NCBI GenBank assembly: GCA_965238055.1
Contig: OZ250178.1
Coordinates: 2,649,184 to 2,713,183, forward strand
Reading direction: 5' to 3'
Source of the DNA: Candidatus Foliamicus sp.
GTDB taxonomy: Bacteria; Pseudomonadota; Gammaproteobacteria; Steroidobacterales; Foliamicaceae
Length of the DNA stretch: 64,000 bases
Shown: positions 1-64,000 of the stretch, in pieces
Position numbering within the stretch: position 1 is the stretch's first letter
How the letters are laid out: each line of letters starts with the position of its first letter
Made by a program: the position numbers and the translations under genes
The notes under the pieces: generated by a model
What the model saw: the letters and a program-made list of their open reading frames with translations, nothing else
Database searches by the model: none
Told to the model about the DNA's origin: nothing

Positions 1-210
1 GTTGTAGGTGCCGGATTAATTGTGACATCCATATTGTTGTTGTTCAAAGAGGCCTCAATTGCTCGCATCACATGATCCTGCTGGATTATCTCAGAGTCGA
101 AACTAAGCTCTCCGTGGGCTCTACACTTTGGACAATACAGAAGACCTGACTCACGCATCTCTGGCTTCGTCCCACATTTGGCGCAGCCAAGCTGTTTTCC
201 AATCGTTCAC
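1..210 (-). CDS. Possible Zn-ribbon protein, running off the left edge; start uncertain or frameshifted
   Basis: Manual minus-strand translation is open from about 206 to the edge: KQLGCAKCGTKPEMRESGLLYCPKCRAHG, two CxxC motifs. A GAGGAG RBS and GTG at 210 lie one base out of frame, across an AAAA run. Confidence 0.3.
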
Positions 211-223
211 CAGAATTGTCTCC

Positions 224-778
224 TCATTGACTCACACAATACTTGATCAGATTATTGTGACCGCGTGAGAGCCACGCGGCACGGAAGGCAGCTTCAATCT
301 CATTCGCTGCGTTGCGACGCATACGTCCGCGGGGGCTTGGGTGGGGGACGCAGAAAATCGGGCCGGCAAAACGAAGACTTTCCGCGATCTTGTGAGCCCA
401 CTGCCCTTGGGCGACAACCGCCGCGGGGACCGAAATGTCGAGCAGTTTCTGGCAGAGTGGCACATTCTCATTGATGGCCTTTACGGTCGGACGTTCATTG
501 TAGGCGCCAAGAGCGTTCCAAGGAGTCGCGGCGGACTTCGGAATCTCTAAACGCTCAAGAAGGGCTTTGCACCAATTTGCTGTTAGGTCGTCGTTGTCGA
601 TATCCACAAGACCCGAACTTAGGGCACCTGAACGGGGCGTGTGGACAGGACCGCCGGGATCTTGCAGTAGGCTGAATATTGCACCGGGGAAACCCGCGTG
701 ACCCTTTCCGATGCGCGGCATAATTAGGCCGCGCCGCGTCTCGCTTTCCACGATAATGGCATTCAGCTTTTCACGCAT
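224..778 (-). CDS. Uracil-DNA glycosylase superfamily protein
   Basis: 184 aa with LQDPG (motif A-like), TPWNA and C-terminal VPHPSPRG (motif B-like); AGCAGG RBS upstream. Confidence 0.65.
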   Translation of the reverse strand: MREKLNAIIVESETRRGLIMPRIGKGHAGFPGAIFSLLQDPGGPVHTPRSGALSSGLVDIDNDDLTANWCKALLERLEIPKSAATPWNALGAYNERPTVKAINENVPLCQKLLDISVPAAVVAQGQWAHKIAESLRFAGPIFCVPHPSPRGRMRRNAANEIEAAFRAAWLSRGHNNLIKYCVSQ

Positions 779-931
779 TCCTGCTTGTTTTTGGCCTTTC
801 TTGGACCACTGCTATGAGATTACCTTGGACTGGATGATCAACCGGTAAAAGTAACATCGAAATGCGCAGAGCGAATGTCGGGACGGCGCTGGGAAGGACG
901 TGAAGGAATTAACGCTAATTGTGCACGAACG

Positions 932-1445
932 CTATCCCTGCGCGCTTGCGGCGGCTAATTCTATTACGTAGTCCTGGAATGTGTTGAGCTTACGCCCCAG
1001 TATCCACCGCAGCACATTGGGATTGCCGCGAAACCCGAATTGGTCGTAGTGCTTGTTCATCGTGAGCATTTGCGTTATTCGATCGTCGTTGGCGCCGGCG
1101 GCGCGGGCGTTCTTCTCCACCTGCTCCAGGCTCACGGCTGCGGCACGAATCTCTCTGCCTAGCACTCGGCTGATCACGGCGGCCATATCGCGCTGGCTTA
1201 GGGCCTCTGGGCCGGCAAGCTCGTAGGTCGCGTAGAGGTGTCCGGGGTTGGTGGCTACGATGGCCGTTGCTTCGGCGAGATCGCGGAGGTCCGCGACATT
1301 GAAGCGGACATCGATGTTGAAGGGCATCGCGTGAATGCCCGTCTCAAGCACCTTGTTCCAGATCAATGCCAGGTGCTGCATGTAGCGCATGGGCTGCACG
1401 ATGGTGTAGGGCAGGCCGGACTCGATTAGGCCTTCTTCGGCGTCA
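932..1445 (-). pseudogene. 5'-truncated duplicate of the NmrA-like gene at 8601-9458
   Basis: DAEEGLIESGLPYTIVQPMRYMQHL... is nearly identical to the C-terminal half of 8601-9458. The N-terminal NAD(P)-binding part is absent and IS ends lie immediately upstream. Confidence 0.8.
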
Positions 1446-1486
1446 GCCCCGAGGCCTTTGAGCAGGCCTCAAAATGAGGCTCGGCG

Positions 1487-1512
1487 GTGTCCACCATCCT
1501 CGGGGCACTCCA
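1487..1512 (-). mobile_element. IS3-like terminal sequence TGGAGTGCCCC...GGACAC, copy 1
   Basis: Matches 8508-8533 at 23/26 positions; starts with TG like IS3-family ends; lies 2 bp from another IS end. Confidence 0.45.
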
Positions 1513-1514
1513 TT

Positions 1515-1552
1515 TCAAGATCCGGAGCCTCCGGTAAACCCGGCTCGATTCA
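1515..1552 (-). mobile_element. IS3-family (IS51 group) left-end remnant
   Basis: Reverse complement TGAATCGAGCCGGGTTTACCGGAGGCTCCGGATCTTGA is 37/38 identical to 3243-3280. Confidence 0.75.
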
Positions 1553-2305
1553 GAATCTTCCTCTTTGGCTACAGCCGCGGCGCCTATACCGTTCGGGCAA
1601 TCTGCGGATTGATCAACAACTGCGGAATCATCAGGCGGGCCGGCGCCCGGCTCATTGCGAACGCATGGAGAATCTACAAAAGCCCGTCAAAAAAGAACCA
1701 TCCCAAGGGCGCGGCGGCACAAGACTTTCGTGACAACCACAGCCACGCCAGCCGTGACGTTCACTTTGTCGGCGTCTGGGACACCGTCGGCGCATTGGGA
1801 ATCCCATTCAGCCTTATGGGACTGTTTGAAGGAAAGGATGAGTTCTACGACAACCGCATGGGCTCCAACATTGGCACTGCGCGCCATGCCTTGGCCATTG
1901 ACGAAAGACGAGCGGACTTCACTCCGACACTCTGGCAGCCAAGACCTGGTGTTGACCTGAAGCAGATCTGGTTTGCGGGATGCCACGGGGACATCGGCGG
2001 CGGTCACCCACCCGATTCTGACGGCTCGTGTATCGCGGACGTGGCGCTTGGATGGATGTTGCATGAAGCCAGGCAAGCAGGACTCAATCTCGAAGACCAT
2101 GTTCTTGGTGCGACGACCGACGGTACGTTGGCCCGTATCCACAAGTCGCGAGTCAAGGCGTTTCGCCTTCGGCCCGCGCAAGAGCGTTGTCTGGAACACC
2201 CAGACATCCCAACCTCGGTGCATCCGAGTGTGCGGGATCGGTTTCAGCGGGATGACGGCTATTGACCAAAAAACCTTCTGAAGTTGCTTGAATCGCATGG
2301 CGGCT
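1553..2305 (+). pseudogene. DUF2235 (Tle1-like) alpha/beta-hydrolase phospholipase, N-terminally truncated, with a late TGA
   Basis: IFLFGYSRGAYTVR, VGVWDTVGALG, ARHALAIDERR and WFAGCHGDIGGG motifs. Homology starts exactly at the IS end. Y*PKNL at 2263-2265 probably corresponds to YRPKNL. Confidence 0.8.
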
Positions 2306-2309
2306 GGGA

Positions 2310-2655
2310 CAAAGCCGCCGCTCCAACTCCGTATCGTCCCATTCCGCCGGCAACGGCCACGACAGCCCGCACGCCTTCGCGCGGCGCTCATACTTCAACA
2401 CCGTCGGGTGAGCCAGACTACAACCGCGCGCAGTCTGCCGCACGCTCAGCCCCACCTCCCACCTCAAACGCAATACTTCTCGAACTCGACGCATGGTTAA
2501 TCTCATCCTCGGCATCCGACCCCCTCCCGTGTTGCAAAAGCAGCAGGGTACGCAATCCCTCACCCGCGCCGGAACGCTCCAAGGTGGTAACTTTGGCGTG
2601 AAATCAGCGGTAACTTTCCGCTGGAATCAGTGGTAACTTTGACGTGAAATACGCA
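2310..2655 (-). mobile_element. istA: IS21-family left end with truncated istA (ATG 2515)
   Basis: MPRMRLTMRRVREVLRLRW...GLSWPLPAEWDDTELERRL resembles the IstA N-terminus. The end reads TGCGTATTTCACG, with three GGTAACTTT repeats at 23-bp spacing (2586, 2609, 2632). Confidence 0.8.
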
Positions 2656-2733
2656 TTATTCTCAAGAAGCTGCTAAGAGATAGATGTCGCAGGCGGGATT
2701 TGCCAGCATAGGCAGCTAGCAGCGTGGCTAGGA

Positions 2734-3207
2734 GTGAAAATGTCCCTACTTACTAATTTGGGCGCAATATTGCGTCGACTATTCCACAGTTTTCGGTCGG
2801 AAGGAGCCAGCTCAGACCTTGGAGCAATTATTGGCCACGTCGCAAAATTTCTTGGGGTTGCTGCAACCATATACGTTTCATCCATCGCAGCGAGCGCGAT
2901 GCTCGGAAGTCTCGTGGCGTCCTTTTTTGAGGTAACAGCAAGTTCGAACAAGAATGCAATCATGCTTCTCGATGAGAACTGGCTGCTATCGTTCTTCCTA
3001 ATATTGGCGTTCTCAGCCTGGTATGGAATCTTGGCGCAGGCGCTAAAGGCCGTAAGAGGAATCAATCTAGCCAAACGAATGCTGAAGATTCGTCTTGTCG
3101 CTCAGATGCTGATAGGGGTGTTCGCCTTAGCCGCAATTCTTGTACTGCTTGAGGTGCTGCTAGACGTTGTTGCAATAACTGGATTTGCTGAAGAATTGGG
3201 CAGATAG
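2734..3207 (+). CDS. Hypothetical membrane protein
   Basis: 157 aa with three to four hydrophobic segments; visibly more AT-rich than the flanks; sits between IS remnants. Confidence 0.5.
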   Translation: MKMSLLTNLGAILRRLFHSFRSEGASSDLGAIIGHVAKFLGVAATIYVSSIAASAMLGSLVASFFEVTASSNKNAIMLLDENWLLSFFLILAFSAWYGILAQALKAVRGINLAKRMLKIRLVAQMLIGVFALAAILVLLEVLLDVVAITGFAEELGR

Positions 3208-3242
3208 GGTATGCTTGGCATATGTCGCTCGCATTCAGCAAT

Positions 3243-3436
3243 TGAATCGCGCCGGGTTTACCGGAGGCTCCGGATCTTGAGAGGATTGGGGCATGAACAA
3301 AGCGAAGCGTTATTCCCCGGAGGTCAGGGAAAGAGCCGTACGGCTGCTGTTTGAACACGAGAAGGACTACCGGTCGCGGATGCCGTCGTTTATCCGCACG
3401 CACGTGATGGAGCACTTCCCGGACCGCGTCCTCTAG
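3243..3436 (+). mobile_element. IS3-family (IS51 group) left end plus truncated orfA (3293-3436)
   Basis: TGAATCGCGCCGGGTTTACCGGAGG end followed by MNKAKRYSPEVRERAVRLLFEHEKDYRSR, an IS629/IS6110-like OrfA N-terminus; the sequence then diverges and stops. Confidence 0.8.
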
Positions 3437-3530
3437 ACGCGAAGCGCCGCGCCTAAGCGGGTGGGACCGCGAACTGGGTCAAGATCCCGGGTGCCCGGGC
3501 CGGCATGCAGCAACACAGCAACAGGCGTCC

Positions 3531-6500
3531 TCAGCGTGGCGCCACCGTAACGGCGACGCTGATCGTTTGCGCATCGCGCAGTACCGTCGCGGTGACAGTA
3601 TCGCCCGGCGCCAGAGCTTTAAGGAAATCGGAAAAAGCGCCGAGGCCGGCCACTGTCTCGCCATTCATCTTAAGCAGTATATCCCCGGCCTGTATTCCAG
3701 CCAGCTCGGCCGGCGAGCCAGGAACTACCGAGTCCACTCGCACCCCGTCGGCGTTGTGGGCGAAATCCGGCACGGTGCCGAAAGACACGCGTCGCTGTCC
3801 TTCAACATTGGCCGGTCGGTTATCGGAACCCGCGGCTGTGGTGCTGCCCGAAAGGACCATTGGTTCCTCACGCTGAATCAGGTAGCCGGTCGCTTCCTTG
3901 ACGAATGTCGCGACTTTAACCATGCCGGCAGCGTTGACCTTGTCCGGCGTGTCACTGGCCCGGTGATAGTCAAGATGGGCGCCGGTGAAGATCTGCACTC
4001 CCGGCACGCCGCGATCAATGAAACTTTGCTGGTCTGACGACGCGGTGGCGCCGGCTATGTTTTCACTGGGGATGCCTGTCACCGCGGTGACGCCACGAAA
4101 CACGAACGGCCACTCCATCGCGCTACCCGTGGCCAGTACCGATATCGGCTGATCTTCCAGCCGTCCCACGCTATCGAGATTGATAACACCGACGATGCCT
4201 TCCAGCGGCGCGGGTCGCGGATGCTCCACGTAGTAGCGCGAGCCCAGCAATCCCGCTTCCTCGGCGCTGAACGCCACAAACGCCAAATTACGCTCGGGGG
4301 GCGCTCCGGCAGCAAAGTTGCGTGCCAGCTCAATCAATATCGCCACGCCACTGGCGTTGTCATCGGCGCCGGGATGAATCCGGCCAACATCCGACTGCCG
4401 GACATCGGGCCAGCCGTGTCCGAGGTGGTCATAGTGGGCAGTAACCAATACGGCCTGGTCTGCATACGCGGGATTGGTCCCGGGCAGGTAACCGATGACG
4501 TTGTATACCCGATGCGGTTGCCCGTCTTCCCCTTCCTCGACCGCAAAACCCTGAAGATAGCCGCCATCGTCACCGGCGGCTACAAGGCCGGCGTCCGCAA
4601 ATTCGCCGGCTATATAGGCGGCCGCCTCTTCCAGCTGCGTTGAGCCCAGCCCGCGGCCTTCCATTTCGGGTGAGGCAAGATAGTCGACGTGTTGTTTCAG
4701 CCGTTCCCCGGAAAAGACCGCCGGGAGTTCGGCGAGCGGTTTGCGAGCCGGCGGGGGCGCGGCAGTCACCGGACCGGCGGCGCGTTGCTCCGCGCTGCGT
4801 AAATCCACCCGTAGCGGCGAATCGCTATTGGCCCATTCACCGCTGGCGATGTTGGTCGGCTCATCGCCTTCGAAAGCGAGGTAGGAATACCTGCCGTAAT
4901 GGGGCAACTTGGCAGCGATTCCAGGGAATGCAGCAACGGGATCAACGACAATCCAGCCGACCGCCTTGTTGACATTCGCGGGATGCCGGCGCACCGCCAC
5001 AGTCGAATGGCCGGCAGCGGGAATCGCCCGGTCCTGGAACTGCAAGCCGGTGTCGTTGACCGTCAGTCCCAACCCGGTGTCCGACTGAAACAGGACCTCG
5101 GCGAACCGGTTGTCCCGACCCAAGACCCACACGGCGGCGTCCCCCGGCAATTCATCGGCATCAACGTCCAGCACGATCGTCATGTTCTGCGTTGGACTTC
5201 GCCAGCGTTCGACCAACTCGCGATACGCTGCGCGGGTCGCTTCGTTAGCGGCTGCCGGCAGGACTGCCACAAGCTTTCGATCACCGAGTAGCTGACCGAT
5301 CGACGGTGCGGTTTCCCGCGCATCCAGCAGTCGGAACAGGTCGAATTGCGGGTCGACTTCCAGTAACTGCGGTTGGGAGACGGTCTCGAACTTAAATGAC
5401 GTCGCTGCCCCGGTCACGCTCAGCACCTGGGTCTTAAGTCCATCGACCGTGGTAAGGGACAACGGCGCCTGTAATTCGAATTTCGCGCCGGTCTGGACCT
5501 GTCGCAGCACGCCAGTCACCGCAAAACCGCCGGCCGTGGTTTGAACCTCGACCGCGTCAAGACGCAGGTTGGGCGCACCGGCGAGATCCACCCATTGTTC
5601 GAAGAACCGCTCCAGATCCTGACCGGAAACCTGTTCCAGTTGCGCCCGGATATCGGCAAAGCTTGCCTTGCTGCCGCGGTGCTCGCGGTAAAAACGCGCC
5701 AGCGCTGTCTTGAACGCTTCGTCACCGAGCTGCCGGCGCAGCATATGAAATCCCATCAGTGTCTTGCCGTAACCGACGGCTTCGGTGGCGGCGCTGTGCC
5801 GGGAACGAAATTCGGTCAACGGAAAATCGCGGCCGTCACGAACGAAATCACGGTACTTCTTCAGCGTATCGCGCCGATACTCCGCAGCCTGGCCTGCCTG
5901 CTCTTTCATCAGGTGATCGGCCATGTAAGCCGTCAATCCTTCGCACCAGTTGCCGGTGGGGTAATCGACAAACACCGAATTGCCCCACCAGTTGTGCAGG
6001 ATCTCGTGGGGATAGGAAGAAGTCAGGATGAACGGAAAGCGAATAATCTGCGGTCCCAGCAACGTGAACGACGGCATGCCGTAACCGGTTTCCCAGAAAT
6101 TCTCGACCAATGCGAACTTGCCGTATGGATAGGGCCCGATCAGTCCGCGATACATCTCGATGTACCGGGCGGTGGCGGAAAGATACCGGTCGGCCAGCGC
6201 TGCATCGGGCTCTCTTAGGTACACCTGCGCTGCCACTGCGCCGGCTGCCGCTTCGTACAGTGTTGAGGGACCGCCGACCAGGTAAATCTCGTCCACCAGA
6301 CCGCCCGAATCCCAATGCGCCCGTCCGGCCTTGTCCCGCGAAGACCCGTTGCCCTGACTGATCAGGCGCCAGCCGTCGGGCACGGCGGCCGTGAGCTCGA
6401 AACGGATCAGCTCGTCGCTGAAGTACGGGTACCACAGCGTGCCGCCGGCGAGATACACGCCGTCGCTACGGACCAGGCCGGCGGTTTCGATGATGCCGCG

Positions 6501-6908
6501 GGCGTATTCCTCCTCCGGGGAAGACAGCGGGAAGTTCACCGTGCCGCCGTAGGTGAGCTTCAGTGTGCTCGAACCTTCGGGCAGCGTGACCCGGTAACGC
6601 GCGATCGCGTCGAGTTGCCCCAACACCACGCTGGAGCCGTTGATGCCGGTAAAGCCGCCTTGCTCGTATTGCAGGCGGGTCACGTTGGGGTCGGAGTCGT
6701 CGATCTGCAGGGCCGACGTCAATAGAAACTCGACCGAGCGTCCGGCGAACTCCGGCGGCAATTCGACGACGGCGGATACCTGGAGCTGATGAGTGCCCGG
6801 CTCGATGCCGACATCGAGTTCGTAGCGCGTTCCGTTTTCGGCGTGCGCCGTGCCCGCCACCAGGAACAGCAGCAGAATCGAACGCCAGGTGCGGCTGAAA
6901 TCAGTCAC
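3531..6908 (-). CDS. Secreted multidomain peptidase: M1 aminopeptidase + M28 peptidase + PDZ
   Basis: Signal peptide; HEILHNWWGN...WCEGL (HExxH...E); AHYDH, GADDNASG and AEEAG (M28); C-terminal PDZ (GVRVDSVVPGSPAELAG). Confidence 0.9.
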   Translation of the reverse strand: MTDFSRTWRSILLLFLVAGTAHAENGTRYELDVGIEPGTHQLQVSAVVELPPEFAGRSVEFLLTSALQIDDSDPNVTRLQYEQGGFTGINGSSVVLGQLDAIARYRVTLPEGSSTLKLTYGGTVNFPLSSPEEEYARGIIETAGLVRSDGVYLAGGTLWYPYFSDELIRFELTAAVPDGWRLISQGNGSSRDKAGRAHWDSGGLVDEIYLVGGPSTLYEAAAGAVAAQVYLREPDAALADRYLSATARYIEMYRGLIGPYPYGKFALVENFWETGYGMPSFTLLGPQIIRFPFILTSSYPHEILHNWWGNSVFVDYPTGNWCEGLTAYMADHLMKEQAGQAAEYRRDTLKKYRDFVRDGRDFPLTEFRSRHSAATEAVGYGKTLMGFHMLRRQLGDEAFKTALARFYREHRGSKASFADIRAQLEQVSGQDLERFFEQWVDLAGAPNLRLDAVEVQTTAGGFAVTGVLRQVQTGAKFELQAPLSLTTVDGLKTQVLSVTGAATSFKFETVSQPQLLEVDPQFDLFRLLDARETAPSIGQLLGDRKLVAVLPAAANEATRAAYRELVERWRSPTQNMTIVLDVDADELPGDAAVWVLGRDNRFAEVLFQSDTGLGLTVNDTGLQFQDRAIPAAGHSTVAVRRHPANVNKAVGWIVVDPVAAFPGIAAKLPHYGRYSYLAFEGDEPTNIASGEWANSDSPLRVDLRSAEQRAAGPVTAAPPPARKPLAELPAVFSGERLKQHVDYLASPEMEGRGLGSTQLEEAAAYIAGEFADAGLVAAGDDGGYLQGFAVEEGEDGQPHRVYNVIGYLPGTNPAYADQAVLVTAHYDHLGHGWPDVRQSDVGRIHPGADDNASGVAILIELARNFAAGAPPERNLAFVAFSAEEAGLLGSRYYVEHPRPAPLEGIVGVINLDSVGRLEDQPISVLATGSAMEWPFVFRGVTAVTGIPSENIAGATASSDQQSFIDRGVPGVQIFTGAHLDYHRASDTPDKVNAAGMVKVATFVKEATGYLIQREEPMVLSGSTTAAGSDNRPANVEGQRRVSFGTVPDFAHNADGVRVDSVVPGSPAELAGIQAGDILLKMNGETVAGLGAFSDFLKALAPGDTVTATVLRDAQTISVAVTVAPR

Positions 6909-8146
6909 TTGCTGTGGGTCTCAGCCGGCACGCGGCGAAAATGTAAATCCAGCGTCCGGACCTCGCCGTCACGCTCGAACCGCAATAAGGCGCTGTCGCC
7001 CCAGTCGTAGCCCGCGATCTGCTTGCGCAGCGCGACGCTCGAGTCCAACTTGCCATGGTCGAGATACAGCAGCACATCCCCGACCAGGATCCCGGCACGC
7101 TGCGCTACCGAATCGTCGCTGACCTGAATGACGCTGGTCGGGGCCGAGCCCAAGGCGCCGGCCAGCGAAACCCCCAGGCTCGGATAAGCAGGTTCGATCT
7201 CGGGCGGCACGCCCCAGATGAAGTTGGCGTAGGAAGCCCTCACCTCATGGACCGGTTCGTTTTCATCGTCGCGTATTGGCACCGGCGCCAGGGAACGGAT
7301 CCGGCCGTCAAACGCATCTGTGATTTGCCGTTCGGCGCCCAGACCGTAGGTGACATGGCCCGCTCCGATCAACACCACCATGATGGCATCCTCGCCACCG
7401 TGTCGTTCCAGCGCCATGCGCGCATTCCAGCCCATCGCCGCGTCCCAGGTGCACTGCGCCCGGAACATTCCGTCCCACTGCTCTTCACTGATGGCCACGT
7501 GCAGCGCGTCGTCGTCTTCGAAATAAGCGCGGAACAATTGCCGGTGTTCGTCGCTGTCCGTGTTCACGGTTTCCGGCATATGTGCAGCCTGCGCGGCGCT
7601 TAATCCTTCGAAGCCCTTGGTGCGCACCGTTCTTACGTGGTCGCGTGGAATGTTCACGCCAAACATCGGAATGCCGTTGTCCCTGGCGAACAGAAAAATA
7701 CGCTGGTAGTAGTCCCAGCGATAGCCCCAGCTCTCGTACCAACCGGACAATTCAACAAACGCTTCTTCGGTCAGCAACCCGTCGCTCCATTTGTTCAGAA
7801 CTGCCTGCCGCGTATACGGGTACATTTCCAGCCCGACCATCACCTCGCGGCCGGTGCGGTGCAGCTCTTCTATAACTCTCGCCTGCACACGGTGAAAGTC
7901 CATGTCGGTGTGGTCCTCACCAATAAGAAGTATGCGGGTATCGGCCAGCCGTTCTGCCATTTCCTGTGGGGTCAACAACTCGCCGGTGGTGGTGTCGGTA
8001 ATACCGTCGAGCACCACTTGAACGTGCTGGCCCTTGCGCTTTGGATCGCCAATTTCCAGATCGAATACAGCGGAACCGGCCGCCAGTGCGGCGGCAGCCG
8101 GCACTAACAGGGTTGCGAGCGTAGCGAGCTTTAGAGCTGATCTCAT
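6905..8146 (-). CDS. ChaN-family (iron-regulated, heme-binding-like) protein with C-terminal PDZ
   Basis: Signal peptide; LLIGEDHTD..FHRVQ..GLEMYP; QCTWDAAM; LIGAGHV; PDZ tail; 4-bp overlap with the peptidase start. Confidence 0.8.
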   Translation of the reverse strand: MRSALKLATLATLLVPAAAALAAGSAVFDLEIGDPKRKGQHVQVVLDGITDTTTGELLTPQEMAERLADTRILLIGEDHTDMDFHRVQARVIEELHRTGREVMVGLEMYPYTRQAVLNKWSDGLLTEEAFVELSGWYESWGYRWDYYQRIFLFARDNGIPMFGVNIPRDHVRTVRTKGFEGLSAAQAAHMPETVNTDSDEHRQLFRAYFEDDDALHVAISEEQWDGMFRAQCTWDAAMGWNARMALERHGGEDAIMVVLIGAGHVTYGLGAERQITDAFDGRIRSLAPVPIRDDENEPVHEVRASYANFIWGVPPEIEPAYPSLGVSLAGALGSAPTSVIQVSDDSVAQRAGILVGDVLLYLDHGKLDSSVALRKQIAGYDWGDSALLRFERDGEVRTLDLHFRRVPAETHSK

Positions 8147-8175
8147 TGTGAGGTGATTGCCGAATCTATCGCAAT

Positions 8176-8463
8176 CTATGCGGCAACGATGCGCTCGACC
8201 TTGATCTCTTGTTGCAGGTGGCGCGACCGGGAAAGATCAAGGGCCAATTGCATGCCAAGCCATGTTTCGGGTGTAGAGCCGAACGCTTTTGACAGCCGGT
8301 AAGCCATTTCGATGGATACGGACGCCTTTTCATTGACCAGATGGGAAAGCGTCTGACGTCCAACACCGAGCCGCCTTGCACCTTCTGAAACGGACAGGGC
8401 CAATGGCTTCAAACAGTCTTCTCGCACGATGGCGCCAGGATGCACCGGGTTCTTCATTGCCAT
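8176..8463 (-). CDS. higA: HigA-family antitoxin (XRE HTH)
   Basis: MKNPVHPGAIVRED...MAYRLSKAFGSTPETWLGMQ. Confidence 0.9.
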   Translation of the reverse strand: MAMKNPVHPGAIVREDCLKPLALSVSEGARRLGVGRQTLSHLVNEKASVSIEMAYRLSKAFGSTPETWLGMQLALDLSRSRHLQQEIKVERIVAA

Positions 8464-8474
8464 GTCAGGATCTC

Positions 8475-8507
8475 CTAGTGGTAATCCAGATAGTCCACAT
8501 CAACTGC
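8475..8507 (-). pseudogene. higB: 3' stub of higB toxin
   Basis: Reads AVDVDYLDYH*, a typical HigB C-terminus, directly upstream of higA and cut by an IS-like end. Confidence 0.6.
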
Positions 8508-8570
8508 GTGTCCGCCATCTTAGGGGCACTCCAAGAGGATGGAGCGGGAGAATCGGGAGTTACGCAGACC
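8508..8570. mobile_element. IS3-like end (copy 2) abutting an IS3 orfA internal fragment
   Basis: 8508-8533 matches 1487-1512 (23/26). The plus strand just after reads KRMERENRELRR, like IS3 OrfA C-termini. Confidence 0.45.
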
Positions 8571-8600
8571 AGATAGAGCTGGAAGTCGGTTATTTGCGGG

Positions 8601-9458
8601 TCACGTGCCGACCAGCTGTCCGACATAGCTTTCGAAGGTATTGGGCTCACGACCAAGGACCCAGCGAAGCACATTGGGGTTACCGCGAAACCCAAATAGG
8701 TCGTAATGTATGTTCATGATGAACATTTGCGTGGCCCGATCGTCGCTGGCGCCGGCGGCGCGCGCGTTCTTCTCCATCTGCTCCAGGCTCACGGCTGCGG
8801 CGCGGATTTTTCTGCCGAGTACGCGGCTGATCACGGCGGCCATGTCGCGCTGGCTCAGGGCTTCCGGGCCGGCCAGCTCGTAAGTGGCGTAGAGATGTCC
8901 CGGGTTGGTCGCCACGATGGCGGTTGCTTCGGCAAGATCCTGCAAGTCCACGACGTTGAACTTGACGTCGATGTTGAAGGGCATCGCGTGGATGCCGGTC
9001 TCAAGCACCTTGTTCCAGATCAGCTCCAGGTGTTGCATGTAGCGCATGGGCTGCACGATGGTGTAGGGCAGGCCGGACTCGATCAGCGTTTCTTCGGCGT
9101 CGAGTTTGAGCCGGTGGTGACGGACCGCTCGTCGCAACGGGTGCATGACTGAGTAGTAGATGAAGCGCGCCACGCGGTGGGCTACGGCGTAGTCGATAAA
9201 GCGGCTTGTGATTTCGACCTCGTTGGGGTGCATGGGTGGGCCGATATGGATGATCGCTTCGCACGATGCCATCGCGGCGTCGATGGTTGATGCGTCTTCC
9301 ATGTCTCCGAGGGCAAAGGACGCCGCTCCCAATTCTTCCAGCGCCGGCCACTGCCGTTCGTCGCGCACGAACACCTTCACATCGGTGCCTCGGTTTGCGA
9401 GTGCTGTGAGTACAGCGCGGCCGGTTCGGCCGTTTGCTGCGGTCAACAGGATTGTCAT
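8601..9458 (-). CDS. NmrA-family NAD(P)-binding atypical SDR
   Basis: MTILLTAANGRTGRAV Rossmann start; ESGLPYTIVQP and YELAGPEALS motifs. Confidence 0.85.
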   Translation of the reverse strand: MTILLTAANGRTGRAVLTALANRGTDVKVFVRDERQWPALEELGAASFALGDMEDASTIDAAMASCEAIIHIGPPMHPNEVEITSRFIDYAVAHRVARFIYYSVMHPLRRAVRHHRLKLDAEETLIESGLPYTIVQPMRYMQHLELIWNKVLETGIHAMPFNIDVKFNVVDLQDLAEATAIVATNPGHLYATYELAGPEALSQRDMAAVISRVLGRKIRAAAVSLEQMEKNARAAGASDDRATQMFIMNIHYDLFGFRGNPNVLRWVLGREPNTFESYVGQLVGT

Positions 9459-9541
9459 GATTTCGAGAGTATGCCGTTCAGGCGCGCCGGAGAGAAGCTC
9501 TATCGGGGCATTGCGGAGCTCGTGGGGTCGTCATAGCCCCG

Positions 9542-10696
9542 CTACAGCCGCGCGCGCCTGAATTGCGTCAGGTTCCCGTTCTCGCTGATCGCAAGGCCGA
9601 TCCCGCGGGTCGGCTCGACCGTATTCAGTGCGTTCGCGAAACCGTAGTAGTACATGAACAAGCGGCCGTCATCATGCCGGACGAGCTGCGGCATGGCGAC
9701 GCCGCCGCTGTCGAAGTTGTTCAACGCGCCCATGTGGAGTATGGGCTCGTCATACTTGCGGCGCCAAAGCAGGCCGTTATCCGACACCGTGGCGCCGATC
9801 ATGCGTGGAGAGCCTTGCACGCGGGCGTCGAGTGCGGTGTAGAGCATCAACCAGCGGCCTCCCGCTGGGTTCGGGTTCCGCAAGATATGCCGGGTGACCG
9901 ATCCGCCGAGCTCCCAGCGGGCGGGGTCGGTGCTCCATCGAATGCTTCCGCGTCGGCGCCAATGCACCAGGTCAGTGGACTCCGCCACTTGCGTATCCCA
10001 ATAGGGAACCCGGGGCGAAAGCGTCGTGTAGTACATCAGGAACCGGTCCCCGTCGTGGATGCCGCACGGGAAGGCGCCGTAGATGTTGTCGCCGATGTCC
10101 ACCGATGCTCCACCGGTCGCCGCGCCGTGGATTCTTGTCCAATGGATTCCATCTTTGCTGCGGGCGACTCCCGGGCGGCATCGGTATCCCTTGAACCGAT
10201 AGGTTTCTGCTACCTCGTGCCCGCCCAGCTCCGTAGGTATCGTGCTGTCGCCGCCGAAGTACCAGAGCAGCCACTCGCCGTTGTGCCGAAGGATGTCGCT
10301 GCACGCGACGTGCGTGGAGTCGAAGGCCTCCGGATCGTCGCTCCACTCCATGATGGCGCCGCCGGCGAGATGGCCCTTGTAACGTTCCCAAACTTTGCCA
10401 TCCGCCGATTTGGCGAGCGCGATGCGACCGGTGCTGAACGCGGGCGCCACGCCCTCGGGGAACTGGTTGTCGCGGGCGTAGTACCACATCCACCAGGACT
10501 GATCGTCTTCGTTCCAGCGAACCACGGCCCCACCGTTCTTGGCTTCGTCGCACCAGCCGGGTGGGCCCTTGCCGAGAATGAGGCCGGAATCGGAAGTCCG
10601 CACTACGTCTATCCACTCACTTGACCAGCAGCGAGGTGACACGACGCTCGCCGCGGCGAGCCCCTGGATCAGTTGCCTGCGTGTTGTTGGGCGCAC
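9542..10696 (-). CDS. Tat-exported five-bladed beta-propeller glycosidase-like protein (GH43/32/130-type fold)
   Basis: TTRRQLIQG twin-arginine leader; repeated W.M.Y...IG.A.S.DG..W blades; FDSTHVA and FDSGGVAMP. Confidence 0.7.
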   Translation of the reverse strand: MRPTTRRQLIQGLAAASVVSPRCWSSEWIDVVRTSDSGLILGKGPPGWCDEAKNGGAVVRWNEDDQSWWMWYYARDNQFPEGVAPAFSTGRIALAKSADGKVWERYKGHLAGGAIMEWSDDPEAFDSTHVACSDILRHNGEWLLWYFGGDSTIPTELGGHEVAETYRFKGYRCRPGVARSKDGIHWTRIHGAATGGASVDIGDNIYGAFPCGIHDGDRFLMYYTTLSPRVPYWDTQVAESTDLVHWRRRGSIRWSTDPARWELGGSVTRHILRNPNPAGGRWLMLYTALDARVQGSPRMIGATVSDNGLLWRRKYDEPILHMGALNNFDSGGVAMPQLVRHDDGRLFMYYYGFANALNTVEPTRGIGLAISENGNLTQFRRARL

Positions 10697-10825
10697 TGCA
10701 TCACCTTGTTTGTATGGACCAGCGACCCATCATCGGGAAAGCCGCTCCGGTAAGTCAAATCGAAGCGAGCGGTATACTGGAACCCAGCGCCCTGATCGGC
10801 GAATTCCAGCCTTGGGTCAGAAACC

Positions 10826-11305
10826 ATGAAGCCTGCTTTGATGCTTTCAGTTCTTGCCGCGTGCAGCTTGGCCGGGTGCTCTACGGGAACGGAAGGTGAC
10901 CGGCTGACCGTTCAGGAAAAGATCTGTATCCGCTCGCTCGAGCAACTGGCGCAACATCTCGGGGGCGCCGCTGCGACCGGCGATGGGTTCGGCGAAGGAC
11001 TCGGCGATCAGCGAGGCGGAGTGCGAGATACGGCGCTGGCGTTCAAGGAAATCGCGGTGGGCTGGGCGCCCGGCGACCCGCCATTGGATGTTCGCCTATG
11101 GGTCGATGACGCAAGATTGGTGCATCGGATCCAGAATAACTGTGATTCGCCGGAAACTTCGGTGCTTGTGAATATAGGCGGGCGGTTGAGACTGGTGGAC
11201 ATTACGCTTCGCCCCGTTCCTAATCCCCGGCCGGCACGCAGGGGCAGGGTGGAGATCATTGATCTCCCGCCGGCGGAGGCTGACGAGGCAGAAGAAGAAG
11301 AGTGA
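10826..11305 (+). CDS. Hypothetical lipoprotein
   Basis: Lipobox LAGC after a short hydrophobic leader. Confidence 0.6.
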   Translation: MKPALMLSVLAACSLAGCSTGTEGDRLTVQEKICIRSLEQLAQHLGGAAATGDGFGEGLGDQRGGVRDTALAFKEIAVGWAPGDPPLDVRLWVDDARLVHRIQNNCDSPETSVLVNIGGRLRLVDITLRPVPNPRPARRGRVEIIDLPPAEADEAEEEE

Positions 11306-11344
11306 GCGAGCGCCCGGACGGATTGCCAGGTAACCTGCACAATC

Positions 11345-11403
11345 CCCCCGGGAACGAGGGCGTCCCCGCCCTCGACGAAGGCGAGACGCCTTCGTTCCCA
11401 GGG
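11345..11403. repeat. REP/REPIN-like doublet
   Basis: GGGAACGAGGGCGTCCCCGCCCTC plus an inverted partner, between convergent genes. Confidence 0.85.
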
Positions 11404-11406
11404 ACG

Positions 11407-12177
11407 TCAGAAGCGGTCCTTCCGCCGCCGTACCTCGGCGAACACAGCCACGTCGTCTGCATCCTCCATCCCCAGTTGCACGCGTATCTCCTTGCTGTCC
11501 GGCCTTAAGAACGGGTTCGTACGCCGTTCCTGGTGCATGGTAGTGGGCACTGTCGGCGCCCCATCGGCGCGCAACTGCGCCACCTCTTCCATCCGTTTAA
11601 TCAGCGCCTGATTATCAGGCTCCACGGTTAGCGCAAACTGCCCATTGTTCTGCGTGTATTCATGCGCGCAATAGATCCGCGTTCTTCCCGGCCAGTCCAT
11701 GAGCTTTTGCAGCGAGTTCCACATTTGTGCGGGTGAGCCTTCGAACAGGCGGCCGCAGCCCATGGAGAAAAGGGTGTCGCCCACGAACGCGACGTCTTCG
11801 TCGGCGAAGTAGTAGACGATGTGGCCGCTGGTGTGGCCGGGGGTGTCGAACACCTGGGCTTGGGTGTTGCCGAATTCCAGGGTCTCGCCTTCGCCGACCT
11901 GCAGATCGATGCCCGGAATGCGCGCGGCGTCCGCGCTGGGGCCGACGATGACGCAGCCGGTGCGCTCCTTCAGCAACAGGTTGCCGCCCGCGTGATCGAA
12001 ATGGTGGTGGGTGTTGAGGATGTGCGTCAGGCGCCAGCCCTTGCGCTTGAGTTCGCGGTGGATGGCGCGGGCGTCGGGCGTGTCGATGGTCGCGGTCACG
12101 CCGGACAGGCGGTCGTGGATCAGGAACCCGTAATTGTCCGACAGGCAGGGGAACTGGTGGATCTGGAGCAGCGCCAT
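11407..12177 (-). CDS. gloB: Hydroxyacylglutathione hydrolase (glyoxalase II)
   Basis: THHHFDHAGG, TPGHTSGH, GDTLFSMGCGR, YCAHEYT, TNPFLR. Confidence 0.95.
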   Translation of the reverse strand: MALLQIHQFPCLSDNYGFLIHDRLSGVTATIDTPDARAIHRELKRKGWRLTHILNTHHHFDHAGGNLLLKERTGCVIVGPSADAARIPGIDLQVGEGETLEFGNTQAQVFDTPGHTSGHIVYYFADEDVAFVGDTLFSMGCGRLFEGSPAQMWNSLQKLMDWPGRTRIYCAHEYTQNNGQFALTVEPDNQALIKRMEEVAQLRADGAPTVPTTMHQERRTNPFLRPDSKEIRVQLGMEDADDVAVFAEVRRRKDRF

Positions 12178-12192
12178 GGTGTGCGTCTGGCT

Positions 12193-12717
12193 CTAGGTTT
12201 CCTTGAGCCGCGGCCTGAGCTCGGCCAGGTTGCAGGGGCGGGTGCGGGTGTCGAGCTGCGCTTCGATGAGCTTGTCCCAGCCGGTGGCTACGGCGTTGCG
12301 TGAGCCGGGCAGGCAGAAGATGAAAACGCCGTTGGCGAGCCCCGCCAGGCAGCGTGATTGAAGCGTGGAGGTGCCGATGTCCTCGTAGGACAGCACCCGG
12401 AACATCTCGCCGAAGCCTTCGATCTGCTTGTCGAGCAGGGGTTCGACCGCCTCGGGCGTGCCGTCGCGGCCGGTCAGGCCGGTGCCGCCGGTGGTGATGA
12501 TGGCGTCCACCTCTTCCTCGGCAATCCACTCGGATACGACCGCGCGGATTCGATAGCGGTGGTCGGGTTCAAGCCGACGCTGATAGAGCTTGTGGCCGGT
12601 CTGCTCGATCCGCTCCGCGAGCAGCGCGCCGGAGTCGTCGGTCTCCAGCGTGCGGCTGTCGGAGATCGTCAGCACGGCGATGTTCAGCGGCAGGAAGGTG
12701 TTTGGCTTTTTGGCCAA
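12193..12717 (-). CDS. moaB: Molybdenum cofactor biosynthesis protein B
   Basis: IAVLTISDSR, TTGGTGLTGRDGTPEA, FCLPGS, RPCN. Confidence 0.95.
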   Translation of the reverse strand: MAKKPNTFLPLNIAVLTISDSRTLETDDSGALLAERIEQTGHKLYQRRLEPDHRYRIRAVVSEWIAEEEVDAIITTGGTGLTGRDGTPEAVEPLLDKQIEGFGEMFRVLSYEDIGTSTLQSRCLAGLANGVFIFCLPGSRNAVATGWDKLIEAQLDTRTRPCNLAELRPRLKET

Positions 12718-12760
12718 GGTGGTGCGCTCCGGGGTTAGGGTGATTTTAGATCAGTAATTC

Positions 12761-12814
12761 GAGGGCGGGACGCCCTCGCTCCCAGGGAGGGCGGGACGCT
12801 CTTGTTCCCGGGGG
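12761..12814. repeat. REP-like cluster (2 copies)
   Basis: GAGGGCGGGACGCCCTCGCTCCCAGG and a degenerate copy. Confidence 0.8.
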
Positions 12815-12830
12815 AGTGCGATCTCGATTA

Positions 12831-14318
12831 TTAAGGATCCAAGTACTCGCCGTTTTCCCAGTGCTCCTCGATGACCGTCCCGTCTGCAAGGCGAATGGTC
12901 CAGGCTCCGTGTCGTTTTCCGAGCACAAGGGGACCTTCATGCACTTCACCGTCCTTGAATCTAAATACCCAGTGTCCGTACTGCTTGTCATTGGCATATT
13001 GCCCCTGGGCCACAGCGCCATCCGCATGGGTTTCAACCCAGAATCCTGATTTCTTGCCATCTGACAAAGGCCCTTTCGCGACGCTTCCATCCGGAGAGGT
13101 TTCCGTCCATTGGCCGTATTCCCGGCCATCAAGAAACAAGCCCTTAAGCACGGTTCCATCCGGCGACTTTCTGGTCCATTCGGCGTGCCTTTTGTTTAGC
13201 ACGAATTAGCCTTGCCAAACGTCTCCATCCGGATAGCGATCGACCCATTCTCCCAGCCGCATGCCGTACTCGTAGGGACCTTCCGCCACGCTTCCGTCGC
13301 TATATCTTGTGATCCACTTCCCGCTTTTGCGCCCCTCTCGGTAGGATCCTTGCCCAACGGCGCCGTCGCTGAGCGTTTCCGTCCAGTCTCCTTCCCTGAC
13401 GTCATCGGCATATTTGCCCCTGAGAACTGTGCCGTTCATCGAGGAAAATACCCATTCTCCGTGCATTTTCCCGTCCACAAATGGTCCTTTTGCATTAGTC
13501 CTGCCAGCAAAGTGCAGCACGTAGTCTCCGGTCAATCCGCTGTCCGGAAACGACCTTCCCCCAAATTCTTCATCCGACCCGCTCAGCCCCCAAGCCTCCA
13601 GTCGCATGTTCTCCACGAAGAGAACTTCTTCCATCCGGCCGCCAACGCCCCTGACTTCGCGCTTGCCGTGCCTGTAGCCGCCAAGGAAACGCCCTTGTTG
13701 AACCAACTCGATTTCCGTGCTTTGGACTGGAACTGCTTCACCATCCGGTCCCCGCTCTACTGTGTCTCCGTATCTCCTTCCAAGCAGGTAACGAACTTCA
13801 GTAATCGATCCACTGGAGTAACGCGTAGTCAGGATTCCGTGCCGAAACCCGTCAAGATAGGCCTGTTCCTCCACCCGATCGTTCCGAAATCGTGCAATCC
13901 AGGGTCCTTGTCTCCCGCCGTTGACGATCAATCCTTCTTCGGTGCTCTCAGGAACAGAAAAGCCGAGAAAGGACCAGCCGTACCGAATCCGGGCTACCCA
14001 TACTCCCGTCCCCTCGGCCAGGCCTTCGGAGCAAGCGCCGTCCCAGAAGATCTCTCGATTGGGCCGGTCCAACCAGATCCATACGAAACATCCCGGCTGG
14101 TTCATGACTTCCGCCCAGCAATGTTCCCCAAAGCGTGCCTGCGTGCAAAGTTCCCCAAAGCTGACCGCCTCCGGTAGCGGAAGCGATCTTTGGTCTTTTC
14201 GGGGCGCGTCAGGACGGACTGCGCCGGTTTCGATCAGGAGCAGAAAAATTCCCAGCGCGCCTAGAACCAGGAGAAACACCCCCAGCACCGCTTTCCATCG
14301 AGTGTGAATTCTTGTCAC
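12831..14318 (-). pseudogene. Membrane-anchored MORN-variant repeat protein split by an in-frame TAA (13206-13208)
   Basis: ORFs 13206-14318 and 12831-13202 share a frame. DGDVWQG*FVLNKRHAEWTRK aligns with NGTVGDGSFIKGKKHGEWTRK of the intact paralog. Confidence 0.75.
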
Positions 14319-14413
14319 GGCCTACCGCCCGGTGCGCCTACGCTCGTTGCTTGTTCCATGACCTGGCCGTTTGATTCTATGACGGGCGGCAATCTTGCTG
14401 TTCGGTTGGTGTC

Positions 14414-14546
14414 GAGGGCGGGACGCCCTCGTTCCCAGGGAGGGCGGGACGCCCTCGTTCCCAGGGGAGGGCGGGACGCCCTCGTTCCCAGGGGAGGGCG
14501 GGACGCCCTCGTTCCCAGGGGAGGGCGGGACGCCCTCGTTCCCGGG
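14414..14546. repeat. Five tandem REP-like units (26-27 bp, no spacers)
   Basis: GAGGGCGGGACGCCCTCGTTCCCAGGG repeated five times head to tail. Confidence 0.95.
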
Positions 14547-15971
14547 TCATTCCGAGGATGTGGTAACCAAAACGCCGTTTTTCCATTGTTCCTGGATTGT
14601 ATTGCCGTCTTCTTCGCGCTTGAGCCAGGTTCCGTGTCGCTTTCCGTCTGCGTAAGGACCTTTGGCAACGCGCCCGTCCGGATAGGTTACGGTCCAGTCT
14701 TCATACTCCTGGCCGTCTGCGTACATGCCCTGAATTACGGTTCCGTTCGCGAGCTTCCGGGTCCATTCCCCGTGCTTCTTGCCTTTAATGAACGAACCAT
14801 CCCCAACTGTGCCGTTCGGATAGTGAACGACCCATACGCCGTGCCGTTGCCTGTGCTGGTAGGGACCTTTCGCCACGACCCCGTTACTGTATCTTGTGGT
14901 CCAGTCGCCGGTCCTTAGGCCTCTCCTGTAGGCGCCCTTCCGAACCATGTTGTTCGCATGTCGAAATTCCCAGTTGCCGTGCCTTGCAGCGCCCCGGTAG
15001 GTCCCTTTCGCTACGGTGCCGTTAGGGTGGGTTTCGGTCCATTCCCCTGCCCTGCTGTTGTCTTTGTACCTCCCTCTGGCAACAATGCCGTGGGGCAAGC
15101 GAAAGGTCCATTCCCCCTGCATGTTCCCTTCCACAATGGGTCCTTCCGCTTCCGTGCCGTCGTCAAGGCGCAACGCGTAGTCTCCTGTCAGGCCGCTGTC
15201 CGTAAACGGTGTTTCGTTCAGAAGCGTTTCTGACCCGCTCAAGCCCCAAGCCTCTAGTTCAAATCCGTCGACACGGACAACTTCCTGGCTTTTGCCGTCG
15301 CGGCCCCGATCTCGCCATATACCGTGCCTGTCCGTATTGACGGGTACTTGTTCGGCTGTCTTGATCGGATTACGGCGTGGTTCCCGCGGTTTGCCGTCCG
15401 GTCCGCGCAAGACCGTTTTCCCGTACGCCTTGCCCAGCAGGTAACGGGTTTCTGTCGTATCCCCATCAGCGTAGCGTGTAATTCGAACCCCGTGCCGTAG
15501 CCCGTCCAGATAGGATTGTTCCTCCACATCCCCGTCAGGAAACCGGGAACTCCAGATTCCATGTTTTTTGCCTTGCACCAACATTCCTTCTGTGGTGCTC
15601 AGGGTCCTGAGCCTGCCGTAAATGGCAAGACTGCGCCCCGACACGTCAATCCACTTGCCGGTTCCCTCTCCAAGGCCTTCGGAACATTCGCCATCCCAGC
15701 CGACCAAACGACCCTGCTGATAATCTTCGATCCAGACGAAACACCCCGGCTGGTTCAATACTTCCATCCAGCAGGATTTGTACCAGTGATCGTCCGTGCA
15801 AATGTCCGCCTTACCGAATACCTCGGGGAGCGAAAGCGATCTCGAATCTTCGTATGGTGCGTTGAGCTGAACTACGCCGATGACGTTAAGAAGCAGATAG
15901 GCCACCAACGCGCTCACTACCAGGAGCGGTACTCCCAGCGCCACTTTCCATAGAGCGTGAATTTTTTCCAC
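14547..15971 (-). CDS. Membrane-anchored MORN-variant (YwqK-like) repeat protein
   Basis: N-terminal TM helix; CWMEVLNQPGC..WDGECSEGLGEG; many G.Y..G.R.G.W...Y.DG repeats. Confidence 0.85.
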   Translation of the reverse strand: MEKIHALWKVALGVPLLVVSALVAYLLLNVIGVVQLNAPYEDSRSLSLPEVFGKADICTDDHWYKSCWMEVLNQPGCFVWIEDYQQGRLVGWDGECSEGLGEGTGKWIDVSGRSLAIYGRLRTLSTTEGMLVQGKKHGIWSSRFPDGDVEEQSYLDGLRHGVRITRYADGDTTETRYLLGKAYGKTVLRGPDGKPREPRRNPIKTAEQVPVNTDRHGIWRDRGRDGKSQEVVRVDGFELEAWGLSGSETLLNETPFTDSGLTGDYALRLDDGTEAEGPIVEGNMQGEWTFRLPHGIVARGRYKDNSRAGEWTETHPNGTVAKGTYRGAARHGNWEFRHANNMVRKGAYRRGLRTGDWTTRYSNGVVAKGPYQHRQRHGVWVVHYPNGTVGDGSFIKGKKHGEWTRKLANGTVIQGMYADGQEYEDWTVTYPDGRVAKGPYADGKRHGTWLKREEDGNTIQEQWKNGVLVTTSSE

Positions 15972-16073
15972 GGCCTACCGCTCAGTACGTATGCGCTCGT
16001 TCTTCGTTGCAGGAATCTACGATTTGATTCTACGCGATGCGTTCAGCTTCCTGAACGCGCCGGTCCAGGGCAT

Positions 16074-16133
16074 CCCCGGGAGCGAGGGCGTCCCGCCCTC
16101 GCCGAGGGCCGGGAGGCCCTCGTTCCCACGGGG
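16074..16133. repeat. REP/REPIN-like doublet
   Basis: GGGAGCGAGGGCGTCCCGCCCTC plus an inverted degenerate copy. Confidence 0.8.
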
Positions 16134-16206
16134 CTGCGCTCATATACTTGGATTCAGCGGAGATTGGGTGGGAATGGTAATAAAACCGGAAATTGTTTTG
16201 CCCTAT

Positions 16207-17445
16207 ATGCGCAATGGTTGGACCGGCGGTCAATACAGCGTATTCCGCCTTCTGCTGGGGGCATACCTGTTCGTGCATTTCGTGCGGCTCACGCCGTGGG
16301 CCTGGGAGCTGTTTTCATCCCAAGGTGTGATCCCGGGCGCTTGGCGAAGCCCCTTATTGGGCGTGTTTGCGAACTTTTTCGGCCTTGACGATGCGTTTGG
16401 ACTTCTGATTGCTGTCACAATTATTGCCGCGGCGGCCTCGCTCCTCTTGGTCGTCGGGCTTGCCGACAAATGGGCGGCCTTCTACCTGTGTTTCGCCCTG
16501 GCCTGCCTGTATGGAGGCGATCCGTTCATCGCCAAACAAAGCCTGCACTACCTGGGCTGGATGCTGTTTGTGCATTTGCTAATACCAAAGGCGCCGTACG
16601 GCTCATTGGCGGCGCGCGGACGCCCTGATCCCGGAGGGGGTTGGCGGTTCCCGCTTGTGCTATACGCCGTTACTTTGTTGATATTCACGCTGAGCTATTT
16701 GTTCAGCAGTTACTACCTGATTGTCGGTTCGTCTTGGTGGCCGGGCCAAGCCCTGGGTCATGTATTTGCCAATCCGCTACCGCCGGATTACTTTGCTCAC
16801 GGCTTTCTGGCCAGCGCGCCTTCCGGTGCCCTGGTCATTCTTGGTTTTGGCATTCAATGCATCCTGTTTTTTGTCATGCCGTTCTGGTTCTTTCGCCGCG
16901 TTGTTCACCCGGCATTGTGGAGCGTGGCCTTCGGTTTGCAATTGGCCTTCGCTTTCCTGTCTGATTTCGCCGATCCGGCGATCACGATGCTGCTTTTTCA
17001 CGTGATCGTGTTCCATCCCGCTTGGATCAAGAGCCGCAGGCTGCCGGAGCACGCGACGTTGTTCTACGACGGCACAAGTGTGCTTTGCCATCGCCTGGTT
17101 CGCTTTGTGCTGGCGGAGGACATTGCCGATCGCATCACTTTTTCCCCGCTGTACAGCGAGTATTTTGAGACGGCGCTTTCGGCGGAAGAAAGAAGCGGCC
17201 TCCAGGTCGGTATTGTGCTGAAGAGCGACGACGGCCTCTTGCTCGAGACGGACGCGGTGATCCGGATCCTCAAGATTCTGGGCGGAATGTGGATGTTGCG
17301 GGGCCTGGTTCTGAGTGCGTTTCCGCGGAGCTGGAGGAACGCCGGTTACCAATTCGTGGGTGGGCGCCGGTATCGTATATTTGGGCGCGCCGAAACCGCG
17401 TATCCGAACGTGGCGGCGCATCTGCGGTCCCGCTTCAAGGAATAA
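16207..17445 (+). CDS. HTTM/VKGC-like membrane domain + DCC1-like (DUF393) thiol-disulfide oxidoreductase fusion, copy A (degenerate motifs)
   Basis: MRNGWTGGQYSVFR; multiple TM helices; C-terminal LFYDGTSVLC...RYRIFG. Start taken at ATG 16207 by homology to copy B; the ORF-track extension is REP-derived. Confidence 0.8.
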   Translation: MRNGWTGGQYSVFRLLLGAYLFVHFVRLTPWAWELFSSQGVIPGAWRSPLLGVFANFFGLDDAFGLLIAVTIIAAAASLLLVVGLADKWAAFYLCFALACLYGGDPFIAKQSLHYLGWMLFVHLLIPKAPYGSLAARGRPDPGGGWRFPLVLYAVTLLIFTLSYLFSSYYLIVGSSWWPGQALGHVFANPLPPDYFAHGFLASAPSGALVILGFGIQCILFFVMPFWFFRRVVHPALWSVAFGLQLAFAFLSDFADPAITMLLFHVIVFHPAWIKSRRLPEHATLFYDGTSVLCHRLVRFVLAEDIADRITFSPLYSEYFETALSAEERSGLQVGIVLKSDDGLLLETDAVIRILKILGGMWMLRGLVLSAFPRSWRNAGYQFVGGRRYRIFGRAETAYPNVAAHLRSRFKE

Positions 17446-17470
17446 CGCACGGAAATCAGAGGGCTACGGC

Positions 17471-18229
17471 TTGCAGATTGTCGCCATCGTTGCAGGGGCT
17501 GCGCTCGTGATGTTCGTGGTCGAATTGCTCGCCCCGGGACGTCCCTGGAAGAAGGTAACCGGGTGGTGGTGGCGCGCGGTGCTGTTGAACGGGGTGCAGA
17601 TCGCGGCCGTGTTCGTGTCGGGGGTGACCTGGGACCGGTGGTTCGATGGCTGGGCGCTGCTGCAGCTGGAAGACTACCTGGGGTTTTCCGGTGGGGCGGT
17701 CGCGGGCTACGCCGTCATTACGTTCATCTATTACTGGTGGCACCGGTGGCGTCACGACGTGCCTTTGCTGTGGCGCGTGTTCCATCAGGTGCACCATAGT
17801 CCGCGGCGGATCGAACTGGTCACCAGTTTCTACAAGCACCCGGCGGAGATTTTCGTCAACAGTGTGCTTTCGAGCGCGATCGTCTATATCTTGTGCGGTC
17901 TTAGTCCAGCGGCCGCGTCGCTGTCCGTGCTGCTTACCGGCCTGGGCGAGCTGTTCTATCACTGGAACGTCAACACGCCGCGCTGGATCGGGTTCTTCTT
18001 CCAACGCCCGGAGAGTCATTGCATTCATCACAAGACGGATTGGCATCGGCAGAATTTCTCCGACCTGCCGATCTGGGACATGGCGTTTGGGACCTTTTAC
18101 AATCCCTACCGGTTCGAATCGACGTGCGGGTTTGAGGGAGATTACGAATTGCGCTTGGGCGAGATGCTGAAAGGGGTTGATCTGTATGAATCGACTGCGG
18201 GCGCCGGGGTCAGTGGAGAAAAGACGTGA
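17471..18229 (+). CDS. Sterol desaturase / fatty acid hydroxylase family protein
   Basis: His boxes YWWHRWRH, FHQVHH, FYHWN and HCIHH; the TTG start at 17471 is inferred. Confidence 0.85.
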   Translation: MQIVAIVAGAALVMFVVELLAPGRPWKKVTGWWWRAVLLNGVQIAAVFVSGVTWDRWFDGWALLQLEDYLGFSGGAVAGYAVITFIYYWWHRWRHDVPLLWRVFHQVHHSPRRIELVTSFYKHPAEIFVNSVLSSAIVYILCGLSPAAASLSVLLTGLGELFYHWNVNTPRWIGFFFQRPESHCIHHKTDWHRQNFSDLPIWDMAFGTFYNPYRFESTCGFEGDYELRLGEMLKGVDLYESTAGAGVSGEKT

Positions 18230-18738
18230 GGGCGCGTGAATGGATCGCTGCCGGCGTCCTGGTGGCGATCGGAACGGCGCAGATGTTCGGCGAAGTCCTT
18301 GGCATTCCGGCCCTGAAAGGCGTAGGCGCCGCTACCGGCAGCTCGCCGACACCCAAGGTGTTCACTGCCCATGAGGGATTCGAGACCTATTCATCGGAGT
18401 TCTTCCTGGCCTGGACGGACAGCACGGGCGAAGGGCACAAACTGAAGCTGACTCCCGCCAACTACCGGGGTGTTCGTGGCCCGTACAACCGGCGCAACGC
18501 CTATGGCGCTGCCATTTCCTATGCGCCGGTGCTGCATTCAAGCGAAGCCACGCGTCCGATGCTCGAAAGCGCCTTGCGATTTACGTTCTGCAGCCCTTCC
18601 TCCACGGTCCTGGAAGAACTGGGCGTGGACGCGGAAGACATCTCCAGTCCGGTCTTGGTGACCCTGGAGCCGCGCCAGGACCTGCCCGCCGATCATGGCT
18701 GGAAACTTGAGTTTGTGGTTGACTGCGATGCGCAATAG
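18226..18738 (+). CDS. Hypothetical protein with N-terminal membrane anchor (operon partner of HTTM-DCC1)
   Basis: GTGA overlap with the desaturase; PTPKVF...ETYSS and RGPYNRRNAYGAA segments; overlaps the start of the next gene. Confidence 0.7.
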   Translation: MRAREWIAAGVLVAIGTAQMFGEVLGIPALKGVGAATGSSPTPKVFTAHEGFETYSSEFFLAWTDSTGEGHKLKLTPANYRGVRGPYNRRNAYGAAISYAPVLHSSEATRPMLESALRFTFCSPSSTVLEELGVDAEDISSPVLVTLEPRQDLPADHGWKLEFVVDCDAQ

Positions 18739-19963
18739 CTGGACCGGCGGCCAGTACAGCATCTTCCGGGTGCTGCTCGGGATCTACCTGTTGGTGCATT
18801 TCGTGCACCTGATTCCATGGGCGGTGGAATTGTTCTCGTCCGAGGGGATGCTCCCGGAGGCGGAGCAAAGTCCCTTGTTGTGGCTGTTCCCGAATATTTT
18901 CATCCTTGACGATGCGCCCATTCTTGTGCTCGGCGTCATCATCGGCGCAGCTGCAGCTTCGGTGTATTTTGTTGTCGGAATCGCCGACCGGTTCGCGGCC
19001 TTGTTCATGTGGTTTGCGCTCGCGTGCCTGTACGGGCGCAATCCGCTCATCGCCAATCCCAGCCTGCCGTATGTGGGCTGGATGCTGCTGGCTCACCTGT
19101 TCATTCCCAAGGCGCCCTACGGTTCCGTTCCGGCGCGTGGACGGCCGGACCCCGGCGGCGGCTGGCGCTTTCCACCTCTGATCTTCCTTGCGGCGTGGAT
19201 CGTGCTGGCTCTGAGTTACAGCTATAGCGGATATTCGAAACTGCTCAGCCCGTCGTGGGTGTCAGGGGACGCGGTGGGTTACGTGCTGGAGAACCCGCTG
19301 GCTCGCGACTACTTTCTGCGTGATTTCTTCTTGTGGCTACCGCCGATCCTGGTGCAGATCATTACCTGGTTCATTGTCTTTGTCGAGTTGCTGTTCGCGC
19401 CGGGGGTGCTTTTCCGGCGCGCCCGTCCCTGGCTGTGGAGCGCAATGCTCTTCGTGCAGTTTGGCTTCGCCTTCCTGCTGAACTTTGCCGATTTGACCAT
19501 CGCGATGCTGCTGTTTCACTTGATCACGTTCGATCCGGGCTGGATCAGGGACCGCAAACTACCGGATAAGGCGACGCTGTTCTACGACGGCACCTGCGCG
19601 CTCTGCCATGGGATCGTCCGCCTGGTGCTGGCTGAGGATACGAAGGGCCGCATTCGCTTCTCACCGCTGCAAAGCGAGTATTTCGAATCGCAATTGACGC
19701 CCCTGGAGCGGGCCGGCCTCCCCGACAGCATCGTGCTGATGAGCGACGACGGTTTGCTGCTGGAGACCGACGCCACCATCCGGATATTGAAGATGCTGGG
19801 CGGATTGTGGCTGCTCCTGGCGCTCATCATTAGCGTTTACCCGGCGCGCATGCGGCAGATCGGCTACCACTTCGTGGGCGACCGCCGCTACCGATTGTTC
19901 GGCCGCACCTCCACCGCCTGTCCCATCGTGCCCCCGCGCCTCCGCCCCCGCTTCAAGCAATAA
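18728..19963 (+). CDS. HTTM/VKGC-like + DCC1-like fusion, copy B (intact motifs)
   Basis: MRNSWTGGQYSIFR; YSYSGYSKL..SW..G; YDGTCALC (DxxCxxC); C-terminal TACP. Confidence 0.85.
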   Translation: MRNSWTGGQYSIFRVLLGIYLLVHFVHLIPWAVELFSSEGMLPEAEQSPLLWLFPNIFILDDAPILVLGVIIGAAAASVYFVVGIADRFAALFMWFALACLYGRNPLIANPSLPYVGWMLLAHLFIPKAPYGSVPARGRPDPGGGWRFPPLIFLAAWIVLALSYSYSGYSKLLSPSWVSGDAVGYVLENPLARDYFLRDFFLWLPPILVQIITWFIVFVELLFAPGVLFRRARPWLWSAMLFVQFGFAFLLNFADLTIAMLLFHLITFDPGWIRDRKLPDKATLFYDGTCALCHGIVRLVLAEDTKGRIRFSPLQSEYFESQLTPLERAGLPDSIVLMSDDGLLLETDATIRILKMLGGLWLLLALIISVYPARMRQIGYHFVGDRRYRLFGRTSTACPIVPPRLRPRFKQ

Positions 19964-19976
19964 CCCCCGCCGGGAT

Positions 19977-20098
19977 GGAGGCGTCCCCCTGGGAACGAGG
20001 GCGTCCCGCCCTCGAAACGATCCCCTCGCAGGAACGAGGGCGTCCCGCCCTCGTCGAGAGCGAGACGCTCTCGCACCCAGGTAGGGCGTCCCTCCCTC
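19977..20098. repeat. REP-like cluster (about 4 copies)
   Basis: GGGAACGAGGGCGTCCCGCCCTC and GAGAGCGAGACGCTCTC variants. Confidence 0.85.
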
Positions 20099-20158
20099 GC
20101 TTGTATGCGTATTACATATTGGTTATATTGAACGCAGTACTTTCGAGAGGAACGCTTC

Positions 20159-20425
20159 ATGCCAGGTAGGACGACGATGACAGTTCGGCTCAGTGGAACA
20201 CTGCGTGACTTCGTATCCGCCAATGTGGGGGAGAACGGTTCCTACGAAAACGTTAGCGAATACGTTCGCGACTTGATTCGACGCGACAAGGAGCGGTCTG
20301 AGCGAGCGGCTTTCGAGCGTCTGAAGGCCGAACTGAAACGGGCCTTTGCCGCGCCGGATGACGCCTACCATCCACTCTCCGCGTCTGAAGTCATCGCCAG
20401 GAACAAGGATCGCTCCAGCGCATGA
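20159..20425 (+). CDS. parD: ParD-like ribbon-helix-helix antitoxin
   Basis: MTVRLSGTLRDFV...YENVSEYVRDLIRRD; ATGA overlap with the toxin. Confidence 0.85.
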   Translation: MPGRTTMTVRLSGTLRDFVSANVGENGSYENVSEYVRDLIRRDKERSERAAFERLKAELKRAFAAPDDAYHPLSASEVIARNKDRSSA

Positions 20426-20736
20426 CCCCCGTTCGCGTCCAGGGATCGGCCGCTCTCCGAATCGACGAAATCTACCGATTCTCTCGGGACCGCTGGGGGG
20501 AAGCCCAGGCGGATGCTTATGTCCGGGGGCTCTTCGAAGCGTTCGAGAGTATTGCGGCTGGTGGAGTCGCCTCGCGACCGATTCCGGCCGAGTTCGAGGT
20601 GGATGGCTTCTTCTTTCGCTATGAGAAGCACTTCGTCTATTGGAAGAGGTTGGCCAATGGGGACATGGGTATCGTGACCGTCCTACACGAACGCATGCAT
20701 CAGGTCGGCCGACTTCTGGAGGAATTCGGGGAATAG
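20422..20736 (+). CDS. parE: RelE/ParE family toxin
   Basis: IDEIYRFSRDRWGEAQADAY...FFRYEKHFVYW...VLHERM. Confidence 0.85.
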   Translation: MTPVRVQGSAALRIDEIYRFSRDRWGEAQADAYVRGLFEAFESIAAGGVASRPIPAEFEVDGFFFRYEKHFVYWKRLANGDMGIVTVLHERMHQVGRLLEEFGE

Positions 20737-20752
20737 CAGGCCGTTCTTGATC

Positions 20753-20818
20753 GAGGGCGGGACGCCCTCGTTCCCAGGGGGACGCCCTCGTTCCCAGGGG
20801 GACGCCCTCGTTCCCAGG
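20753..20818. repeat. REP-like cluster with a 20-bp tandem unit x3
   Basis: GACGCCCTCGTTCCCAGG repeated three times at 20-bp spacing. Confidence 0.9.
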
Positions 20819-20839
20819 TACTCAGAAGATCTTTAGCGG

Positions 20840-21742
20840 CTAGCGGCTTTTTGTACGTGCGTCGTTTGCTCTAGTGCTTTCGCCATCGAGCGTTTCTTCC
20901 TTTGTGGCCAGGTCTTTCTGACCATCCTTAATCAACCAGACTTCTCTAGCGTGCCCTCCAAAGAAGATTCCGGCATCGGAATCTTGTCCCTCCTGGGTCT
21001 GCCTAAAGTGGTCGAGAATCATTCGGGTATGTTCCGGCTCATACGCCATGAATGACTCACTCGCCAATCGCAGTATCAGCGGATCGGTTTGGGTGCTGGT
21101 AACCATATGCATGCCTTCCCGCTCAAGCATCGCCAGTCCATTTCCGGCTTCCATCAGCCGCTTAGAGTGGAGTTGCCTGTCCTCCTCGGACTCGTGCACT
21201 TCATATGTGAGCAACCGGCCGTAATCTTCCTGCGCCTCCCGGTACTCGTCCGTCAGGCGCCACGTGTTGTAAACGGCATCGTTGTAGTAGCCGCCCGTAA
21301 TGACGGCATAGTTGTTTCGCTTCATTCGCAGATTGAGCTCACCCTGTTCCAGGATGAAGTTGGTGCCCTTGTTGATCGGCTCGATGGGGGTTCCGTCGCG
21401 ACTTACAGCTTCAAGGACAGCAAAATAAACCGTTTGAGGCTGTTCCACCGCCATTTCCAGGCGAAAGTGCCCGTCCGGACCTATCGGCGCTTGAGCTATG
21501 GCTCCTGGGGGCAATGCTCCGGACGGAGGCTCTTCGCCCGGGGTTGGCGAACCGGGCGCTACCTTCTTCTCCTCCCGGCTTCCGATGAGCGCAGGATCGA
21601 ACACCGTGAATATGCCGTTGTCATACACGACCGACGCGTCACCTTTGAGCACCATGACTGATGCTTCGTCGGCATGGGCCGGTGATGCGGCCAGCAGCAA
21701 GAGAGTCAGGCCAAATATCCAATTGCGCATGTGGATCCTCAC
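20840..21742 (-). pseudogene. C-terminally truncated paralog of the adjacent TlpA-like protein (thioredoxin domain missing)
   Basis: Shares the signal peptide, AIAQAPIGPDG.FRLE, NFILE.GEL and ETLDGE, then stops where the paralog continues into WASWCGPC. Confidence 0.6.
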
Positions 21743-21771
21743 TCGACCAATAGGTCAATCCCGCGCGGGCT

Positions 21772-23025
21772 CTAGTCGAGAAGCTCTTCCAGTTTCTCGT
21801 CAAGCTTGTGTCGCCGGAGGTCTCTTGCAACGATCTCTTTCGTCTCGGAGTTCACCAGGAAGTTTCTGGGTACACCTGTAGTCGATGTGTTGTAAGCCAC
21901 CGGTGCTTCCGCTTTCGTTCCCATCCCGAGATCAAACCAAGGCATGTTTTCCTCCGCCGAGGCTTCTTCCCAGTCCTCGCGCTCGTCGTCGATAGTGAAC
22001 GACACAATCTCGAAGCCCTTGTCGCGGAAACGCGCGTAGGCTTGCTTCATGTGGGGTATCTCCACCCGGCAGGGGCCGCACCACGACGCCCAGAACTCCA
22101 CCAGCACGTAGCGGCTGTCGTCGCGCACGTCAGCCGTGTGCACTTTCTCACCATCGAGCGTCTCGCCCGTGAAGTCCAGAGCGGTCTCGCCGACTGTCAG
22201 CAGCCTGCGCTTGTCCGCGTTTGCCGCAGCGGCTTCCATCGCGGCGAGACGCTTAACGACCCATGGGTCGTCGGGCGTCAGTTCCGCAAGTCCACGTACC
22301 GCGTCGGCCACCCACGGCCCAACTGCCCAAGCGGTCTCGATTACCAACCGTCTTACTAACGGGTCAGAATGGGTCAACGCGACTTTGGACCTGCCTTGAC
22401 TCTCAAGCTGCATGACTTTCTGAAAGGCCTCCCCGCTGGCATCGAGACGGCGTCGCTTGGCTTGCTCAGGCTCGTCTTCCACGGGCGTGCGCAGCCGGTC
22501 GTAATCCGATCGGGCCGACTTGTGGTCGTCTGACAGACGCCAAAAATTGAACACCGCGTCGTTGTAGACACCGCCTGTAATGACAGAGTAATCGCTGCTT
22601 ATCATTCGCAGCTTGAGCTCGCCTGGCTCAAGGATGAAGTTGTTTCCCATCTTGACCGGCCACAAGGTCGTTCCGGCGGCGGTTTTTGCGTTGACGACGG
22701 AGAAAAAGGCCATTCGGGGCTTGTTTACGCCGATTTCCAGGCGAAATGTGCCGTCGGGACCAATCGGTGCCTGGGCAATGGCGCCCGAGGCTTCGACCGG
22801 TGCCATTTCGCCCGGCTTCGCCGTTTTCTTCCATACCTCCAATCTGGCCAGGTCCCAGGCGCGGCTCCGGTCGAAAACCGTGAAGTCGCCATTGTCGTAC
22901 GGCGCGGCTGTAGTGCCTTCGAGCACCATCACCGACTCTTCTTCGGCGAAGGCCGGCGATGCGGCGAGGGTAAGAAGGATTAGCGGAAACATCCAGCCGC
23001 GCATGTAGTGCTTCTCGTGTCTCAT
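21772..23025 (-). CDS. Exported TlpA/ResA-family disulfide reductase with N-terminal extension
   Basis: VLVEFWASWCGPC and GVPRNFLV; signal peptide; AGGA RBS before ATG 23025. Confidence 0.85.
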   Translation of the reverse strand: MRHEKHYMRGWMFPLILLTLAASPAFAEEESVMVLEGTTAAPYDNGDFTVFDRSRAWDLARLEVWKKTAKPGEMAPVEASGAIAQAPIGPDGTFRLEIGVNKPRMAFFSVVNAKTAAGTTLWPVKMGNNFILEPGELKLRMISSDYSVITGGVYNDAVFNFWRLSDDHKSARSDYDRLRTPVEDEPEQAKRRRLDASGEAFQKVMQLESQGRSKVALTHSDPLVRRLVIETAWAVGPWVADAVRGLAELTPDDPWVVKRLAAMEAAAANADKRRLLTVGETALDFTGETLDGEKVHTADVRDDSRYVLVEFWASWCGPCRVEIPHMKQAYARFRDKGFEIVSFTIDDEREDWEEASAEENMPWFDLGMGTKAEAPVAYNTSTTGVPRNFLVNSETKEIVARDLRRHKLDEKLEELLD

Positions 23026-23100
23026 TGGGTGATCCTGCTTTGTTAAATGGCTTGCAATGACCCTACCACATTCATTGATGCGCCACGCTGCAAGTTCTCC

Positions 23101-23158
23101 CTGGGGAAAGAGGGTATCCCGCCCTCGCCGAGAGCGAGACGCTCTCGCTCCCAGGGGG
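23101..23158. repeat. REP/REPIN-like doublet
   Basis: GAGGGTATCCCGCCCTC GCC GAGAGCGAGACGCTCTCGCTCCCAGG. Confidence 0.8.
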
Positions 23159-23195
23159 GTGGGCGCGCGGGGCCTACGCTGGTAGGCTACGGCCC

Positions 23196-24527
23196 ATGGA
23201 TACAAGCAAAAGTGATATGACGGAACTGCCGGATTTGCAGGCGTATTGGATGCCCTTTACGGCGAATCGTCAGTTCAAGCGCGAACCTCGCTTCGTGACC
23301 GGAGCCGAGGGTATGTACTACACGACGCACAACGGTCGGCGGGTGCTCGATGGCGTGTCGGGGCTGTGGTGCTGCAATGCGGGGCATTGTCATCCGCACA
23401 TCGTTGCAGGCATTCAGGAGCAGGCGGCGAAGCTGGACTATTACACGGCCTTTCAGATGGGTTATCCGCGCACTTTCGAGCTGGCTAATCGGCTGGCCGA
23501 GATGGCGCCGGACGGCTTGTCGAGCGTGTTCTTCACCAATTCGGGTTCGGAGGCGGTGGATACGGCGCTGAAGATCGCGATTGCCTGGCACCGGGTGCGG
23601 GGCGAGGGTCAGCGGGTGCGGTTTATCGGGCGTGAGCGCGGTTATCACGGTGTCGGTTTCGGCGGCATTTCGGTAGGCGGGATTGCGTCGAATCGCAAGC
23701 TGTTCGGGGCCTTGTTGGCAGGCGTGGACCACCTGCGTCACACGCAGGATCTGGAGCATCAGGCGTGGAGCCGGGGCCAGCCCCAGTGGGGTGGTCATCT
23801 GGCCGACGAGCTGGAGCGGATCGTGGAACTGCACGACGCCTCGACCATCGCGGCCGTGATTGTGGAGCCTATCGCCTGTTCGGGCGGCATTCTGATTCCG
23901 CCGAAGGGGTATCTGGAGCGGATTCGGGAGATATGCGACAAGCACGGGCTCTTGCTGATCTTCGACGAGGTCATTACCGGTTTTGGGCGCACCGGAGAAG
24001 CGTTTGCATCGCAGACCTTCGGTGTGACGCCGGACATCATCACGATGGCGAAAGGGCTGACCAGCGGCTCGGTACCCATGGGCGCGGTGATGGTGCGCCA
24101 GGATATCTACGACGACTTCATGCACGGTCCGGAGCAGCTGATCGAGTTCGCGCACGGATATACGTATTCGGGCCATCCTTTGGCGGTGGCGGCAGCGCAC
24201 GCGGCGCTGGACGTTTATCAGGACGAATGCCTGTTCGAGCGCGCCAAGGAGACGGGAAAGCTGCTGGGCGACGCGATTCAGGCGCTGAAAGGCAAGCCGT
24301 ACGTCATCGACGTGCGCGACTACGGAATGCTCGGCGCGGTGGAGCTGGAGCCGATCCCCGGCGAACCCACCGAACGCGCCCAACAAGCGTTCCGCGCCTG
24401 CTACGAAAAGGGTCTGCTAACCCGCACAACCGGCGAAACGATGGCGCTGTGCCCCGCGCTCATCGCCAGCGAGTCCCACATTGCCGAACTCGTAGAAAAA
24501 CTGGGCGCCGCCCTCGACACTCTTTAA
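23196..24527 (+). CDS. Class III omega-amino acid:pyruvate aminotransferase (beta-alanine type)
   Basis: YWMPFTANRQF, DGVSGLWC, NSGSEAVDTALK, DEVITGFGR and PDIITMAKG. Confidence 0.9.
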   Translation: MDTSKSDMTELPDLQAYWMPFTANRQFKREPRFVTGAEGMYYTTHNGRRVLDGVSGLWCCNAGHCHPHIVAGIQEQAAKLDYYTAFQMGYPRTFELANRLAEMAPDGLSSVFFTNSGSEAVDTALKIAIAWHRVRGEGQRVRFIGRERGYHGVGFGGISVGGIASNRKLFGALLAGVDHLRHTQDLEHQAWSRGQPQWGGHLADELERIVELHDASTIAAVIVEPIACSGGILIPPKGYLERIREICDKHGLLLIFDEVITGFGRTGEAFASQTFGVTPDIITMAKGLTSGSVPMGAVMVRQDIYDDFMHGPEQLIEFAHGYTYSGHPLAVAAAHAALDVYQDECLFERAKETGKLLGDAIQALKGKPYVIDVRDYGMLGAVELEPIPGEPTERAQQAFRACYEKGLLTRTTGETMALCPALIASESHIAELVEKLGAALDTL

Positions 24528-24528
24528 T

Positions 24529-24601
24529 CCCCCAGGAAGGGCGTCCCCTGGGAACGAGGGCGTCCCGCCCTCGTCGAGAACGAGACGTTCTCGCACGCAG
24601 G
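24529..24601. repeat. REP-like cluster
   Basis: GGGAACGAGGGCGTCCCGCCCTC GTC GAGAACGAGACGTTCTC. Confidence 0.85.
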
Positions 24602-24605
24602 CAGC

Positions 24606-25040
24606 TTATATTTTGCCGAGTGGATTGATGTGATCGACTCCCGCGAAACGCTGAAAGTCGTGGTCGGCGGAATAGATCGGGGCGTTCAGTTCGATCGCCA
24701 TTGCGGCCAAGTGCAGGTCTGAAGTCAGGTTGCCGGCCGTGCCAATCGCGCGCAGCAAGTGGCGGAGAATCGGCCAATGTCCCGCACCGGGTGCAACCGG
24801 TTCTACAGACGGTAATTTCAACCAGGACTCAACATAAGCCGTGGCTTGATCCACAGTGAGGGGATTGGCGAGTATGCCCGGGCGAGTCGCGACTCGCAGG
24901 AAGGCCAACAGGCAGACCCATGGCAGCCCGACGTGTTCACCGCCGGAGAGCACCTTTTCAAACCAATTCTTCGCGGTTTTGTGGTGGTGGGCGTCCCGGT
25001 TGACGGAATAGATCAGCAGGTTGGCGTCGACAAGAATCAT
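24606..25040 (-). CDS. vapC: VapC PIN-domain toxin
   Basis: MILVDANLLIYS...DLHLAAMAIE...SADHDF. Confidence 0.9.
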   Translation of the reverse strand: MILVDANLLIYSVNRDAHHHKTAKNWFEKVLSGGEHVGLPWVCLLAFLRVATRPGILANPLTVDQATAYVESWLKLPSVEPVAPGAGHWPILRHLLRAIGTAGNLTSDLHLAAMAIELNAPIYSADHDFQRFAGVDHINPLGKI

Positions 25041-25306
25041 TTCTGCAGTTGAAGCTTGCGGGCGATCTCCTCGTCCTCAATCCGATCCGCCAGATACAGC
25101 GCCTTGTCCAGGTTGTATGGCCCGACTACGTCGCCCATGGCTGCCGGCTTCAGGCGATAGGGCTTGGGCGCCGGGACATTCACTTTGCCGGAAATACCGG
25201 CGCGCAAGGACTCGTTGACTACCGCCTTGAAGGATCTTCCCGTCCGATAGGCGATTTCCTTGAGCCGCCTGGCAATCTCATCATCAATTGTGAGCGTGGT
25301 TCGCAT
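25037..25306 (-). CDS. vapB: VapB-type RHH antitoxin
   Basis: MRTTLTIDDEI...SFKAVVNESLRAG; 4-bp overlap with vapC. Confidence 0.85.
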   Translation of the reverse strand: MRTTLTIDDEIARRLKEIAYRTGRSFKAVVNESLRAGISGKVNVPAPKPYRLKPAAMGDVVGPYNLDKALYLADRIEDEEIARKLQLQK

Positions 25307-25417
25307 CTTGTGCTCCAGACAAGCGCTTTACAGCATAATAGCATCATCGTATGAAGCATCAAGACATAATTTCTAACTACTCTGGTACCAAATCGAGGTT
25401 GCTGCGTCGTTGTTATT

Positions 25418-25440
25418 GGAACGATAGCGTCCCCGCCCTC
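25418..25440. repeat. Degenerate single REP-like copy
   Basis: GGAACGATAGCGTCCCCGCCCTC. Confidence 0.55.
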
Positions 25441-25454
25441 ATCTCCGAATCACA

Positions 25455-26804
25455 CTACCGTTGCACCGACACGTAGGCGAGCCTGCCATTTCGCCCCGCC
25501 AGTGTCCGCGGATATTGGCGCGACGCACAGCTATTGCTCGAGGACCGATTGACCGGGATCCGAACTACCGGTAGTGCGTCGTTGGAAAGCGTATCCAAAT
25601 CGTAAACGTCGTAAGCAAAGGTTTTTCGATTGCCGGAAAATGAGCGAAGAACCAGGAGTTCGTTGCCGTTAATTCGCTCCCCACTAACATTTCCAAGACC
25701 ATTGGGAACTGTTGCAGGATTCAAGAAGTCGCCCAGGCGTTCACGCTGCTCCTCATTGGAAACTGTTGGGAAGTCAAACACCGTCTCGCCCGTGTCGGCG
25801 TCAAGGACCAATAGTCTCCATTCTCTCCCGTCCCAGGTATGCGGCCGGCCTGAAGGACCTGTATCCAGCGTAAGCCAGGCGCCAGGGCTCCATACGCTGA
25901 TGCTCCAGTCAGGGATGTAGTAGGAGGTAACAAAGGACCACACATCCCTTGCCTTGCCCTCCGGCCACTCGAATTGCCGCTTCGCGACCGTGAATTTGGG
26001 CTGGTCCCTGTCAGACCTCTCATCTTCTACGAAGTAGCCTTCCGTCGAAGAAACCAGCACCGCCTCGTCTTGTCTTCTCTCTCTATCCTCGATCTTGATT
26101 TCTCTCGGCGCCCCGTTGCCTCCTGTCTTGTAGAAGTAGTGAGTCCCCATGCCCCCTTCATCGCCGGGACATCCGGGATCCAGATGCACTTCTGAGTAGT
26201 CCATCGAATAGCTAGCGCTATAACAGAGCTCAAGACCCCAGGACTTGAACGTTCTGCCGATGTCGTGGCGGTACTCTTTCCCCTGGTCAAGGTTTCGTAT
26301 CAGCAGATTGAATGAATCTGCCGTCACTGTCTCGATGGCGAAAAAGGACGATCCATCGGGAGCAATGCCTATGCGAACCACATCATGGTGCTCGTAGATG
26401 ACTTGCCCATCCAGAAAGATTACAGCCGGCTCCGGTGGCGGGGGAATTGTGCCTGCGGCTTTTGTCAAGACGCCTGTGAAGCCTGCCAGCAGGGAACCGT
26501 CAGCCCGCCGTCCAATTCCGTAATTGCTGGCGGAAAAGGACAAATCGCCGCCGTAGACAGGGCCGTTTCCATCCACTACCAGGAAGCGCGCCGCGCCCGG
26601 CTGGATAAGCACTACCACCGCTGCATCCTGGGCTGAACCTTCGCCTGTCCGCATTCGGCATTGCGGGTTATCGATTACCTCCTGCGGCGACAAGTCTGCG
26701 GCGGGCGCCAAGGACGGATCGCCGGCTGACGTAGCGCCCGGTTCGACTGCAGACACGCAAAGGGGCGCTACCAGTGCCAGAACGTAAGCTAAACCCAAGC
26801 GCAT
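25455..26804 (-). CDS. Hypothetical exported protein (beta-rich)
   Basis: MRLGLAYVLALVAPLCVSA signal-like start at 26804; the upstream ORF extension is REP-derived; no family recognised. Confidence 0.6.
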   Translation of the reverse strand: MRLGLAYVLALVAPLCVSAVEPGATSAGDPSLAPAADLSPQEVIDNPQCRMRTGEGSAQDAAVVVLIQPGAARFLVVDGNGPVYGGDLSFSASNYGIGRRADGSLLAGFTGVLTKAAGTIPPPPEPAVIFLDGQVIYEHHDVVRIGIAPDGSSFFAIETVTADSFNLLIRNLDQGKEYRHDIGRTFKSWGLELCYSASYSMDYSEVHLDPGCPGDEGGMGTHYFYKTGGNGAPREIKIEDRERRQDEAVLVSSTEGYFVEDERSDRDQPKFTVAKRQFEWPEGKARDVWSFVTSYYIPDWSISVWSPGAWLTLDTGPSGRPHTWDGREWRLLVLDADTGETVFDFPTVSNEEQRERLGDFLNPATVPNGLGNVSGERINGNELLVLRSFSGNRKTFAYDVYDLDTLSNDALPVVRIPVNRSSSNSCASRQYPRTLAGRNGRLAYVSVQR

Positions 26805-26883
26805 TTCGAACCCAGTCCGCGCCTCACTTCGCACTCTACCAGAGGCGTCTAGACCTACGCTATTGCCCCCCAACACGCTGTAA

Positions 26884-26941
26884 CCCCCGGGAACGAGGGC
26901 GTCCCGCCCTCGACGAGAGCGAGACGCTCTCGCTCCCAGGG
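26884..26941. repeat. REP/REPIN-like doublet
   Basis: GGGAACGAGGGCGTCCCGCCCTC GAC GAGAGCGAGACGCTCTCGCTCCC. Confidence 0.9.
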
Positions 26942-27077
26942 CCTGAAGGCTCTCCTGCACAGCAAAGACCACAATCGAAAATAACGCTGCGGCTGCGAAT
27001 CTCATGGCGACTACTCCTGCATCGAAGAGACTATAGGATACTCAAGGGAAGGAACACCAAGGGGAGAGGACCAAAAT

Positions 27078-28016
27078 ATGACAACCACGCGCAGAGACAC
27101 GCTCAAATACGCCGGGGCCGCCATTGCAGTGATGTCCGGAGCCCGCGCCGCCTCCGCGGAGACGCGGGCGGAAAGCAACCCCTATGCGGTCAGGTCCGGA
27201 CCCATGCCCGTGCCCTACGTGCCGAGGCGCGGCTATGCGGACGGGCCCTTCGGCCAGGTCCACTTCCGCGACACGGGTGAAGGAAGGCCCTTGATCTTGT
27301 GCCCCCAGGCGCCTATGACCTCGCGCCAGTTCCAGAACGTTTACGAACCCCTCGCGCGCCGTGGAATCCGGGCCATCGGCGTTGATTCGCCTGGTTTCGG
27401 GGAATCGGACCCAACGCCCTTCGTGCCCACGGTCAGTGACTGGGCCGAAGCGGTGCCTCCCGTGCTCGACCACCTGGGGATCGAAAAGGCCGACGTACTG
27501 GGCCACCATACCGGAGGCATGGTGGCGACGGAGGTGGCGATCCTGTTTCCCGAAAGAGTAAACAAGCTCGTCATCAACGGTCCTTTGCCCATGGGCGAAG
27601 AGGAACGTAGCAATTTCCTTGAAATGGTCGAGGAAGGAGAGATCAACTTCGTTTACCAGGCCGACGGCAGCCATCTGCAGGCCGCCTTCGCCAGCCGCTA
27701 CCGCATGTACGTCGACGGCGGAGGAACTCCCGATCCGAAGACGATCACCCGTTATACAGTGGAGCGCTTTCAGGGTTACGCGCCTTTCTGGACCGGTCAC
27801 CACGCCGCTTTTATCTATGACCACAATGCAGCTCTCATGAAGCTCATGGTCCCCACCCTGATCCTCACCAACACGGGCGATCAGATCTACGAAAACGCCA
27901 AGCTGGCCGTGGAGATGCGTCCTGATTTCGACTACGCAGAAATGCAAGGCGGCGGCATCGACATCGTCGATCAGATGCCCGAAGAATGGGCCGACGCGGT
28001 GGTGAACTTTCTCTGA
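27078..28016 (+). CDS. Tat-signal alpha/beta-hydrolase-fold protein with atypical GHHTGG elbow
   Basis: TTRRDTLK leader; IGVDSPGFGESD; LGHHTGG; LVINGP. Confidence 0.8.
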   Translation: MTTTRRDTLKYAGAAIAVMSGARAASAETRAESNPYAVRSGPMPVPYVPRRGYADGPFGQVHFRDTGEGRPLILCPQAPMTSRQFQNVYEPLARRGIRAIGVDSPGFGESDPTPFVPTVSDWAEAVPPVLDHLGIEKADVLGHHTGGMVATEVAILFPERVNKLVINGPLPMGEEERSNFLEMVEEGEINFVYQADGSHLQAAFASRYRMYVDGGGTPDPKTITRYTVERFQGYAPFWTGHHAAFIYDHNAALMKLMVPTLILTNTGDQIYENAKLAVEMRPDFDYAEMQGGGIDIVDQMPEEWADAVVNFL

Positions 28017-28043
28017 TCCGTGAAGCGCTGTTGGGATGCTCGC

Positions 28044-29255
28044 TTACGAGTTCCAGCGGAAGATGCGGGCGGCGTAGCCGGTGCGGAACTGCGTGCGGTT
28101 GGCGGGGAGTTGGGCGAAGCCGTCGGTTTGGGCCAGCGAAGCGAAGTCACCGGAAGTGTTGGTTTGGCGCGGGTGGGCGAGTAGCTGGCCGTTCCTGTCG
28201 GTGGAGAGGCGCACGGGGAGGAACCAGGTCAGGTTGGGCTTGAAGGTCACTTCCTCGGTCAGCGCCGCGTGTTCGAAGCCAGCGGGCCCCGCGCCTTGTG
28301 CCTTGTTGAGCGCGGGTATGACGTAGCGGCGCAGGCACACCAGGCTGGAGACGGGGTTGCCGGGCAGGCCGAAGATCGGTTTTTGGTCGTGCATTCCGAA
28401 CCAAAGCGGGAATCCGGGGCGCTGGCGGATGCGGTGGAAGACGGGCTTTGCGCCGAGTTGAGTCAGGACGCCGGGGACGTAGTCTTTCGCGCCTTTGGAG
28501 ACGCCGCCGCTCAAGATCAGCGCGTCGTTCCGGGTTAGGACTTCGCGGATTCGCCTGGCGAGTATTGTGGGGTCGTCGGGCGCGTGAATTGCGGTGACGT
28601 TGCCGAATCCATGGTGCTGGAGCTGGGCCGACATGGCGGGGCCATTGCTGGAGCGGATCTGCCAGCTCTCCGGGCGGGAATCCAGGCCGACGAGTTCGTC
28701 GCCGGTGGAGACAAGGGCGATGCGGGGATCGAGGCCTACTTGTGGTTTCGCTACGCCGTTTGCGCTAAGCAGTGCCATTTCGACGCCGCCGATGCGCTGG
28801 CCGGCCTTGAGCAGCAGGGCGCCGGCGCGTCGGTCGGAGGCTTGCTTGTGAATGAACTGGCCGCGCGTGGGGCGATACTCGTCGGCGATGCGTACGCCGC
28901 CTTTGGTCTCAGTGATTCGTTCGACGGGCACGACCGTATCGGCGCCTCCGGGAAGCGGTGCGCCGGTGGCGATTCGCCAGGCTGCGTGGGCACTGGATAG
29001 TCTGGCAGGGGCCTGGCCGGCGCTTTGTATTCCCTCCAAGGCGAATTCCCGCTGACCGGCGGACCAGGTGCGCCAGCGCAATGCAATCCCGTCCATGGTG
29101 GCGCGGTCGTACGGCGGCAGGTCGCGTTCGGCCAGCACGTTCTGTCGGAGCATGCGGCCTGTCGCGGCTTGAAGCGAGACTCGCTCGGCCGGCCAGAGTG
29201 GCGCCGTTTGCTGGATCAGGCGTTCGGCCTGGGCGACAGTCAGGTTGGTCTGCAT
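28044..29255 (-). CDS. moeA: Molybdopterin molybdotransferase
   Basis: PPYDRATMDGIA, IATGAPLPGGADTVVPVE, STGDEL, SGGVSKG, GLPGNPVS, SGDFASL. Confidence 0.95.
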   Translation of the reverse strand: MQTNLTVAQAERLIQQTAPLWPAERVSLQAATGRMLRQNVLAERDLPPYDRATMDGIALRWRTWSAGQREFALEGIQSAGQAPARLSSAHAAWRIATGAPLPGGADTVVPVERITETKGGVRIADEYRPTRGQFIHKQASDRRAGALLLKAGQRIGGVEMALLSANGVAKPQVGLDPRIALVSTGDELVGLDSRPESWQIRSSNGPAMSAQLQHHGFGNVTAIHAPDDPTILARRIREVLTRNDALILSGGVSKGAKDYVPGVLTQLGAKPVFHRIRQRPGFPLWFGMHDQKPIFGLPGNPVSSLVCLRRYVIPALNKAQGAGPAGFEHAALTEEVTFKPNLTWFLPVRLSTDRNGQLLAHPRQTNTSGDFASLAQTDGFAQLPANRTQFRTGYAARIFRWNS

Positions 29256-29270
29256 GGCTGCCTAGGTTAA

Positions 29271-29364
29271 CCCCCCGGGAACGAGGCCTGGGAACGAGGG
29301 CGTCCCGCCCTCGACGCTGGGAATGAGGGCATGCAGCCTTTCTCGAGGGCGAGACGCCCTCGTT
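29271..29364. repeat. REP-like cluster
   Basis: Several complete and partial GGGAACGAGGGCGTCCCGCCCTC copies plus GAGGGCGAGACGCCCTC. Confidence 0.85.
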
Positions 29365-29402
29365 TGTCTGTTGTAATGAAGCCACCCTCGGCGCCCTCAA
29401 AG

Positions 29403-30330
29403 TGCCGAGGGTGGCGGTGAACAGGAACACGATGAACAGGTAAATCGCGGTGGTTTGGGCACGCATGGATGGCGGCGTGAACAACTGCAGCGTCATGACG
29501 GCCGGCGGGAACACCCAGCTGCCAAAGAAAAGCAATGGAGCGTAGAGCATCAGGGAAATTGTCGGGTTGGGCATGAGAGTGGTGACTGCTGCCGTCGGCA
29601 ACAATACGAACGCGGCCACCATGGAGGACCGGATCGTGCCGCCACGGTCGCCAAGGCGGTGTCGACTGTCCGCATACATGCCTCCGAAGATGGACCCGAA
29701 GCAGCCGAAGATCCCTACGACCAGCCCCAATTGCAGGCCGACCGTGATCCTGGGAAGCTCGTGTATGCGGATGAAATACTCCGCGCCCCAGATGAGGACC
29801 GCGTTGAACAGCAGCGAGAGCATGCAGAACGCGGCGACGAGATTGCCGTAGATGGCAATGTTGTCCCACAGGAATTTCAGCAATTCCCGCACCGTCACGC
29901 CGCCTTCAACGGCGCCGTGACGCGCAGGTTCGCGGATGGTCATGCACAACAGGGCGATGACAATGCCGGGCAGGCCCACCAGGATCAGCGTGAGTTGCCA
30001 GGCGGCAAGCTGCCCGACCAGGGGCAGTTCAAGCGGCGGCCTCTGTTCCAGCGTGCCGACCAGCGCGCCTCCCAGGATTTGGCTGAGCCCGAAGCCCACG
30101 AACAGGCCGGTCTGGTAGGTGCCGAGCGCGCGGCCAACCTTGTCGCGGGGGAACAGGTCCGTGATCAGCGAATAGGCTGCAGGCGCCAGTGCTGCCTCTC
30201 CCACGCCGACCCGGGCAATAAACAGCTGGCCGAAGCTCCGCGCCAGGCCGCACAAGGCTGTCATCAGGCTCCAAAGGAAGATTCCGGCGGATACGATATT
30301 GCGCCGGTTGTTGCGATCCGCCAGCCGGGC
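29403..30330 (-). pseudogene. Internal fragment of an MFS (spinster-like) transporter, both ends missing
   Basis: RLADRNNRRNI..GEAALAPAAYSLITDLFP..RAQTTAIY. There is no start, and the first and last helices are absent; both ends abut REP-like sequence. Confidence 0.8.
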
Positions 30331-30350
30331 GACGCCCTCCTGCCCCGGGG

Positions 30351-31058
30351 TCAGGGGAAATGGAGTTCTATCTTGCCGTGTTTGCGGAATGCGGCGGCGA
30401 CGCGGTCGTATACGACGCCTACGCGGATCACGGTGAAGTCGCGGAAGTCGATGATGGTGCTGGAGTGCCCATCCGGGTTGGCGTACCTGGAAACCCCATA
30501 GTCAAAGTGCACGCTGGCCGCCTTGCGCACCGGCGCCTCGATGTCTTCGTAGCGGTATCTCGAGCCCTTGAGCGAGGTGTTCGCCGACGAGCCGAACACG
30601 GGCATTCCCCGTCCCCAGGACTGGCGTGCGATCTCGTCGTGAAACTGCCCGGCATTGAGCAGCATGTCCAGCGTCCCGGCCCTGGTGGAGGATTGCATGA
30701 CGAATGGATCTACTTCGGCGAAAAAGCCATGGTCCGCGTCGAACGGCGCCACGATCGAAAACGGGATCTTCTCCTCGCGCGCGATAGTTTCCGCCAGGTC
30801 ATGCTTCCAACCCTCCATGACGTGGATCGCGCGGCTGACTTCCACATTGGCGAACAGTCCCCCGGGCTTCTCGTAGCTTCGCTTCTTGGCGGCGTAAATG
30901 CGGCGTATGCCGGCCTCGGTGCAGGCGTTGATGGCATACGCCACGTCCAGCGGCGCGATCGCGGCCTTGCCGGCGGCGATCGTGTCCAGCAGCAGGGAAA
31001 CGTCCGCGCGCAACTGCCCGGCCGGAACCGGATCAGCGGTGGTGCGTTCTTTTTTCAT
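30351..31058 (-). CDS. Divergent YrdC/Sua5-like protein
   Basis: AKKRSYEKP (KxR), FGSSANTS (SxN) and SSTIIDF are retained; the PTETVYG motif is replaced by PLDVAYA. Confidence 0.7.
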   Translation of the reverse strand: MKKERTTADPVPAGQLRADVSLLLDTIAAGKAAIAPLDVAYAINACTEAGIRRIYAAKKRSYEKPGGLFANVEVSRAIHVMEGWKHDLAETIAREEKIPFSIVAPFDADHGFFAEVDPFVMQSSTRAGTLDMLLNAGQFHDEIARQSWGRGMPVFGSSANTSLKGSRYRYEDIEAPVRKAASVHFDYGVSRYANPDGHSSTIIDFRDFTVIRVGVVYDRVAAAFRKHGKIELHFP

Positions 31059-31066
31059 GAGCGAAG

Positions 31067-32440
31067 TTAGCAGCGGAAGGGTGCAAGAAGTGGGTCAATT
31101 GAACGAAGTTGGCGTAAATTCCCCAAGATAGCAAGAACCTCGGCGCCGTCAATGCCGTTATCTCCGGCGATCAGACCGTCAAACTTCGCGAGCAGCTCCT
31201 GGCGATGCATGGGCTTGGCCGGCGTGCCCAGGCTATCGAGCGAGTCGGCCCTGCGCTTGCCATCGCTGGTCTTGAGCTCCACCCAGCTTCCGAAGTGCTC
31301 CGGGAAAGCCTTCTGCATGGCCGGGTCGGCGACTGCTTCCACCCGGCCGGCAATTGCCAGGGTGCGGACGTCGGTAAGCGCGTCGCCCATGAATCCGGCA
31401 AGGGAGCGTGGCCCATAGTAGAGTGCCGCGCCGAGCGTAAACGGAAGGCTGTATTGCGCGGCCATTTCGGATGTGGGCCGGCGCAGCATGTGCTGGCTGA
31501 CCATGATGTCGGGCCCGCCTACCAGGATCGATTCGATTTTGTCCGGTTCCAGGTTGAAGTTGCCGGTAACCTCGGCCAGCGCGTCCAGCGTGGAGTGAAA
31601 CAGCCGGCAGCAGGGGTAGGGCTTGAAGCTGATGCGGTGGATCTCCGGGCCGCCCGGGTGAGGGCGGTTCAGCCGTTCCGGGGCGGAATTGGCGCCGAAA
31701 TTTCTGATCAGGCCGTAGCGGCCTTCCAACGCCTGCTCAGGCCCGGCGATGCCGAGGTCTGCGTGTTCCGCGGCCATGACGCCGTGCAATGCGGCATAGC
31801 CGCCATGGAGACGCTTGACCGTGGCGCCTTCGGGTTCCTGGCTGAACTGCATCGAACCGCCGGCCATCGACAGCACCAGGCCCCAGCCCCGCGCAAGCTG
31901 CCGCGGCGAGAGCTGCAAAAGCACGCCCGCTGCCGCCGCCGCGCCGAAGCCGACAAACAGGCTGGTGGGATGAAAGCCCCGCTCAATCGTCTCGGCGGCA
32001 TTGGTGGCCGCGCCCACGCGGCCGACCGCCTCGTAACCGGCATGGATTGCTGCAGCCATGCTTTGACCGCCGAGGCCGTGATGGGCGGCCAGCGTCAGAC
32101 TGGATGCGATCACCCCGGCGCCCGGATGGCTAACCGATTCATCGTGGGTATCGTCAAGCTCCAGGCCATGGGCGGATGTGGCGTTGACGAACGCCGCCAA
32201 TGCCGGCGCCAGACGCGTTTGCGATGCCAGGAGCGGGGCGTTGCCGGTGCCGGCGTGCGCCGCTACCCACTCCTGCAGCCGCCGTCCCCATGCCAGTTGC
32301 GAGCCGGCATTGCAGCAGCCCAGGTGGTCGAGAACCAGGTTCTGGATTTGCTCGAGATCGCGTTCGCTCAACGGCGTATCGCCGAGCGCCAGGAGTTCTT
32401 CAGCCAGCGCCAGGCTGCGCCCGTTTTCCGCAACGCTCAT
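31067..32440 (-). CDS. MmgE/PrpD family protein
   Basis: AHGLELDDTH..HPG, GFHPTS, KRLHGG, FKPYPCCR.FH, AQYSLPF. Confidence 0.9.
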   Translation of the reverse strand: MSVAENGRSLALAEELLALGDTPLSERDLEQIQNLVLDHLGCCNAGSQLAWGRRLQEWVAAHAGTGNAPLLASQTRLAPALAAFVNATSAHGLELDDTHDESVSHPGAGVIASSLTLAAHHGLGGQSMAAAIHAGYEAVGRVGAATNAAETIERGFHPTSLFVGFGAAAAAGVLLQLSPRQLARGWGLVLSMAGGSMQFSQEPEGATVKRLHGGYAALHGVMAAEHADLGIAGPEQALEGRYGLIRNFGANSAPERLNRPHPGGPEIHRISFKPYPCCRLFHSTLDALAEVTGNFNLEPDKIESILVGGPDIMVSQHMLRRPTSEMAAQYSLPFTLGAALYYGPRSLAGFMGDALTDVRTLAIAGRVEAVADPAMQKAFPEHFGSWVELKTSDGKRRADSLDSLGTPAKPMHRQELLAKFDGLIAGDNGIDGAEVLAILGNLRQLRSIDPLLAPFRC

Positions 32441-33759
32441 GCTGCAGTTTCTCCTTTTAACACTGCTTCAGTCGTACTCGCCGCCGCGAGCACGCGCATG
32501 TCGGAGAAGCGCGCGCCGACAAGCTGCACACCGACCGGCAATCCTGCGGGCCCCCTGAATCCCGGCACGGTCACGCACGGCATATGCAGCGCCGTGAACA
32601 GCCGGTTGAACGTCGCCTCGCCGTTGCCGTCCTTGCGCAGCGGCGCTTCGCCCGGCGCCGAGGGTGAAAGCCAGGCATCGAAGCCTGCAAGGCGGTCGTC
32701 GTATACCGGCCGCAAGCGCCCGATGCCGTCGTAGGACTCCGCCATCAGCGCCGGCGTGATGTCGCGATTGACCTCGACCTCTGCCACGATGTCCTCGTGC
32801 AGGCCCATCTTGCCGGCGCCGTACTCGGACAGCAGCGAGATCCGCGCCTCGCCGTGCATGATCACGTCCTGCCACTCGTTGAGGTTCTCGGACCCGGGAA
32901 TTTCAGCGACCGTTTCCACCCGGTGGCCGGCTGCGTCAAGAATCTTGGCCGCGGTTTCGACGGCCGATTGGCTGGCCGGTTCCGCCTCCTGCCAGTACGG
33001 GGTGCGGTAGAGGCCGATGCGCAGGCTTCGCCCTTCCTCCACAGGCTCCCAGGTTCCCAGCTGCAGTACTTCCGCGGCACACGCCAGCAGCGCCACGTCT
33101 TCGGCCATCCAGCCCACCGTATCCAGGCTGGGCGCGTGCATCCACAAGCCCTGCACCGGCACGCGCCCGTAGGTGGGCTTGAAACCGGTCACGCCGCAGA
33201 ACGACGCCGGGCGAATCACCGAGCCGCCGGTCTGCGTGCCCAGCGCCAGTGGCGCCATGCCTTCGGCCACGCAAGCGCCGGAGCCTGCCGACGAACCACC
33301 GGGCGTGTGTTTCGGATTGTGGGGATTGGTAGTGGAAGGATCGCGGCCGACGCCGGCGAACTCCACGGTGGCCGTCTTGCCCAGCAGCACGGCCCCCGCC
33401 TGGCGCAACAAACGCACACAGGCCGCGTCCTGCTCCGCTCGCCGGCCTTCGTAGCGTGGCGAGTTGCGCTGCGTCATCAGGTCCGCGGTATCGATCACGT
33501 CCTTTACGGCAAACGGCAAGCCGTGAAGCGCGCTGCGCGCACCCCTTGACTGCCGCTCCCGGTCCCTGGCGCGGGCCGTGGCCAGTGCCTGATCGGCGTC
33601 GTAGTCCACAAACGCCCGCACCACCTGGTCTCGCTGCTCAATCCGCTCGACACACTGCCGGACCGCCTGCTCGCTGGAAAGCTCCCCGGACTGAAGCCGT
33701 GCTGCGAGCGAAGGCAGGCCGCTCCTGCCCCCTACACTGTTCACTGGATCAGCCAGCAT
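32437..33759 (-). CDS. Amidase-signature family enzyme
   Basis: VKDVID, HTPGGSSAGS, GTQTGGSVIRPASFCG. Confidence 0.9.
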   Translation of the reverse strand: MLADPVNSVGGRSGLPSLAARLQSGELSSEQAVRQCVERIEQRDQVVRAFVDYDADQALATARARDRERQSRGARSALHGLPFAVKDVIDTADLMTQRNSPRYEGRRAEQDAACVRLLRQAGAVLLGKTATVEFAGVGRDPSTTNPHNPKHTPGGSSAGSGACVAEGMAPLALGTQTGGSVIRPASFCGVTGFKPTYGRVPVQGLWMHAPSLDTVGWMAEDVALLACAAEVLQLGTWEPVEEGRSLRIGLYRTPYWQEAEPASQSAVETAAKILDAAGHRVETVAEIPGSENLNEWQDVIMHGEARISLLSEYGAGKMGLHEDIVAEVEVNRDITPALMAESYDGIGRLRPVYDDRLAGFDAWLSPSAPGEAPLRKDGNGEATFNRLFTALHMPCVTVPGFRGPAGLPVGVQLVGARFSDMRVLAAASTTEAVLKGETAA

Positions 33760-33834
33760 GATTCACACGTCATAGTCCTGGTTCCCAGTGTCGTGTCCAT
33801 ACTTCAAGCGGATCGTTGCCAGCCAGACGCCGCG

Positions 33835-33948
33835 TCACAGCCAGGCCGTTGGAGCTGGCGCCGAAGCGGTCTCCACGTGCATCGGCTCATTGAACAGAAG
33901 CCCGGTAAGGATTTGTCTTGCTCTTGAGGCTGCATCACTACTCGACAT
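33835..33948 (-). pseudogene. Probable 5' fragment (37 codons) of an SNF2-type helicase-like gene
   Basis: AGGAG RBS, then MSSSDAASRARQILTGLLFNEPMHVET. From memory this resembles the N-termini of SNF2/DUF3883 helicases; needs BLAST. Confidence 0.35.
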
Positions 33949-33955
33949 CGCGCTC

Positions 33956-34372
33956 CTATAAACTCCTTTTGAAAGGATTGATGACCTTGAGGCTGGCGTA
34001 ATCCTGAGTGTCGCTGAAATCCTCTGAATAGACAGTGTCGCACCCAGAGGCCCTGGCCGCAGCGAGAATTGTGCAGTCCCAATAGGACAGGGCAAATTGG
34101 CTGCGAAACGCGAAAGCGTCTTCTACTATCGGCAAGCTGATTTCCTGTACCCGAAACCGCCGCATCGCCAATGCGAAGCTCACAGCTTCGGTATGCGTCA
34201 GGGCTCCAGGCCGTGTTGGCCTCGTTGCCTGGACGTAAAACTCCTGCAACACCTGGGCCGACAATGCCAAATCTCGCGACTCGAGTAGCGCAAGCGCTTG
34301 TCGGGACTTTGCCGCGTCTTCGGCTGCCGTGCTTACAGCGTAAAGAAGTACGTTGGTATCAACGAAGCGCAT
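33956..34372 (-). CDS. vapC: PIN-domain (VapC-like) toxin
   Basis: FVDTNVLLYA..LSAQVLQEF..SYWDCTILAAA..YSEDF. Confidence 0.9.
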   Translation of the reverse strand: MRFVDTNVLLYAVSTAAEDAAKSRQALALLESRDLALSAQVLQEFYVQATRPTRPGALTHTEAVSFALAMRRFRVQEISLPIVEDAFAFRSQFALSYWDCTILAAARASGCDTVYSEDFSDTQDYASLKVINPFKRSL

Positions 34373-34622
34373 CGCGGTCGTGCAGGGCTTCTCGATGGAG
34401 ATTGTCGATACTGCTCAGACCGGCTCCTCGCTCCCTGATTGCGCGTAAGGTTTCATCCTGCAAATGCTTGAGTTGCGTGAATTCGTCCTCTTGCGAGCGT
34501 CCCTGTATGAGCGAAACGAGAAAAGACCTGACCAATGCGGAGACCGACGTGCCCACCTCAGCGGCCTTGATTTTGGACCGGCGGTAGGTCTCGTCGTCAA
34601 TCGAGACAGTTATATTCTTCAT
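34359..34622 (-). CDS. vapB: RHH/CopG-type antitoxin
   Basis: MKNITVSIDDETYRR...SVSALVRSFL; overlaps the toxin start. Confidence 0.8.
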   Translation of the reverse strand: MKNITVSIDDETYRRSKIKAAEVGTSVSALVRSFLVSLIQGRSQEDEFTQLKHLQDETLRAIRERGAGLSSIDNLHREALHDRDALR

Positions 34623-34655
34623 GACTGTGGATCACGTTTACCGTGATCCACAGTC
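34623..34655. promoter_or_regulatory. Perfect 14-bp inverted repeat, likely TA autoregulatory operator
   Basis: GACTGTGGATCACG-TTTAC-CGTGATCCACAGTC immediately upstream of the antitoxin ATG. Confidence 0.6.
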
Positions 34656-34725
34656 TACTCTGGATTCGAGTGGAATCAAGCTGCTCACTCTATGGTGACG
34701 AGACTGGAGGAACGCGGACACCACA

Positions 34726-35886
34726 CTAGCCCGCCTTCACTGGCCTGCCGCCCACCCAGGTCCCGTGCAGGACCATGTCGGCGTCCAGTTCGACCAGGTC
34801 GGCCACATATCCGGGGCGGATGAAGCCGCGTTCCTGGTCCACGCCGATTGCGCGTGCGGGGTAGCTGGAAGCCATTCGGACGGCCTCGGTCCAATCCAGT
34901 TCGGCCATGCGCATGGTGTTTCGTACCGCCTCAATCATGCTCAGGTTGGAACCGGCCAGGGACCCGTTCTCGTCCCTCAGCACCCCTTCTCGCAACTCAA
35001 CCCGTTGGCCGTAAAGGTTGAAGGACCGGTTTTCCGTGCCCACGGTGGCCATGGCGTCGGTGATCAGTATCGCGGCTCCCTGCTCGCGGGCGTGCAGTGA
35101 CAAACGCAGCAGGGATGGATGCACGTGCCGGCCGTCGGCAATGATGGTGAACACGCTATCGGCGGAATCCAGCGCCGCGCCGATAATGCCGGGGTCGCGG
35201 CCGGAAACCGCTCTCATTCCATTGAACAGGTGCGTAAAGCCGCTCAGGCCGGCCTCCAGCGCCGCGCGGCATTGCTCGTAGCTGGCCTGCGAATGACCGG
35301 CAAAGACCACAAGACCGGCCTCGCACAGGCGTTCGATGGTCTCCGGCGCAACCTGTTCCGGCGCCAGCGTTGTCAGCGTGACAAGGCCCGGACCCAGGGA
35401 AGTAAGGATCTTCAGGCCCTCGTCATCGATTTCCCGCACCTGCGAACGCTGATGGGCGCCTCTGCGGTCCGGGTTGAGATAGGGGCCTTCGAGGTGGATA
35501 CCAAGGACGCCGGAAACGCCGTCTCTGCTGGCCTGCCGTACGGCGTCGATCGCTGCGCGCATTACCGCGTCGTAATCACTGATGAGCGCAGGAAGAAAGG
35601 CCGTCGTGCCGAATCGCGCGTGTGTTGCGCCAATCACACGCAGCGTGTCCACCGTGGGCGAATTGTTGAACAGGACTCCGCCGCCGCCATTGACCTGCAG
35701 GTCGATGAAACCCGGCGCAAGCCGGCGGCCCTGGACATTGATCACGGTGTCCGCACCGCTTACCGGCCGGCCATTGGGGACCAGGTCGGCGATCAGACCG
35801 TCCTCGATGAGGACTGAACAGTCCTCGTGCACCTCCTCGCCGGTAAAGACAGTGGCGTTGACCAGCGCCGTGGTCTGATTGCCCAT
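34726..35886 (-). CDS. nagA: N-acetylhexosamine-6-phosphate deacetylase (NagA/AgaA)
   Basis: PGFIDLQVNG, GIHLEGP, AGHS, THLFNGM, IADGRHVH, LITDAM, LAGS; within the aga operon. Confidence 0.9.
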   Translation of the reverse strand: MGNQTTALVNATVFTGEEVHEDCSVLIEDGLIADLVPNGRPVSGADTVINVQGRRLAPGFIDLQVNGGGGVLFNNSPTVDTLRVIGATHARFGTTAFLPALISDYDAVMRAAIDAVRQASRDGVSGVLGIHLEGPYLNPDRRGAHQRSQVREIDDEGLKILTSLGPGLVTLTTLAPEQVAPETIERLCEAGLVVFAGHSQASYEQCRAALEAGLSGFTHLFNGMRAVSGRDPGIIGAALDSADSVFTIIADGRHVHPSLLRLSLHAREQGAAILITDAMATVGTENRSFNLYGQRVELREGVLRDENGSLAGSNLSMIEAVRNTMRMAELDWTEAVRMASSYPARAIGVDQERGFIRPGYVADLVELDADMVLHGTWVGGRPVKAG

Positions 35887-35899
35887 CCCGGCGCGCAGC

Positions 35900-38062
35900 C
35901 TACGCGCCGTTCCAACCGCAGTGCTGGGCGCCGACGATGGCCGCCCCTCTAACGGCGCTGGCGCCGCCGTACCTGCCCGGCGATATGATCGGAGGCTCGA
36001 CCCCGGACAGGAGATGTCCGGGCAGCACGCGAGGCAATCGCTCGTAAATTTCCGTGATGCCCGACAAGCCGCCGCCGATCACGATGATGCCAGGGTTGAT
36101 GTGCAGGACCATCGAAGCAAGGCAACTGGCCACGCAATCAATCCAGATATCGAAGGTCTCGGCGCAGGCTGACTCGCCTTTGCGCATGCCGCCGACGATA
36201 TCCACAACAGGCATTTCCGTTCCGTTCCGGTGCTTGTGGATACGTGACATCCCGGGGCCGGATACGTAACACTCTGCGCAACCGCTGGCGCCGCAGAGGC
36301 ACTCATACAGCGGCAGGTCGTGACGTTTGCGGACGCTTGCCGAGATCGGGATATGTCCCCATTCTCCGGCAATTCCATCCCGGCCGGCCTGCAATTGGCC
36401 GCTGATGCAGTAGCCGCCCACGGCGCCAGTGCCCAGGCTTGCGCCGATCATGCAATCGTGCTCCGCGGCGGCCCCGCCGTGCGCTTCGGACAACGCAAAT
36501 GCCCGCCCGTCGTTGATGATTGCAATCGGGCGATTCAATTCCCCGGCAAGGTCCGCCTTTGCATCCCGCCCCGTAAGGCAGGGCACGTTGACCGCGAACG
36601 ACTTGCCATGACGGTCAATAATGCCGGGCAAGCCGATGCCGACCGAGCCGTTGGCTTCAAACCGTTCATCCGCGTCGGCCACGAAGTCGCATATCGCCTT
36701 CAGAAACAGGTCGTAGTCGTCTGCAGGAGTCGGGGTTCGATGGGTGTGAAGGCGATTCAGTTTCGCGTCGAATACGCCGAATTCCATCTTCGTGCCGCCG
36801 ATATCCAGGCCATACAGCACTTCGGGTTCGCCCCGGCGTGACTTCTTGCCGGTCCGGTACGGGTAGATGGTGACGCCGCTTACCACCCGGTTAACCTCGC
36901 CCGTCGGGCACGGCGAATCAGCCTCCACGCCCAGCGCCATCGCCTTGTGGAACGCCAGCATCTGGCAATAGACGAGGTAGACCAGCGACAGCCAGGCGTC
37001 GTTCAGCTTAGGTGTCTCCCGGTCGCCGGGAGGCGCCTCCTTGCCCACCCTGGCCGGGCTTAGTTCGATAATGGCCGCAGATGCATCGTCTGCCTGCAAC
37101 TCCGCCAGCAGGTCCTGGTCATAGAGCCTGCTATGCGGGTCACCGGAACGCATCAAAACGACCAAGGTCGAATCATCGATGATGATCTTTGGCCCGTGCC
37201 GGAAGCCCAGCGGCGAATCGTGAATCGCCACCACCTTGCCCGCCGTCAACTCCAGGCATTTCAGCGCCGCTTCGCGGGCGGTCCCCAGCAGGCAACCGGC
37301 GCCCAGTATGGCAATACGGCGAAAACCGCATTGGGCGATGTTGGCGATGTCGGCGTTGCCGTTGACGAGCAATTGCCCGGCCCACTCGGCGGCTTCTTCA
37401 AGCTGCGCCCGGTCTGGCGTGAACAGGGCCAGGCACGACACCAGCATGGCCGTGTAGCTGCTGGTCATGGCGAAACTGCGATCGTTGGTTTCCGCCGGCA
37501 TCATCAGGCACAGCGCGTCATCGCGCCCTTTGGCTTCGCGGGCCAGGCGGCCTGCACGGTTGCAGGTCAGTATCAGGTGATGGCAGTCGGAGAGGAGCTC
37601 ATCGGCAAGCTCGACGCAAGCGACGCTCTCGGGACTATCGCCCGAGCGGGCGAACGAGACCATCAAGGTCGGAACGTCGTCTTTGAGAAATTGCGCCGGA
37701 TCGCTTGCCAGGTCTGTTGTGTGAACCGCTGCGATGCTCACGACCGTGTAGTTCATCGGATGCTTGCGTAACCATGCCGCAAGCGTTTCACCGATAAAGG
37801 CCGACGATCCGGCGCCGCACAGAAGGACTCGCAGTTGCGGTTTGGCGAGTACCGGCGTCAGCCAGGCGTCAATGGCTGGCCGCGATTCTTCTATGCGGGC
37901 ATAGGCCTTGCGCCAGGCCCGCGGCTGCTGGCAGATCTCGCGCGCGGTCCAAAGGCTGTTCCTGCGCTTTAAGGCCTCGCCATCCATGTCCAGATGCCGA
38001 TCCAGGTCCTGCATCCGTTTCCGTACGCGGCCGGGAGCAATGTCGTGCGGCTCGATTTCCAT
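35900..38062 (-). CDS. agaS: AgaS (SIS-domain galactosamine-6-P deaminase/isomerase) fused to a ROK-family sugar kinase
   Basis: N-half: TAREICQQP, GAGSSAF, SFARSGDSPES, FAMTSS, GFRHGPK, CPTGEVNRVV. C-half: YGLDIGGTK, NDGRAFALSE, GEWGH, C.CG..GC.E. The ATG 38062 overlaps the agaZ stop. Confidence 0.85.
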   Translation of the reverse strand: MEIEPHDIAPGRVRKRMQDLDRHLDMDGEALKRRNSLWTAREICQQPRAWRKAYARIEESRPAIDAWLTPVLAKPQLRVLLCGAGSSAFIGETLAAWLRKHPMNYTVVSIAAVHTTDLASDPAQFLKDDVPTLMVSFARSGDSPESVACVELADELLSDCHHLILTCNRAGRLAREAKGRDDALCLMMPAETNDRSFAMTSSYTAMLVSCLALFTPDRAQLEEAAEWAGQLLVNGNADIANIAQCGFRRIAILGAGCLLGTAREAALKCLELTAGKVVAIHDSPLGFRHGPKIIIDDSTLVVLMRSGDPHSRLYDQDLLAELQADDASAAIIELSPARVGKEAPPGDRETPKLNDAWLSLVYLVYCQMLAFHKAMALGVEADSPCPTGEVNRVVSGVTIYPYRTGKKSRRGEPEVLYGLDIGGTKMEFGVFDAKLNRLHTHRTPTPADDYDLFLKAICDFVADADERFEANGSVGIGLPGIIDRHGKSFAVNVPCLTGRDAKADLAGELNRPIAIINDGRAFALSEAHGGAAAEHDCMIGASLGTGAVGGYCISGQLQAGRDGIAGEWGHIPISASVRKRHDLPLYECLCGASGCAECYVSGPGMSRIHKHRNGTEMPVVDIVGGMRKGESACAETFDIWIDCVASCLASMVLHINPGIIVIGGGLSGITEIYERLPRVLPGHLLSGVEPPIISPGRYGGASAVRGAAIVGAQHCGWNGA

Positions 38063-39363
38063 CAAGTAATGTTCCTGCATGCCCTGGAATACGCGGAGGT
38101 CACACGAAGTATGTTGTGAATGACCAGTTCGCGCGGCTTCGCCGCGAGATGTCCTGCGCTTACGGCATTGTATTGATCGGGTAAGTGCCGGCTAAGCAAG
38201 GCCGGGGGAATTTCGATATCGGAAAGGTTGGAAAACAGGCGTTCCACCGCCTCGGTAACCGCGGGATGGCTCCAGTAATAGCGAATCCGGTCGCTGTAAC
38301 TGTGTTGCCGGTACCAGGCTGCTTCAGGTTCCTCGGCGGGGTAGTGCCGGATCCAGTGCTCAGGGTCCGCCTGCATGACTTTCTCGCAGACTGACGGCAG
38401 TCCGGAGGCTGTATCGCCGCTGAGCAATTCATCCTCGATGGCGCTCAGCGCAAACAGGGCCTCGCGCAGGGCGAAGGTGAGCTGCGGTCCCACCTTGAGA
38501 ATCGCAAAATGATCACGAACCAGCGCGCGGCAGCACTCTTCCGGCTGGTAGTCGGTGGAATGCGCTTCAAAAACCATGCCCGGGAGGCTCTCGAGGGCGG
38601 CGCTCAGCCCTTCGGCGTGACGCGGCTCATAGGGATGGACCGAGTCGTGATCGAACTCCACGCCGGGTTGTACGACCAGCCCGATGACGCGTGGCCACAC
38701 GGCGGCCAGTCCCCGGGCGGCAAAAGCCATCTTGTGTATTGCCGCGGTCCGCACGGCATTCTCCGGGCAGGTAATCTCAAGGCGATGGATAGACTCCCGT
38801 GCACCTCCCGGCGTCGGCACTTCCGTGCCGACCACGTAGACCGGACGGGCCCCGTCAGCACGCTGCCCTGCGGCTTCCTCGGCTGCCTCACAGAGTTGCG
38901 CCGCGCGCATCGCCACGATTTCTTCGCCCAGCGGTTGGGAGTCGTCGGCGCACGGCATGCTGGTGTCCAGATGCAGCTTCAGAAACCCTGCTTCGACGTA
39001 AGCTTCGATCAACTCGCGCGCCATGGCCATCGCCTGTTCCGCGGGTTCGCCGGTCCAGCAGACCGGGCCCAGGTGATCGCCTCCCAACACGATGCTGTCA
39101 ACGGGCAGGCCTGCACGCTCTGCGATCGCGGCCACGTAAGCCGGAAAGTCCGAAGGTTGCAGGCCCGTATAGCCGCCGAACTGGTTGACCTGGTTGGCGG
39201 TCGCCTCCAACAGCAGCGGGACCTTGTCCTTTTTCGCCTGCCGCATGGCTGCTTCCAGCGCCAGCGGGTGAGCGGTGCAAACGGAATACACGCCCAGGGC
39301 GTTGCCGCTTCGGTTGCGGCGCAACACCTTGAGAACCTGGTTCAGCGCCTTGCCGCAGGTCAT
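38062..39363 (-). CDS. agaZ: AgaZ/KbaZ/GatZ-family tagatose-6-phosphate epimerase (aldolase chaperone)
   Basis: GVYSVCTAHP, EATANQVNQFGGYTG, GGDHLGP, FEAHSTDYQ, YSDRIRYYW; ATG 39363 overlaps the permease stop. Confidence 0.9.
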   Translation of the reverse strand: MTCGKALNQVLKVLRRNRSGNALGVYSVCTAHPLALEAAMRQAKKDKVPLLLEATANQVNQFGGYTGLQPSDFPAYVAAIAERAGLPVDSIVLGGDHLGPVCWTGEPAEQAMAMARELIEAYVEAGFLKLHLDTSMPCADDSQPLGEEIVAMRAAQLCEAAEEAAGQRADGARPVYVVGTEVPTPGGARESIHRLEITCPENAVRTAAIHKMAFAARGLAAVWPRVIGLVVQPGVEFDHDSVHPYEPRHAEGLSAALESLPGMVFEAHSTDYQPEECCRALVRDHFAILKVGPQLTFALREALFALSAIEDELLSGDTASGLPSVCEKVMQADPEHWIRHYPAEEPEAAWYRQHSYSDRIRYYWSHPAVTEAVERLFSNLSDIEIPPALLSRHLPDQYNAVSAGHLAAKPRELVIHNILRVTSAYSRACRNIT

Positions 39364-40745
39364 GCGTCCGCCTTGGTTCTTATCGGTTTGCGGGGCCACC
39401 GCGCGAGTTTATTCCCATTGAGCGCGTAGAGAAGGATGACGAGGTAGCAGGGCAGCATCACCCAGTAGCCTGTACGTGGATCCGGTGATGCATCGGCCAG
39501 CGCGCCGAATGCCACGGGTATGATCGCGCCGCCCGCGATCGCCATGATCAGCAACGCCGAGCCCGTTTCAGTCTCGCTCCTGTTCAGTCCGCGCAGTGCC
39601 ATGGGCCAGACTGCAGGCCAAACCAGCGCGTTGGCCAAACCAAAAAGGGCGACGAAAAGCACGGCATTCGGAATTATCGGCAAACCGGTCCATCCCAACG
39701 CCACTGTCCAGATGCGATCGGATTCCAGGCCGCCGGCAAGCACCAGCAAGGACATCAGTATTCCGAATACGGCCGAAAGCGCCAGCGCCCTCTCCTGGCT
39801 GATCCAGCGGGGAATCAGGATCACGCCCAGCAGGTAGCCGAGCATCATGAAGGCCATCGTGTAGGCAGTGAGTTGGCCGAAATTCGTTACGCCCAGTTCG
39901 CGGCCGAACAGGCCGATGGTGTCGCCGGCCACGACTTCCGCACCCATGTAGAAGAAGATGGCGATGACCCCGAGCACCAGGTTGGGATGCCGCAGTACGC
40001 TGCGGCCCGACCCGCTTTTTTCTCCATCCGGGAAATCGGGGTCGGGAAGGGGTGACAGCCGGATGTAGACGGCCAGCAGCACCAGGAGTCCCGCGAGAAC
40101 CAGGTACGGCTCGATCAGCCGCGATGACAATTCGTTCAACTGCAGCAGTTTCTCCGCTGCAGGCAGGGCGCCCAGGCGTTCCTCGGTGAAATTGGACACG
40201 TCCGCCAGGAACAGGGCAGTGAAAACGAGCGGCGCTATGATCCCGGCGCCCTTGTTGAGCAGCCCCATGATGCTGATACGAACCGCCGCGGTTTTTTCCG
40301 GACCTATCCGGACGATGTAAGGGTTGGCGGCCGTCTGGAGGATCGCAAGGCCGGTCCCCATGACGAAAAGACCGCCCAGGAATACGCCGTAGGTCCGCAG
40401 CATCGAGGCCGGGATGAAGATCAGGGCGCCGGCGGCCATGAGCACAAGGCCCAGCGCCAGCCCGTTCTTGTAGCCGGTGCGATGCAGGACCAGGGACATG
40501 GGCAGGGCCATGACGGTATAGGCAATGTAGAAGGCCAGCGTGACGAAATAGGCCTCAAGGTGGGTCAGCTCGCAAGCGATCGTAAGAAACGGAATCAGGG
40601 CGCCGTTCAACCAGGTCACGAAGCCGAAGACGAAGAACAGGCCGCCGATGATCAGCACGCCGATGAGGTTGCTTTCGGGGACCTTCTTCACGAATTCTTC
40701 GGCTGATGTGCGGGGATCATTTTCTTTTTTTGCCTGCGTCCTCAA
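39360..40745 (-). CDS. GluP/FucP-family sugar MFS permease (probable GalNAc permease)
   Basis: FVFGFVTWLNGALIP, LQTAANPY, FFYMGAE, WPAVWP, MAIAGGA; start uncertain. Confidence 0.85.
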   Translation of the reverse strand: MRTQAKKENDPRTSAEEFVKKVPESNLIGVLIIGGLFFVFGFVTWLNGALIPFLTIACELTHLEAYFVTLAFYIAYTVMALPMSLVLHRTGYKNGLALGLVLMAAGALIFIPASMLRTYGVFLGGLFVMGTGLAILQTAANPYIVRIGPEKTAAVRISIMGLLNKGAGIIAPLVFTALFLADVSNFTEERLGALPAAEKLLQLNELSSRLIEPYLVLAGLLVLLAVYIRLSPLPDPDFPDGEKSGSGRSVLRHPNLVLGVIAIFFYMGAEVVAGDTIGLFGRELGVTNFGQLTAYTMAFMMLGYLLGVILIPRWISQERALALSAVFGILMSLLVLAGGLESDRIWTVALGWTGLPIIPNAVLFVALFGLANALVWPAVWPMALRGLNRSETETGSALLIMAIAGGAIIPVAFGALADASPDPRTGYWVMLPCYLVILLYALNGNKLARWPRKPIRTKADA

Positions 40746-40868
40746 CCCGAAAACCAGGCTGTGCCCGTGATACGAGCAAGGATTCGCCGTGGCGGGCTAT
40801 CCGAGTCACCCCGCACGGGGGTTGAGCTGACGCATCGGGGCTCTTCGGATCTCCCGCTCACGGCGAAC

Positions 40869-40912
40869 CGAAAGATTAAAACAGAGTCGTTACTTTTGCA
40901 AGGTTGCGAAAG
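40869..40912. promoter_or_regulatory. Candidate AgaR boxes (CTTTCG on the minus strand, twice)
   Basis: CGAAAG at 40869 and 40907 in an AT-rich stretch between agaR and the permease. Confidence 0.3.
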
Positions 40913-40964
40913 AAAATAATTTGCAATCGATAGAAGGATTGTTTGTGTGCCGGACTTGCGGCTG

Positions 40965-41744
40965 CTAGGGAGTGTCGTCGACGATGCGTACGTCCACTCC
41001 TTCCTCGCCAAGCAACTGGATCATGTCACCCGGGATACCGGCGTCGGTCACCAGGATGTCCACCTCCGCCAGGCCGCAGATGATGTGCGGGCAGCGCTTG
41101 TCGAACTTGGAGGAGTCCGCAACCAGGATGATCTCGCTGGCCATTGAGCAAAGCACCCGATTGAGGCTGGCCTCCTGGCCGAAGTGGGTGGTGACGCCGA
41201 TCTTTGCATCAATGCCGTCGGCGCCAAGAACAAGGTTGTCAAAGTGCATGTGGCGCAAGCTCTCCTCGGCGTGTTTGCCGTAAAAGGACATCGATTTCTT
41301 GCGCAGCATGCCGCCCGTTGACAGGACCTCGATCCCTTCGGCGCGGGCCAGCGCCGTGGCGACGTTGAGGCCATTCGTCAGGATCGTTAGGTTGGAATGG
41401 TCCATCAGGCTCAAGGCCACTTCTTCTGCAGTTGTGCCGGAATCGAGGGCGATTGTTTGCGCACCGGAGCCGATGAGTCCTGCGACGGTCCGGCCCAGCC
41501 TCCGTTTGACCGCCAGATTGTCCTGGTATTTTTGGTGCACCGACAATTCGCGGGTCAGTCGTGTGCTGGCAACGGCGCCGCCCCGTGAACGCACGAGCAA
41601 TCCCTTGCTGCTCAGAGCGTTCAGATCATTTCGTATGGTGACCTGCGATACATTGAGCTTCCTGGCAAGGTCTTCCACGCCGACCTTTCCGTTGGATTCG
41701 GTTTGACGCACAATTTCCGATCGCCTTTCGATGAGGCTCAACAT
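40965..41744 (-). CDS. agaR: DeoR-family regulator AgaR
   Basis: ERRSEI..VSQVTIRNDL..RSRGGA; LDSGTT; adjacent to the aga genes. Confidence 0.9.
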   Translation of the reverse strand: MLSLIERRSEIVRQTESNGKVGVEDLARKLNVSQVTIRNDLNALSSKGLLVRSRGGAVASTRLTRELSVHQKYQDNLAVKRRLGRTVAGLIGSGAQTIALDSGTTAEEVALSLMDHSNLTILTNGLNVATALARAEGIEVLSTGGMLRKKSMSFYGKHAEESLRHMHFDNLVLGADGIDAKIGVTTHFGQEASLNRVLCSMASEIILVADSSKFDKRCPHIICGLAEVDILVTDAGIPGDMIQLLGEEGVDVRIVDDTP

Positions 41745-41960
41745 GATTTTCCCCCACAGTCCCCCAACTTTGTGCAGGCATCGTAATCACAATTCCCGGT
41801 TTTCACAACCGGCGGGCCAGTATCAGGTTTCTGCTACCGCCTGGGGATTGCAGACTTGGAAGTCCCAAAATCGTATTCCGCGGGTTACGATAGCGCCCGG
41901 AGCCGGCCTTTCAGGCTGTGCCGCCGATTCGTAGACCAGCCTTGCGGGTTATCCGAACCG

Positions 41961-42527
41961 ATGCAGATTAGAGGGGAGCAACATCTGGACCACCCGCGGG
42001 AGGCGGTTTGGGAGGCGCTGATCGATCCACAAGTACTGGCTGCTTGCGTACCCGGCTGCAAGTCCTTCGACCAGGTCAGTGACAATCATTACCGCGCCTT
42101 GATGCAGGCCGATATCGGCCCTGTCAGCGCCAGTTTCGCCGTGGAGATTCGCATCAAGGATCCCGATCCGCCGCGGTCCTACTGCCTGGAAGGCAGCGCC
42201 AAGGCGCCGGTGGGTTTCGGCCGCGGGCAGGCGGACGTGCTGCTGGAGGAAGACGGGCAGGGCGCTACGAAGCTCAGCTACGTAGCGAAGTTGCAGCTCG
42301 GGGGCAAGCTGGCGCAAGTCGGATCGCGCCTGCTGTCCGGCATTACGCGCAAGATTGCCGCTAACTTCTTTGAGCGTTTTGCGCAGGTGCTGGAAGGAAA
42401 ACGGCCTGCCGGCGCTCCTGCCGATGGTGCGCTGGGGCAACTTCTTGCCAACCGGGTGGTGCGCTGGGCAGCGATTGCCGTCCTCCTGCTGGCTGCAGTC
42501 GTCGCTTACTTCATGCTCGCGCCCTGA
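41961..42527 (+). CDS. coxG: CoxG / SRPBCC protein with C-terminal membrane anchor
   Basis: VWEALIDP.VL..CVPGC, IGPV.A.F, GGKLAQVGSRL; TM tail. Confidence 0.85.
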   Translation: MQIRGEQHLDHPREAVWEALIDPQVLAACVPGCKSFDQVSDNHYRALMQADIGPVSASFAVEIRIKDPDPPRSYCLEGSAKAPVGFGRGQADVLLEEDGQGATKLSYVAKLQLGGKLAQVGSRLLSGITRKIAANFFERFAQVLEGKRPAGAPADGALGQLLANRVVRWAAIAVLLLAAVVAYFMLAP

Positions 42528-42529
42528 CA

Positions 42530-42613
42530 CCCCCGGGAATGCTCGCGTCCCGCCCTCCCCCTGGGAATGAGGGCGTCCCGCCCTCCCCCTGGGAATGAGG
42601 GCGTCCCGCCCTC
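42530..42613. repeat. REP-like cluster (3 copies)
   Basis: GGGAATGAGGGCGTCCCGCCCTC variants. Confidence 0.85.
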
Positions 42614-42686
42614 GATTCAGAGCGATATTTCCTACTTTTGCAAAGACAGTGACGCTCTCACTACCGCTAAGGCGGTATTATCCCAA

Positions 42687-42738
42687 CTAGTGTGGTGGCT
42701 CGCTCTGAAATAAACTTATTCGCGGGACACCACACCGG
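42687..42738. mobile_element. Miniature copy of the CTAG/TGT(C/G)GTG inverted-end family
   Basis: CTAG-TGTGGTG...TTATTCGCGGGACACCACA; the right end is 17/19 identical to 50357-50375. Confidence 0.5.
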
Positions 42739-42788
42739 GGGCCGGCACAAGCCGGCGGCAACAAGAATCCAAAATATGGAGGGCGGGA

Positions 42789-43264
<476 letters not shown>

Positions 43265-43268
<4 letters not shown>

Positions 43269-45661
43269 GCAGCGACATGGGTATCGGCGTATCGGCGCCA
43301 CGCACTGAAGACCGCCGTTTCGTTACCGGCCGTGGCCGGTATGTGGACGACATCAACGTGCGATCGCAGCAGTACGCGTGGTTCGTGCGTTCACCGCACC
43401 CGCATGCCGAGGTCCGAGGCATCGACGCCGAGGAGGCGCTGAAGATGCCGGGTGTTACCGCCGTTCTGACCGGTGCGGATCTTCAAGACGACGGTGTGGG
43501 ACCGCTGCCGGTGGTCTGGGAAATCACCAGCAAGGACGGCTCGCCTGCCGTTGAGCCCGAATTTCCGGCGTTGGCCACCGACCGGGTGCGCTACGTCGGC
43601 AATCCGGTTGCCGTGGTGGTCGCTGAGACGCGAGCCGGGGCCCGTGACGCCGCCGAGATGGTGAACGTCCAGTACGAAGAACTGGAATCGGTCTCCGGCG
43701 CCGCCGCGGCGCTGGAGGAGGACGCCCCGCAGATACATGACGGCGCACCCGGCAATCTTTGCTTCAATTGGGAGTGGCTGCCGGCTGCGATGGCGCCGGA
43801 TGCGAAAGCCAATACCGACAAGGCCTTCCAGGAGGCCGCGCATGTGGTGTCATTGGAACTGGTCAATAACCGCCTGATCCCCAACGCGATGGAGCCGCGG
43901 GCCAGTCTTGCGGATTTCAACCCGGGCACGGGACGACTGACCCTGTACACCACCAGTCAGAACCCGCACGTGAACCGGTTGCTGTTATGCACCGCCACGC
44001 TCAAGATGTCCGAACACAAGGTGCGGGTGGTGGCGCCGGACGTCGGCGGCGGTTTCGGGTCGAAGATCTATCACTACGCCGAGGAACTGGTTTGTTGCTG
44101 GGCTTCCCGCCGGCTGGCGGTTCCGGTGAAATGGACCGCCGAACGCAGCGAGTCGTTTCTGGGCGACGCCCAGGCGCGGGACCACCTGACGCGGGTGGAA
44201 CTCGCGCTGGACGCCGACGGCCGGTTTACCGGCCTGAGGGTGGAAACCATCGCCAACCTGGGCGGTTGGCTTTCGGCCTTCGGCCCGGCGATTCCCACGG
44301 TGTTTTATGCGCCGCTGTTGGCCGGGGTCTACAAGACACCGAATATCCACGCGACCGTCAAGGGCGTTTTCACCAACACCACGCCGGTGGACGCTTACCG
44401 GGGCGCCGGCCGCCCCGAGGCCTGCTACGCCGTCGAGCGCATCGTGGATGAGGCCGCGGTGCAGCTCAATATGGACCCTGCGGAACTGCGGCGCATCAAC
44501 TTCATCCCAGCGGACGAGTTTCCCTACCAGTCGCCGGTTGGCCAGCTCTACGACTCGGGCGATTTCGAGGGATGTCTCGACCTCGCCAAGAAACTCAACG
44601 CCTACGAGGAGTTTGGCGAACGCCGCAAGCAGAGCGAGGCCCGGGGCCGGCTGCGCGGGCGGGGCATGTGTTTCTACATCGAGGCCTGTGGCGCGGCGCC
44701 TTCGCAAGCAGCGGGTCAACTGGGCGCGCGCGCCGGTTTGTATGAAGTCGCGACCGTGCGGGTCAATCCGACCGGCAGCGTGCAGGTCCTGACCGGATCA
44801 CACAGTCACGGCCAGAGCCATGAAACGACCTTCGCCCAGATCGTCGCCGACCGGCTGGGGGTGGATTTCCATAACGTGGAAGTCGTGCACGGCGATACCG
44901 GCGAGATCCCGTTTGGAATGGGAACCTTCGGTTCACGTTCGCTGGCGGTGGGTGGAACCGCGCTTTACAAGGCGCTGGACAAGGTAGAGCAAAAGAGCCG
45001 CAAGATCGCGGCGCATCTGCTGGAGGCGGACGCCGAGGACATCGAGTTTGCCGACGGGCAGTTCCGGGTGGCCGGAACGGACCGTGCGGTTTCCTTCGGT
45101 GATGTCGCGCTGGCGGCTTATGTTCCGCATAACTACCCGCTACAGGAACTGGAACCGGGACTGGAGGAGACCGCGTTCTTCGATCCGGAGAACTTCACCT
45201 TCCCGTCCGGCTGCTATATCTGCGAGGTGGAAGTGGATCCGGAAACAGGCGTCGTCGATTTGCGCGATTTTGTGGCCGCCGACGACTTCGGCAACATCAT
45301 CAACCCGATGGTGGTGGAAGGCCAGGTCCACGGCGGCCTGGCGCAAGGTATCGGCCAGGCCCTGATGGAGCATTGCCTATATACGCCGGAAGGTCAGTTG
45401 CTCACCGGGTCGTATATGGACTATTGCATGCCGCGAGCCGACGACTTGCCGTCTTTCGTGGTGTCCACGCGCTGCACGCCCACGCCGTTCAACCCCCTGG
45501 GGGTGAAGGGTTGCGGGGAGGCCGGTGCGATCGGGGCGCCGCCGGCGGTGGTCAACGCCGTTCTGGATGCGTTACGGCCGCTGGGCGTTAGCCATATCGA
45601 CATGCCGGTTACGCCCCAAAACGTCTGGCAGGCCATTCAGGCCGCGAAGTCGGGCGAATAA
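43265..45661 (+). CDS. coxL: Form II CoxL-like / xanthine dehydrogenase-family molybdopterin subunit
   Basis: DVGGGFGSK, active-site loop [33 protein letters not shown]. Confidence 0.9.
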
Positions 45662-45674
45662 AGGAGGATTGCTA

Positions 45675-46472
45675 ATGCGTGAATTCAACTATTACCGCGC
45701 CGGATCGGTGCGAGACGCCGCCAAACGGCTTTCCTCGGGCGGCAATGCCTTGTTGCTGGCCGGTGGAATGACGCTGTTGCCGGCGCTCAAGATGCGGCTG
45801 AACGAGCCGTCAGAGCTGATTGACCTGGCCGATATCGGCGAGTTGAAGGGAGTCAAGCTGAGCCGGAAGGGAGCACACGTGGGCGCCACGACCACCCATG
45901 CGGAAGTCGCGAGCAACGTGGAATTGAGAGCTGCCGTTCCGGTGCTGCCGGACGCCGCCGAATCCATCGGCGATCCCCAGGTGCGCAACCGGGGAACGAT
46001 GGGCGGTTCGCTGGCCAACAATGACCCGGCCGCCGATTACCCGGCGGTGACGCTGGCGCTGGGCGCCACCGTGTTCACCAACAAGCGCAAGATCGCGGCC
46101 GACGATTTCTTCACCGGGATGTTCGAGACAGCGCTGGGCCGAGGCGAGGTGGTGACACAGGTCCTGTTCCCGATACCGCAACGGGCCGGCTATGCGAAGT
46201 TCCCCAATCCCGCTACCCGCTACGCGCTGGTCGGCGTTTGCGTGGCGCAATTCAAGTCGGGTGTTCGGGTTGCCGTGACCGGGGCGGGACCGTCCGTTTA
46301 TCGACTTGGGGAGTTCGAGGCCGCACTGGCGGAGGACTTCTCGCCTGCCGCCCTGGACGGATTGTCGGTCTCTGCCGCCAACCTCAACGACGACATGCAT
46401 GCCGGCGCGGAATATCGCGCCCACCTGGTGGGTGTAATGGCCCGCCGCGCCGTTGCAACGGCGCTCGACTGA
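45675..46472 (+). CDS. coxM: CoxM-like FAD subunit
   Basis: AAGGAGG RBS; LAGGMTL, QVRNRGTMGGS.ANNDPAAD. Confidence 0.9.
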   Translation: MREFNYYRAGSVRDAAKRLSSGGNALLLAGGMTLLPALKMRLNEPSELIDLADIGELKGVKLSRKGAHVGATTTHAEVASNVELRAAVPVLPDAAESIGDPQVRNRGTMGGSLANNDPAADYPAVTLALGATVFTNKRKIAADDFFTGMFETALGRGEVVTQVLFPIPQRAGYAKFPNPATRYALVGVCVAQFKSGVRVAVTGAGPSVYRLGEFEAALAEDFSPAALDGLSVSAANLNDDMHAGAEYRAHLVGVMARRAVATALD

Positions 46473-46558
46473 CCTGGGAACGAGGGCGTCCCCGCCCTGG
46501 ACCGAGGGCGTCCCCGCCCTCGCATAGGTACAAACGTGGGGACGCCCTCGTTCCCAGG
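46473..46558. repeat. REP-like cluster (3 copies, one inverted)
   Basis: GGGAACGAGGGCGTCCCCGCCCT ... GGGACGCCCTCGTTCCCAGG. Confidence 0.85.
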
Positions 46559-46575
46559 ACAAGAGCTAATTAATC

Positions 46576-47469
46576 TTGAATTCCGCAGCGCAATCGGTGG
46601 AACAGGTTCGCGACCTGCTTGCCGGGCACAACTACATTGCCGGCGACCGCCTGAGTACAGCCGTATTTCTGGCATTGAGCCTGAACCGCCCGCTCTTTCT
46701 GGAGGGGGAGGCCGGCGTAGGCAAAACTGAACTGGCCGTGGCGCTGGCCGCATCGCTCCAGCGCCGCCTGATCCGACTGCAATGCCATGAAGGTCTGGAT
46801 CTTGCCGGCGCCGCCTATGAGTGGAACCATGCGCGACAAATCCTGGCCATTCGGCTTGCCGAGGCTGAAGGCAAGGAGCGCGTCGAGGGTATGTCGGCAG
46901 ACCTGTATTCGCGTGAATACCTGATTGAACGCCCGCTGCTTGCGGCCCTCTCGCCCAGCCCGGAGGGACCCCCCGTTCTGCTGGTCGACGAGCTGGACCG
47001 CGCCGACGAGCCGTTCGAAGCTTATCTTCTTGAATTTCTGGCGGAATATCGAATGACCATTCCGGAATTGGGGGAGCTGAAGGCGTCTCAAGCGCCGATC
47101 GTCGTGCTGACGTCCAATCGCACCCGAGAGGTCCATGACGCACTCAAGCGCCGCTGTCTGTACTGTTGGGTGGACTATCCGACCCAGGCGGCCGAGGAGC
47201 GCATCCTTCAAGTCCGCGTTCCCGGACTGCCCGAAGCGCTGCGCGACAAAGTGGTCGGCTTCGTGCAGGGGCTGCGCAAGGAAGGCCTTTTCAAGTCGCC
47301 GGGCGTGTCCGAAACGCTGGATTGGGCTGAATCCCTCATGGCCATGAGTGCGCGCCAAGTGGATACCGAGGCCGTCTCAAAGACGCTGGGCGCCCTGCTG
47401 AAGTACCGGGAGGACCTCGAGCAGGTCGACGAGGCCGTTGTGGATCGTCTCCTTGCCGTCTCCGCCTGA
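46576..47469 (+). CDS. coxD: MoxR-family AAA+ ATPase CoxD
   Basis: LEGEAGVGKT, LQCHEG, LVDELDRAD, TSNRTREVHDALKRRC. Confidence 0.9.
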   Translation: MNSAAQSVEQVRDLLAGHNYIAGDRLSTAVFLALSLNRPLFLEGEAGVGKTELAVALAASLQRRLIRLQCHEGLDLAGAAYEWNHARQILAIRLAEAEGKERVEGMSADLYSREYLIERPLLAALSPSPEGPPVLLVDELDRADEPFEAYLLEFLAEYRMTIPELGELKASQAPIVVLTSNRTREVHDALKRRCLYCWVDYPTQAAEERILQVRVPGLPEALRDKVVGFVQGLRKEGLFKSPGVSETLDWAESLMAMSARQVDTEAVSKTLGALLKYREDLEQVDEAVVDRLLAVSA

Positions 47470-47471
47470 CT

Positions 47472-47564
47472 CCCCGTGAACGAGGGTGTCCCCTCTCTCA
47501 CCCCCCTGGGAACGAGGGCGTCCCCGCCCTCACCCCCCCTGGGAACGAGGGCGTCCCCGCCCTC
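47472..47564. repeat. REP-like cluster (3 copies)
   Basis: CCCTGGGAACGAGGGCGTCCCCGCCCTC twice plus a degenerate copy. Confidence 0.85.
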
Positions 47565-47583
47565 AATAGACGACCAGGAGCCC

Positions 47584-48735
47584 GTGAGCACACCAAGTAA
47601 CGATCCAGCCCTGTCCCGGCGCATCGTAAGCCTGGTGCGCACGTTGCGCGCGGCGGGATTGCCGCTGGGCGTCGGCAGAACCGCCCTGGCGCTTGAGTCC
47701 GCCGGGCACATCGATATCGGCAATCGCGCCGAGTTTTCCGCGGCGCTGCGGTCCGTCCTGACCGCCAGCCCCGCCGAGGGCGTGCTGTTCGATTGCGCCT
47801 TCCAGATGTTCTTCGGCAACGCCGCGGCCTTTGCACGTCTTGGAGACCTGCATGCGCTTGGATTGCGTTCCCTGGGCGACGTCAAGCCCCCGCCCGGCGC
47901 CTTGCGCCTGCTGCGCGCAATGGACAGCGCATCCAACCTGATTGCCGCCCCCGGCGCCCAGCAGGCGGTTGCCGGCGTTGGTTACTCGCCCCAGGAACGG
48001 CTTGCAACGAAGGATTTCGCCCAGATGACACCCGAAGAACAGGCCCAGGCGCGGGAACTGCTACGGCGTGGCGTGCTCTGTCCCAAACGCCTGGGACGAC
48101 GTTACAGGGCCGCCGCGCATGGCCCGCGCATTGACTTGCAGCGCACGCTACGCGCCGGTGTCGCATCCGGTGGAGAATTGACCCAACTGAAACGCAAGGC
48201 ACGCCGGGCAGAACCAATGCCGCTGGTGCTCTTGTTCGACGTGTCCGGATCCATGACCGCCTATGCGCGAATGGCGATCCATTTCGCCCACGCGCTTTGC
48301 AGCGCCCGGCGGACAGTCGAAATATTCGTGTTTGCCACGCGATTGACCCGCGTGACCCGCGAACTGCGTGGGCGGGACGCCGACGTTGCAACGGCCGCGG
48401 CACTGGCTGCGGCGCCGGATTGGGAAGGCGGCACCCGTATTGCATCCGCACTGGGCCAATTCAACCGCCAGTGGTCCCGGCGCGTCCTGGCGCGCCCCGG
48501 CATGGTCCTGTTGTTCAGTGACGGCCTGGAACGCGCCTTCGTCGAGAAGCTGTGTTTTGAGGCGGCGCGATTACGGCGCTCCTGCAAGCGGCTTGTGTGG
48601 TTGAACCCGCTGCTTCGTTACGAGGACTTCCAGCCCAGCGCCCGCGGTGTGAAAGCGCTGTTGCCGGCCGTGCACGAACATCGCTCGGCCCACAACGTCG
48701 ACAGCCTTCTGGGCCTGGCCGACGCACTCGAATAA
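47584..48735 (+). CDS. coxE: VWA-domain protein CoxE
   Basis: LFDVSGSM (MIDAS), FATRLTRVT, GGTRI, SDGLER, WLNPL; GTG 47584 follows a CAGGAG RBS. Confidence 0.85.
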   Translation: MSTPSNDPALSRRIVSLVRTLRAAGLPLGVGRTALALESAGHIDIGNRAEFSAALRSVLTASPAEGVLFDCAFQMFFGNAAAFARLGDLHALGLRSLGDVKPPPGALRLLRAMDSASNLIAAPGAQQAVAGVGYSPQERLATKDFAQMTPEEQAQARELLRRGVLCPKRLGRRYRAAAHGPRIDLQRTLRAGVASGGELTQLKRKARRAEPMPLVLLFDVSGSMTAYARMAIHFAHALCSARRTVEIFVFATRLTRVTRELRGRDADVATAAALAAAPDWEGGTRIASALGQFNRQWSRRVLARPGMVLLFSDGLERAFVEKLCFEAARLRRSCKRLVWLNPLLRYEDFQPSARGVKALLPAVHEHRSAHNVDSLLGLADALE

Positions 48736-48876
48736 GCGCCCCGGCGAGCGTATACAGTCCAGGGATCCGCAAGTCGCGTTTCAACAAATTCAGCTACAGG
48801 GAGGCCGCACTTGAGACTGATTTCAGGTTAATCTAGGCGCAGCGTTCCAGTTGTCCGTTGGTATCCGCAGAGCAAA

Positions 48877-50217
48877 GTGAAGAATCTCTCCCTGGAATCG
48901 TTTATGGCCGGAGTCGTGCGGCGGAATCTCGGTGAGACTGAGTTCCATCAGGCGGTCAAGGAAGTCGCGGTTGACATTTTCCCCTTCGAAGCGGAACACC
49001 CCCTCTACCGCGAGGCGCGGGTATTTGAGCGACTGGCCGAGCCGGACCGCGTTGTTTCCTTCCGCGTGTGCTGGGAAACGGACCAGCGCCGGATCGAGAT
49101 CAACCGGGGCTACCGCGTCCAGTGGAACAATGCCATCGGCCCGTACAAAGGGGGCTTGAGGTTCCATCCGTCCGTCAACCAGAGCATCCTGAAGTTTCTC
49201 GCTTTCGAACAGACGTTCAAGAACAGCCTGACCGGCCTGCCGATGGGTGGCGCCAAGGGCGGATCGGATTTTGATCCCAAGGGCAGGTCCGATGCCGAGA
49301 TCATGCGCTTTTGCCAGGCATTCATGACGGAACTGCATCAGCATATCGGCCCCAACGTTGACGTCCCGGCGGGTGACATTGGGGTTGGCGGGCGGGAAAT
49401 CGGGTATTTGTTTGGCCAGTACAAGCGTCTGAGAAACGCTTTTGAACCTGTGATTACGGGGAAGGCTCTTGAGTTTGGCGGCTCTTACCTGCGCCCGGAA
49501 GCAACGGGCTTCGGAGTCGTTTACATGATGGAAGAGATGCTGGCGCTCCGAAACGAGGAACTGGCCGGCAAGACTTGCGTCGTATCGGGCTCCGGAAACG
49601 TTGCCTTGCATTGCTGTCAGCGACTCATCCACATGGGCGCCAAGGTCGTGACGCTTTCTGATTCCTCCGGATTTGTCCATGACCCGGCGGGGCTTGATTC
49701 CGAGAAATTCGCCTGGGCGTACGATCTCAAGCTGTCGCGGCGTGGCCGGATCGAGGAGTATGCGAAGGAATTCGGGTGCGACTTTCATCCCCACGCCCGG
49801 CCCTGGGCAGTGCCCTGCGATCTGGCGTTTCCCTGCGCTACGCAGAATGAACTCGATGAGGCGGATGCGCGCCGTTTGATCAAAGGCGGGTGCCAGGCGA
49901 TCGCCGAAGGCGCGAATATGCCTTCCACACCGGCAGTCATGAAATTCCTGGTGAAGGCTCAAGTGCCCCACATGCCGGGAAAGGCCGCCAATGCGGGAGG
50001 CGTCGCCGTATCAGGCCTTGAGATGAGCCAGAACAGCCAGCGCTCAATCTGGTCGCGGGGAGAAGTGAACATGAAACTGCGCGACATCATTCGGAACATT
50101 CACGAACAGTGTGTCCATTACGGCGAGGAGTCCGGGTTCGTCAACTATTGCCGAGGAGCCAATATAGGCGGCTATACAAAGATCGCCGAAGCTATGCTGG
50201 CCTACGGCGTGGTCTAA
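48877..50217 (+). CDS. gdhA: NADP-specific glutamate dehydrogenase
   Basis: GPYKGGLRFHP, GGAKGGSDFDPK, DVPAGDIG, RPEATG, GSGNVA, EGANMP. Confidence 0.95.
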   Translation: MKNLSLESFMAGVVRRNLGETEFHQAVKEVAVDIFPFEAEHPLYREARVFERLAEPDRVVSFRVCWETDQRRIEINRGYRVQWNNAIGPYKGGLRFHPSVNQSILKFLAFEQTFKNSLTGLPMGGAKGGSDFDPKGRSDAEIMRFCQAFMTELHQHIGPNVDVPAGDIGVGGREIGYLFGQYKRLRNAFEPVITGKALEFGGSYLRPEATGFGVVYMMEEMLALRNEELAGKTCVVSGSGNVALHCCQRLIHMGAKVVTLSDSSGFVHDPAGLDSEKFAWAYDLKLSRRGRIEEYAKEFGCDFHPHARPWAVPCDLAFPCATQNELDEADARRLIKGGCQAIAEGANMPSTPAVMKFLVKAQVPHMPGKAANAGGVAVSGLEMSQNSQRSIWSRGEVNMKLRDIIRNIHEQCVHYGEESGFVNYCRGANIGGYTKIAEAMLAYGVV

Positions 50218-50375
50218 TGTCGTGTCCCGCAAATACCTTCACTAATCTGCGGTCCTTTTTTCTCCCCGGCGGCGTTGCTCCTCCTTATGTGGAGCCTGCC
50301 ACACTGCGTCGTCGCGCCTTGCCGGGAAGAAAAAATGCCTCGCATCTCAAGCAAAGTTATTTGCGGGACACGACA
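50218..50375. mobile_element. 158-bp MITE-like element with 18-bp perfect terminal inverted repeats
   Basis: TGTCGTGTCCCGCAAATA ... TATTTGCGGGACACGACA, flanked by CTAA and CTAG; the left flank contains the gdhA stop. Confidence 0.75.
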
Positions 50376-50445
50376 CTAGCGGCCTGATTGTTATCATTGA
50401 GCGAGCTGTTGGCTCGCGTCAGGTCTTTGCAAAGGAGAGAAGCAG

Positions 50446-51302
50446 TTGACTACGACACCTTTCACCCATATTGATACAGATGCCATACCCTGGGAGCCCA
50501 ACCCGGGCATCCCCGGTTTCAAGCGGCGGCTGTTGGCTTTCGACGAGGCGACAAGCGCCGAGATCAGGATGGACTACGTGCCGCCCGGCACCGTGCCCGA
50601 CGTGATCCAGCTACCCCACCGCCACTATCACAACTCCGTAACGGAACGGGCCTATTGCCTGTTCGGTGACTTTCCTCATTGGGAGTTTTCCCGGGTAGAA
50701 GACGAGGAAGGCGAGTTGGTAATGTTCCGCCGCCATCTGTTCATGGACCGGCCACCGAAGAGCATTCACGGGCTCATGCCCGAACCGCTTTCCGAAACGG
50801 GGTCAACGCTCCTGTACTGGAACACGGGACCGGGCACGGGTGTGGCCGAGCCGGAAGCGCCAAGGGAAACGGTTACGATTCCTTTCAACGGCCGTGCCGA
50901 TGATTACCGCACCGATTTCGCCGATGCCCGTCTGTTCGACAGTTGCGAGGTCGCCTGGCAGCAGCATCCCTTGGTGGCCGGCTGGAAAATCAACCCTTGG
51001 CCGGGGCCGTCGAGCACTCCGGGGCGGTCTGCCTCGTGCATATTCCCGCCGATTGGACTGCGTCAGGCGAACCCTTGAGGGTGATCGGAGATGAATCACA
51101 GCCCTGGCTGTTTGTTATTTCCGGCGACATTGGCCTTCACGTTGCGGAGAACGGATCGCAGCACGATTTGGCGTTGCGGGACGGCGGGTTTCTCTTGTGG
51201 CGTACCGGCACGGCGCTTGGCGTGCCACACGTATCGGCTACCGATGGCGGATGCGTGCTGCTTTGCATCGGCCACGACCTGGCCACTGCTGGTGGAGGCT
51301 AA
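50446..51302 (+). pseudogene. Two-domain cupin (ChrR-like) protein with a single frameshift near 50990
   Basis: The first frame has HRHYH..E and MDRPP..IHG up to WKIN; the second frame continues PLAGAVEH...LLWR..CVLLCIGH to TAA 51302. Confidence 0.6.
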
Positions 51303-52597
51303 GCTTCGGGCGTAGTCTGAGGGTCTATCGCCGGGCCCAGGCAGGACGCGTTCAGATCGGCGCGGGTGGGCAACGGTCCGGCTTCCGAGCCTTGAAGACC
51401 GTCTATCTCACGCGTGAACAGGTTGGGCAGCATGGCGTCATCCCAGGTTGGGCCGTCGTGGCCCGTGCGCAGGATCACGAGTTCCCGGGAAGGGATCATG
51501 TAGACGCGCTGGTCGCCGGCGCCGTCGAGAAAGAACACGTCATCGGCCCTGAACGGTTCCGAGTGCCGGTTGCCCAGGAAGGTGATGTCCGGATCGTAGG
51601 TCCTCAAAGGCTCGTAGGACGTACCCAGCCATAGCTGCATGCCATAGTTCTCGTAGGCCACTGATGGGGTAGTCATCTCGTCTACCCAGCCTTGGGGGAT
51701 CACTTGCCGCCCCGCATAGCACCCGTCCTGCATCAGGGTCTGGCCGATTCGCACCCAATCCTCGATTGCGGTCCACATGCAGCAATCGGTGTGCACCATG
51801 CCATCCGGCCGATCCAAAAACAGCCAGCCATCACGCAAGCCCAGCGGCGCCCAGAACTTCTCCGACAGGTAATCGGCGAAGCGCTGTCCGGTTGCCCTTT
51901 GTACGACTATGCCGGCCACCTGGCTATTCGGATTGGCATGAGAAAACGCCGTGCCAGGGGGTGTCTTGAGTCCGACTTCGAGGTTTGCCGAAACGATATC
52001 AGTTCCCATCGTCCGGGCAAGACGAGCTGAACCGGGCCAGAAATCGAAGGTTTCCTCAAGCCCTCCCGCCATGTTCAGGAGGTCCCGGACGGTGATATCG
52101 CGCCTCTCTTCCGTGTCCCATTCGGGGATGAAATCCGCGGCCGGCTGATCGACCGACTTCATGTGGCCATCGGCGATCGCATGCCCGACCAGGATCGAAC
52201 TCAAGACCTTTGTGAGCGAATGCGCGCTAAATTCTGTTTCCGGCGCGCGCTCGTTGAAATAGCTGGCGTGGGCCAACCGGCCCTTGTAAAGCACCACCAG
52301 CGAGTCGCTTTCCTGCTGCTGCGCCCACAATGCGGCATCTTCGTAAACGGCCGGGTCGATCGGGTTCTTATTCTCCGGCCATGGGTCCAGCGGCGTCGGA
52401 TCGCTTCCCGCCACGCGTTCAAGGGGGTCGTAATAGGGGCGCGCAGGGTTCATGGGATTGCCGCTCATCGACACGACATAGCGTTTGGCGTAGATCCCGT
52501 ACAAATCGAGCCGGGCAGGCAGGTAGAAAAGGATGCCGATGGCCCCGATCCCGATCAACAGCCATTTGCCGGTAGTCTTGAGCTTGCGCAAGAACAT
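51299..52597 (-). CDS. Membrane-anchored serine hydrolase (beta-lactamase class C/NylB-like fold) 1
   Basis: SAHSLTK (SxxK), FSHANPN, LLNMAGGL, LDGAGDQR. Confidence 0.85.
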   Translation of the reverse strand: MFLRKLKTTGKWLLIGIGAIGILFYLPARLDLYGIYAKRYVVSMSGNPMNPARPYYDPLERVAGSDPTPLDPWPENKNPIDPAVYEDAALWAQQQESDSLVVLYKGRLAHASYFNERAPETEFSAHSLTKVLSSILVGHAIADGHMKSVDQPAADFIPEWDTEERRDITVRDLLNMAGGLEETFDFWPGSARLARTMGTDIVSANLEVGLKTPPGTAFSHANPNSQVAGIVVQRATGQRFADYLSEKFWAPLGLRDGWLFLDRPDGMVHTDCCMWTAIEDWVRIGQTLMQDGCYAGRQVIPQGWVDEMTTPSVAYENYGMQLWLGTSYEPLRTYDPDITFLGNRHSEPFRADDVFFLDGAGDQRVYMIPSRELVILRTGHDGPTWDDAMLPNLFTREIDGLQGSEAGPLPTRADLNASCLGPAIDPQTTPEA

Positions 52598-52612
52598 AAT
52601 CGTTCCCCCTCC

Positions 52613-53461
52613 TTAATTCGAATCCGCTTCTTCGGCGGCTGCTTCCGGCTCCGGCCGACCGGGAAGAATGCCGCCGTACAGCATAGCGTCGCCATACATG
52701 GGCGTCTGCCATAGCTGCTCGGAGAAGCGTGGAATGGCCATGGCCGCGACCGGGAAGCACTGGACGATGTAGTCCGGTTCTACCGGCAGGCCCTGCAGGG
52801 CATAGCAGAAGAAATCGCGGTCGTCGATGTGCCAGAACCCATCTACGCCTTCCATGCTGGAGCTGACCGAGCCGTCCTTGTTGAAGTAGGCGTCGAAGAC
52901 GAACTCCTGTTCCTCATCCACCCAGCGGTAGTGCGTGGTGTTGTACATCAAGTGGTTCCAGAATCTCGGAAAGCGCTCTGCGGGCGGCTTGGTCTTGTCG
53001 GTTTCCAGAGCAGCCAGGTCGATACCCGGGCGAGGCCAATCCGCGCCGCCGGTTTCCATCATCATGAACGAGATCATGGCCAGGCGGTCCCGGTCGGGGA
53101 CCGGCTCGGGAATGAGCATGGTGTTGCCGGGCAGGTAGCCATCGGGGTTGGCGAGCCAGTCGTCCACGCGGTCCGGTGTCCAGGCGAACCCGGCATTTCT
53201 CATTGCCTCGGAGTAACTGAATTCTTCCCTGGAGCCGGCGGTCTGGCCGATCACGCTCCATAGGTTGGGGCCGGCCAGGTGCAAGGCCCCTTCGGCCAGG
53301 GTATGGCAGGCGCTGCAGCGTTGCTGGAAGGCCAGGCGGCCACGCAAGTAGTCGGCTTCGGCCAGTGTCTCGCGGGTAAGGCGCTCCTGGGCGCCGGCGG
53401 GCGAGCCTGGCAAGGATGCGGCGATGGCAACAAGGGCAACTGCTATTGCGACGTGTTTCAT
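52613..53461 (-). CDS. Class I cytochrome c (c2-like) fused to an unrecognised C-terminal domain
   Basis: Signal peptide; CSACH, GPNL, YSEAM, PGNTM; about 140 extra residues with two Cys. Confidence 0.85.
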   Translation of the reverse strand: MKHVAIAVALVAIAASLPGSPAGAQERLTRETLAEADYLRGRLAFQQRCSACHTLAEGALHLAGPNLWSVIGQTAGSREEFSYSEAMRNAGFAWTPDRVDDWLANPDGYLPGNTMLIPEPVPDRDRLAMISFMMMETGGADWPRPGIDLAALETDKTKPPAERFPRFWNHLMYNTTHYRWVDEEQEFVFDAYFNKDGSVSSSMEGVDGFWHIDDRDFFCYALQGLPVEPDYIVQCFPVAAMAIPRFSEQLWQTPMYGDAMLYGGILPGRPEPEAAAEEADSN

Positions 53462-53462
53462 T

Positions 53463-53888
53463 TCAAGGCGCTCCATATTTTTTCACCATGTATTCCACCG
53501 ATGAACCAACCAGTTCTTCCAGGACCGAGAGATCCACGTCGTCGAGCTTGTTGATGTAAAGGCAGGACTTGCCGGTCTTGAACTTGCCCAGCTTCCCCAT
53601 CAGGGCGTCGTATCGCTGGAACCCGGGAAGAATGTAGACGGTAAGCGCCTTCTTGCGCGGTGAAAAACCGGTGATCAGAAAGTCGCCTTCACGCCCGCTT
53701 TCGTATTTGTAGTGATACTCGCCGAATCCGACAATGCTGGGTCCCCACATCTTCGGCTCCCACCCGGTAATGCGTTCCATCATTGCCCTGACGATGCGGG
53801 CATCCTGCCGCCGGCGTTCATTGCCAACGGCATCGATGAAAGCATCGACGCTCGAGTGGGTCTGGCGAGTCTTGTTCTGGTTCTTCAA
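53463..53888 (-). CDS. DUF1801 (YdhG-like) protein
   Basis: PKMWGPSIVGFGEYHY..ESGREGD..GFSPRK..LGKFKTGKSCLYI. Confidence 0.9.
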   Translation of the reverse strand: MKNQNKTRQTHSSVDAFIDAVGNERRRQDARIVRAMMERITGWEPKMWGPSIVGFGEYHYKYESGREGDFLITGFSPRKKALTVYILPGFQRYDALMGKLGKFKTGKSCLYINKLDDVDLSVLEELVGSSVEYMVKKYGAP

Positions 53889-53900
53889 TGCGTGGCCCGA

Positions 53901-55178
53901 TTACCGGATCCCGCGAATGATCGTGTTGGGGATTACAGCTTCGTCGAAACCCTTGTCCCGCGGTGGCGGATAGCCCATCCGCAGCACGATCAGGTCCAGC
54001 CCGGGGCTGATCCAGATCCTCACCTTGCCGCCGCCGTCCAGGTAGAGCAGATCGTCCGCCGCAAATGGTTCCGATTGATAGTTCGCAAACTGGATCGGCA
54101 TGCTCGGGTAGTAGGGACGCCGCTCCATGTATACCGTGTCGGTCCAGATCTGAAAGCCGTAGTTGGGGTTGGGCTCGGAACCGGTAAGCATCTCATCCAC
54201 CCAGCCATCAGGAAGCAATTGAGAGCCGTCCGGCAGACGCCCGCCGTTCATGAGCAGATGAGCGATGCGCATCCAGTCCGCAGGCGCGGACAGAAAACAG
54301 CAGTAGGAAACGACATTGCCATCAAGACTGTCCAGGCGCATGGCGCCGCGCTGGGCGCCCAGGGGCTTCCACAGCTTCTCCCCCAGGTAGTGGGCGAAGT
54401 TTCTGCCGGTGGCGCGGTGAAGGATCATGCCGGCGAGCTGGGTATTGGGGTTGTTGTGGGCGAAGGCTGCGCCCGGCTCATTGGCCAGTTTGAAGGAAAG
54501 CACGGCGCCGTTGACATCGGTCCCCTCCACCAACTGCATCATTTTCGAATAGGGCTGTGGAGCCTGACCGCGCTGACCGAAGGGCAGCTCCAGTCCGGTC
54601 GTGTTGTGGAGCACGTGGCGAACGGTAATCTTGCCGCGGGGATCGCCTTTCCATTCGTGGATATATTTCTCGACCGGATCGTCGAGGCTCTCGATATCGC
54701 CATCAGCCAGGGCAAAACCGGCGAGTATCCCGTGCAGGGTCTTTACCCAGGAATGAGAACTGATGGCAGAGGTTGCGTGAAAGCCGTCCATGAACGCCGC
54801 GTGACGAATCTTGCCCTGGTGGTAGATCATGAAGGCCTGGGTTTCCCGCTCCATTGCGTAGCTTGTGGCGGCGGCAATTGCATCGGGATCGATGGTGGCC
54901 GGCTCACCCGGATCCGCGTAGGGGAAAAAGGGCTGTGCGACCCCGCCATCCACCAGGATCATGGGGTTGTACCACGTCTGGGGCTGTCGGAAAGCGGCCT
55001 GGTCCGGCTGGTCACGCCATCGTCGCCAGAAATCAAAGTCCTGGGACTCCACCTCGTTGACCCACTCCATCCTGGCCTGGATTTCCTCGGGCGTCATTTG
55101 CCGATCCGGCTGACCCTGGGCCGTTGCCACGGTAGAAGCCAGCAGCACTGCGGCGGCAAGTCGTTGTCCGGTGTTCAT
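53901..55178 (-). CDS. Exported serine hydrolase (beta-lactamase-like fold) 2
   Basis: SSHSWVK (SxxK), FAHNNPN, LDGGGK; signal-like start MNTGQRL at 55178. Confidence 0.85.
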   Translation of the reverse strand: MNTGQRLAAAVLLASTVATAQGQPDRQMTPEEIQARMEWVNEVESQDFDFWRRWRDQPDQAAFRQPQTWYNPMILVDGGVAQPFFPYADPGEPATIDPDAIAAATSYAMERETQAFMIYHQGKIRHAAFMDGFHATSAISSHSWVKTLHGILAGFALADGDIESLDDPVEKYIHEWKGDPRGKITVRHVLHNTTGLELPFGQRGQAPQPYSKMMQLVEGTDVNGAVLSFKLANEPGAAFAHNNPNTQLAGMILHRATGRNFAHYLGEKLWKPLGAQRGAMRLDSLDGNVVSYCCFLSAPADWMRIAHLLMNGGRLPDGSQLLPDGWVDEMLTGSEPNPNYGFQIWTDTVYMERRPYYPSMPIQFANYQSEPFAADDLLYLDGGGKVRIWISPGLDLIVLRMGYPPPRDKGFDEAVIPNTIIRGIR

Positions 55179-55191
55179 AGCGTGGCTCCTC

Positions 55192-56373
55192 TCAGCGGAG
55201 TCCGGCGAGCAGCAGGTTCGGGAGACGCGCATCGTCCCAGTCTCCCGCCAGCGCGCCGGTGCGCACGATCACGATGTCGGCGCTGGGAATAATGTATACA
55301 CGCTGGCCGCCGAAGCCGTCAAAAAACGCCACGTCGCCGGCAGCGTAAGGCTCCGAATGATAGGCCTGAAGCGTGGCCTTGGAGTTGTAGGGGCGCTGCT
55401 CGACATACTCGTTGCCCAGCCAGGTGAGAAAGCCATAGTTGGGGTTGGTGGGCCCCGGTTTGCGTATCTCCGCCATCCAATCTTCCGGTACTACCTGGCG
55501 GCCGTTTGCCCTGCCCTTGTGCAGATGCAGCAGACCCAGGCGCAGCCAGCCGCGCGCGGTCACGTCAAGGCAACAGTAGCTGCGCGCCATGCCGCCCTCG
55601 GTGTCCATCTGTATCCAACCTTCTCCTGCGGCCAGCGGTTTCCAAAGAGCCTGGTTGAAGTAATCGGGATAGGAACGCCCCGTGGCACTCTCGATCATCA
55701 GGCCCAGCACCAGGGGATTCACGCTGTTGTACTCAAAGTTCGTCTCGGGCGGTTCCACCGCCGGCTGCGCCATCGTGATCGGGTTCATGTCCTGACCCAC
55801 CAGCAGGCCCATCATGGTACCCAGGCTGCCGAACGCGAACGTGGGGAAGTCGATACCGCTGGTTTGCCAGAGAACCTGCCGCAGCGTGATCGCGGCGCGT
55901 TCATCGTCCGCCCATTCCGGCAGGTAGCGGCTCACCGGGTCGTCAACCGACGAAATGTGCCCCTCGGCTATGGCGATACCGACCGGAATGGCCACAACCG
56001 ATTTGTGCATGGACTGCGTTGAAGTGAGCGTGTACTCGTCGGCGTCTTCGTAGTAGTGTTCCAGCTGGATGCCGCCGCCTTGCCAGACGATCAGCGCCGC
56101 GGAGCCGGTCTCGGCGCCGTAGTCCAGGGCTGCTTGAAGACTTTCTATGGACACGCCGCGCTCGCCGAACGAGGCTTTGGGGAGCGGCTGCTCGGGGGCG
56201 CCGGGCGCCAACTGCATGTGTCCGGGCCGCTCACCGGCGAACTGGCCGAAAAAGCGGACGGTTTCCGTAGGCTTCGCGACCAGGAAAGCCAGCACGATCA
56301 GCAGAACCAGGCCGGCGACTCCGCCCACCGCCCAGGCGATGGTCAGGCCGAATATTCGCAGCAATTTCTTCAC
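55192..56373 (-). CDS. Membrane-anchored serine hydrolase (beta-lactamase-like fold) 3
   Basis: TQSMHK (SxxK), FEYNS, FDGFGGQR. Confidence 0.85.
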   Translation of the reverse strand: MKKLLRIFGLTIAWAVGGVAGLVLLIVLAFLVAKPTETVRFFGQFAGERPGHMQLAPGAPEQPLPKASFGERGVSIESLQAALDYGAETGSAALIVWQGGGIQLEHYYEDADEYTLTSTQSMHKSVVAIPVGIAIAEGHISSVDDPVSRYLPEWADDERAAITLRQVLWQTSGIDFPTFAFGSLGTMMGLLVGQDMNPITMAQPAVEPPETNFEYNSVNPLVLGLMIESATGRSYPDYFNQALWKPLAAGEGWIQMDTEGGMARSYCCLDVTARGWLRLGLLHLHKGRANGRQVVPEDWMAEIRKPGPTNPNYGFLTWLGNEYVEQRPYNSKATLQAYHSEPYAAGDVAFFDGFGGQRVYIIPSADIVIVRTGALAGDWDDARLPNLLLAGLR

Positions 56374-56515
56374 GGAATGGTTTCGAAGCCCCGACTGAGC
56401 GCGTAATCATATCCGGCTTGTGTCGGTCTCCCCTGCCATGGCGCGGTGGACTGGGGCGCTCTTTCGCGTTCCGTGCGGGCTAGAATTTGCGCGTTATGCG
56501 ATTGCGCAAGAGACG

Positions 56516-57847
56516 ATGACCGCCAGCTCATACGCCAGCAACCCCGAAGCACTGCGCGCCCTGGTCCGGCCCGACGCGGTGCATCGCGACCTGTACATAT
56601 CCGAGGAGTTGTACGAGCTGGAACTGGAACGCCTGTGGCGCAACACCTGGATCTTCATGGGCCACGACAGCCAGGTTCCCGAGCCCGGCGACTTCTATAC
56701 CGCCCACATCGCCGGATCGCCGCTGGTCATGCTGCGCGGGAGTGACGGTGAAGTGCGGGTGATGCTCAATCGTTGTGCGCACAAGGGCACACGGGTCGTG
56801 AGCGCGATGGAAGGTAACTGCGGACGCCTTGTGCGCTGTCCGTACCATGGTTGGACCTATCGCCTGGACGGCAGCCTCCGCACGGTGCCGCTGAAAGGCG
56901 GCTACGACGGCACGGAAATACCTCGCACGGCCCACTGGAAAGGGCTGGCGCAGGTGCCCAACGTGGAAATCTACCGTGGCTTCGTGTTTGTCCGCTTGAG
57001 CAACGAGGGGCCCGATTTCCACGAGTATTTTGGGGATTCATTAAGCTCCATCGACAACATGGCCGACCGCTCGCCGGAGGGCCGTTTGGAGATTGCCGGC
57101 GGCGTGCTGCGCTATTACCACGACTGCAACTGGAAGATGTTCGTGGAAAATCTGAACGACGCGATGCATCCGATGGTGGCCCACCAGTCTTCCGCGGGCA
57201 TCGCCAAGCGGCTCTGGGAGGAAGAGGGCGACGGCGGGACACCGCCGATGGTGGTGCAGCAGTTTGCGCCGTTCGTCAACGATTACGACTTCTTCGACGG
57301 GATGGGCGTGAAGATTTACGAGAACGGCCACTCGTACACGGGTGTGAAGTTCTCAATCCACTCGAAGTATTCAACGGTGCCGGAGTACGAGCAGCAGATG
57401 TTCCAGGCCTACGGCGAGGAACGCGCCCGCGCGATCCTCGGCGAGAACCGTCACAACACGATTTATTTCCCGAGCCTCACGATCAAGGGCGCGATCCAGG
57501 CGATTCGCGTGGCCCGGCCCCTGGCGGCCAACAAGACGGTGCTCGAGAGCTGGACGTTCCGCCTGGCGGGCGCGCCGGAAAAGCTTCTGAAGCGCACGAT
57601 GACCTATTCGCGGCTGATCAATGCGCCGACTTCGGTGGTGGGGCACGACGATCTGCATTGCTACAGCGAGATTCAGCAGGGGCTGCACGCGCAGGGCAAT
57701 GAGTGGGTGAGCCTGCACCGCAACTACGATGCCGCGGAGCAGGAGGGTATAGCGGGCGTCTACAACGGCACCAGCGAAGTCTCCATGCGCGGCCAGTTCC
57801 GCGCCTGGCTCAAGTACATGCTTCCGAAGAATGAGGCTGCCGCGTGA
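56516..57847 (+). CDS. Rieske aromatic-ring oxygenase alpha subunit (IadD-like)
   Basis: NRCAHKG...CPYHGW Rieske motif; NWK..ENLNDAMHP..AH and GHDD mononuclear-iron motifs. Confidence 0.9.
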   Translation: MTASSYASNPEALRALVRPDAVHRDLYISEELYELELERLWRNTWIFMGHDSQVPEPGDFYTAHIAGSPLVMLRGSDGEVRVMLNRCAHKGTRVVSAMEGNCGRLVRCPYHGWTYRLDGSLRTVPLKGGYDGTEIPRTAHWKGLAQVPNVEIYRGFVFVRLSNEGPDFHEYFGDSLSSIDNMADRSPEGRLEIAGGVLRYYHDCNWKMFVENLNDAMHPMVAHQSSAGIAKRLWEEEGDGGTPPMVVQQFAPFVNDYDFFDGMGVKIYENGHSYTGVKFSIHSKYSTVPEYEQQMFQAYGEERARAILGENRHNTIYFPSLTIKGAIQAIRVARPLAANKTVLESWTFRLAGAPEKLLKRTMTYSRLINAPTSVVGHDDLHCYSEIQQGLHAQGNEWVSLHRNYDAAEQEGIAGVYNGTSEVSMRGQFRAWLKYMLPKNEAAA

Positions 57848-58329
57848 AAGTTGTTCCCGGAAAGGGCGAGCTGGCGCGCTTCGTGTACCGTGAGGCGCGC
57901 CTGATCGACGAGAAGCGGCTGGATGAGTGGTATGAATTGTTTACCGAGGACGCGCTGTACTGGATGCCGCTGGTGCGCGGCCAGACCGATCCGCACAGCC
58001 ATACCTCGCTGTATTGCGAGGACAAATTTCTCCTGAGGGTGCGCATAGAGAGGCTGAAGAACCCGCTTTCGCATTCTCAGCAGCAGCCGAGTTTCTGCCA
58101 GCACGTCCTGCAGCGCCCGGAAGTTGTCAAGCGAGATGCCGACAAGAACGAGTTCTCGCTTAGAACGCCCTTCGTCTACCTTGAAACCCGGCTCGACGAA
58201 CAAATCGTCCTGGGTGGCGTGGCGCATCACGATCTGCGTTGGGACGAAGACCGGCTCCAGATCGCCGTCAAACGCATCGAACTGCTGAATCGCGACGCAG
58301 CGCTGCCGTCCATACAGCTTTTCCTGTGA
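57844..58329 (+). CDS. Aromatic-ring-hydroxylating oxygenase beta subunit (IadE-like)
   Basis: FVYREARLIDEKRLDEWYELF..YWMP..KRIELLN; GTGA overlap with the alpha subunit. Confidence 0.9.
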   Translation: MKVVPGKGELARFVYREARLIDEKRLDEWYELFTEDALYWMPLVRGQTDPHSHTSLYCEDKFLLRVRIERLKNPLSHSQQQPSFCQHVLQRPEVVKRDADKNEFSLRTPFVYLETRLDEQIVLGGVAHHDLRWDEDRLQIAVKRIELLNRDAALPSIQLFL

Positions 58330-60068
58330 GCGTTGCGCCCCCGGGTACCGTGGCGCGGGCCCTTGAAGATGCGGCGCGCCGGCACGGCGGGAAGCCGTTT
58401 CTGCGGATCACCCGGGGCACTGCCGAGCGAACCGGGATTGAAGCGGGCGACTTGAGTTATGCGGACGCCTGGAGCCGGACCCAAGCGCTGATCGGTGATT
58501 TTCGACGGCTCGCTGACGGTGCTCCGCAACGAGTAGCGCTGCTCCTGGAGAACCACCCCGAGATGTTCCTGTATTGGCTGGCGCTGAACGCACTGGGCAT
58601 ATCGGCTGCGCCGCTGAACCCGGCCTGGCGGTCTGCGGAGCTGGCCTATGCGCTGGCGCACAGCGAAGCACGTCTGGTGATCGCCTTGCCGGGAAGGGTG
58701 GGCGAGTTGCGGGCGGTGGTGCGCGAAGAAGGGCTGAATGTGCCCGTTTGCTCGCTCGGCGAAGAACTTCCGGCGCTTCCATCGGAGGCCGGGGGTGAGA
58801 AGCTGCCCGAAGATGCTGCTGATCGCGAGTGCGCTTTGCTGTACACATCGGGCACCACCGGCAAACCCAAGGGCTGCATGCTAAGCAACCGCTATTTCAC
58901 CATGATCGGAGACTGGTACACCTCGTTGGACGGCTTGTGCGCGCTGGGCAAGGATGGAGATTGCCTGATCACGCCTTTGCCCATGCACCACATGAACGCA
59001 ATGGCCTGTTCAACCATGGTCATGTTGCAGACCGGGGGTTGCATCGTCCCGCTGGACCGGTTTCATCCGCGGAGCTGGTGGCGCGAAGTCAAGGAATCCG
59101 GTGCGACCATCGTTCATTACCTGGGCGTTATGCCGGCGATCCTGCTCAAGATGGAGGAGGAGCCGGTTGAGCGCCAGCACGGGGTGCGATTCGGGTTCGG
59201 CGCGGGCGTGGGCAGCCGACAGCATCTACCGTTCGAGAAGCGCTTCGGGTTCCCGCTGGTGGAGGCCTGGGCGATGACCGAAACGGGCGCTAGCGCTGCG
59301 ATCATCGCGAACCATGAGCCGCGCAAGCGCGGTACCGCCTGTTTCGGCCGGCCATTGCCGGCTGTCGAGGTGCGGATTGTGGATGACCGCGAGAACGAAG
59401 TGACAGTGGATCAGCCGGGCGAGTTATGGGTGCGTTACTCGGGCGGCGATCCGCGGCTGGGGTTCTTTTCCGGATACTTCAAGGACGCGGCGGCGACCGA
59501 TTTGGCCTGGGAGGGTGGCTGGTTTCATACCGGCGATATCGTGTCGCGTGACGCTGATGGCGACATGCACTTCATCGATCGCAAGAGCAATCTCATCCGC
59601 CGCAGCGGCGAGAACATCGCCGCGGTCGAGGTTGAAGGCGTCCTGGCGGAACATGATGCGGTGGCCGAGGCCGGCGTTGTTGCCGTGCTCGATGAGATCC
59701 GCGGCGACGAGGTCTTTGCCTGTATTCGTCCAGCCGCCGGCGCTGCGGACGAGTGCGATGCGGGCTTGCTGGCGAAGGAGCTGGTGGGGTACTGCCTCAA
59801 CCGGCTCGCGTACTTCAAGGCGCCCGGTTACCTGTCTGTGGTGGATGCCTTGCCGCACACGGCAACGGAAAAGCTCGACAGAGCGGCGCTGAAGTCGTTG
59901 GCGTCAGAGCTGCGAGATCGAGGAGCCTGCGTAGATACGCGCGCCATGAAACGCCCGACTCCCCCTGGGAACGAGGGCGTCCCTCCTGGGAACGAGGGCG
60001 TCCCTCCTGGGAACGAGGGCGTCCCGCCCTCGGCAGACGTAGCGTCCCGTCGCACGGGAGCGGCATGA
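58326..60068 (+). CDS. Acyl-CoA synthetase (CaiC-like), C-terminus contains translated REP repeats
   Basis: YTSGTTGKPKG, EAWAMTE, WFHTGD, DRKSNLIRRSGENI, TEK; tail PGNEGVP x3. Confidence 0.9.
   Translation: MSVAPPGTVARALEDAARRHGGKPFLRITRGTAERTGIEAGDLSYADAWSRTQALIGDFRRLADGAPQRVALLLENHPEMFLYWLALNALGISAAPLNPAWRSAELAYALAHSEARLVIALPGRVGELRAVVREEGLNVPVCSLGEELPALPSEAGGEKLPEDAADRECALLYTSGTTGKPKGCMLSNRYFTMIGDWYTSLDGLCALGKDGDCLITPLPMHHMNAMACSTMVMLQTGGCIVPLDRFHPRSWWREVKESGATIVHYLGVMPAILLKMEEEPVERQHGVRFGFGAGVGSRQHLPFEKRFGFPLVEAWAMTETGASAAIIANHEPRKRGTACFGRPLPAVEVRIVDDRENEVTVDQPGELWVRYSGGDPRLGFFSGYFKDAAATDLAWEGGWFHTGDIVSRDADGDMHFIDRKSNLIRRSGENIAAVEVEGVLAEHDAVAEAGVVAVLDEIRGDEVFACIRPAAGAADECDAGLLAKELVGYCLNRLAYFKAPGYLSVVDALPHTATEKLDRAALKSLASELRDRGACVDTRAMKRPTPPGNEGVPPGNEGVPPGNEGVPPSADVASRRTGAA
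59964..60031 (+). repeat. REP-like units (21-bp tandem) inside the CoA ligase CDS
   Basis: CCTGGGAACGAGGGCGTCCCT twice plus a full palindromic copy, all in frame. Confidence 0.9.
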
Positions 60069-61228
60069 CCCGGCAAAGCTATGGGGGCGTTGCGCTGGCT
60101 GCGCCGGTCACCGTGCCGTACCGCCGCTACTCCACGCGCGATGCACACTGGTGGATCGCCCGCGCCCTGGCGTCCCTGCTCAAGGACACAGGCCTGAAGA
60201 AGGACGACATTGACGGCCTGGGCCTATCCAGCTTCACGCTGGGACCGGATACCGCCGTGGGGCTGACCCAGCACCTTGGGATGTCCTTGAGATGGCTGGA
60301 TCACGTGCCCATGGGCGGTGCTTCTGGCGTTGTCTGCCTTCGGAGGGCAGCCCGTGCGGTACAGGCGGGTGATGCAGAGATCGTCGCCTGTATCGCCGGC
60401 GACACCAATCACGTCGATACCTTTCGGCGCACGCTGTCCACGTTCAGCCGCTTTGCCCAGGATGCCGTGTACCCGTACGGTTCCGGCGGACCCAATGCGA
60501 GCTTTGCCTTCATCACCGACTGGTGGATGCGGCAATACGGCGTCAAGCGGGAGGACTTCGGCAAGCTGTGCGTGGCCCAGCGGCGCAATGCCATGGACAA
60601 TCCGTATGCCTTGCTGCGCAAGCCGCTCGATCTTGACGCGTACCTCGGGGCGCGGGTGATTGCCGAGCCGTTGCATCTGTTCGATTGCGTGATGCCATGC
60701 GCGGGAGCAGACGGCTTCCTCGTAATGACCGCTGAACGCGCCAAGGCGTTGGGGTTGGAATCCGCCCGGCTGTTGGGCGCGATCGAGCGGCACAACGCCT
60801 TTCCGGATGACCCGGTGCAGATGCGCGGCGGCTGGGCGCTGGACCGCGACGAACTGTGGGAGCAGGCCCAGCTGGGTCCGAGTGACATGGATTTCTTGCA
60901 GGCCTACGACGACTACCCGGTGATTACCATGATGCAGATCGAGGACCTTGGTTTTTGCCCATCCGGCGAAGGCGCGGCCTTCGTCCGCGACCATGAATTC
61001 AGCTACGATGGCGACTGCCCTTTGAATACCTGCGGCGGCCAATTGTCGATGGGCCAGGCGGGCGCGGCCGGCGGGTTTCTGGGACTGGTGGAGGCGCTGC
61101 GTCAGCTCCTGCGCCGCCCATTGGGGAAGCAGGTGGCCAACGCTACGCATGGCGCCGTCTCCGGTTTCGGCATGATCAACTACGACCGCGGCCTGTGCAG
61201 CGCCGCCGCCGTCCTTGGCCGCCCCTAG
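60065..61228 (+). CDS. Thiolase-fold protein of the SCP2/Ltp2 type (no nucleophilic Cys)
   Basis: MGGASG at the usual Cys position; LFDCVMPCAGA, QAYDDYP, LNTCGGQLS. Confidence 0.8.
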   Translation: MTRQSYGGVALAAPVTVPYRRYSTRDAHWWIARALASLLKDTGLKKDDIDGLGLSSFTLGPDTAVGLTQHLGMSLRWLDHVPMGGASGVVCLRRAARAVQAGDAEIVACIAGDTNHVDTFRRTLSTFSRFAQDAVYPYGSGGPNASFAFITDWWMRQYGVKREDFGKLCVAQRRNAMDNPYALLRKPLDLDAYLGARVIAEPLHLFDCVMPCAGADGFLVMTAERAKALGLESARLLGAIERHNAFPDDPVQMRGGWALDRDELWEQAQLGPSDMDFLQAYDDYPVITMMQIEDLGFCPSGEGAAFVRDHEFSYDGDCPLNTCGGQLSMGQAGAAGGFLGLVEALRQLLRRPLGKQVANATHGAVSGFGMINYDRGLCSAAAVLGRP

Positions 61229-61237
61229 AATGAATCA

Positions 61238-61334
61238 CCCCTGGGAACGAGGGCGTCCCCGCCCTCGGCAGGAACAACCCGGGAACGAGGGCGTCCCCGC
61301 TCTTGCCCCTGGGAACGAGGGCGTCCCCGCCCTC
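61238..61334. repeat. REP-like cluster (3 copies)
   Basis: GGGAACGAGGGCGTCCCCGC repeated three times. Confidence 0.85.
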
Positions 61335-61352
61335 GGAAGGTAAAACGACCCC

Positions 61353-62603
61353 ATGCCCACCAAGCCCCGCCTCAAGAACCCCATCCTGCGCACACGGCAA
61401 CCCTTGACGCCGCCGATGCCGCGCAGCCGCGCGGCCCTGGGATTGACCGCCCAGGCGGCCGAAGGACGGTTCTCCCTGCAGCGCTGCGAGGTGTGCGGAC
61501 AGGTGCAGTATCCGCCGGTGGACAGTTGCCGCGCCTGCCTTTCCGAGGAGTTGCTGTGGACGCCGATGTCCGGGGGCGGTGAGTTGCTGGCGCACACGAC
61601 CTTGCACCACAGCAACGACCCCTTCTATCGCGAGCGCTTGCCCTGGCGCCTTGGATTGACCCGTCTGGAAGAGGGGCCGGTGGTCGTGGCGCACTTGCAC
61701 CGCGATTGCCCCCCGCCCCCCGCCCCCGTGCGGGTAACGGCTAAACTGGACAAGGCGGGAAGAGGCGTGCTGGTGGCGCTCCCCGTGGGTGAGTTGGGAG
61801 ACATGAGTACAGATCCACGTCACGGTGAATTTTCTTGCGACCCTGAGTTCCGCAAGGTGCTGGTGACCGACGGCAAGAGCCGGGTCGGCCAGGCGCTGGT
61901 TCACGAACTTGCGCAGGCCGGCGCGGCCGTAATCTGGGTGGGACAGGCGGAGCCCTGGAAGAAATACGCGGGCCAGGATGCCATCGAAGAGCTGCCCCAG
62001 GTCACCGTCGTGCCGCTGGACCTGACCGATGAGCGCGGGGTCAACCGCATCGGGGGGGAGGTCGGCGGGCGGGTCGATATTCTCATCAACAATGCCGAGG
62101 TGCATCGCACCGAGGGTATCGCCACCCGTGGAGGAGCGGAACTGGCGCGCCGGGAGATGGAAGTCAACTACCTTGGGCTTTTGCGCCTGGCGCAGGCCTT
62201 CGGTCCTGCAATGCGAGCGCGGGGCGCCGACGGCGGGGCTTCGGCTACGGCCTGGGTCAACGTGCTGAGCGTCTATGCGTTGAGCAACTATCCGCCGCAG
62301 GGCACGTATTCAGCTTCCAAGGCAGCCGCACTGTCACTATCGCAGTGCCTGCGTGCTGAGATGCAGGATGCGGGAATCCGGGTCATGAACGTGTTTCCCG
62401 GTCCGATCGACGAAGAGTGGAACCAGGCCCTGCCGCCACCGAAACTGGCGCCGGAAAGGCTGGCGCGAGACCTCGTGCAGGGTTTGCGCGATGGCGTCGA
62501 AGACCTGTTTCCGGGGGATGTGGCGCGGGAATGGCTGGAGCGCTGGCGCGACAACCCCAAAGTGCTGGAGCGTGAACTGGCATTGGAGTCGCAGCAGGAA
62601 TGA
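61353..62603 (+). CDS. DUF35 (Zn-ribbon/OB-fold) + SDR fusion
   Basis: LQRCEVCGQVQYPP..CRAC; then VLVTDGKSRVG, LINNA, YSASKAA. Confidence 0.85.
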   Translation: MPTKPRLKNPILRTRQPLTPPMPRSRAALGLTAQAAEGRFSLQRCEVCGQVQYPPVDSCRACLSEELLWTPMSGGGELLAHTTLHHSNDPFYRERLPWRLGLTRLEEGPVVVAHLHRDCPPPPAPVRVTAKLDKAGRGVLVALPVGELGDMSTDPRHGEFSCDPEFRKVLVTDGKSRVGQALVHELAQAGAAVIWVGQAEPWKKYAGQDAIEELPQVTVVPLDLTDERGVNRIGGEVGGRVDILINNAEVHRTEGIATRGGAELARREMEVNYLGLLRLAQAFGPAMRARGADGGASATAWVNVLSVYALSNYPPQGTYSASKAAALSLSQCLRAEMQDAGIRVMNVFPGPIDEEWNQALPPPKLAPERLARDLVQGLRDGVEDLFPGDVAREWLERWRDNPKVLERELALESQQE

Positions 62604-63328
62604 GTACGCAGCGGGTCTGGCTGACGGGCGCTAGCTCGGGAATTGGCGCCTGTCTTGCAAAAATGCTGGCGGAGCAGGGCAGCGAGGTAATCTGCTTCTC
62701 ACGACGGCCCGCGCCGATCGAGTCCGCACGGGTGAAATCGATTGCGGTTGATCTGGCTGATCCGGAGGCAACCCGGCAGGCCTTCGAGGAAACCGCGGCC
62801 AACGTCCCGGCCAATCGGCTGGTGCACAACGCCGGCGTGATTCGCGAAAAGCCACTAGCGGATGTCACCGCCGAAGACATGGACGCGCTGGCGCGCCTGC
62901 ACATGGGCGCCGCAGTGACAATGGTCCAGGCCAATCTCGACTGCATGCGCGAAGCTGGATGGGGGCGCATCGTGCTGGTTTCCAGCCGTGCGGTCGTAGG
63001 GCTTGCCAAGCGCACGGCCTACGCGTCCACCAAGGCCGGCATGCTGGGCCTGGCACGCACCTGGGCGCTGGAACTGGCGCCGCTCAAGGTGACCGCCAAC
63101 GTGGTCCTGCCGGGCCCGATCGCCGAAACCGAGATGTTCGACGACGTCGTACCGCCCGGAAGCGAGAGGGCCGCGAGTCTGGCGTCTTCTATTCCCGTAG
63201 GACGCCTGGGGCGTCCCGAAGATGTCGCCCGGGCCGCCCTGTTTTTCCTGGATCGTGGTAACGGTTACGTGACCGGCCAGACGCTTTACGTTTGCGGCGG
63301 CACCTCAGTGGGTTCGCTCACGTTATGA
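62600..63328 (+). CDS. SDR family oxidoreductase
   Basis: LTGASSGIG, HNAG, YASTK, VLPGPI, YVTGQ. Confidence 0.9.
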   Translation: MSTQRVWLTGASSGIGACLAKMLAEQGSEVICFSRRPAPIESARVKSIAVDLADPEATRQAFEETAANVPANRLVHNAGVIREKPLADVTAEDMDALARLHMGAAVTMVQANLDCMREAGWGRIVLVSSRAVVGLAKRTAYASTKAGMLGLARTWALELAPLKVTANVVLPGPIAETEMFDDVVPPGSERAASLASSIPVGRLGRPEDVARAALFFLDRGNGYVTGQTLYVCGGTSVGSLTL

Positions 63329-64000
63329 GCGAAATCCTTTCCCAACTGCTTTCCGGAATCGCCGCCGGTGCGCTGCGCGTTGTGGACCTGACCCACACGC
63401 TCAACGCCGAATTTCCGCAACTCAGCCTGCCGCCGGAGATGGGGCAGGCGCTGCCGTATCGCAGCGAGGAGATTGCGCGCTACGATGGCCGTGGTCCCGC
63501 TTGGTACTGGAACAACTTCACGCTTTGCGAACACACCGGTACTCATTTCGATGCCCCGATCCACTGGATTTCCGGGCGCGAACTGCCCAACAACTCCGTC
63601 GACACCATTCCGCCTGAGCACATGATCGCTTCGGCCTGCGTGGTCGATTGCACCGAAGATACCGAACGGGATGCGGACTTTCTGCTGACGCGCGAACGCC
63701 TCGAGGAATGGGAGGCCGAACAGGGTCGAATTCCCGCCGGTTCCTGGGTGTTGATGCACACCGGTTGGGCGCGCCGCGTGCAGGACCCGGTGGCGTTTCA
63801 GAACTTCGACGAAATCGGCCAGCACACTCCCGGACCGGACGTGGACTGCGTGCGCTTCATGGTGGAAGAGCGCGATGTGCTGGGTTTCGGCACCGAGACA
63901 ATCGGCACCGACAGCGGCCAGGCGCAGCGCCTGAACCCCCCGTTCCCCTGCCACTACTACATGCACGGGGCGGGAAAGTACGGCCTGCAGTGTCTGAACA
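63325..64000 (+). CDS. Cyclase-family metal hydrolase, isatin hydrolase-like (runs off the right edge)
   Basis: Manual translation from the ATGA overlap: VVDLTHTL..LPP..YD..GP.WYWN..CEHTGTHFDAPIHW..DFLLT..HTPGP..GTDSGQA..PPFPCH. Confidence 0.85.
   Translation, partial: MSEILSQLLSGIAAGALRVVDLTHTLNAEFPQLSLPPEMGQALPYRSEEIARYDGRGPAWYWNNFTLCEHTGTHFDAPIHWISGRELPNNSVDTIPPEHMIASACVVDCTEDTERDADFLLTRERLEEWEAEQGRIPAGSWVLMHTGWARRVQDPVAFQNFDEIGQHTPGPDVDCVRFMVEERDVLGFGTETIGTDSGQAQRLNPPFPCHYYMHGAGKYGLQCLN

What the first reader, a model, noticed from the sequence alone, without database searches (positions are those of the whole stretch)
16207..19963. Uncharacterised four-gene membrane redox operon: 2x HTTM(VKGC-like)-DCC1, a diiron hydroxylase and a small partner
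Seen: four co-oriented, closely spaced or overlapping genes: HTTM-DCC1(A), a His-box sterol-desaturase-family enzyme, a 170-aa anchored protein, and HTTM-DCC1(B). Established: HTTM is the membrane core of vitamin K-dependent carboxylase and of Bacillus SdpB, which works with the small partner SdpA; DCC1 domains have a thioredoxin-like DxxCxxC; His-box enzymes are O2-dependent lipid hydroxylases or desaturases. Inference: a quinone/thiol-coupled membrane machine that modifies a lipid or an exported peptide, with the 170-aa protein as an SdpA analogue. I know of no functional description, and this is my best candidate for a new system in the window.
Basis: partly seen in the sequence, partly recalled or inferred. 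Interest (0 to 1): 0.75.

Follow-up and report, generated by a model that had tools for sequence, protein, structure and literature searches.

The report
Bacterial carboxylase-like membrane oxygenase gene trio
Three of these four genes form an untested membrane enzyme set found across more than twelve bacterial phyla: an iron-dependent lipid hydroxylase, a small protein of unknown type, and a relative of the membrane core of the blood-clotting enzyme vitamin K carboxylase.

Summary
The four co-oriented genes are real and sit at the stated coordinates. A is 16207-17445, B 17471-18229, C 18226-18738 and D 18728-19963.

The domain calls hold:
- D and A have an HTTM (GGCX-like) membrane domain fused to a DCC1-like thioredoxin-fold domain.
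- B is a FA_hydroxylase with intact His boxes.
- C is a single-pass anchored protein with no Pfam family or PDB fold match.

The conserved unit is three genes, not four. B-C-D lies in this order in 61 of 70 informative loci from more than 12 phyla, and no other neighbour is conserved.

Gene fusions tie the parts together. B-C fusion proteins exist in bacteria. The D membrane domain is 33% identical to the "vitamin K epoxidase" domain of a Yasminevirus epoxidase-desaturase fusion protein. The DCC1 domain is optional, because two-gene versions without it exist.

D keeps the GGCX catalytic Lys, Trp and acidic residue in 81-82 of 82 orthologues. A is a lineage-specific paralogue that has lost Lys171, Glu220 and two of three conserved Cys.

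Most likely this is a GGCX-like quinol oxygenase, capped by C, working with a diiron lipid hydroxylase or desaturase. The substrate and the chemistry are unknown. No paper found describes the bacterial trio, but two 2026 papers describe sister modules computationally.

The parts
16207..17445 (+). Gene A: HTTM-like membrane domain + DCC1-like domain, a degenerate paralogue of D
   Evidence: DCC1-like 50.7 bits. 57% identical to D. Substitutions at D-family invariant sites: N110K, K171L (codon 16717), W214F, E220L (16864), C290S (17077; motif DGTSVLC), C398Y (17401). The same residues occur in independent assembly L084. dN/dS is 0.29-0.35 against 0.16 for D.
17471..18229 (+). Gene B: FA_hydroxylase / sterol-desaturase-superfamily diiron membrane enzyme, 252 aa, TTG start
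   Evidence: PF04116 96.5 bits. Start and length match the L001 orthologue. OlsE model scores only 43.6 bits against a cut-off of 475. No solved relative by sequence.
17741..17755 (+). B His box 1, HRWRH (H91, H95)
   Evidence: Invariant in 20 orthologues; coordinates.
17783..17797 (+). B His box 2, HQVHH (H105, H108, H109)
   Evidence: Invariant; coordinates.
18017..18031 (+). B His box 3, HCIHH (H183, H186, H187); H164 (17960-17962) is also invariant
18226..18738 (+). Gene C: 170-aa single-pass anchored protein with no Pfam family or PDB fold match, predicted periplasmic domain
   Evidence: No Pfam or NCBIfam hit. AF2 model pLDDT 83 with no PDB fold match. 571 clusters at 50% identity in public data. 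Fused to the C-terminus of B in P0289, P0294 and P0304.
18232..18300 (+). C transmembrane helix (res 3-25) with conserved polar residues: Q19 and G22 invariant, D/E23 in at least 90% of sequences
18343..18396 (+). C motif SP(A/T)PKVFTAHxGFETYSS
   Evidence: Invariant P41, P43, V45, F46, T47, G51, F52, E53, T54.
18478..18534 (+). C motif GPYNRRNAYGAAxSYAPVL
   Evidence: Invariant G85, P86, Y87, R89, R90, N91, Y93, G94, A95, Y99, P101, L103. Conserved Cys at C122 (18589-18591) and C167 (18724-18726).
18728..19963 (+). Gene D: HTTM (GGCX-like) membrane domain + DCC1-like domain, 411 aa
18728..19573 (+). D HTTM domain (res 1-282)
   Evidence: Foldseek: top 15 PDB hits are all human GGCX, E about 1e-4, probability 1.00, 270-284 alignment columns. 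Yasminevirus A0A5K0UBG6: E 3.7e-17, 33% identity, rmsd 2.5. hhalign to the Ralstonia HTTM protein: probability 95.2%, 253 columns.
19238..19258 (+). D motif K171-LLSPS-W177, the counterpart of GGCX Lys218 and Trp223
   Evidence: K and W present in 82/82 orthologues. Aligned to K and W of a bona fide HTTM protein and to GGCX K218 and W223.
19385..19387 (+). D Glu220, the counterpart of GGCX Asp263
   Evidence: Present in 81/82 orthologues; alignments.
19577..19906 (+). D DCC1-like thioredoxin-fold domain (res 284-393); C290-A-L-C293 at 19595-19606; C398 at 19919-19921
   Evidence: PF04134 68.4 bits. D287, C290, C293 and C398 present in 82/82 orthologues.
16084..16100 (.). REP-like palindrome GAGGGCGTCCCGCCCTC upstream of A
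   Evidence: 20 copies in the window; 0.07 expected.
19997..20098 (.). Three REP-like palindromes downstream of D (19997, 20036, 20082) that mark the end of the operon

Best explanation
B, C and D encode one inner-membrane oxygenase complex.

D's N-terminal HTTM domain is a true but divergent homologue of the membrane core of vitamin K-dependent carboxylase. It keeps the Lys, stacking Trp and acidic residue that GGCX uses to deprotonate a quinol so that it reacts with O2. This site should lie at the periplasmic end of TM5.

C is anchored by one helix with its N-terminus inside, and places a conserved domain of unknown fold in the periplasm. There it most likely caps or completes that site, playing the part of the GGCX lumenal domain or of DUF5819 in Firmicutes.

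B is a His-box diiron enzyme that hydroxylates or desaturates a membrane lipid at the cytoplasmic face. It is physically tied to C and D.

D's C-terminal DCC1 domain, with CxxC plus a third conserved Cys, is predicted to be cytoplasmic. It is an optional thiol-based accessory, most plausibly re-reducing the oxidised quinone or quinone epoxide. VKOR is proposed to do that job in the giant-virus version.

Net proposal: O2- and quinol-dependent modification of a common membrane lipid by two coupled active sites.

Shown here: domain identities, conservation of the catalytic residues, three-gene conservation, the gene fusions, and the optional status of DCC1.
Inferred: membrane topology, the physical complex, quinol use, and a lipid substrate.
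Unknown: the substrate and the product.

Gene A is a lineage-specific paralogue with a dead HTTM site and, in this organism, a broken CxxC. It is still under purifying selection, so it is probably a non-catalytic or repurposed subunit.
For: Identity of D:
- Foldseek hits to GGCX.
- 33% identity and E 3.7e-17 to Yasminevirus VKED A0A5K0UBG6, which PMC13486548 describes as a GGCX-like epoxidase fused to a sterol desaturase.
- Orthologue P0426 is 51% identical and passes Pfam HTTM at 42.8 bits.
- hhalign probability 95% to a bona fide HTTM protein, with the K, W, G, W and E motifs aligned.
- K171 82/82, W177 82/82, E220 81/82. These map to GGCX K218, W223 and D263, whose roles are described in PMC12647623.
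- Three short helices follow K171, like the GGCX cap (PMC12647623).

B: all His boxes are invariant.

Coupling of the parts:
- B-C-D order in 61 of 70 loci over more than 12 phyla.
- No other conserved neighbour.
- Overlapping stop and start codons.
- B-C fusion proteins in at least 3 clusters, each followed by an overlapping HTTM gene.
- The HTTM-desaturase fusion in Yasminevirus (PMC13486548).

Topology:
- The positive-inside rule favours 8 TM helices with N-terminus inside, the loops 124-149 and RRAR cytoplasmic, and DCC1 cytoplasmic.
- The B-C fusion forces C's N-terminus to the side of B's C-terminus.
- C has two conserved Cys, which fits a periplasmic domain.

Parallel case: AF3 modelling of a DUF5819 protein with an HTTM-DCC1 protein gave a GGCX-like complex (bioRxiv 10.64898/2026.08.19.745780).
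Against: - There are no experimental data for any member.
- The HTTM site (periplasmic side) and the diiron site (cytoplasmic side) would be on opposite faces of the membrane, so direct chemical coupling is not obvious.
- Carriers include lineages that, to my knowledge, make only ubiquinone (Erythrobacteraceae, Nevskiales, Oleiphilaceae) as well as menaquinone users. A strictly vitamin-K-type cofactor therefore cannot be general.
- C has no PDB fold match, including to the GGCX lumenal domain. Its capping role rests on position, predicted topology and analogy.
- Similarity of D to GGCX itself is not significant at sequence level (z 0.9).
- DCC1 is absent from many members, so any model that needs it is incomplete.
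- The topology is predicted, not measured.
Confidence: 0.42

Rival explanations
1. Electron-supply model. D is the dedicated reductase system of B. Electrons from cytoplasmic thiols (DCC1) and/or membrane quinol held by the HTTM domain are passed to B's diiron centre, which lacks a cytochrome b5, ferredoxin or rubredoxin partner. The HTTM domain would do no base or epoxidase chemistry on a second substrate. This is close to what PMC13486548 proposes for the viral fusion protein.
For: No classical electron donor is encoded in or near the trio. Both DCC1 and the His boxes are predicted to be cytoplasmic. The HTTM-desaturase fusion exists in Yasminevirus. One DCC1-less locus has a Pyr_redox_2 flavoprotein directly downstream.
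Against: The invariant Lys, Trp and Glu and the obligatory periplasmic partner C point to chemistry on the outer face, which is not needed for electron delivery. DCC1 is dispensable. No redox cofactor path across the membrane is evident.
Confidence: 0.2
2. Quinone or cofactor tailoring. The substrate is the respiratory quinone or another isoprenoid cofactor itself. B hydroxylates it and the D-C pair oxygenates or epoxidises it, giving a modified quinone. No separate lipid would be involved.
For: HTTM domains bind a prenylated quinol in a membrane pocket (PMC12647623). The trio is self-contained and sits in variable genomic contexts, as expected for tailoring a universal metabolite.
Against: No quinone-biosynthesis genes are linked to the trio. 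FA_hydroxylase members, to my knowledge, usually act on acyl, sterol, carotenoid or sphingoid substrates rather than on quinone rings.
Confidence: 0.15
3. Peptide or protein maturation like SdpAB/SdpC or true gamma-carboxylation. D with C modifies an exported peptide or protein.
For: The known HTTM enzymes act on peptides or peptide-like intermediates: GGCX, MloH and SdpB (established knowledge, and the bioRxiv preprint cited above).
Against: No precursor or substrate gene is conserved next to the trio in 79 loci. D lacks the GGCX lumenal clamp regions, since only about 280 residues align. C does not hit any SdpA or DUF5819 model in Pfam. The obligatory partner is a lipid-type diiron enzyme.
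Confidence: 0.08
4. Thiol-redox homeostasis or disulfide-bond machinery of the DsbB, VKOR or DoxX type, with B as an unrelated passenger.
For: D has a CxxC domain. There is a weak DoxX similarity (E 0.44-0.6). Thioredoxin-like genes lie nearby in this genome.
Against: DCC1 is predicted to be cytoplasmic and is optional. The invariant residues of the membrane domain are Lys, Trp and Glu, not Cys. B and C are more constant partners than DCC1. The nearby thioredoxin-like genes are not conserved neighbours.
Confidence: 0.05

Closest known systems
Giant-virus vitamin K redox module: VKOR + gamma-carboxylase-like epoxidase (VKE) fused or adjacent to a sterol desaturase (VKED); PMC13486548, 2026
   Same: The HTTM-type epoxidase-like domain is paired with a His-box sterol-desaturase-family enzyme plus a thiol oxidoreductase. 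D's membrane domain is the best viral structural match to Yasminevirus VKED A0A5K0UBG6: E 3.7e-17, 33% identity, rmsd 2.5 A over 287 columns. That is far closer than to human GGCX (15-18% identity). The catalytic Lys is retained and the GGCX lumenal Glu-binding region is absent in both.
   Different: The bacterial version has separate genes in the order B-C-D. It has an obligatory extra protein C that is not reported for the viruses. Its thiol partner is a fused, predicted cytoplasmic DCC1 domain rather than a separate VKOR. The viral function is also only hypothesised. I could not obtain the viral sequence to test whether its desaturase part is B-like or whether it contains a C-like segment.
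DUF5819 protein + HTTM-DCC1 fusion protein of Firmicutes (Melghirimyces; AF3 model, bioRxiv 10.64898/2026.08.19.745780)
   Same: The large subunit has the same two-domain architecture (HTTM then DCC1). An adjacent small protein has an N-terminal TM helix plus a roughly 150-residue domain. A conserved Lys and Trp six residues apart (Lys189 and Trp195 there; K171 and W177 here) lie by the predicted menaquinol pocket.
   Different: C does not match Pfam DUF5819 in any of 37 members at E up to 1. No FA_hydroxylase partner is reported for that pair.
[quoted passage not shown]
   Same: The fold of the transmembrane core matches. Counterparts exist for Lys218, Trp223, Asp263, Asn159 and Arg68.
   Different: D has no lumenal clamp domains, no propeptide or Glu-binding region and no C-terminal domain. 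Sequence similarity is not significant. Carboxylase activity is not implied.
Split small-protein / HTTM / DUF393 operon on the Ralstonia solanacearum megaplasmid (L089)
   Same: A small upstream protein, a bona fide HTTM protein (62.7 bits) and a DCC1-like protein are consecutive genes. The HTTM protein aligns to D's family at hhalign probability 95%.
   Different: There is no FA_hydroxylase. HTTM and DCC1 are separate genes. The small protein is unrelated to C (hhalign probability 0.35%). It is also uncharacterised.
Bacillus subtilis SdpA/SdpB
   Same: An HTTM membrane protein works with a small partner (established knowledge).
   Different: C matches no Pfam model at all, so it does not match any SdpA model there. 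SdpAB serve a linked peptide gene (sdpC), and no such gene is present here.

Membership tests
HTTM domain (Pfam PF05090) | The window's own sequence reaches the Pfam gathering score | tested here: not met
   A and D give no HTTM hit at E up to 10 for the N-domains. Only 3 of 43 family members hit, at E 1.5 or worse.
HTTM domain (Pfam PF05090) | Homology to bona fide HTTM proteins, via orthologues and profile comparison | tested here: met
   P0426 is 51% identical to D over its full length and scores 42.8 bits against a cut-off of 27.7 across the profile positions 10-259 of 259. P0402, P0436 and P0488 also pass the cut-off. hhalign of A1 against the Ralstonia HTTM protein (Pfam 62.7 bits): probability 95.2%, E 2.5e-8, 253 columns.
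HTTM domain (Pfam PF05090) | GGCX-like transmembrane fold | tested here: met
   The model has pLDDT 91. The top 15 Foldseek PDB hits are all GGCX, with probability 1.00 and query-normalised TM-score 0.44-0.50 over 270-284 columns.
HTTM domain (Pfam PF05090) | Catalytic Lys with stacking Trp and a nearby acidic residue (GGCX K218, W223, D263) | tested here: met
   In D: K171 82/82, W177 82/82, E220 81/82, aligned. In gene A this is NOT met: K171L and E220L.
[quoted passage not shown] | Lumenal clamp domains and the Glu/propeptide-binding region (residues about 374-418 and beyond) | tested here: not met
   D's membrane domain ends at about residue 282 and is followed by DCC1. Only 270-284 columns align to GGCX chains of 624-698 residues. 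C has no fold match to GGCX.
[quoted passage not shown] | Quinol epoxidase and carboxylase activity | not testable with these tools
   Needs biochemistry.
DCC1-like thiol-disulfide oxidoreductase (PF04134) | Pfam model above the gathering score | tested here: met
   A 50.7 bits and D 68.4 bits against a cut-off of 27.8.
DCC1-like thiol-disulfide oxidoreductase (PF04134) | DxxCxxC motif | tested here: met
   D has D287-G-T-C290-A-L-C293, with D, C and C present in 82/82 orthologues. Gene A has DGTSVLC, so the first Cys is lost: not met for A.
Fatty acid hydroxylase / sterol desaturase superfamily (PF04116) | Pfam model above the gathering score, and HX3H, HX2HH, HX2HH His boxes | tested here: met
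   96.5 bits against a cut-off of 31. HRWRH, HQVHH and HCIHH are invariant in 20 orthologues.
Ornithine lipid hydroxylase OlsE (NCBIfam NF052566) | Equivalog score cut-off | tested here: not met
   43.6 bits against a cut-off of 475.
SdpA / DUF5819 small partners of HTTM proteins | Sequence match of C to the Pfam models | tested here: not met
   Neither family was hit by the window's C or by any of 37 C-family members at E up to 1. A fold-level comparison with DUF5819 could not be made because no DUF5819 structure or sequence was at hand.
Giant-virus VKOR-VKE-desaturase module (PMC13486548) | HTTM-type epoxidase domain homologous to viral VKE(D) | tested here: met
   A0A5K0UBG6: E 3.7e-17, 33% identity.
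Giant-virus VKOR-VKE-desaturase module (PMC13486548) | Adjacent or fused sterol-desaturase-family enzyme | tested here: met
   B lies one small gene (C, 170 aa) upstream of D in 61 of 70 loci.
Giant-virus VKOR-VKE-desaturase module (PMC13486548) | Adjacent VKOR | tested here: not met
   No further conserved neighbour in 79 loci. The window neighbours scanned show no VKOR. DCC1 occupies the place of the thiol partner.

The most novel reading that the evidence does not exclude
The B-C-D trio would be a widespread bacterial enzyme system that uses GGCX-type chemistry on a membrane lipid instead of a protein. In that chemistry, quinol plus O2 gives a strong base and a quinone epoxide. The trio would work together with a diiron hydroxylase and with a new periplasmic cap protein (C), and it could use ubiquinol as well as menaquinol. 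It would also be the bacterial relative, and perhaps the source, of the giant-virus epoxidase-desaturase fusion, rather than that fusion being a truncated host carboxylase.
Probability: 0.25. Interest if true: 0.85.

Novelty: new variant of a known kind. Interest (0 to 1): 0.66.

Why it matters
HTTM enzymes carry out one of the most unusual reactions in biology: oxygenation of a quinol to make a base strong enough to remove an unactivated C-H proton. Until now this has been tied to protein carboxylation in animals and to one natural-product pathway.

A three-gene unit conserved across more than twelve bacterial phyla joins this domain, catalytic residues intact, to a lipid-type diiron oxygenase and a protein with no known relatives. 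That points to a common and unstudied membrane-lipid or quinone modification in aerobic bacteria.

It also gives a tractable bacterial model for the epoxidase-desaturase modules just reported in giant viruses. It supplies a natural inactive paralogue (A) and natural variants without DCC1 for dissecting which parts are needed.

Tried and rejected
- Direct Pfam and NCBIfam scans of the N-domains gave no HTTM hit.
- HMM search of the D family against PDB sequences gave nothing.
- hhalign of the D profile against the single GGCX sequence aligned only the FRxLFG motif. An unanchored global alignment to GGCX was not significant (z 0.9), although it lined up the catalytic positions.
- C against PDB by Foldseek gave only noise, E above 1. 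C against Pfam for 37 members gave no DUF5819 or SdpA hit. C against the Ralstonia small partner was unrelated.
- B against PDB sequences gave nothing.
- Three scans of IMG/VR viral contigs with the D, C and B profiles found no relatives. I therefore could not obtain a giant-virus sequence to test for B-like or C-like segments. The PNAS supplement is not held.
- Plasmid search found only distant HTTM or DCC proteins, and the trio itself was not found on any plasmid.
- Four literature searches found no study of the bacterial trio.
- Rfam found no RNA element in 12000-24000. Promoter and terminator scans were at background level.
- Rejected: that A's odd residues are sequencing errors, because they are identical in an independent assembly.
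- Rejected: that the hydrophobic stretch 349-375 of D is a ninth TM helix. AF2 shows three short helices of 11-12 residues, part of the DCC1 domain. This rests on prediction only.

Full report
**Observation.**
- A is 16207-17445 (412 aa).
- B is 17471-18229 (252 aa). It uses a TTG start that matches the start and length of its orthologue in L001, rather than the longer ORF from 17315.
- C is 18226-18738 (170 aa, GTG start).
- D is 18728-19963 (411 aa). Its start is fixed by 411-aa homologues at 100% coverage.

B/C overlap by 4 nt and C/D by 11 nt, and A and B are 25 nt apart. REP-like palindromes bracket the block. No Rfam element and no above-background promoter or terminator signal lies inside it. 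An independent assembly (L084) has the same four genes in the same order. The closest genomes are Candidatus Foliamicus and related gammaproteobacterial MAGs, at 81-85% identity for D.

**What D and A are.** Pfam sees only the C-terminal DCC1-like domain in both. The N-terminal 280 residues get no HTTM hit, even at E up to 10. A profile of the family also finds nothing among PDB sequences. The HTTM call is nevertheless correct, on four lines of evidence.
- The AlphaFold model of D (pLDDT 91) has human GGCX as its top 15 PDB matches. These have probability 1.00 and E about 1e-4, with 270-284 columns covering just the membrane domain.
- Full-length orthologues of D pass the Pfam HTTM cut-off. 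P0426 is 51% identical to D and scores 42.8 bits against a cut-off of 27.7, over the profile positions 10-259 of 259.
- The family profile aligns to a bona fide HTTM protein from a Ralstonia megaplasmid (Pfam 62.7 bits) with hhalign probability 95% over 253 columns.
- The best viral structural match is Yasminevirus A0A5K0UBG6, at E 3.7e-17, 33% identity and rmsd 2.5 A. PMC13486548 describes this protein as a GGCX-like vitamin K epoxidase fused to a sterol desaturase.

**Catalytic residues of D.** In GGCX, Lys218 deprotonates the quinol, Trp223 stacks on it and Asp263 sits beside it.
- D has K171-x5-W177-V-x-G180 at the end of helix 150-172, followed by three short helices, and W214-x5-E220.
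- These residues align to the K, W, G, W and E of the Ralstonia HTTM protein.
- In an unanchored global alignment they also fall on GGCX K218, W223, G226, W257 and D263. That alignment is not significant by score, and I had first verified the GGCX sequence against the PDB.
- Across 82 orthologues from more than 12 phyla, K171, W177 and G180 are present in 82/82 and E220 in 81/82.
- In the DCC1 domain D287, C290, C293 and C398 are present in 82/82.

**B and C.** B is a FA_hydroxylase-superfamily protein (96.5 bits). Its HRWRH, HQVHH and HCIHH boxes and H164 are invariant. It is not an OlsE equivalog and has no solved relative by sequence.

C has no Pfam or NCBIfam family in any of 37 members. 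Its model (pLDDT 83) has no PDB fold match. It has an N-terminal helix with conserved Q19, G22 and D/E23. It also has two very conserved motifs, SPAPKVFTAHxGFETYSS and GPYNRRNAYGAAxSYAPVL, and two conserved Cys. The family has 571 clusters at 50% identity in public data.

**Conservation and fusions.** A scan of one genome per species returned 79 loci. They come from Alpha-, Beta- and Gammaproteobacteria, Myxococcota, Bdellovibrionota, Acidobacteriota, Planctomycetota, Verrucomicrobiota, Obscuribacterales, Chlamydiae, Elusimicrobiota, Methylomirabilota and other groups.
- B and C lie directly upstream of D, in that order, in 61 of 70 loci with enough upstream sequence. Three more keep C, and one shows a deletion remnant.
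- Clustering all ORFs of these loci found no other gene shared by more than 8 loci. The trio is therefore self-contained.
- B-C fusion proteins of 407-419 aa exist in several clusters. Each is followed by an overlapping gene for an HTTM-only protein of 270-298 aa that keeps the Lys and the Glu.
- About 28 of the 120 best hits to one such protein lack DCC1. Another DCC1-less locus has separate B, C and HTTM genes.
- The constant core is thus FA_hydroxylase + C + HTTM, and DCC1 is an optional add-on.

**Topology and mechanism (inferred).** The positive-inside rule and the helix count favour D with its N-terminus inside and eight TM helices. That puts K171 at the periplasmic end of TM5, as in GGCX, where Lys218 faces the lumen, and puts DCC1 in the cytoplasm. 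The B-C fusions put C's N-terminus on the side of B's C-terminus. That side is cytoplasmic, because His boxes of this superfamily face the cytosol (established knowledge, also stated in PMC13486548). C's domain is therefore periplasmic, on the same side as the HTTM site.

I therefore propose that C caps or completes a quinol-oxygenating HTTM site, that B acts on a membrane lipid, and that DCC1 recycles the oxidised quinone with cytoplasmic thiols. The lack of any linked substrate gene argues for a common lipid or quinone rather than a peptide.

The weak points are these:
- The two active sites would lie on opposite faces of the membrane.
- Some carriers make only ubiquinone, to my knowledge.
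- There is no experiment on any member.

**Gene A.** A is a paralogue confined to this lineage. At positions that are invariant or nearly so in the D family (present in 76-82 of 82 orthologues) it carries N110K, K171L, W214F, E220L, C290S and C398Y, and these are reproduced in L084. A-like genes in L001, L003 and L005 also lack the Lys and Trp, and show no Glu at the E220 position by eye, but keep the CxxC. There they lie 2.4-5 kb from B. dN/dS is 0.29-0.35 against 0.16 for D. A is therefore maintained but relaxed, and it cannot do HTTM-type catalysis.

**Comparison with what is known.** No paper in the searched library describes the bacterial trio. Two 2026 papers describe sister systems without biochemistry on the HTTM part:
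- the giant-virus VKOR, epoxidase and desaturase module;
- an AlphaFold 3 model of a DUF5819 protein with an HTTM-DCC1 protein that resembles whole GGCX.

The trio shares the HTTM-desaturase pairing with the first and the small-partner plus HTTM-DCC1 layout with the second. It differs in three ways: it has both partners at once, C belongs to an unrelated family, and DCC1 stands where VKOR does in the viruses.

I rate it a new variant of a known kind. It is of real interest to people who work on vitamin K enzymology and bacterial membrane lipids, but its function is unproven.

Noticed in passing
window 12761-60031; tandem array at 14414-14537: A 17-nt palindrome, GAGGGCGTCCCGCCCTC, occurs 20 times in the window (0.07 expected). 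The copies seen around this locus are intergenic. They include five copies about 27 nt apart at 14414-14537, one upstream and three downstream of the operon. It behaves like a REP-type element and creates spurious ORFs with 'GRDALVPRGG' repeats.
   Followed up: partly
window 20159-20425 and 20422-20736 (+): A small overlapping gene pair sits directly downstream of D. The second gene matches ParE toxin (Pfam E 1.4e-5), so this is a likely parDE-type toxin-antitoxin pair. It is also present at the same place in L001 and L084.
   Followed up: partly
window 12831-13202, 13206-14318, 14547-15971 (-): Three neighbouring, apparently paralogous genes encode G-x-W / D-G repeat proteins with N-terminal anchors. 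Only the 474-aa one hits Pfam MORN_2. They are divergently transcribed from gene A.
   Followed up: partly
window 20840-21742 and 21772-23205 (-): Two paralogous exported proteins carry a DUF4369-like region. The longer one also has an AhpC/TSA-thioredoxin domain with WCGPC, and the shorter one lacks it. Relatives carry two or three such thioredoxin-like genes around the operon (L001, L084), but they are not conserved neighbours of the trio elsewhere.
   Followed up: partly
L001 3814-8613 versus window 16207-17470: Synteny differs among close relatives. In L001 and L003 three minus-strand genes (287 aa, a thioredoxin-like 418 aa, 465 aa) lie between the A-like gene and B. In the window and in L084, A abuts B.
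   Followed up: partly
L082, L085, L086/L087 (4-5 kb into each locus): This is a two-gene form of the system: a B-C fusion protein (407-415 aa) followed by an overlapping HTTM-only gene (270-298 aa) with no DCC1 domain. L088 has separate B, C and HTTM-only genes, followed by a Pyr_redox_2 flavoprotein.
   Followed up: partly
L089 (Ralstonia solanacearum megaplasmid CP023017.1) 2853-4794: This is a split operon: a 190-aa protein with no Pfam hit, then a bona fide HTTM protein (294 aa), then a DUF393/DCC1 protein (150 aa). It lies beside a penicillin-binding protein gene and tssA and has no FA_hydroxylase. It is a different and also uncharacterised HTTM-DCC arrangement in a cultured plant pathogen.
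   Followed up: partly
P0311 (263 aa, metagenomic): This protein joins the N-terminal two-thirds of a C-type protein directly to the end of the HTTM domain and a DCC1 domain. It looks like an internal deletion of a C-D locus, or an assembly chimera.
   Followed up: no
L054 5624-5986: This is a remnant ORF upstream of an intact D gene. It fuses the first ~46 residues of a B-type protein to the last ~59 residues of a C-type protein. It is an example of decay of the trio.
   Followed up: no

Follow-up and report, generated by a model that had tools for sequence, protein, structure and literature searches.

Three adjacent genes in a 64,000-nucleotide stretch of a Candidatus Foliamicus sp. genome (hereafter the window), encoding an amidase, an MmgE/PrpD-family protein and a divergent YrdC-like protein, are the remnant of a conserved catabolic island that was trimmed by deletion. 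The genes present, their paralogy, the fold and conserved residues, the neighbourhood counts and both deletions are established by the data, and the substrate class, the order of the steps and the adenylation chemistry are what we infer from them; we give the reading as a whole a probability of roughly 55%.

Three intact genes and two deletions

The original prediction had placed three genes at 30351-33759, and the minus-strand open reading frames match these coordinates exactly. The features of the locus are as follows:

32437..33759, minus strand, amidase-signature hydrolase, malonamidase-E2-like, 440 aa
32437..32455, minus strand, deletion junction 1, amidase 3′ end joined to the last hyuB codons, from comparison of C-termini with relatives
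31067..32440, minus strand, MmgE/PrpD-family protein, 457 aa
30351..31058, minus strand, divergent YrdC/Sua5-fold protein, non-TsaC paralog, 235 aa
30325..30350, minus strand, deletion junction 2, just past the yrdC-like stop, half REP-like site (GAGGGCGTC)
29359..30333, minus strand, MFS permease fragment, residues 55-381 of a 420-aa anion:cation-symporter-type MFS in relatives
29296..29361, no strand, two REP-like hairpins (GAGGGCG-NNN-CGCCCTC) between the MFS fragment and moeA
28044..29255, minus strand, moeA (molybdopterin molybdotransferase), with MoeA_N, MoCF_biosynth and MoeA_C

The amidase stop and the prpD start share 4 nt (ATGA), the prpD stop lies 8 nt from the yrdC-like start and all three reading frames are full length. 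Plus-strand frames across the same DNA gave no family match and are antisense shadows of a region with 63-68% G+C. Downstream, moeA is syntenic in relatives and is the conserved anchor of the locus, outside the system itself; identity of the trio to its orthologs (72-85%) is comparable to that of this adjoining housekeeping gene (71-81%).

At junction 1, the window amidase ends in ...LKG-ETAA and a stop, whereas those of relatives end in ...EKG or ...AKG, and hyuB of relatives ends in ...GETA(K) with its stop overlapping the prpD ATG. The last four amidase codons (ETAA) and the ATGA overlap are thus what is left of the 3′ terminus of the deleted hyuB gene, and about 5.3 kb is gone compared with relatives, comprising prpD2 (or a 258-aa ORF), hyuA and hyuB. 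At junction 2, homology to the yrdC-like gene of the related locus L003 stops at the stop codon and resumes about 25 nt further on, inside the L003 MFS2 gene, with the loss of about 4.7 kb carrying a TonB receptor, MFS1, a 256-aa ORF and the 5′ end of MFS2. The remaining MFS fragment is 73% identical to L003 MFS2 over residues 55-381 (tblastn), its Pfam MFS_1 match begins at model position 77 and its open frame continues into moeA; truncated at both ends and flanked by REP-like hairpins, it is probably a pseudogene. The REP-like hairpin occurs 18 times within the window against 0.05 expected.

Both losses appear in synteny maps as gaps in the window relative to relatives. Neither an ortholog of the lost hyuAB (only paralogs of 28-39% identity) nor one of the TonB receptor was found in the genome. 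The two deletions took the ring-opener and uptake genes and left three intact, translationally coupled genes. Because the hyuA/hyuB and uptake genes that mark a HyuAB-linked cyclic-amide island have been deleted from the locus, the window holds a remnant and not a complete island.

The island in related genomes

The neighbourhood was surveyed in 80 species-level loci, 19 from a gammaproteobacterial group and 61 alphaproteobacterial and other. The related gammaproteobacterial species are mostly sponge-associated and Ca. Foliamicus-like. In this group PrpD was present in 19 loci, HyuB in 18 and the TonB receptor in 17. The three genes had been described as a tightly linked operon, but this compact arrangement is secondary: hyuA-hyuB lies between amidase and prpD in 18 of the 19 relatives, and the amidase-prpD adjacency in the window is a deletion scar. 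After yrdC, a TonB receptor and MFS permeases follow in 17/19. The ancestral order, found in 18 of the 19 species, is amidase, a second PrpD paralog (prpD2) or the 258-aa ORF, hyuA-hyuB-prpD-yrdC-like, TonB receptor and two organic-anion MFS permeases; hyuAB also adjoins yrdC-like in the outgroups L020 and L021 and at many alphaproteobacterial loci, which makes the complete arrangement the ancestral one.

Of the 61 alphaproteobacterial and other loci, 48 have a same-strand isochorismatase-like gene no more than 3 kb away; an amidase was found in 29, HyuAB in 23-24, dihydropyrimidinase in 19 and UPRTase in 14. In 29 of 31 called pairs, the isochorismatase-like start overlaps the yrdC-like stop or is at most 30 nt from it; the two genes are fused in one locus (L071) and a hotdog-thioesterase-YrdC fusion is found in 18 member sequences. 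Other recurrent neighbours of the YrdC-like genes are carboxylate transporters of the TRAP, ABC and TctC types, together with lyases, CoA-transferase, acyl-CoA dehydrogenase and enoyl-CoA hydratase. The HyuAB ring-openers, the transporters and the alphaproteobacterial isochorismatase-like partner, none of which figured in the original prediction, are better markers of the system than the amidase.

Linkage of the three genes was borne out in part. Amidase, PrpD and YrdC-like co-occur in 19/80 species-level loci, and a distant metagenomic lineage (L110) has the order HyuA-HyuB-TctC-orf-amidase-PrpD-YrdC, with an amidase 43% identical to that of the window and overlapping its prpD by 4 nt; since this order arose independently and is native there, the three genes are functionally linked. 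The trio is nevertheless no conserved unit, and contiguous amidase-prpD-yrdC was found in 0/80 other species-level loci. Likewise, of the proposal of an undescribed pathway for an amide- or carbamoyl-containing acid with a repurposed YrdC, the part that stands is a non-TsaC paralog placed in amide/ureide catabolic clusters, but not the trio as its unit.

The siderophore-receptor-like character of the TonB receptor (TIGR01783, 167 bits, under the cut-off), the MFS genes and the presence of two types of ATP-using enzyme could also be accommodated by a biosynthetic island for a polycarboxylate siderophore or other secondary metabolite, in which HyuAB and YrdC-like would be ATP-dependent ligating or cyclising enzymes. 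We consider this very improbable, as the uptake systems (TRAP DctPQM, ABC binding proteins, TctC), the GntR/HutC and LysR regulators and the dihydropyrimidinase, amidases, CoA-transferase, acyl-CoA dehydrogenase and lyases are typical of degradation, and no NRPS, NIS-synthetase or PKS genes recurred in the neighbourhood survey.

The YrdC-like protein

The expectation that this protein keeps the KxR and SxN motifs, with PLDVAYA replacing PTETVYG, proved correct: APLDVAYA, AKKRSYEKP and GSSANTS are present in the translation, at the expected positions in a profile-profile alignment to canonical TsaC sequences. The match to Sua5_yciO_yrdC (PF01300, model positions 3-178) is exactly at the cut-off (25.1 bits), and that to TIGR00057 reaches 32.7 bits against an equivalog cut-off of 123.2, with the C-terminal 70 residues only matched. 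An AlphaFold2 model (pLDDT 95.1, pTM 0.92) gave Foldseek probabilities of 1.0 to 3L7V, Sua5, TsaC2, HypF, YrdC and YciO, the top matches being 3L7V and Sua5/TsaC2 (TM 0.70-0.75). The Pfam gathering score and the alpha/beta twisted fold predicted by the model place the protein in the YrdC/Sua5 superfamily.

In Pa-Sua5 the ATP-binding KxR/SxN tetrad is K56, R58, S143 and N145, T33 binds the threonine side chain, and S181 and R195 hold the substrate carboxylate (PMC10321239). The corresponding K58, R60, S158 and N160, as well as S200 and R212, are invariant across 56 family members, but the T33 position is occupied by an equally invariant leucine (L37 of PLDVAYA). Further invariant polar residues are His79, His110, His140, Asp131 and Asp186, and a family-specific conserved insert at about residues 99-140 carries invariant His and Asp. 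The family is conserved and comprises more than 1,100 proteins from marine and soil Proteobacteria; our literature search found no paper on it, with substrate, product or activity reported for none of its members. Cultured carriers include Hoeflea sp. CAU 1731 and Aquibium sp. A9E412.

Since the ATP tetrad and S200/R212 are invariant and the fold model is confident, the protein is still likely an enzyme, presumably one that binds ATP and acts on a small molecule. Its translational coupling or fusion to partners and the lack of a Kae1-type acceptor enzyme nearby would also suit a regulator that senses nucleotides, or a non-catalytic subunit that binds a ligand or acts as a scaffold in a complex with a PrpD-like protein or a hydrolase; extra small subunits are carried by HyuAB relatives such as the acetone and acetophenone carboxylases. 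This seems unlikely, as the full tetrad and the carboxylate-binding Ser and Arg argue for catalysis, the invariant His and Asp residues suggest an active site over a scaffold, and the family persists without hyuAB.

That the protein is a non-standard YrdC was confirmed. Beyond its score far below the equivalog cut-off, a canonical TsaC (125.5 bits) is encoded 1.4 Mb away (G000:C1:1275353-1275871), so that the first step of t6A synthesis has a separate provider in this genome. Of 18 same-genus genomes searched, 17 also had a canonical TsaC; the remaining one is 66% complete. A second, redundant L-threonylcarbamoyl-AMP (TC-AMP) synthase for t6A with incidental catabolic neighbours could be argued from the complete tetrad, which is the literature filter for TsaC/Sua5 (PMC10321239), from the S181 and R195 equivalents, from the TsaC/SUA5/YrdC labels given to homologs by several databases and from the trace TC-AMP synthesis in vitro of another paralog, YciO (PMC12506659). 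Such a role is highly doubtful, because mutation at T33 abolishes TC-AMP synthesis in Sua5 (PMC10321239) and leucine is invariant there, the score misses the equivalog cut-off, canonical TsaC stands alongside in nearly every carrier genome examined, the complete same-genus genome G016 lost the YrdC-like gene and retained TsaC, and the catabolic context is conserved across 80 species.

The amidase and the MmgE/PrpD protein

The amidase matches PF01425 over its full length (249 bits, model positions 2-445), shows the Lys / cis-Ser / Ser signature motifs (AVKD, GGSSAGS, TGGSVIRPA) and is 85% identical to its L003 ortholog. Its nearest solved structure is malonamidase E2 (MAE2) of Bradyrhizobium japonicum (E 3e-65), a full-length match sharing the Lys / Ser-Ser / Ser motifs. 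As a hydrolase of a dicarboxylic acid mono-amide, MAE2 would be consistent with a half-amide intermediate for the window amidase; the substrate of MAE2 is not transferable, since the match is remote.

The MmgE/PrpD protein, encoded by the single copy of this family in the genome, has both Pfam domains (MmgE_PrpD_N, PF03972, 153 bits; MmgE_PrpD_C, PF19305, 84 bits) in common with iminodisuccinate (IDS) epimerase, cis-aconitate decarboxylase (CAD/IRG1) and 2-methylcitrate dehydratase, all of which act on di- or tricarboxylates. Among solved structures, the closest to it are IDS epimerase (6e-29) and cis-aconitate decarboxylase. Identity with 2-methylcitrate dehydratase PrpD was rejected, as the top NCBIfam match, the PrpD equivalog NF042438, scored 27.7 bits against a cut-off of 950 (458 for TIGR02330); the protein is a superfamily member and the equivalog of none of the three.

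Function or decay of the trio

The trio may not be functional here, since the window is without hyuAB and importers. It is possible, if on balance doubtful, that it is a non-functional relic decaying without substrate: hyuAB, prpD2, MFS1 and the TonB receptor have been lost and only part of MFS2 is left, no orthologous hyuAB exists elsewhere in the genome, G016 is without the paralog and the terminal branch of the window is the longest in the genus (0.25 vs. a median of 0.059 in a PrpD+YrdC tree). Unique changes at columns that are invariant elsewhere are also slightly more frequent in PrpD and YrdC-like (13/446 and 7/232) than in moeA (4/372), although this excess is weak. Against decay, no frame is shortened, YrdC-like retains its family-invariant and catalytic residues and the amidase its motifs, and ortholog identity matches that of moeA. 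In addition, a relative (L006) independently kept exactly prpD-yrdC with the rest lost, and Group F alphaproteobacterial loci carry PrpD-YrdC-isochorismatase without hyuAB. The two mapped deletions show a symbiont trimming a catabolic island, with the prpD-yrdC pair retained twice independently.

A candidate pathway

According to the catabolic reading, the complete island would import a carboxylated cyclic amide or ureide, whose ring would be opened by the HyuA/HyuB pair at the expense of ATP; the malonamidase-like half-amidase would then remove ammonia, and PrpD-family enzymes would rework the resulting polycarboxylate. The YrdC-fold protein would most likely adenylate an intermediate on a carboxy or N-carboxy (carbamate) group, together with a neighbouring hydrolase or PrpD partner. 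In the window genome, the remaining trio would act only on a downstream intermediate, or be on its way to loss. A single substrate class may be too narrow for every locus, because the neighbourhoods are heterogeneous and include genes of pyrimidine type (UPRTase, dihydropyrimidinase), CoA-ester enzymes and a receptor of the siderophore type.

To our knowledge, all characterised YrdC-fold enzymes pass their adenylate to a Kae1/TsaD-type partner. No such partner was found among the recurrent neighbours of the YrdC-like genes, which leaves the fate of the putative adenylate unexplained, and adenylation adjoining a hydrolase could be futile. By analogy with the second half-reaction of TsaC, we speculate, with little confidence, that the family comprises catabolic adenylating enzymes that trap the labile carbamate or carboxylate product of a neighbouring or fused hydrolase (amidase, isochorismatase-like or hotdog) as an AMP-anhydride. 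If true, this would be an ATP-coupled step in ureido/cyclic-amide polycarboxylate breakdown that is contained in no described pathway. On the same speculative reading, the siderophore-type TonB receptor of the sponge symbionts could mean that their substrate is a polycarboxylate bearing a lactam, for instance a siderophore of the vibrioferrin type.

We know of the YrdC fold only in tRNA t6A synthesis and in carbamoyl transfer for hydrogenase maturation and antibiotic tailoring. A widespread branch tied to amide/ureide degradation would extend it to catabolism and point to an unassigned ATP-dependent step. It also calls for caution in annotation, as members of this family satisfy the KxR/SxN filter and often carry the name TsaC.

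Comparison with known systems

The best match of the YrdC-like protein in both sequence (E 1e-7) and structure (TM 0.75) is smu.1377c of Streptococcus mutans (PDB 3L7V), with which it shares the AKKR..KP and SSAN.S.G motifs at just 18% identity; smu.1377c is uncharacterised, so no annotation can be transferred. With TsaC/Sua5 it shares the fold (TM 0.70-0.72 to P. abyssi Sua5 and T. maritima TsaC2), the complete ATP tetrad and the S181/R195 equivalents, but it differs in its low identity (17-20%), the leucine at T33, its own insert, its catabolic context without a TsaD/Kae1 partner and its coexistence with a true TsaC. The YrdC-like domains of the HypF, TobZ, GdmN and NovN carbamoyltransferases, which form carbamoyl-adenylate, have the same fold and ATP site, with a weaker structural match (TM 0.40-0.62), and are precedents for this fold acting on small carbamoyl or carboxy groups and not on threonine (PMC10321239). 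They are, however, always fused to a Kae1-like transferase, whereas the window protein stands alone and some members of its family are fused instead to isochorismatase-like or hotdog hydrolases.

At the pathway level, cyclic-imide catabolism likewise includes a half-amidase step, but as biochemically described it uses a metal imidase and not HyuAB, and we know of neither a YrdC-like nor a PrpD-like step in it. HyuA/HyuB of the relatives belong to the ATP-dependent family of caprolactamase, N-methylhydantoinase and 5-oxoprolinase and best match caprolactamase alpha (595 bits) and beta (249 bits), although below the 1000-bit equivalog cut-offs; they differ from that family in the YrdC-like gene intercalated in their clusters, and the window has no hyuAB. 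Finally, the alphaproteobacterial arrangement of hyuAB followed by an isochorismatase-family hydrolase resembles the creatinine route, in which N-methylhydantoinase works with N-carbamoylsarcosine amidase, itself a member of the isochorismatase family.

Three linked genes and their domains

The original prediction placed three tightly linked genes in this part of the window, and open reading frames were found exactly there, all on the minus strand and with Pfam families that agree with the names given to them:

32437-33759, minus strand, amidase gene: 440 aa; Pfam Amidase, 249 bits
31067-32440, minus strand, prpD gene (MmgE/PrpD family): 457 aa; Pfam MmgE_PrpD_N, 153 bits, and MmgE_PrpD_C, 84 bits
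30351-31058, minus strand, yrdC-like gene: 235 aa; Pfam Sua5_yciO_yrdC, 25.1 bits, exactly the cut-off

The amidase and prpD genes overlap by 4 nt, and 8 nt separate prpD from the yrdC-like gene. The motifs quoted for the YrdC-like protein (PLDVAYA, KxR and SxN) were also present in its translation, as APLDVAYA, AKKRSYEKP and GSSANTS. No NCBIfam equivalog was found for any of the three proteins, the best scores being 32.7 against a cut-off of 123.2 for TIGR00057 (TsaC), 27.7 against 950 for the PrpD model and 235 against 532 for the amidase model. Promoter and terminator scans gave background levels only.

Directly upstream of the amidase gene, a small gene for a FitA-like ribbon-helix-helix antitoxin (34359-34622) overlaps one for a PIN-domain toxin (33956-34372), both on the minus strand. 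Positions 34726-38080 (minus strand) encode a NagA-like amidohydrolase (386 aa) and then a 726-aa fusion of SIS and ROK-family kinase/regulator domains, an unusual architecture. A 516-aa ORF at 25455-27005 (minus strand) had no Pfam match.

The conserved neighbourhood in relatives

The neighbourhood of the yrdC-like gene was analysed in 80 species-level loci, in which ORFs were called and clustered, the clusters were named by Pfam and NCBIfam, and neighbours were counted by six-frame HMM searches. In the 19 gammaproteobacterial species, mostly sponge-associated MAGs and including Ca. Foliamicus, the order starts with the amidase, followed either by a 258-aa ORF or by a second, opposite-strand PrpD paralog and then by hyuA, hyuB, prpD and yrdC-like, and continues with a TonB-dependent receptor, an MFS gene, a 256-aa ORF or glyoxalase-like gene, another MFS gene and moeA. 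PrpD was present in 19/19 of these loci, HyuB in 18/19, the TonB receptor in 17/19 and MFS genes in 17-18/19; the amidase, which falls at the edge of the fetched flank, was found within 8 kb in 15/19, and an isochorismatase-like gene in none of the 19 by six-frame HMM. HyuA and HyuB of the relatives matched best the caprolactamase subunits, under the equivalog cut-offs, the TonB receptor was siderophore-receptor-like with a score under its cut-off, and the MFS genes were of the anion:cation symporter type.

Among the 61 alphaproteobacterial and other loci, an isochorismatase-family gene lies 3' of yrdC-like, on the same strand and within 3 kb, in 48, and the two genes overlap or are separated by at most 30 nt in 29 of the 31 called pairs. 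Amidase was found in 29 of these loci, HyuAB in 23-24, PrpD in 16, a true dihydropyrimidinase (596 bits vs. a 393-bit cut-off) in 19 and UPRTase in 14. PrpB-like and HMGL-like lyases, CoA-transferase III, acyl-CoA dehydrogenase and enoyl-CoA hydratase were also recurrent, as were TRAP or ABC importers with GntR regulators; no Kae1/TsaD-type gene was recurrent among the neighbours in these 61 loci. A compact layout of marine Alphaproteobacteria (L035-L041, L056, L060, L068, L075 and L079) consists of SDR, UPRTase, YrdC-like, isochorismatase-like and a 357-aa protein without family match, then an AtzE-like amidase, a 157-aa unknown protein, enoyl-CoA hydratase and GATase; this layout hints at a pyrimidine-related substrate.

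The window's operon as a trimmed island

When the window's proteins were mapped on those of the relatives, two gaps were detected. The stretch missing in the first, between amidase and prpD, spans ~5.3 kb in the related locus L003 and carries prpD2, hyuA and hyuB. The amidase of the window ends in LKG-ETAA and its stop codon overlaps the prpD ATG; the amidases of the relatives end in EKG or AKG, and their hyuB is the gene that ends in GETA(K) and overlaps prpD through the same ATGA. The window's amidase thus inherited the last hyuB codons and, with them, the translational coupling.

The second gap, after yrdC-like, comprises ~4.7 kb with the TonB receptor, the first MFS gene, the 256-aa ORF and the first 54 codons of the second MFS gene. 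Homology to the interior of this last gene starts ~25 nt past the yrdC stop, directly after a half REP-like site, and the fragment covers residues 55-381 of 420, its 3' end being missing too. Two REP-like hairpins lie between the fragment and moeA, and two hairpin copies and the half-site flank the fragment. The hairpin (GAGGGCG-NNN-CGCCCTC) occurs in 18 copies in the window vs. 0.05 expected. Its copies are spread over 10440-60031, for example at 19997-20052, at 42569-42613 and at 14414-14537, where five copies form a tandem array with a spacing of 26-27 bp.

The full layout is ancestral, because it is common to the outgroup loci L020 and L021 and the linkage of hyuAB to yrdC is also found in Alphaproteobacteria. 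With both breakpoints mapped, the comparison with relatives proves the window's operon to be a deletion product, a trimmed copy of the island; this origin and the location of its breakpoints are new. In the locus L006 only prpD-yrdC is kept beside moeA and its sister L009 has the full island; the L006 lineage was reduced to prpD-yrdC independently of the window. The complete genome G016, of the same genus, has TsaC only, without the YrdC-like paralog, and therefore the island is full, trimmed or absent within one genus.

No TonB receptor ortholog was found in the window's genome, its PrpD gene is single, and its three other HyuB-family genes are 28-39% identical to those of the cluster. A separate HyuA/HyuB pair (L090, contig positions 2754934-2761640) lies ~42 kb past the window's end and ~2.4 kb from an isochorismatase-family gene; its identity to the lost genes is only 28-37%, and it may belong to an N-methylhydantoin (creatinine-type) route. 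The genome also encodes a HyuA-HyuB fusion of 1220 aa and a third HyuA/HyuB pair.

Regarding the state of the remnant, the three reading frames are full length with intact catalytic motifs, and their identity to orthologs (72-85%) is similar to that of the neighbouring moeA (71-81%); orthologs are only ~82% identical, a distance at which synonymous sites would be saturated. In a PrpD plus YrdC tree, the terminal branch of the window (0.25) is the longest in the genus (median 0.059), and no other sequence has as many unique changes where columns are otherwise invariant (13/446 in PrpD and 7/232 in YrdC-like; 4/372 in moeA). These values hint at a possible relaxation of constraint.

Recurrence of the trio in an independent lineage

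The three genes had also been expected to be co-conserved, and this held only in part: contiguous amidase-prpD-yrdC was found in 0/80 loci and the adjacency in the window results from deletion, but the trio is contiguous in an independent lineage. This locus, L110, is a metagenomic contig found by a scan for a hotdog-fused sister subfamily (~42% identical), with the order HyuA, HyuB, TctC, ORF, amidase, PrpD and YrdC-like, followed by LysR, CobW, a dihydropyrimidinase-like protein, an NMT1-type binding protein, a 2OG oxygenase and an isochorismatase-like protein. Over the full length, its amidase shares 43% identity with that of the window, and the amidase gene overlaps the L110 prpD by 4 nt; for PrpD the identity is only 26%. 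In another locus, L109, the amidase directly adjoins yrdC-like. Thus, the trio recurs independently, a new observation, and in the window, deletion gave rise to this compact order once more.

The YrdC-like protein compared to TsaC

The YrdC-like protein had been predicted to differ from a normal TsaC, and its TIGR00057 score, a substitution at the threonine site and a separate canonical TsaC in the same 3.39-Mb genome (C1:1275353-1275871, 125.5 bits) all bear this out. In 16 of 18 same-genus genomes, TsaC (strong matches, 65-133 bits) was accompanied by the paralog (weak matches, 23-33 bits); the TsaC match is split in two in G018, and only the paralog was seen in a 66%-complete genome. Synthesis of threonylcarbamoyl-AMP by TsaC/Sua5 requires the ATP tetrad K56xR58/S143xN145 and the threonine-binding residues T33, S181 and R195 (PMC10321239). 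These positions were mapped by profile-profile alignment of 56 family members against 13 canonical TsaC proteins and by the invariant columns of the family. The family keeps K58xR60, S158xN160, S200 and R212 and has an invariant Leu (L37) in place of T33; it thus retains the ATP site and the carboxylate clamp, with a changed side-chain pocket. Additional invariant polar residues are specific to the family (His79, His110, His140, Asp131, Asp186 and Asn194). By these sequence criteria, the protein is a paralog and not TsaC.

The AlphaFold2 model is confident (pLDDT 95.1) and was ranked by Foldseek closest to smu.1377c (3L7V, TM 0.75), then to Sua5 and TsaC2 (TM ~0.70), and then to HypF, YrdC and YciO; by sequence, too, the uncharacterised smu.1377c was the solved structure that matched best (E 1e-7). 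A YciO-like RNA-binding role is weakly countered by the pI range of the family (4.9-8.9), which has no conserved basic character.

Putative function

For the amidase of the window, the closest match is malonamidase E2, which acts as a half-amidase on a dicarboxylate; for the PrpD-like protein, the closest are two enzymes of polycarboxylates, iminodisuccinate epimerase and cis-aconitate decarboxylase. Opening of lactam or hydantoin rings by HyuAB enzymes is ATP-dependent, and the transporters of the island are carboxylate types. The island is best read as a pathway by which a carboxylated cyclic amide or ureide would be imported, its ring opened, the product deamidated and the resulting acid reworked. 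From the conserved residues and the gene coupling, we infer that the YrdC-like protein may use ATP to adenylate an intermediate at a carboxy or N-carboxy group, together with its hydrolase or PrpD partner; no Kae1-type acceptor is present for such a putative adenylate. As the neighbourhoods are heterogeneous, several substrates may be involved.

Extent of the family and its fusions

The YrdC-like family had 1,123 matches in a large protein collection; identity is 57-84% across Gamma- and Alphaproteobacteria, and one of the matches listed came from an Acidobacteriota MAG. The ESM Atlas gave nothing beyond generic YrdC names, and no description of the subfamily was found in the literature, where the published PF01300 similarity network is limited to TsaC and YciO and leaves small clusters out of view.

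A natural in-frame fusion to an isochorismatase-like hydrolase (502 aa) was found in an alphaproteobacterial MAG (L071:7848-9353, plus strand), and the sister subfamily represented by P0124 (388 aa, 18 member sequences), from freshwater and soil metagenomes (loci L105 and L106), has an N-terminal 4HBT hotdog thioesterase joined to the YrdC-like domain. Apparent PrpD-YrdC fusions were discarded: in G014/G015 the long frames (609 and 722 aa) are chance alternative ones over prpD, and in the 609-aa protein P0123 the middle part is garbled and rich in Arg/Pro. The gene call for P0123 is probably frameshifted, and this protein serves only as evidence of prpD/yrdC adjacency. Though the window carries only a trimmed copy, this enzyme family is worth testing; new for it are the quantified neighbourhood, the hydrolase fusions and the residue-level comparison with TsaC.
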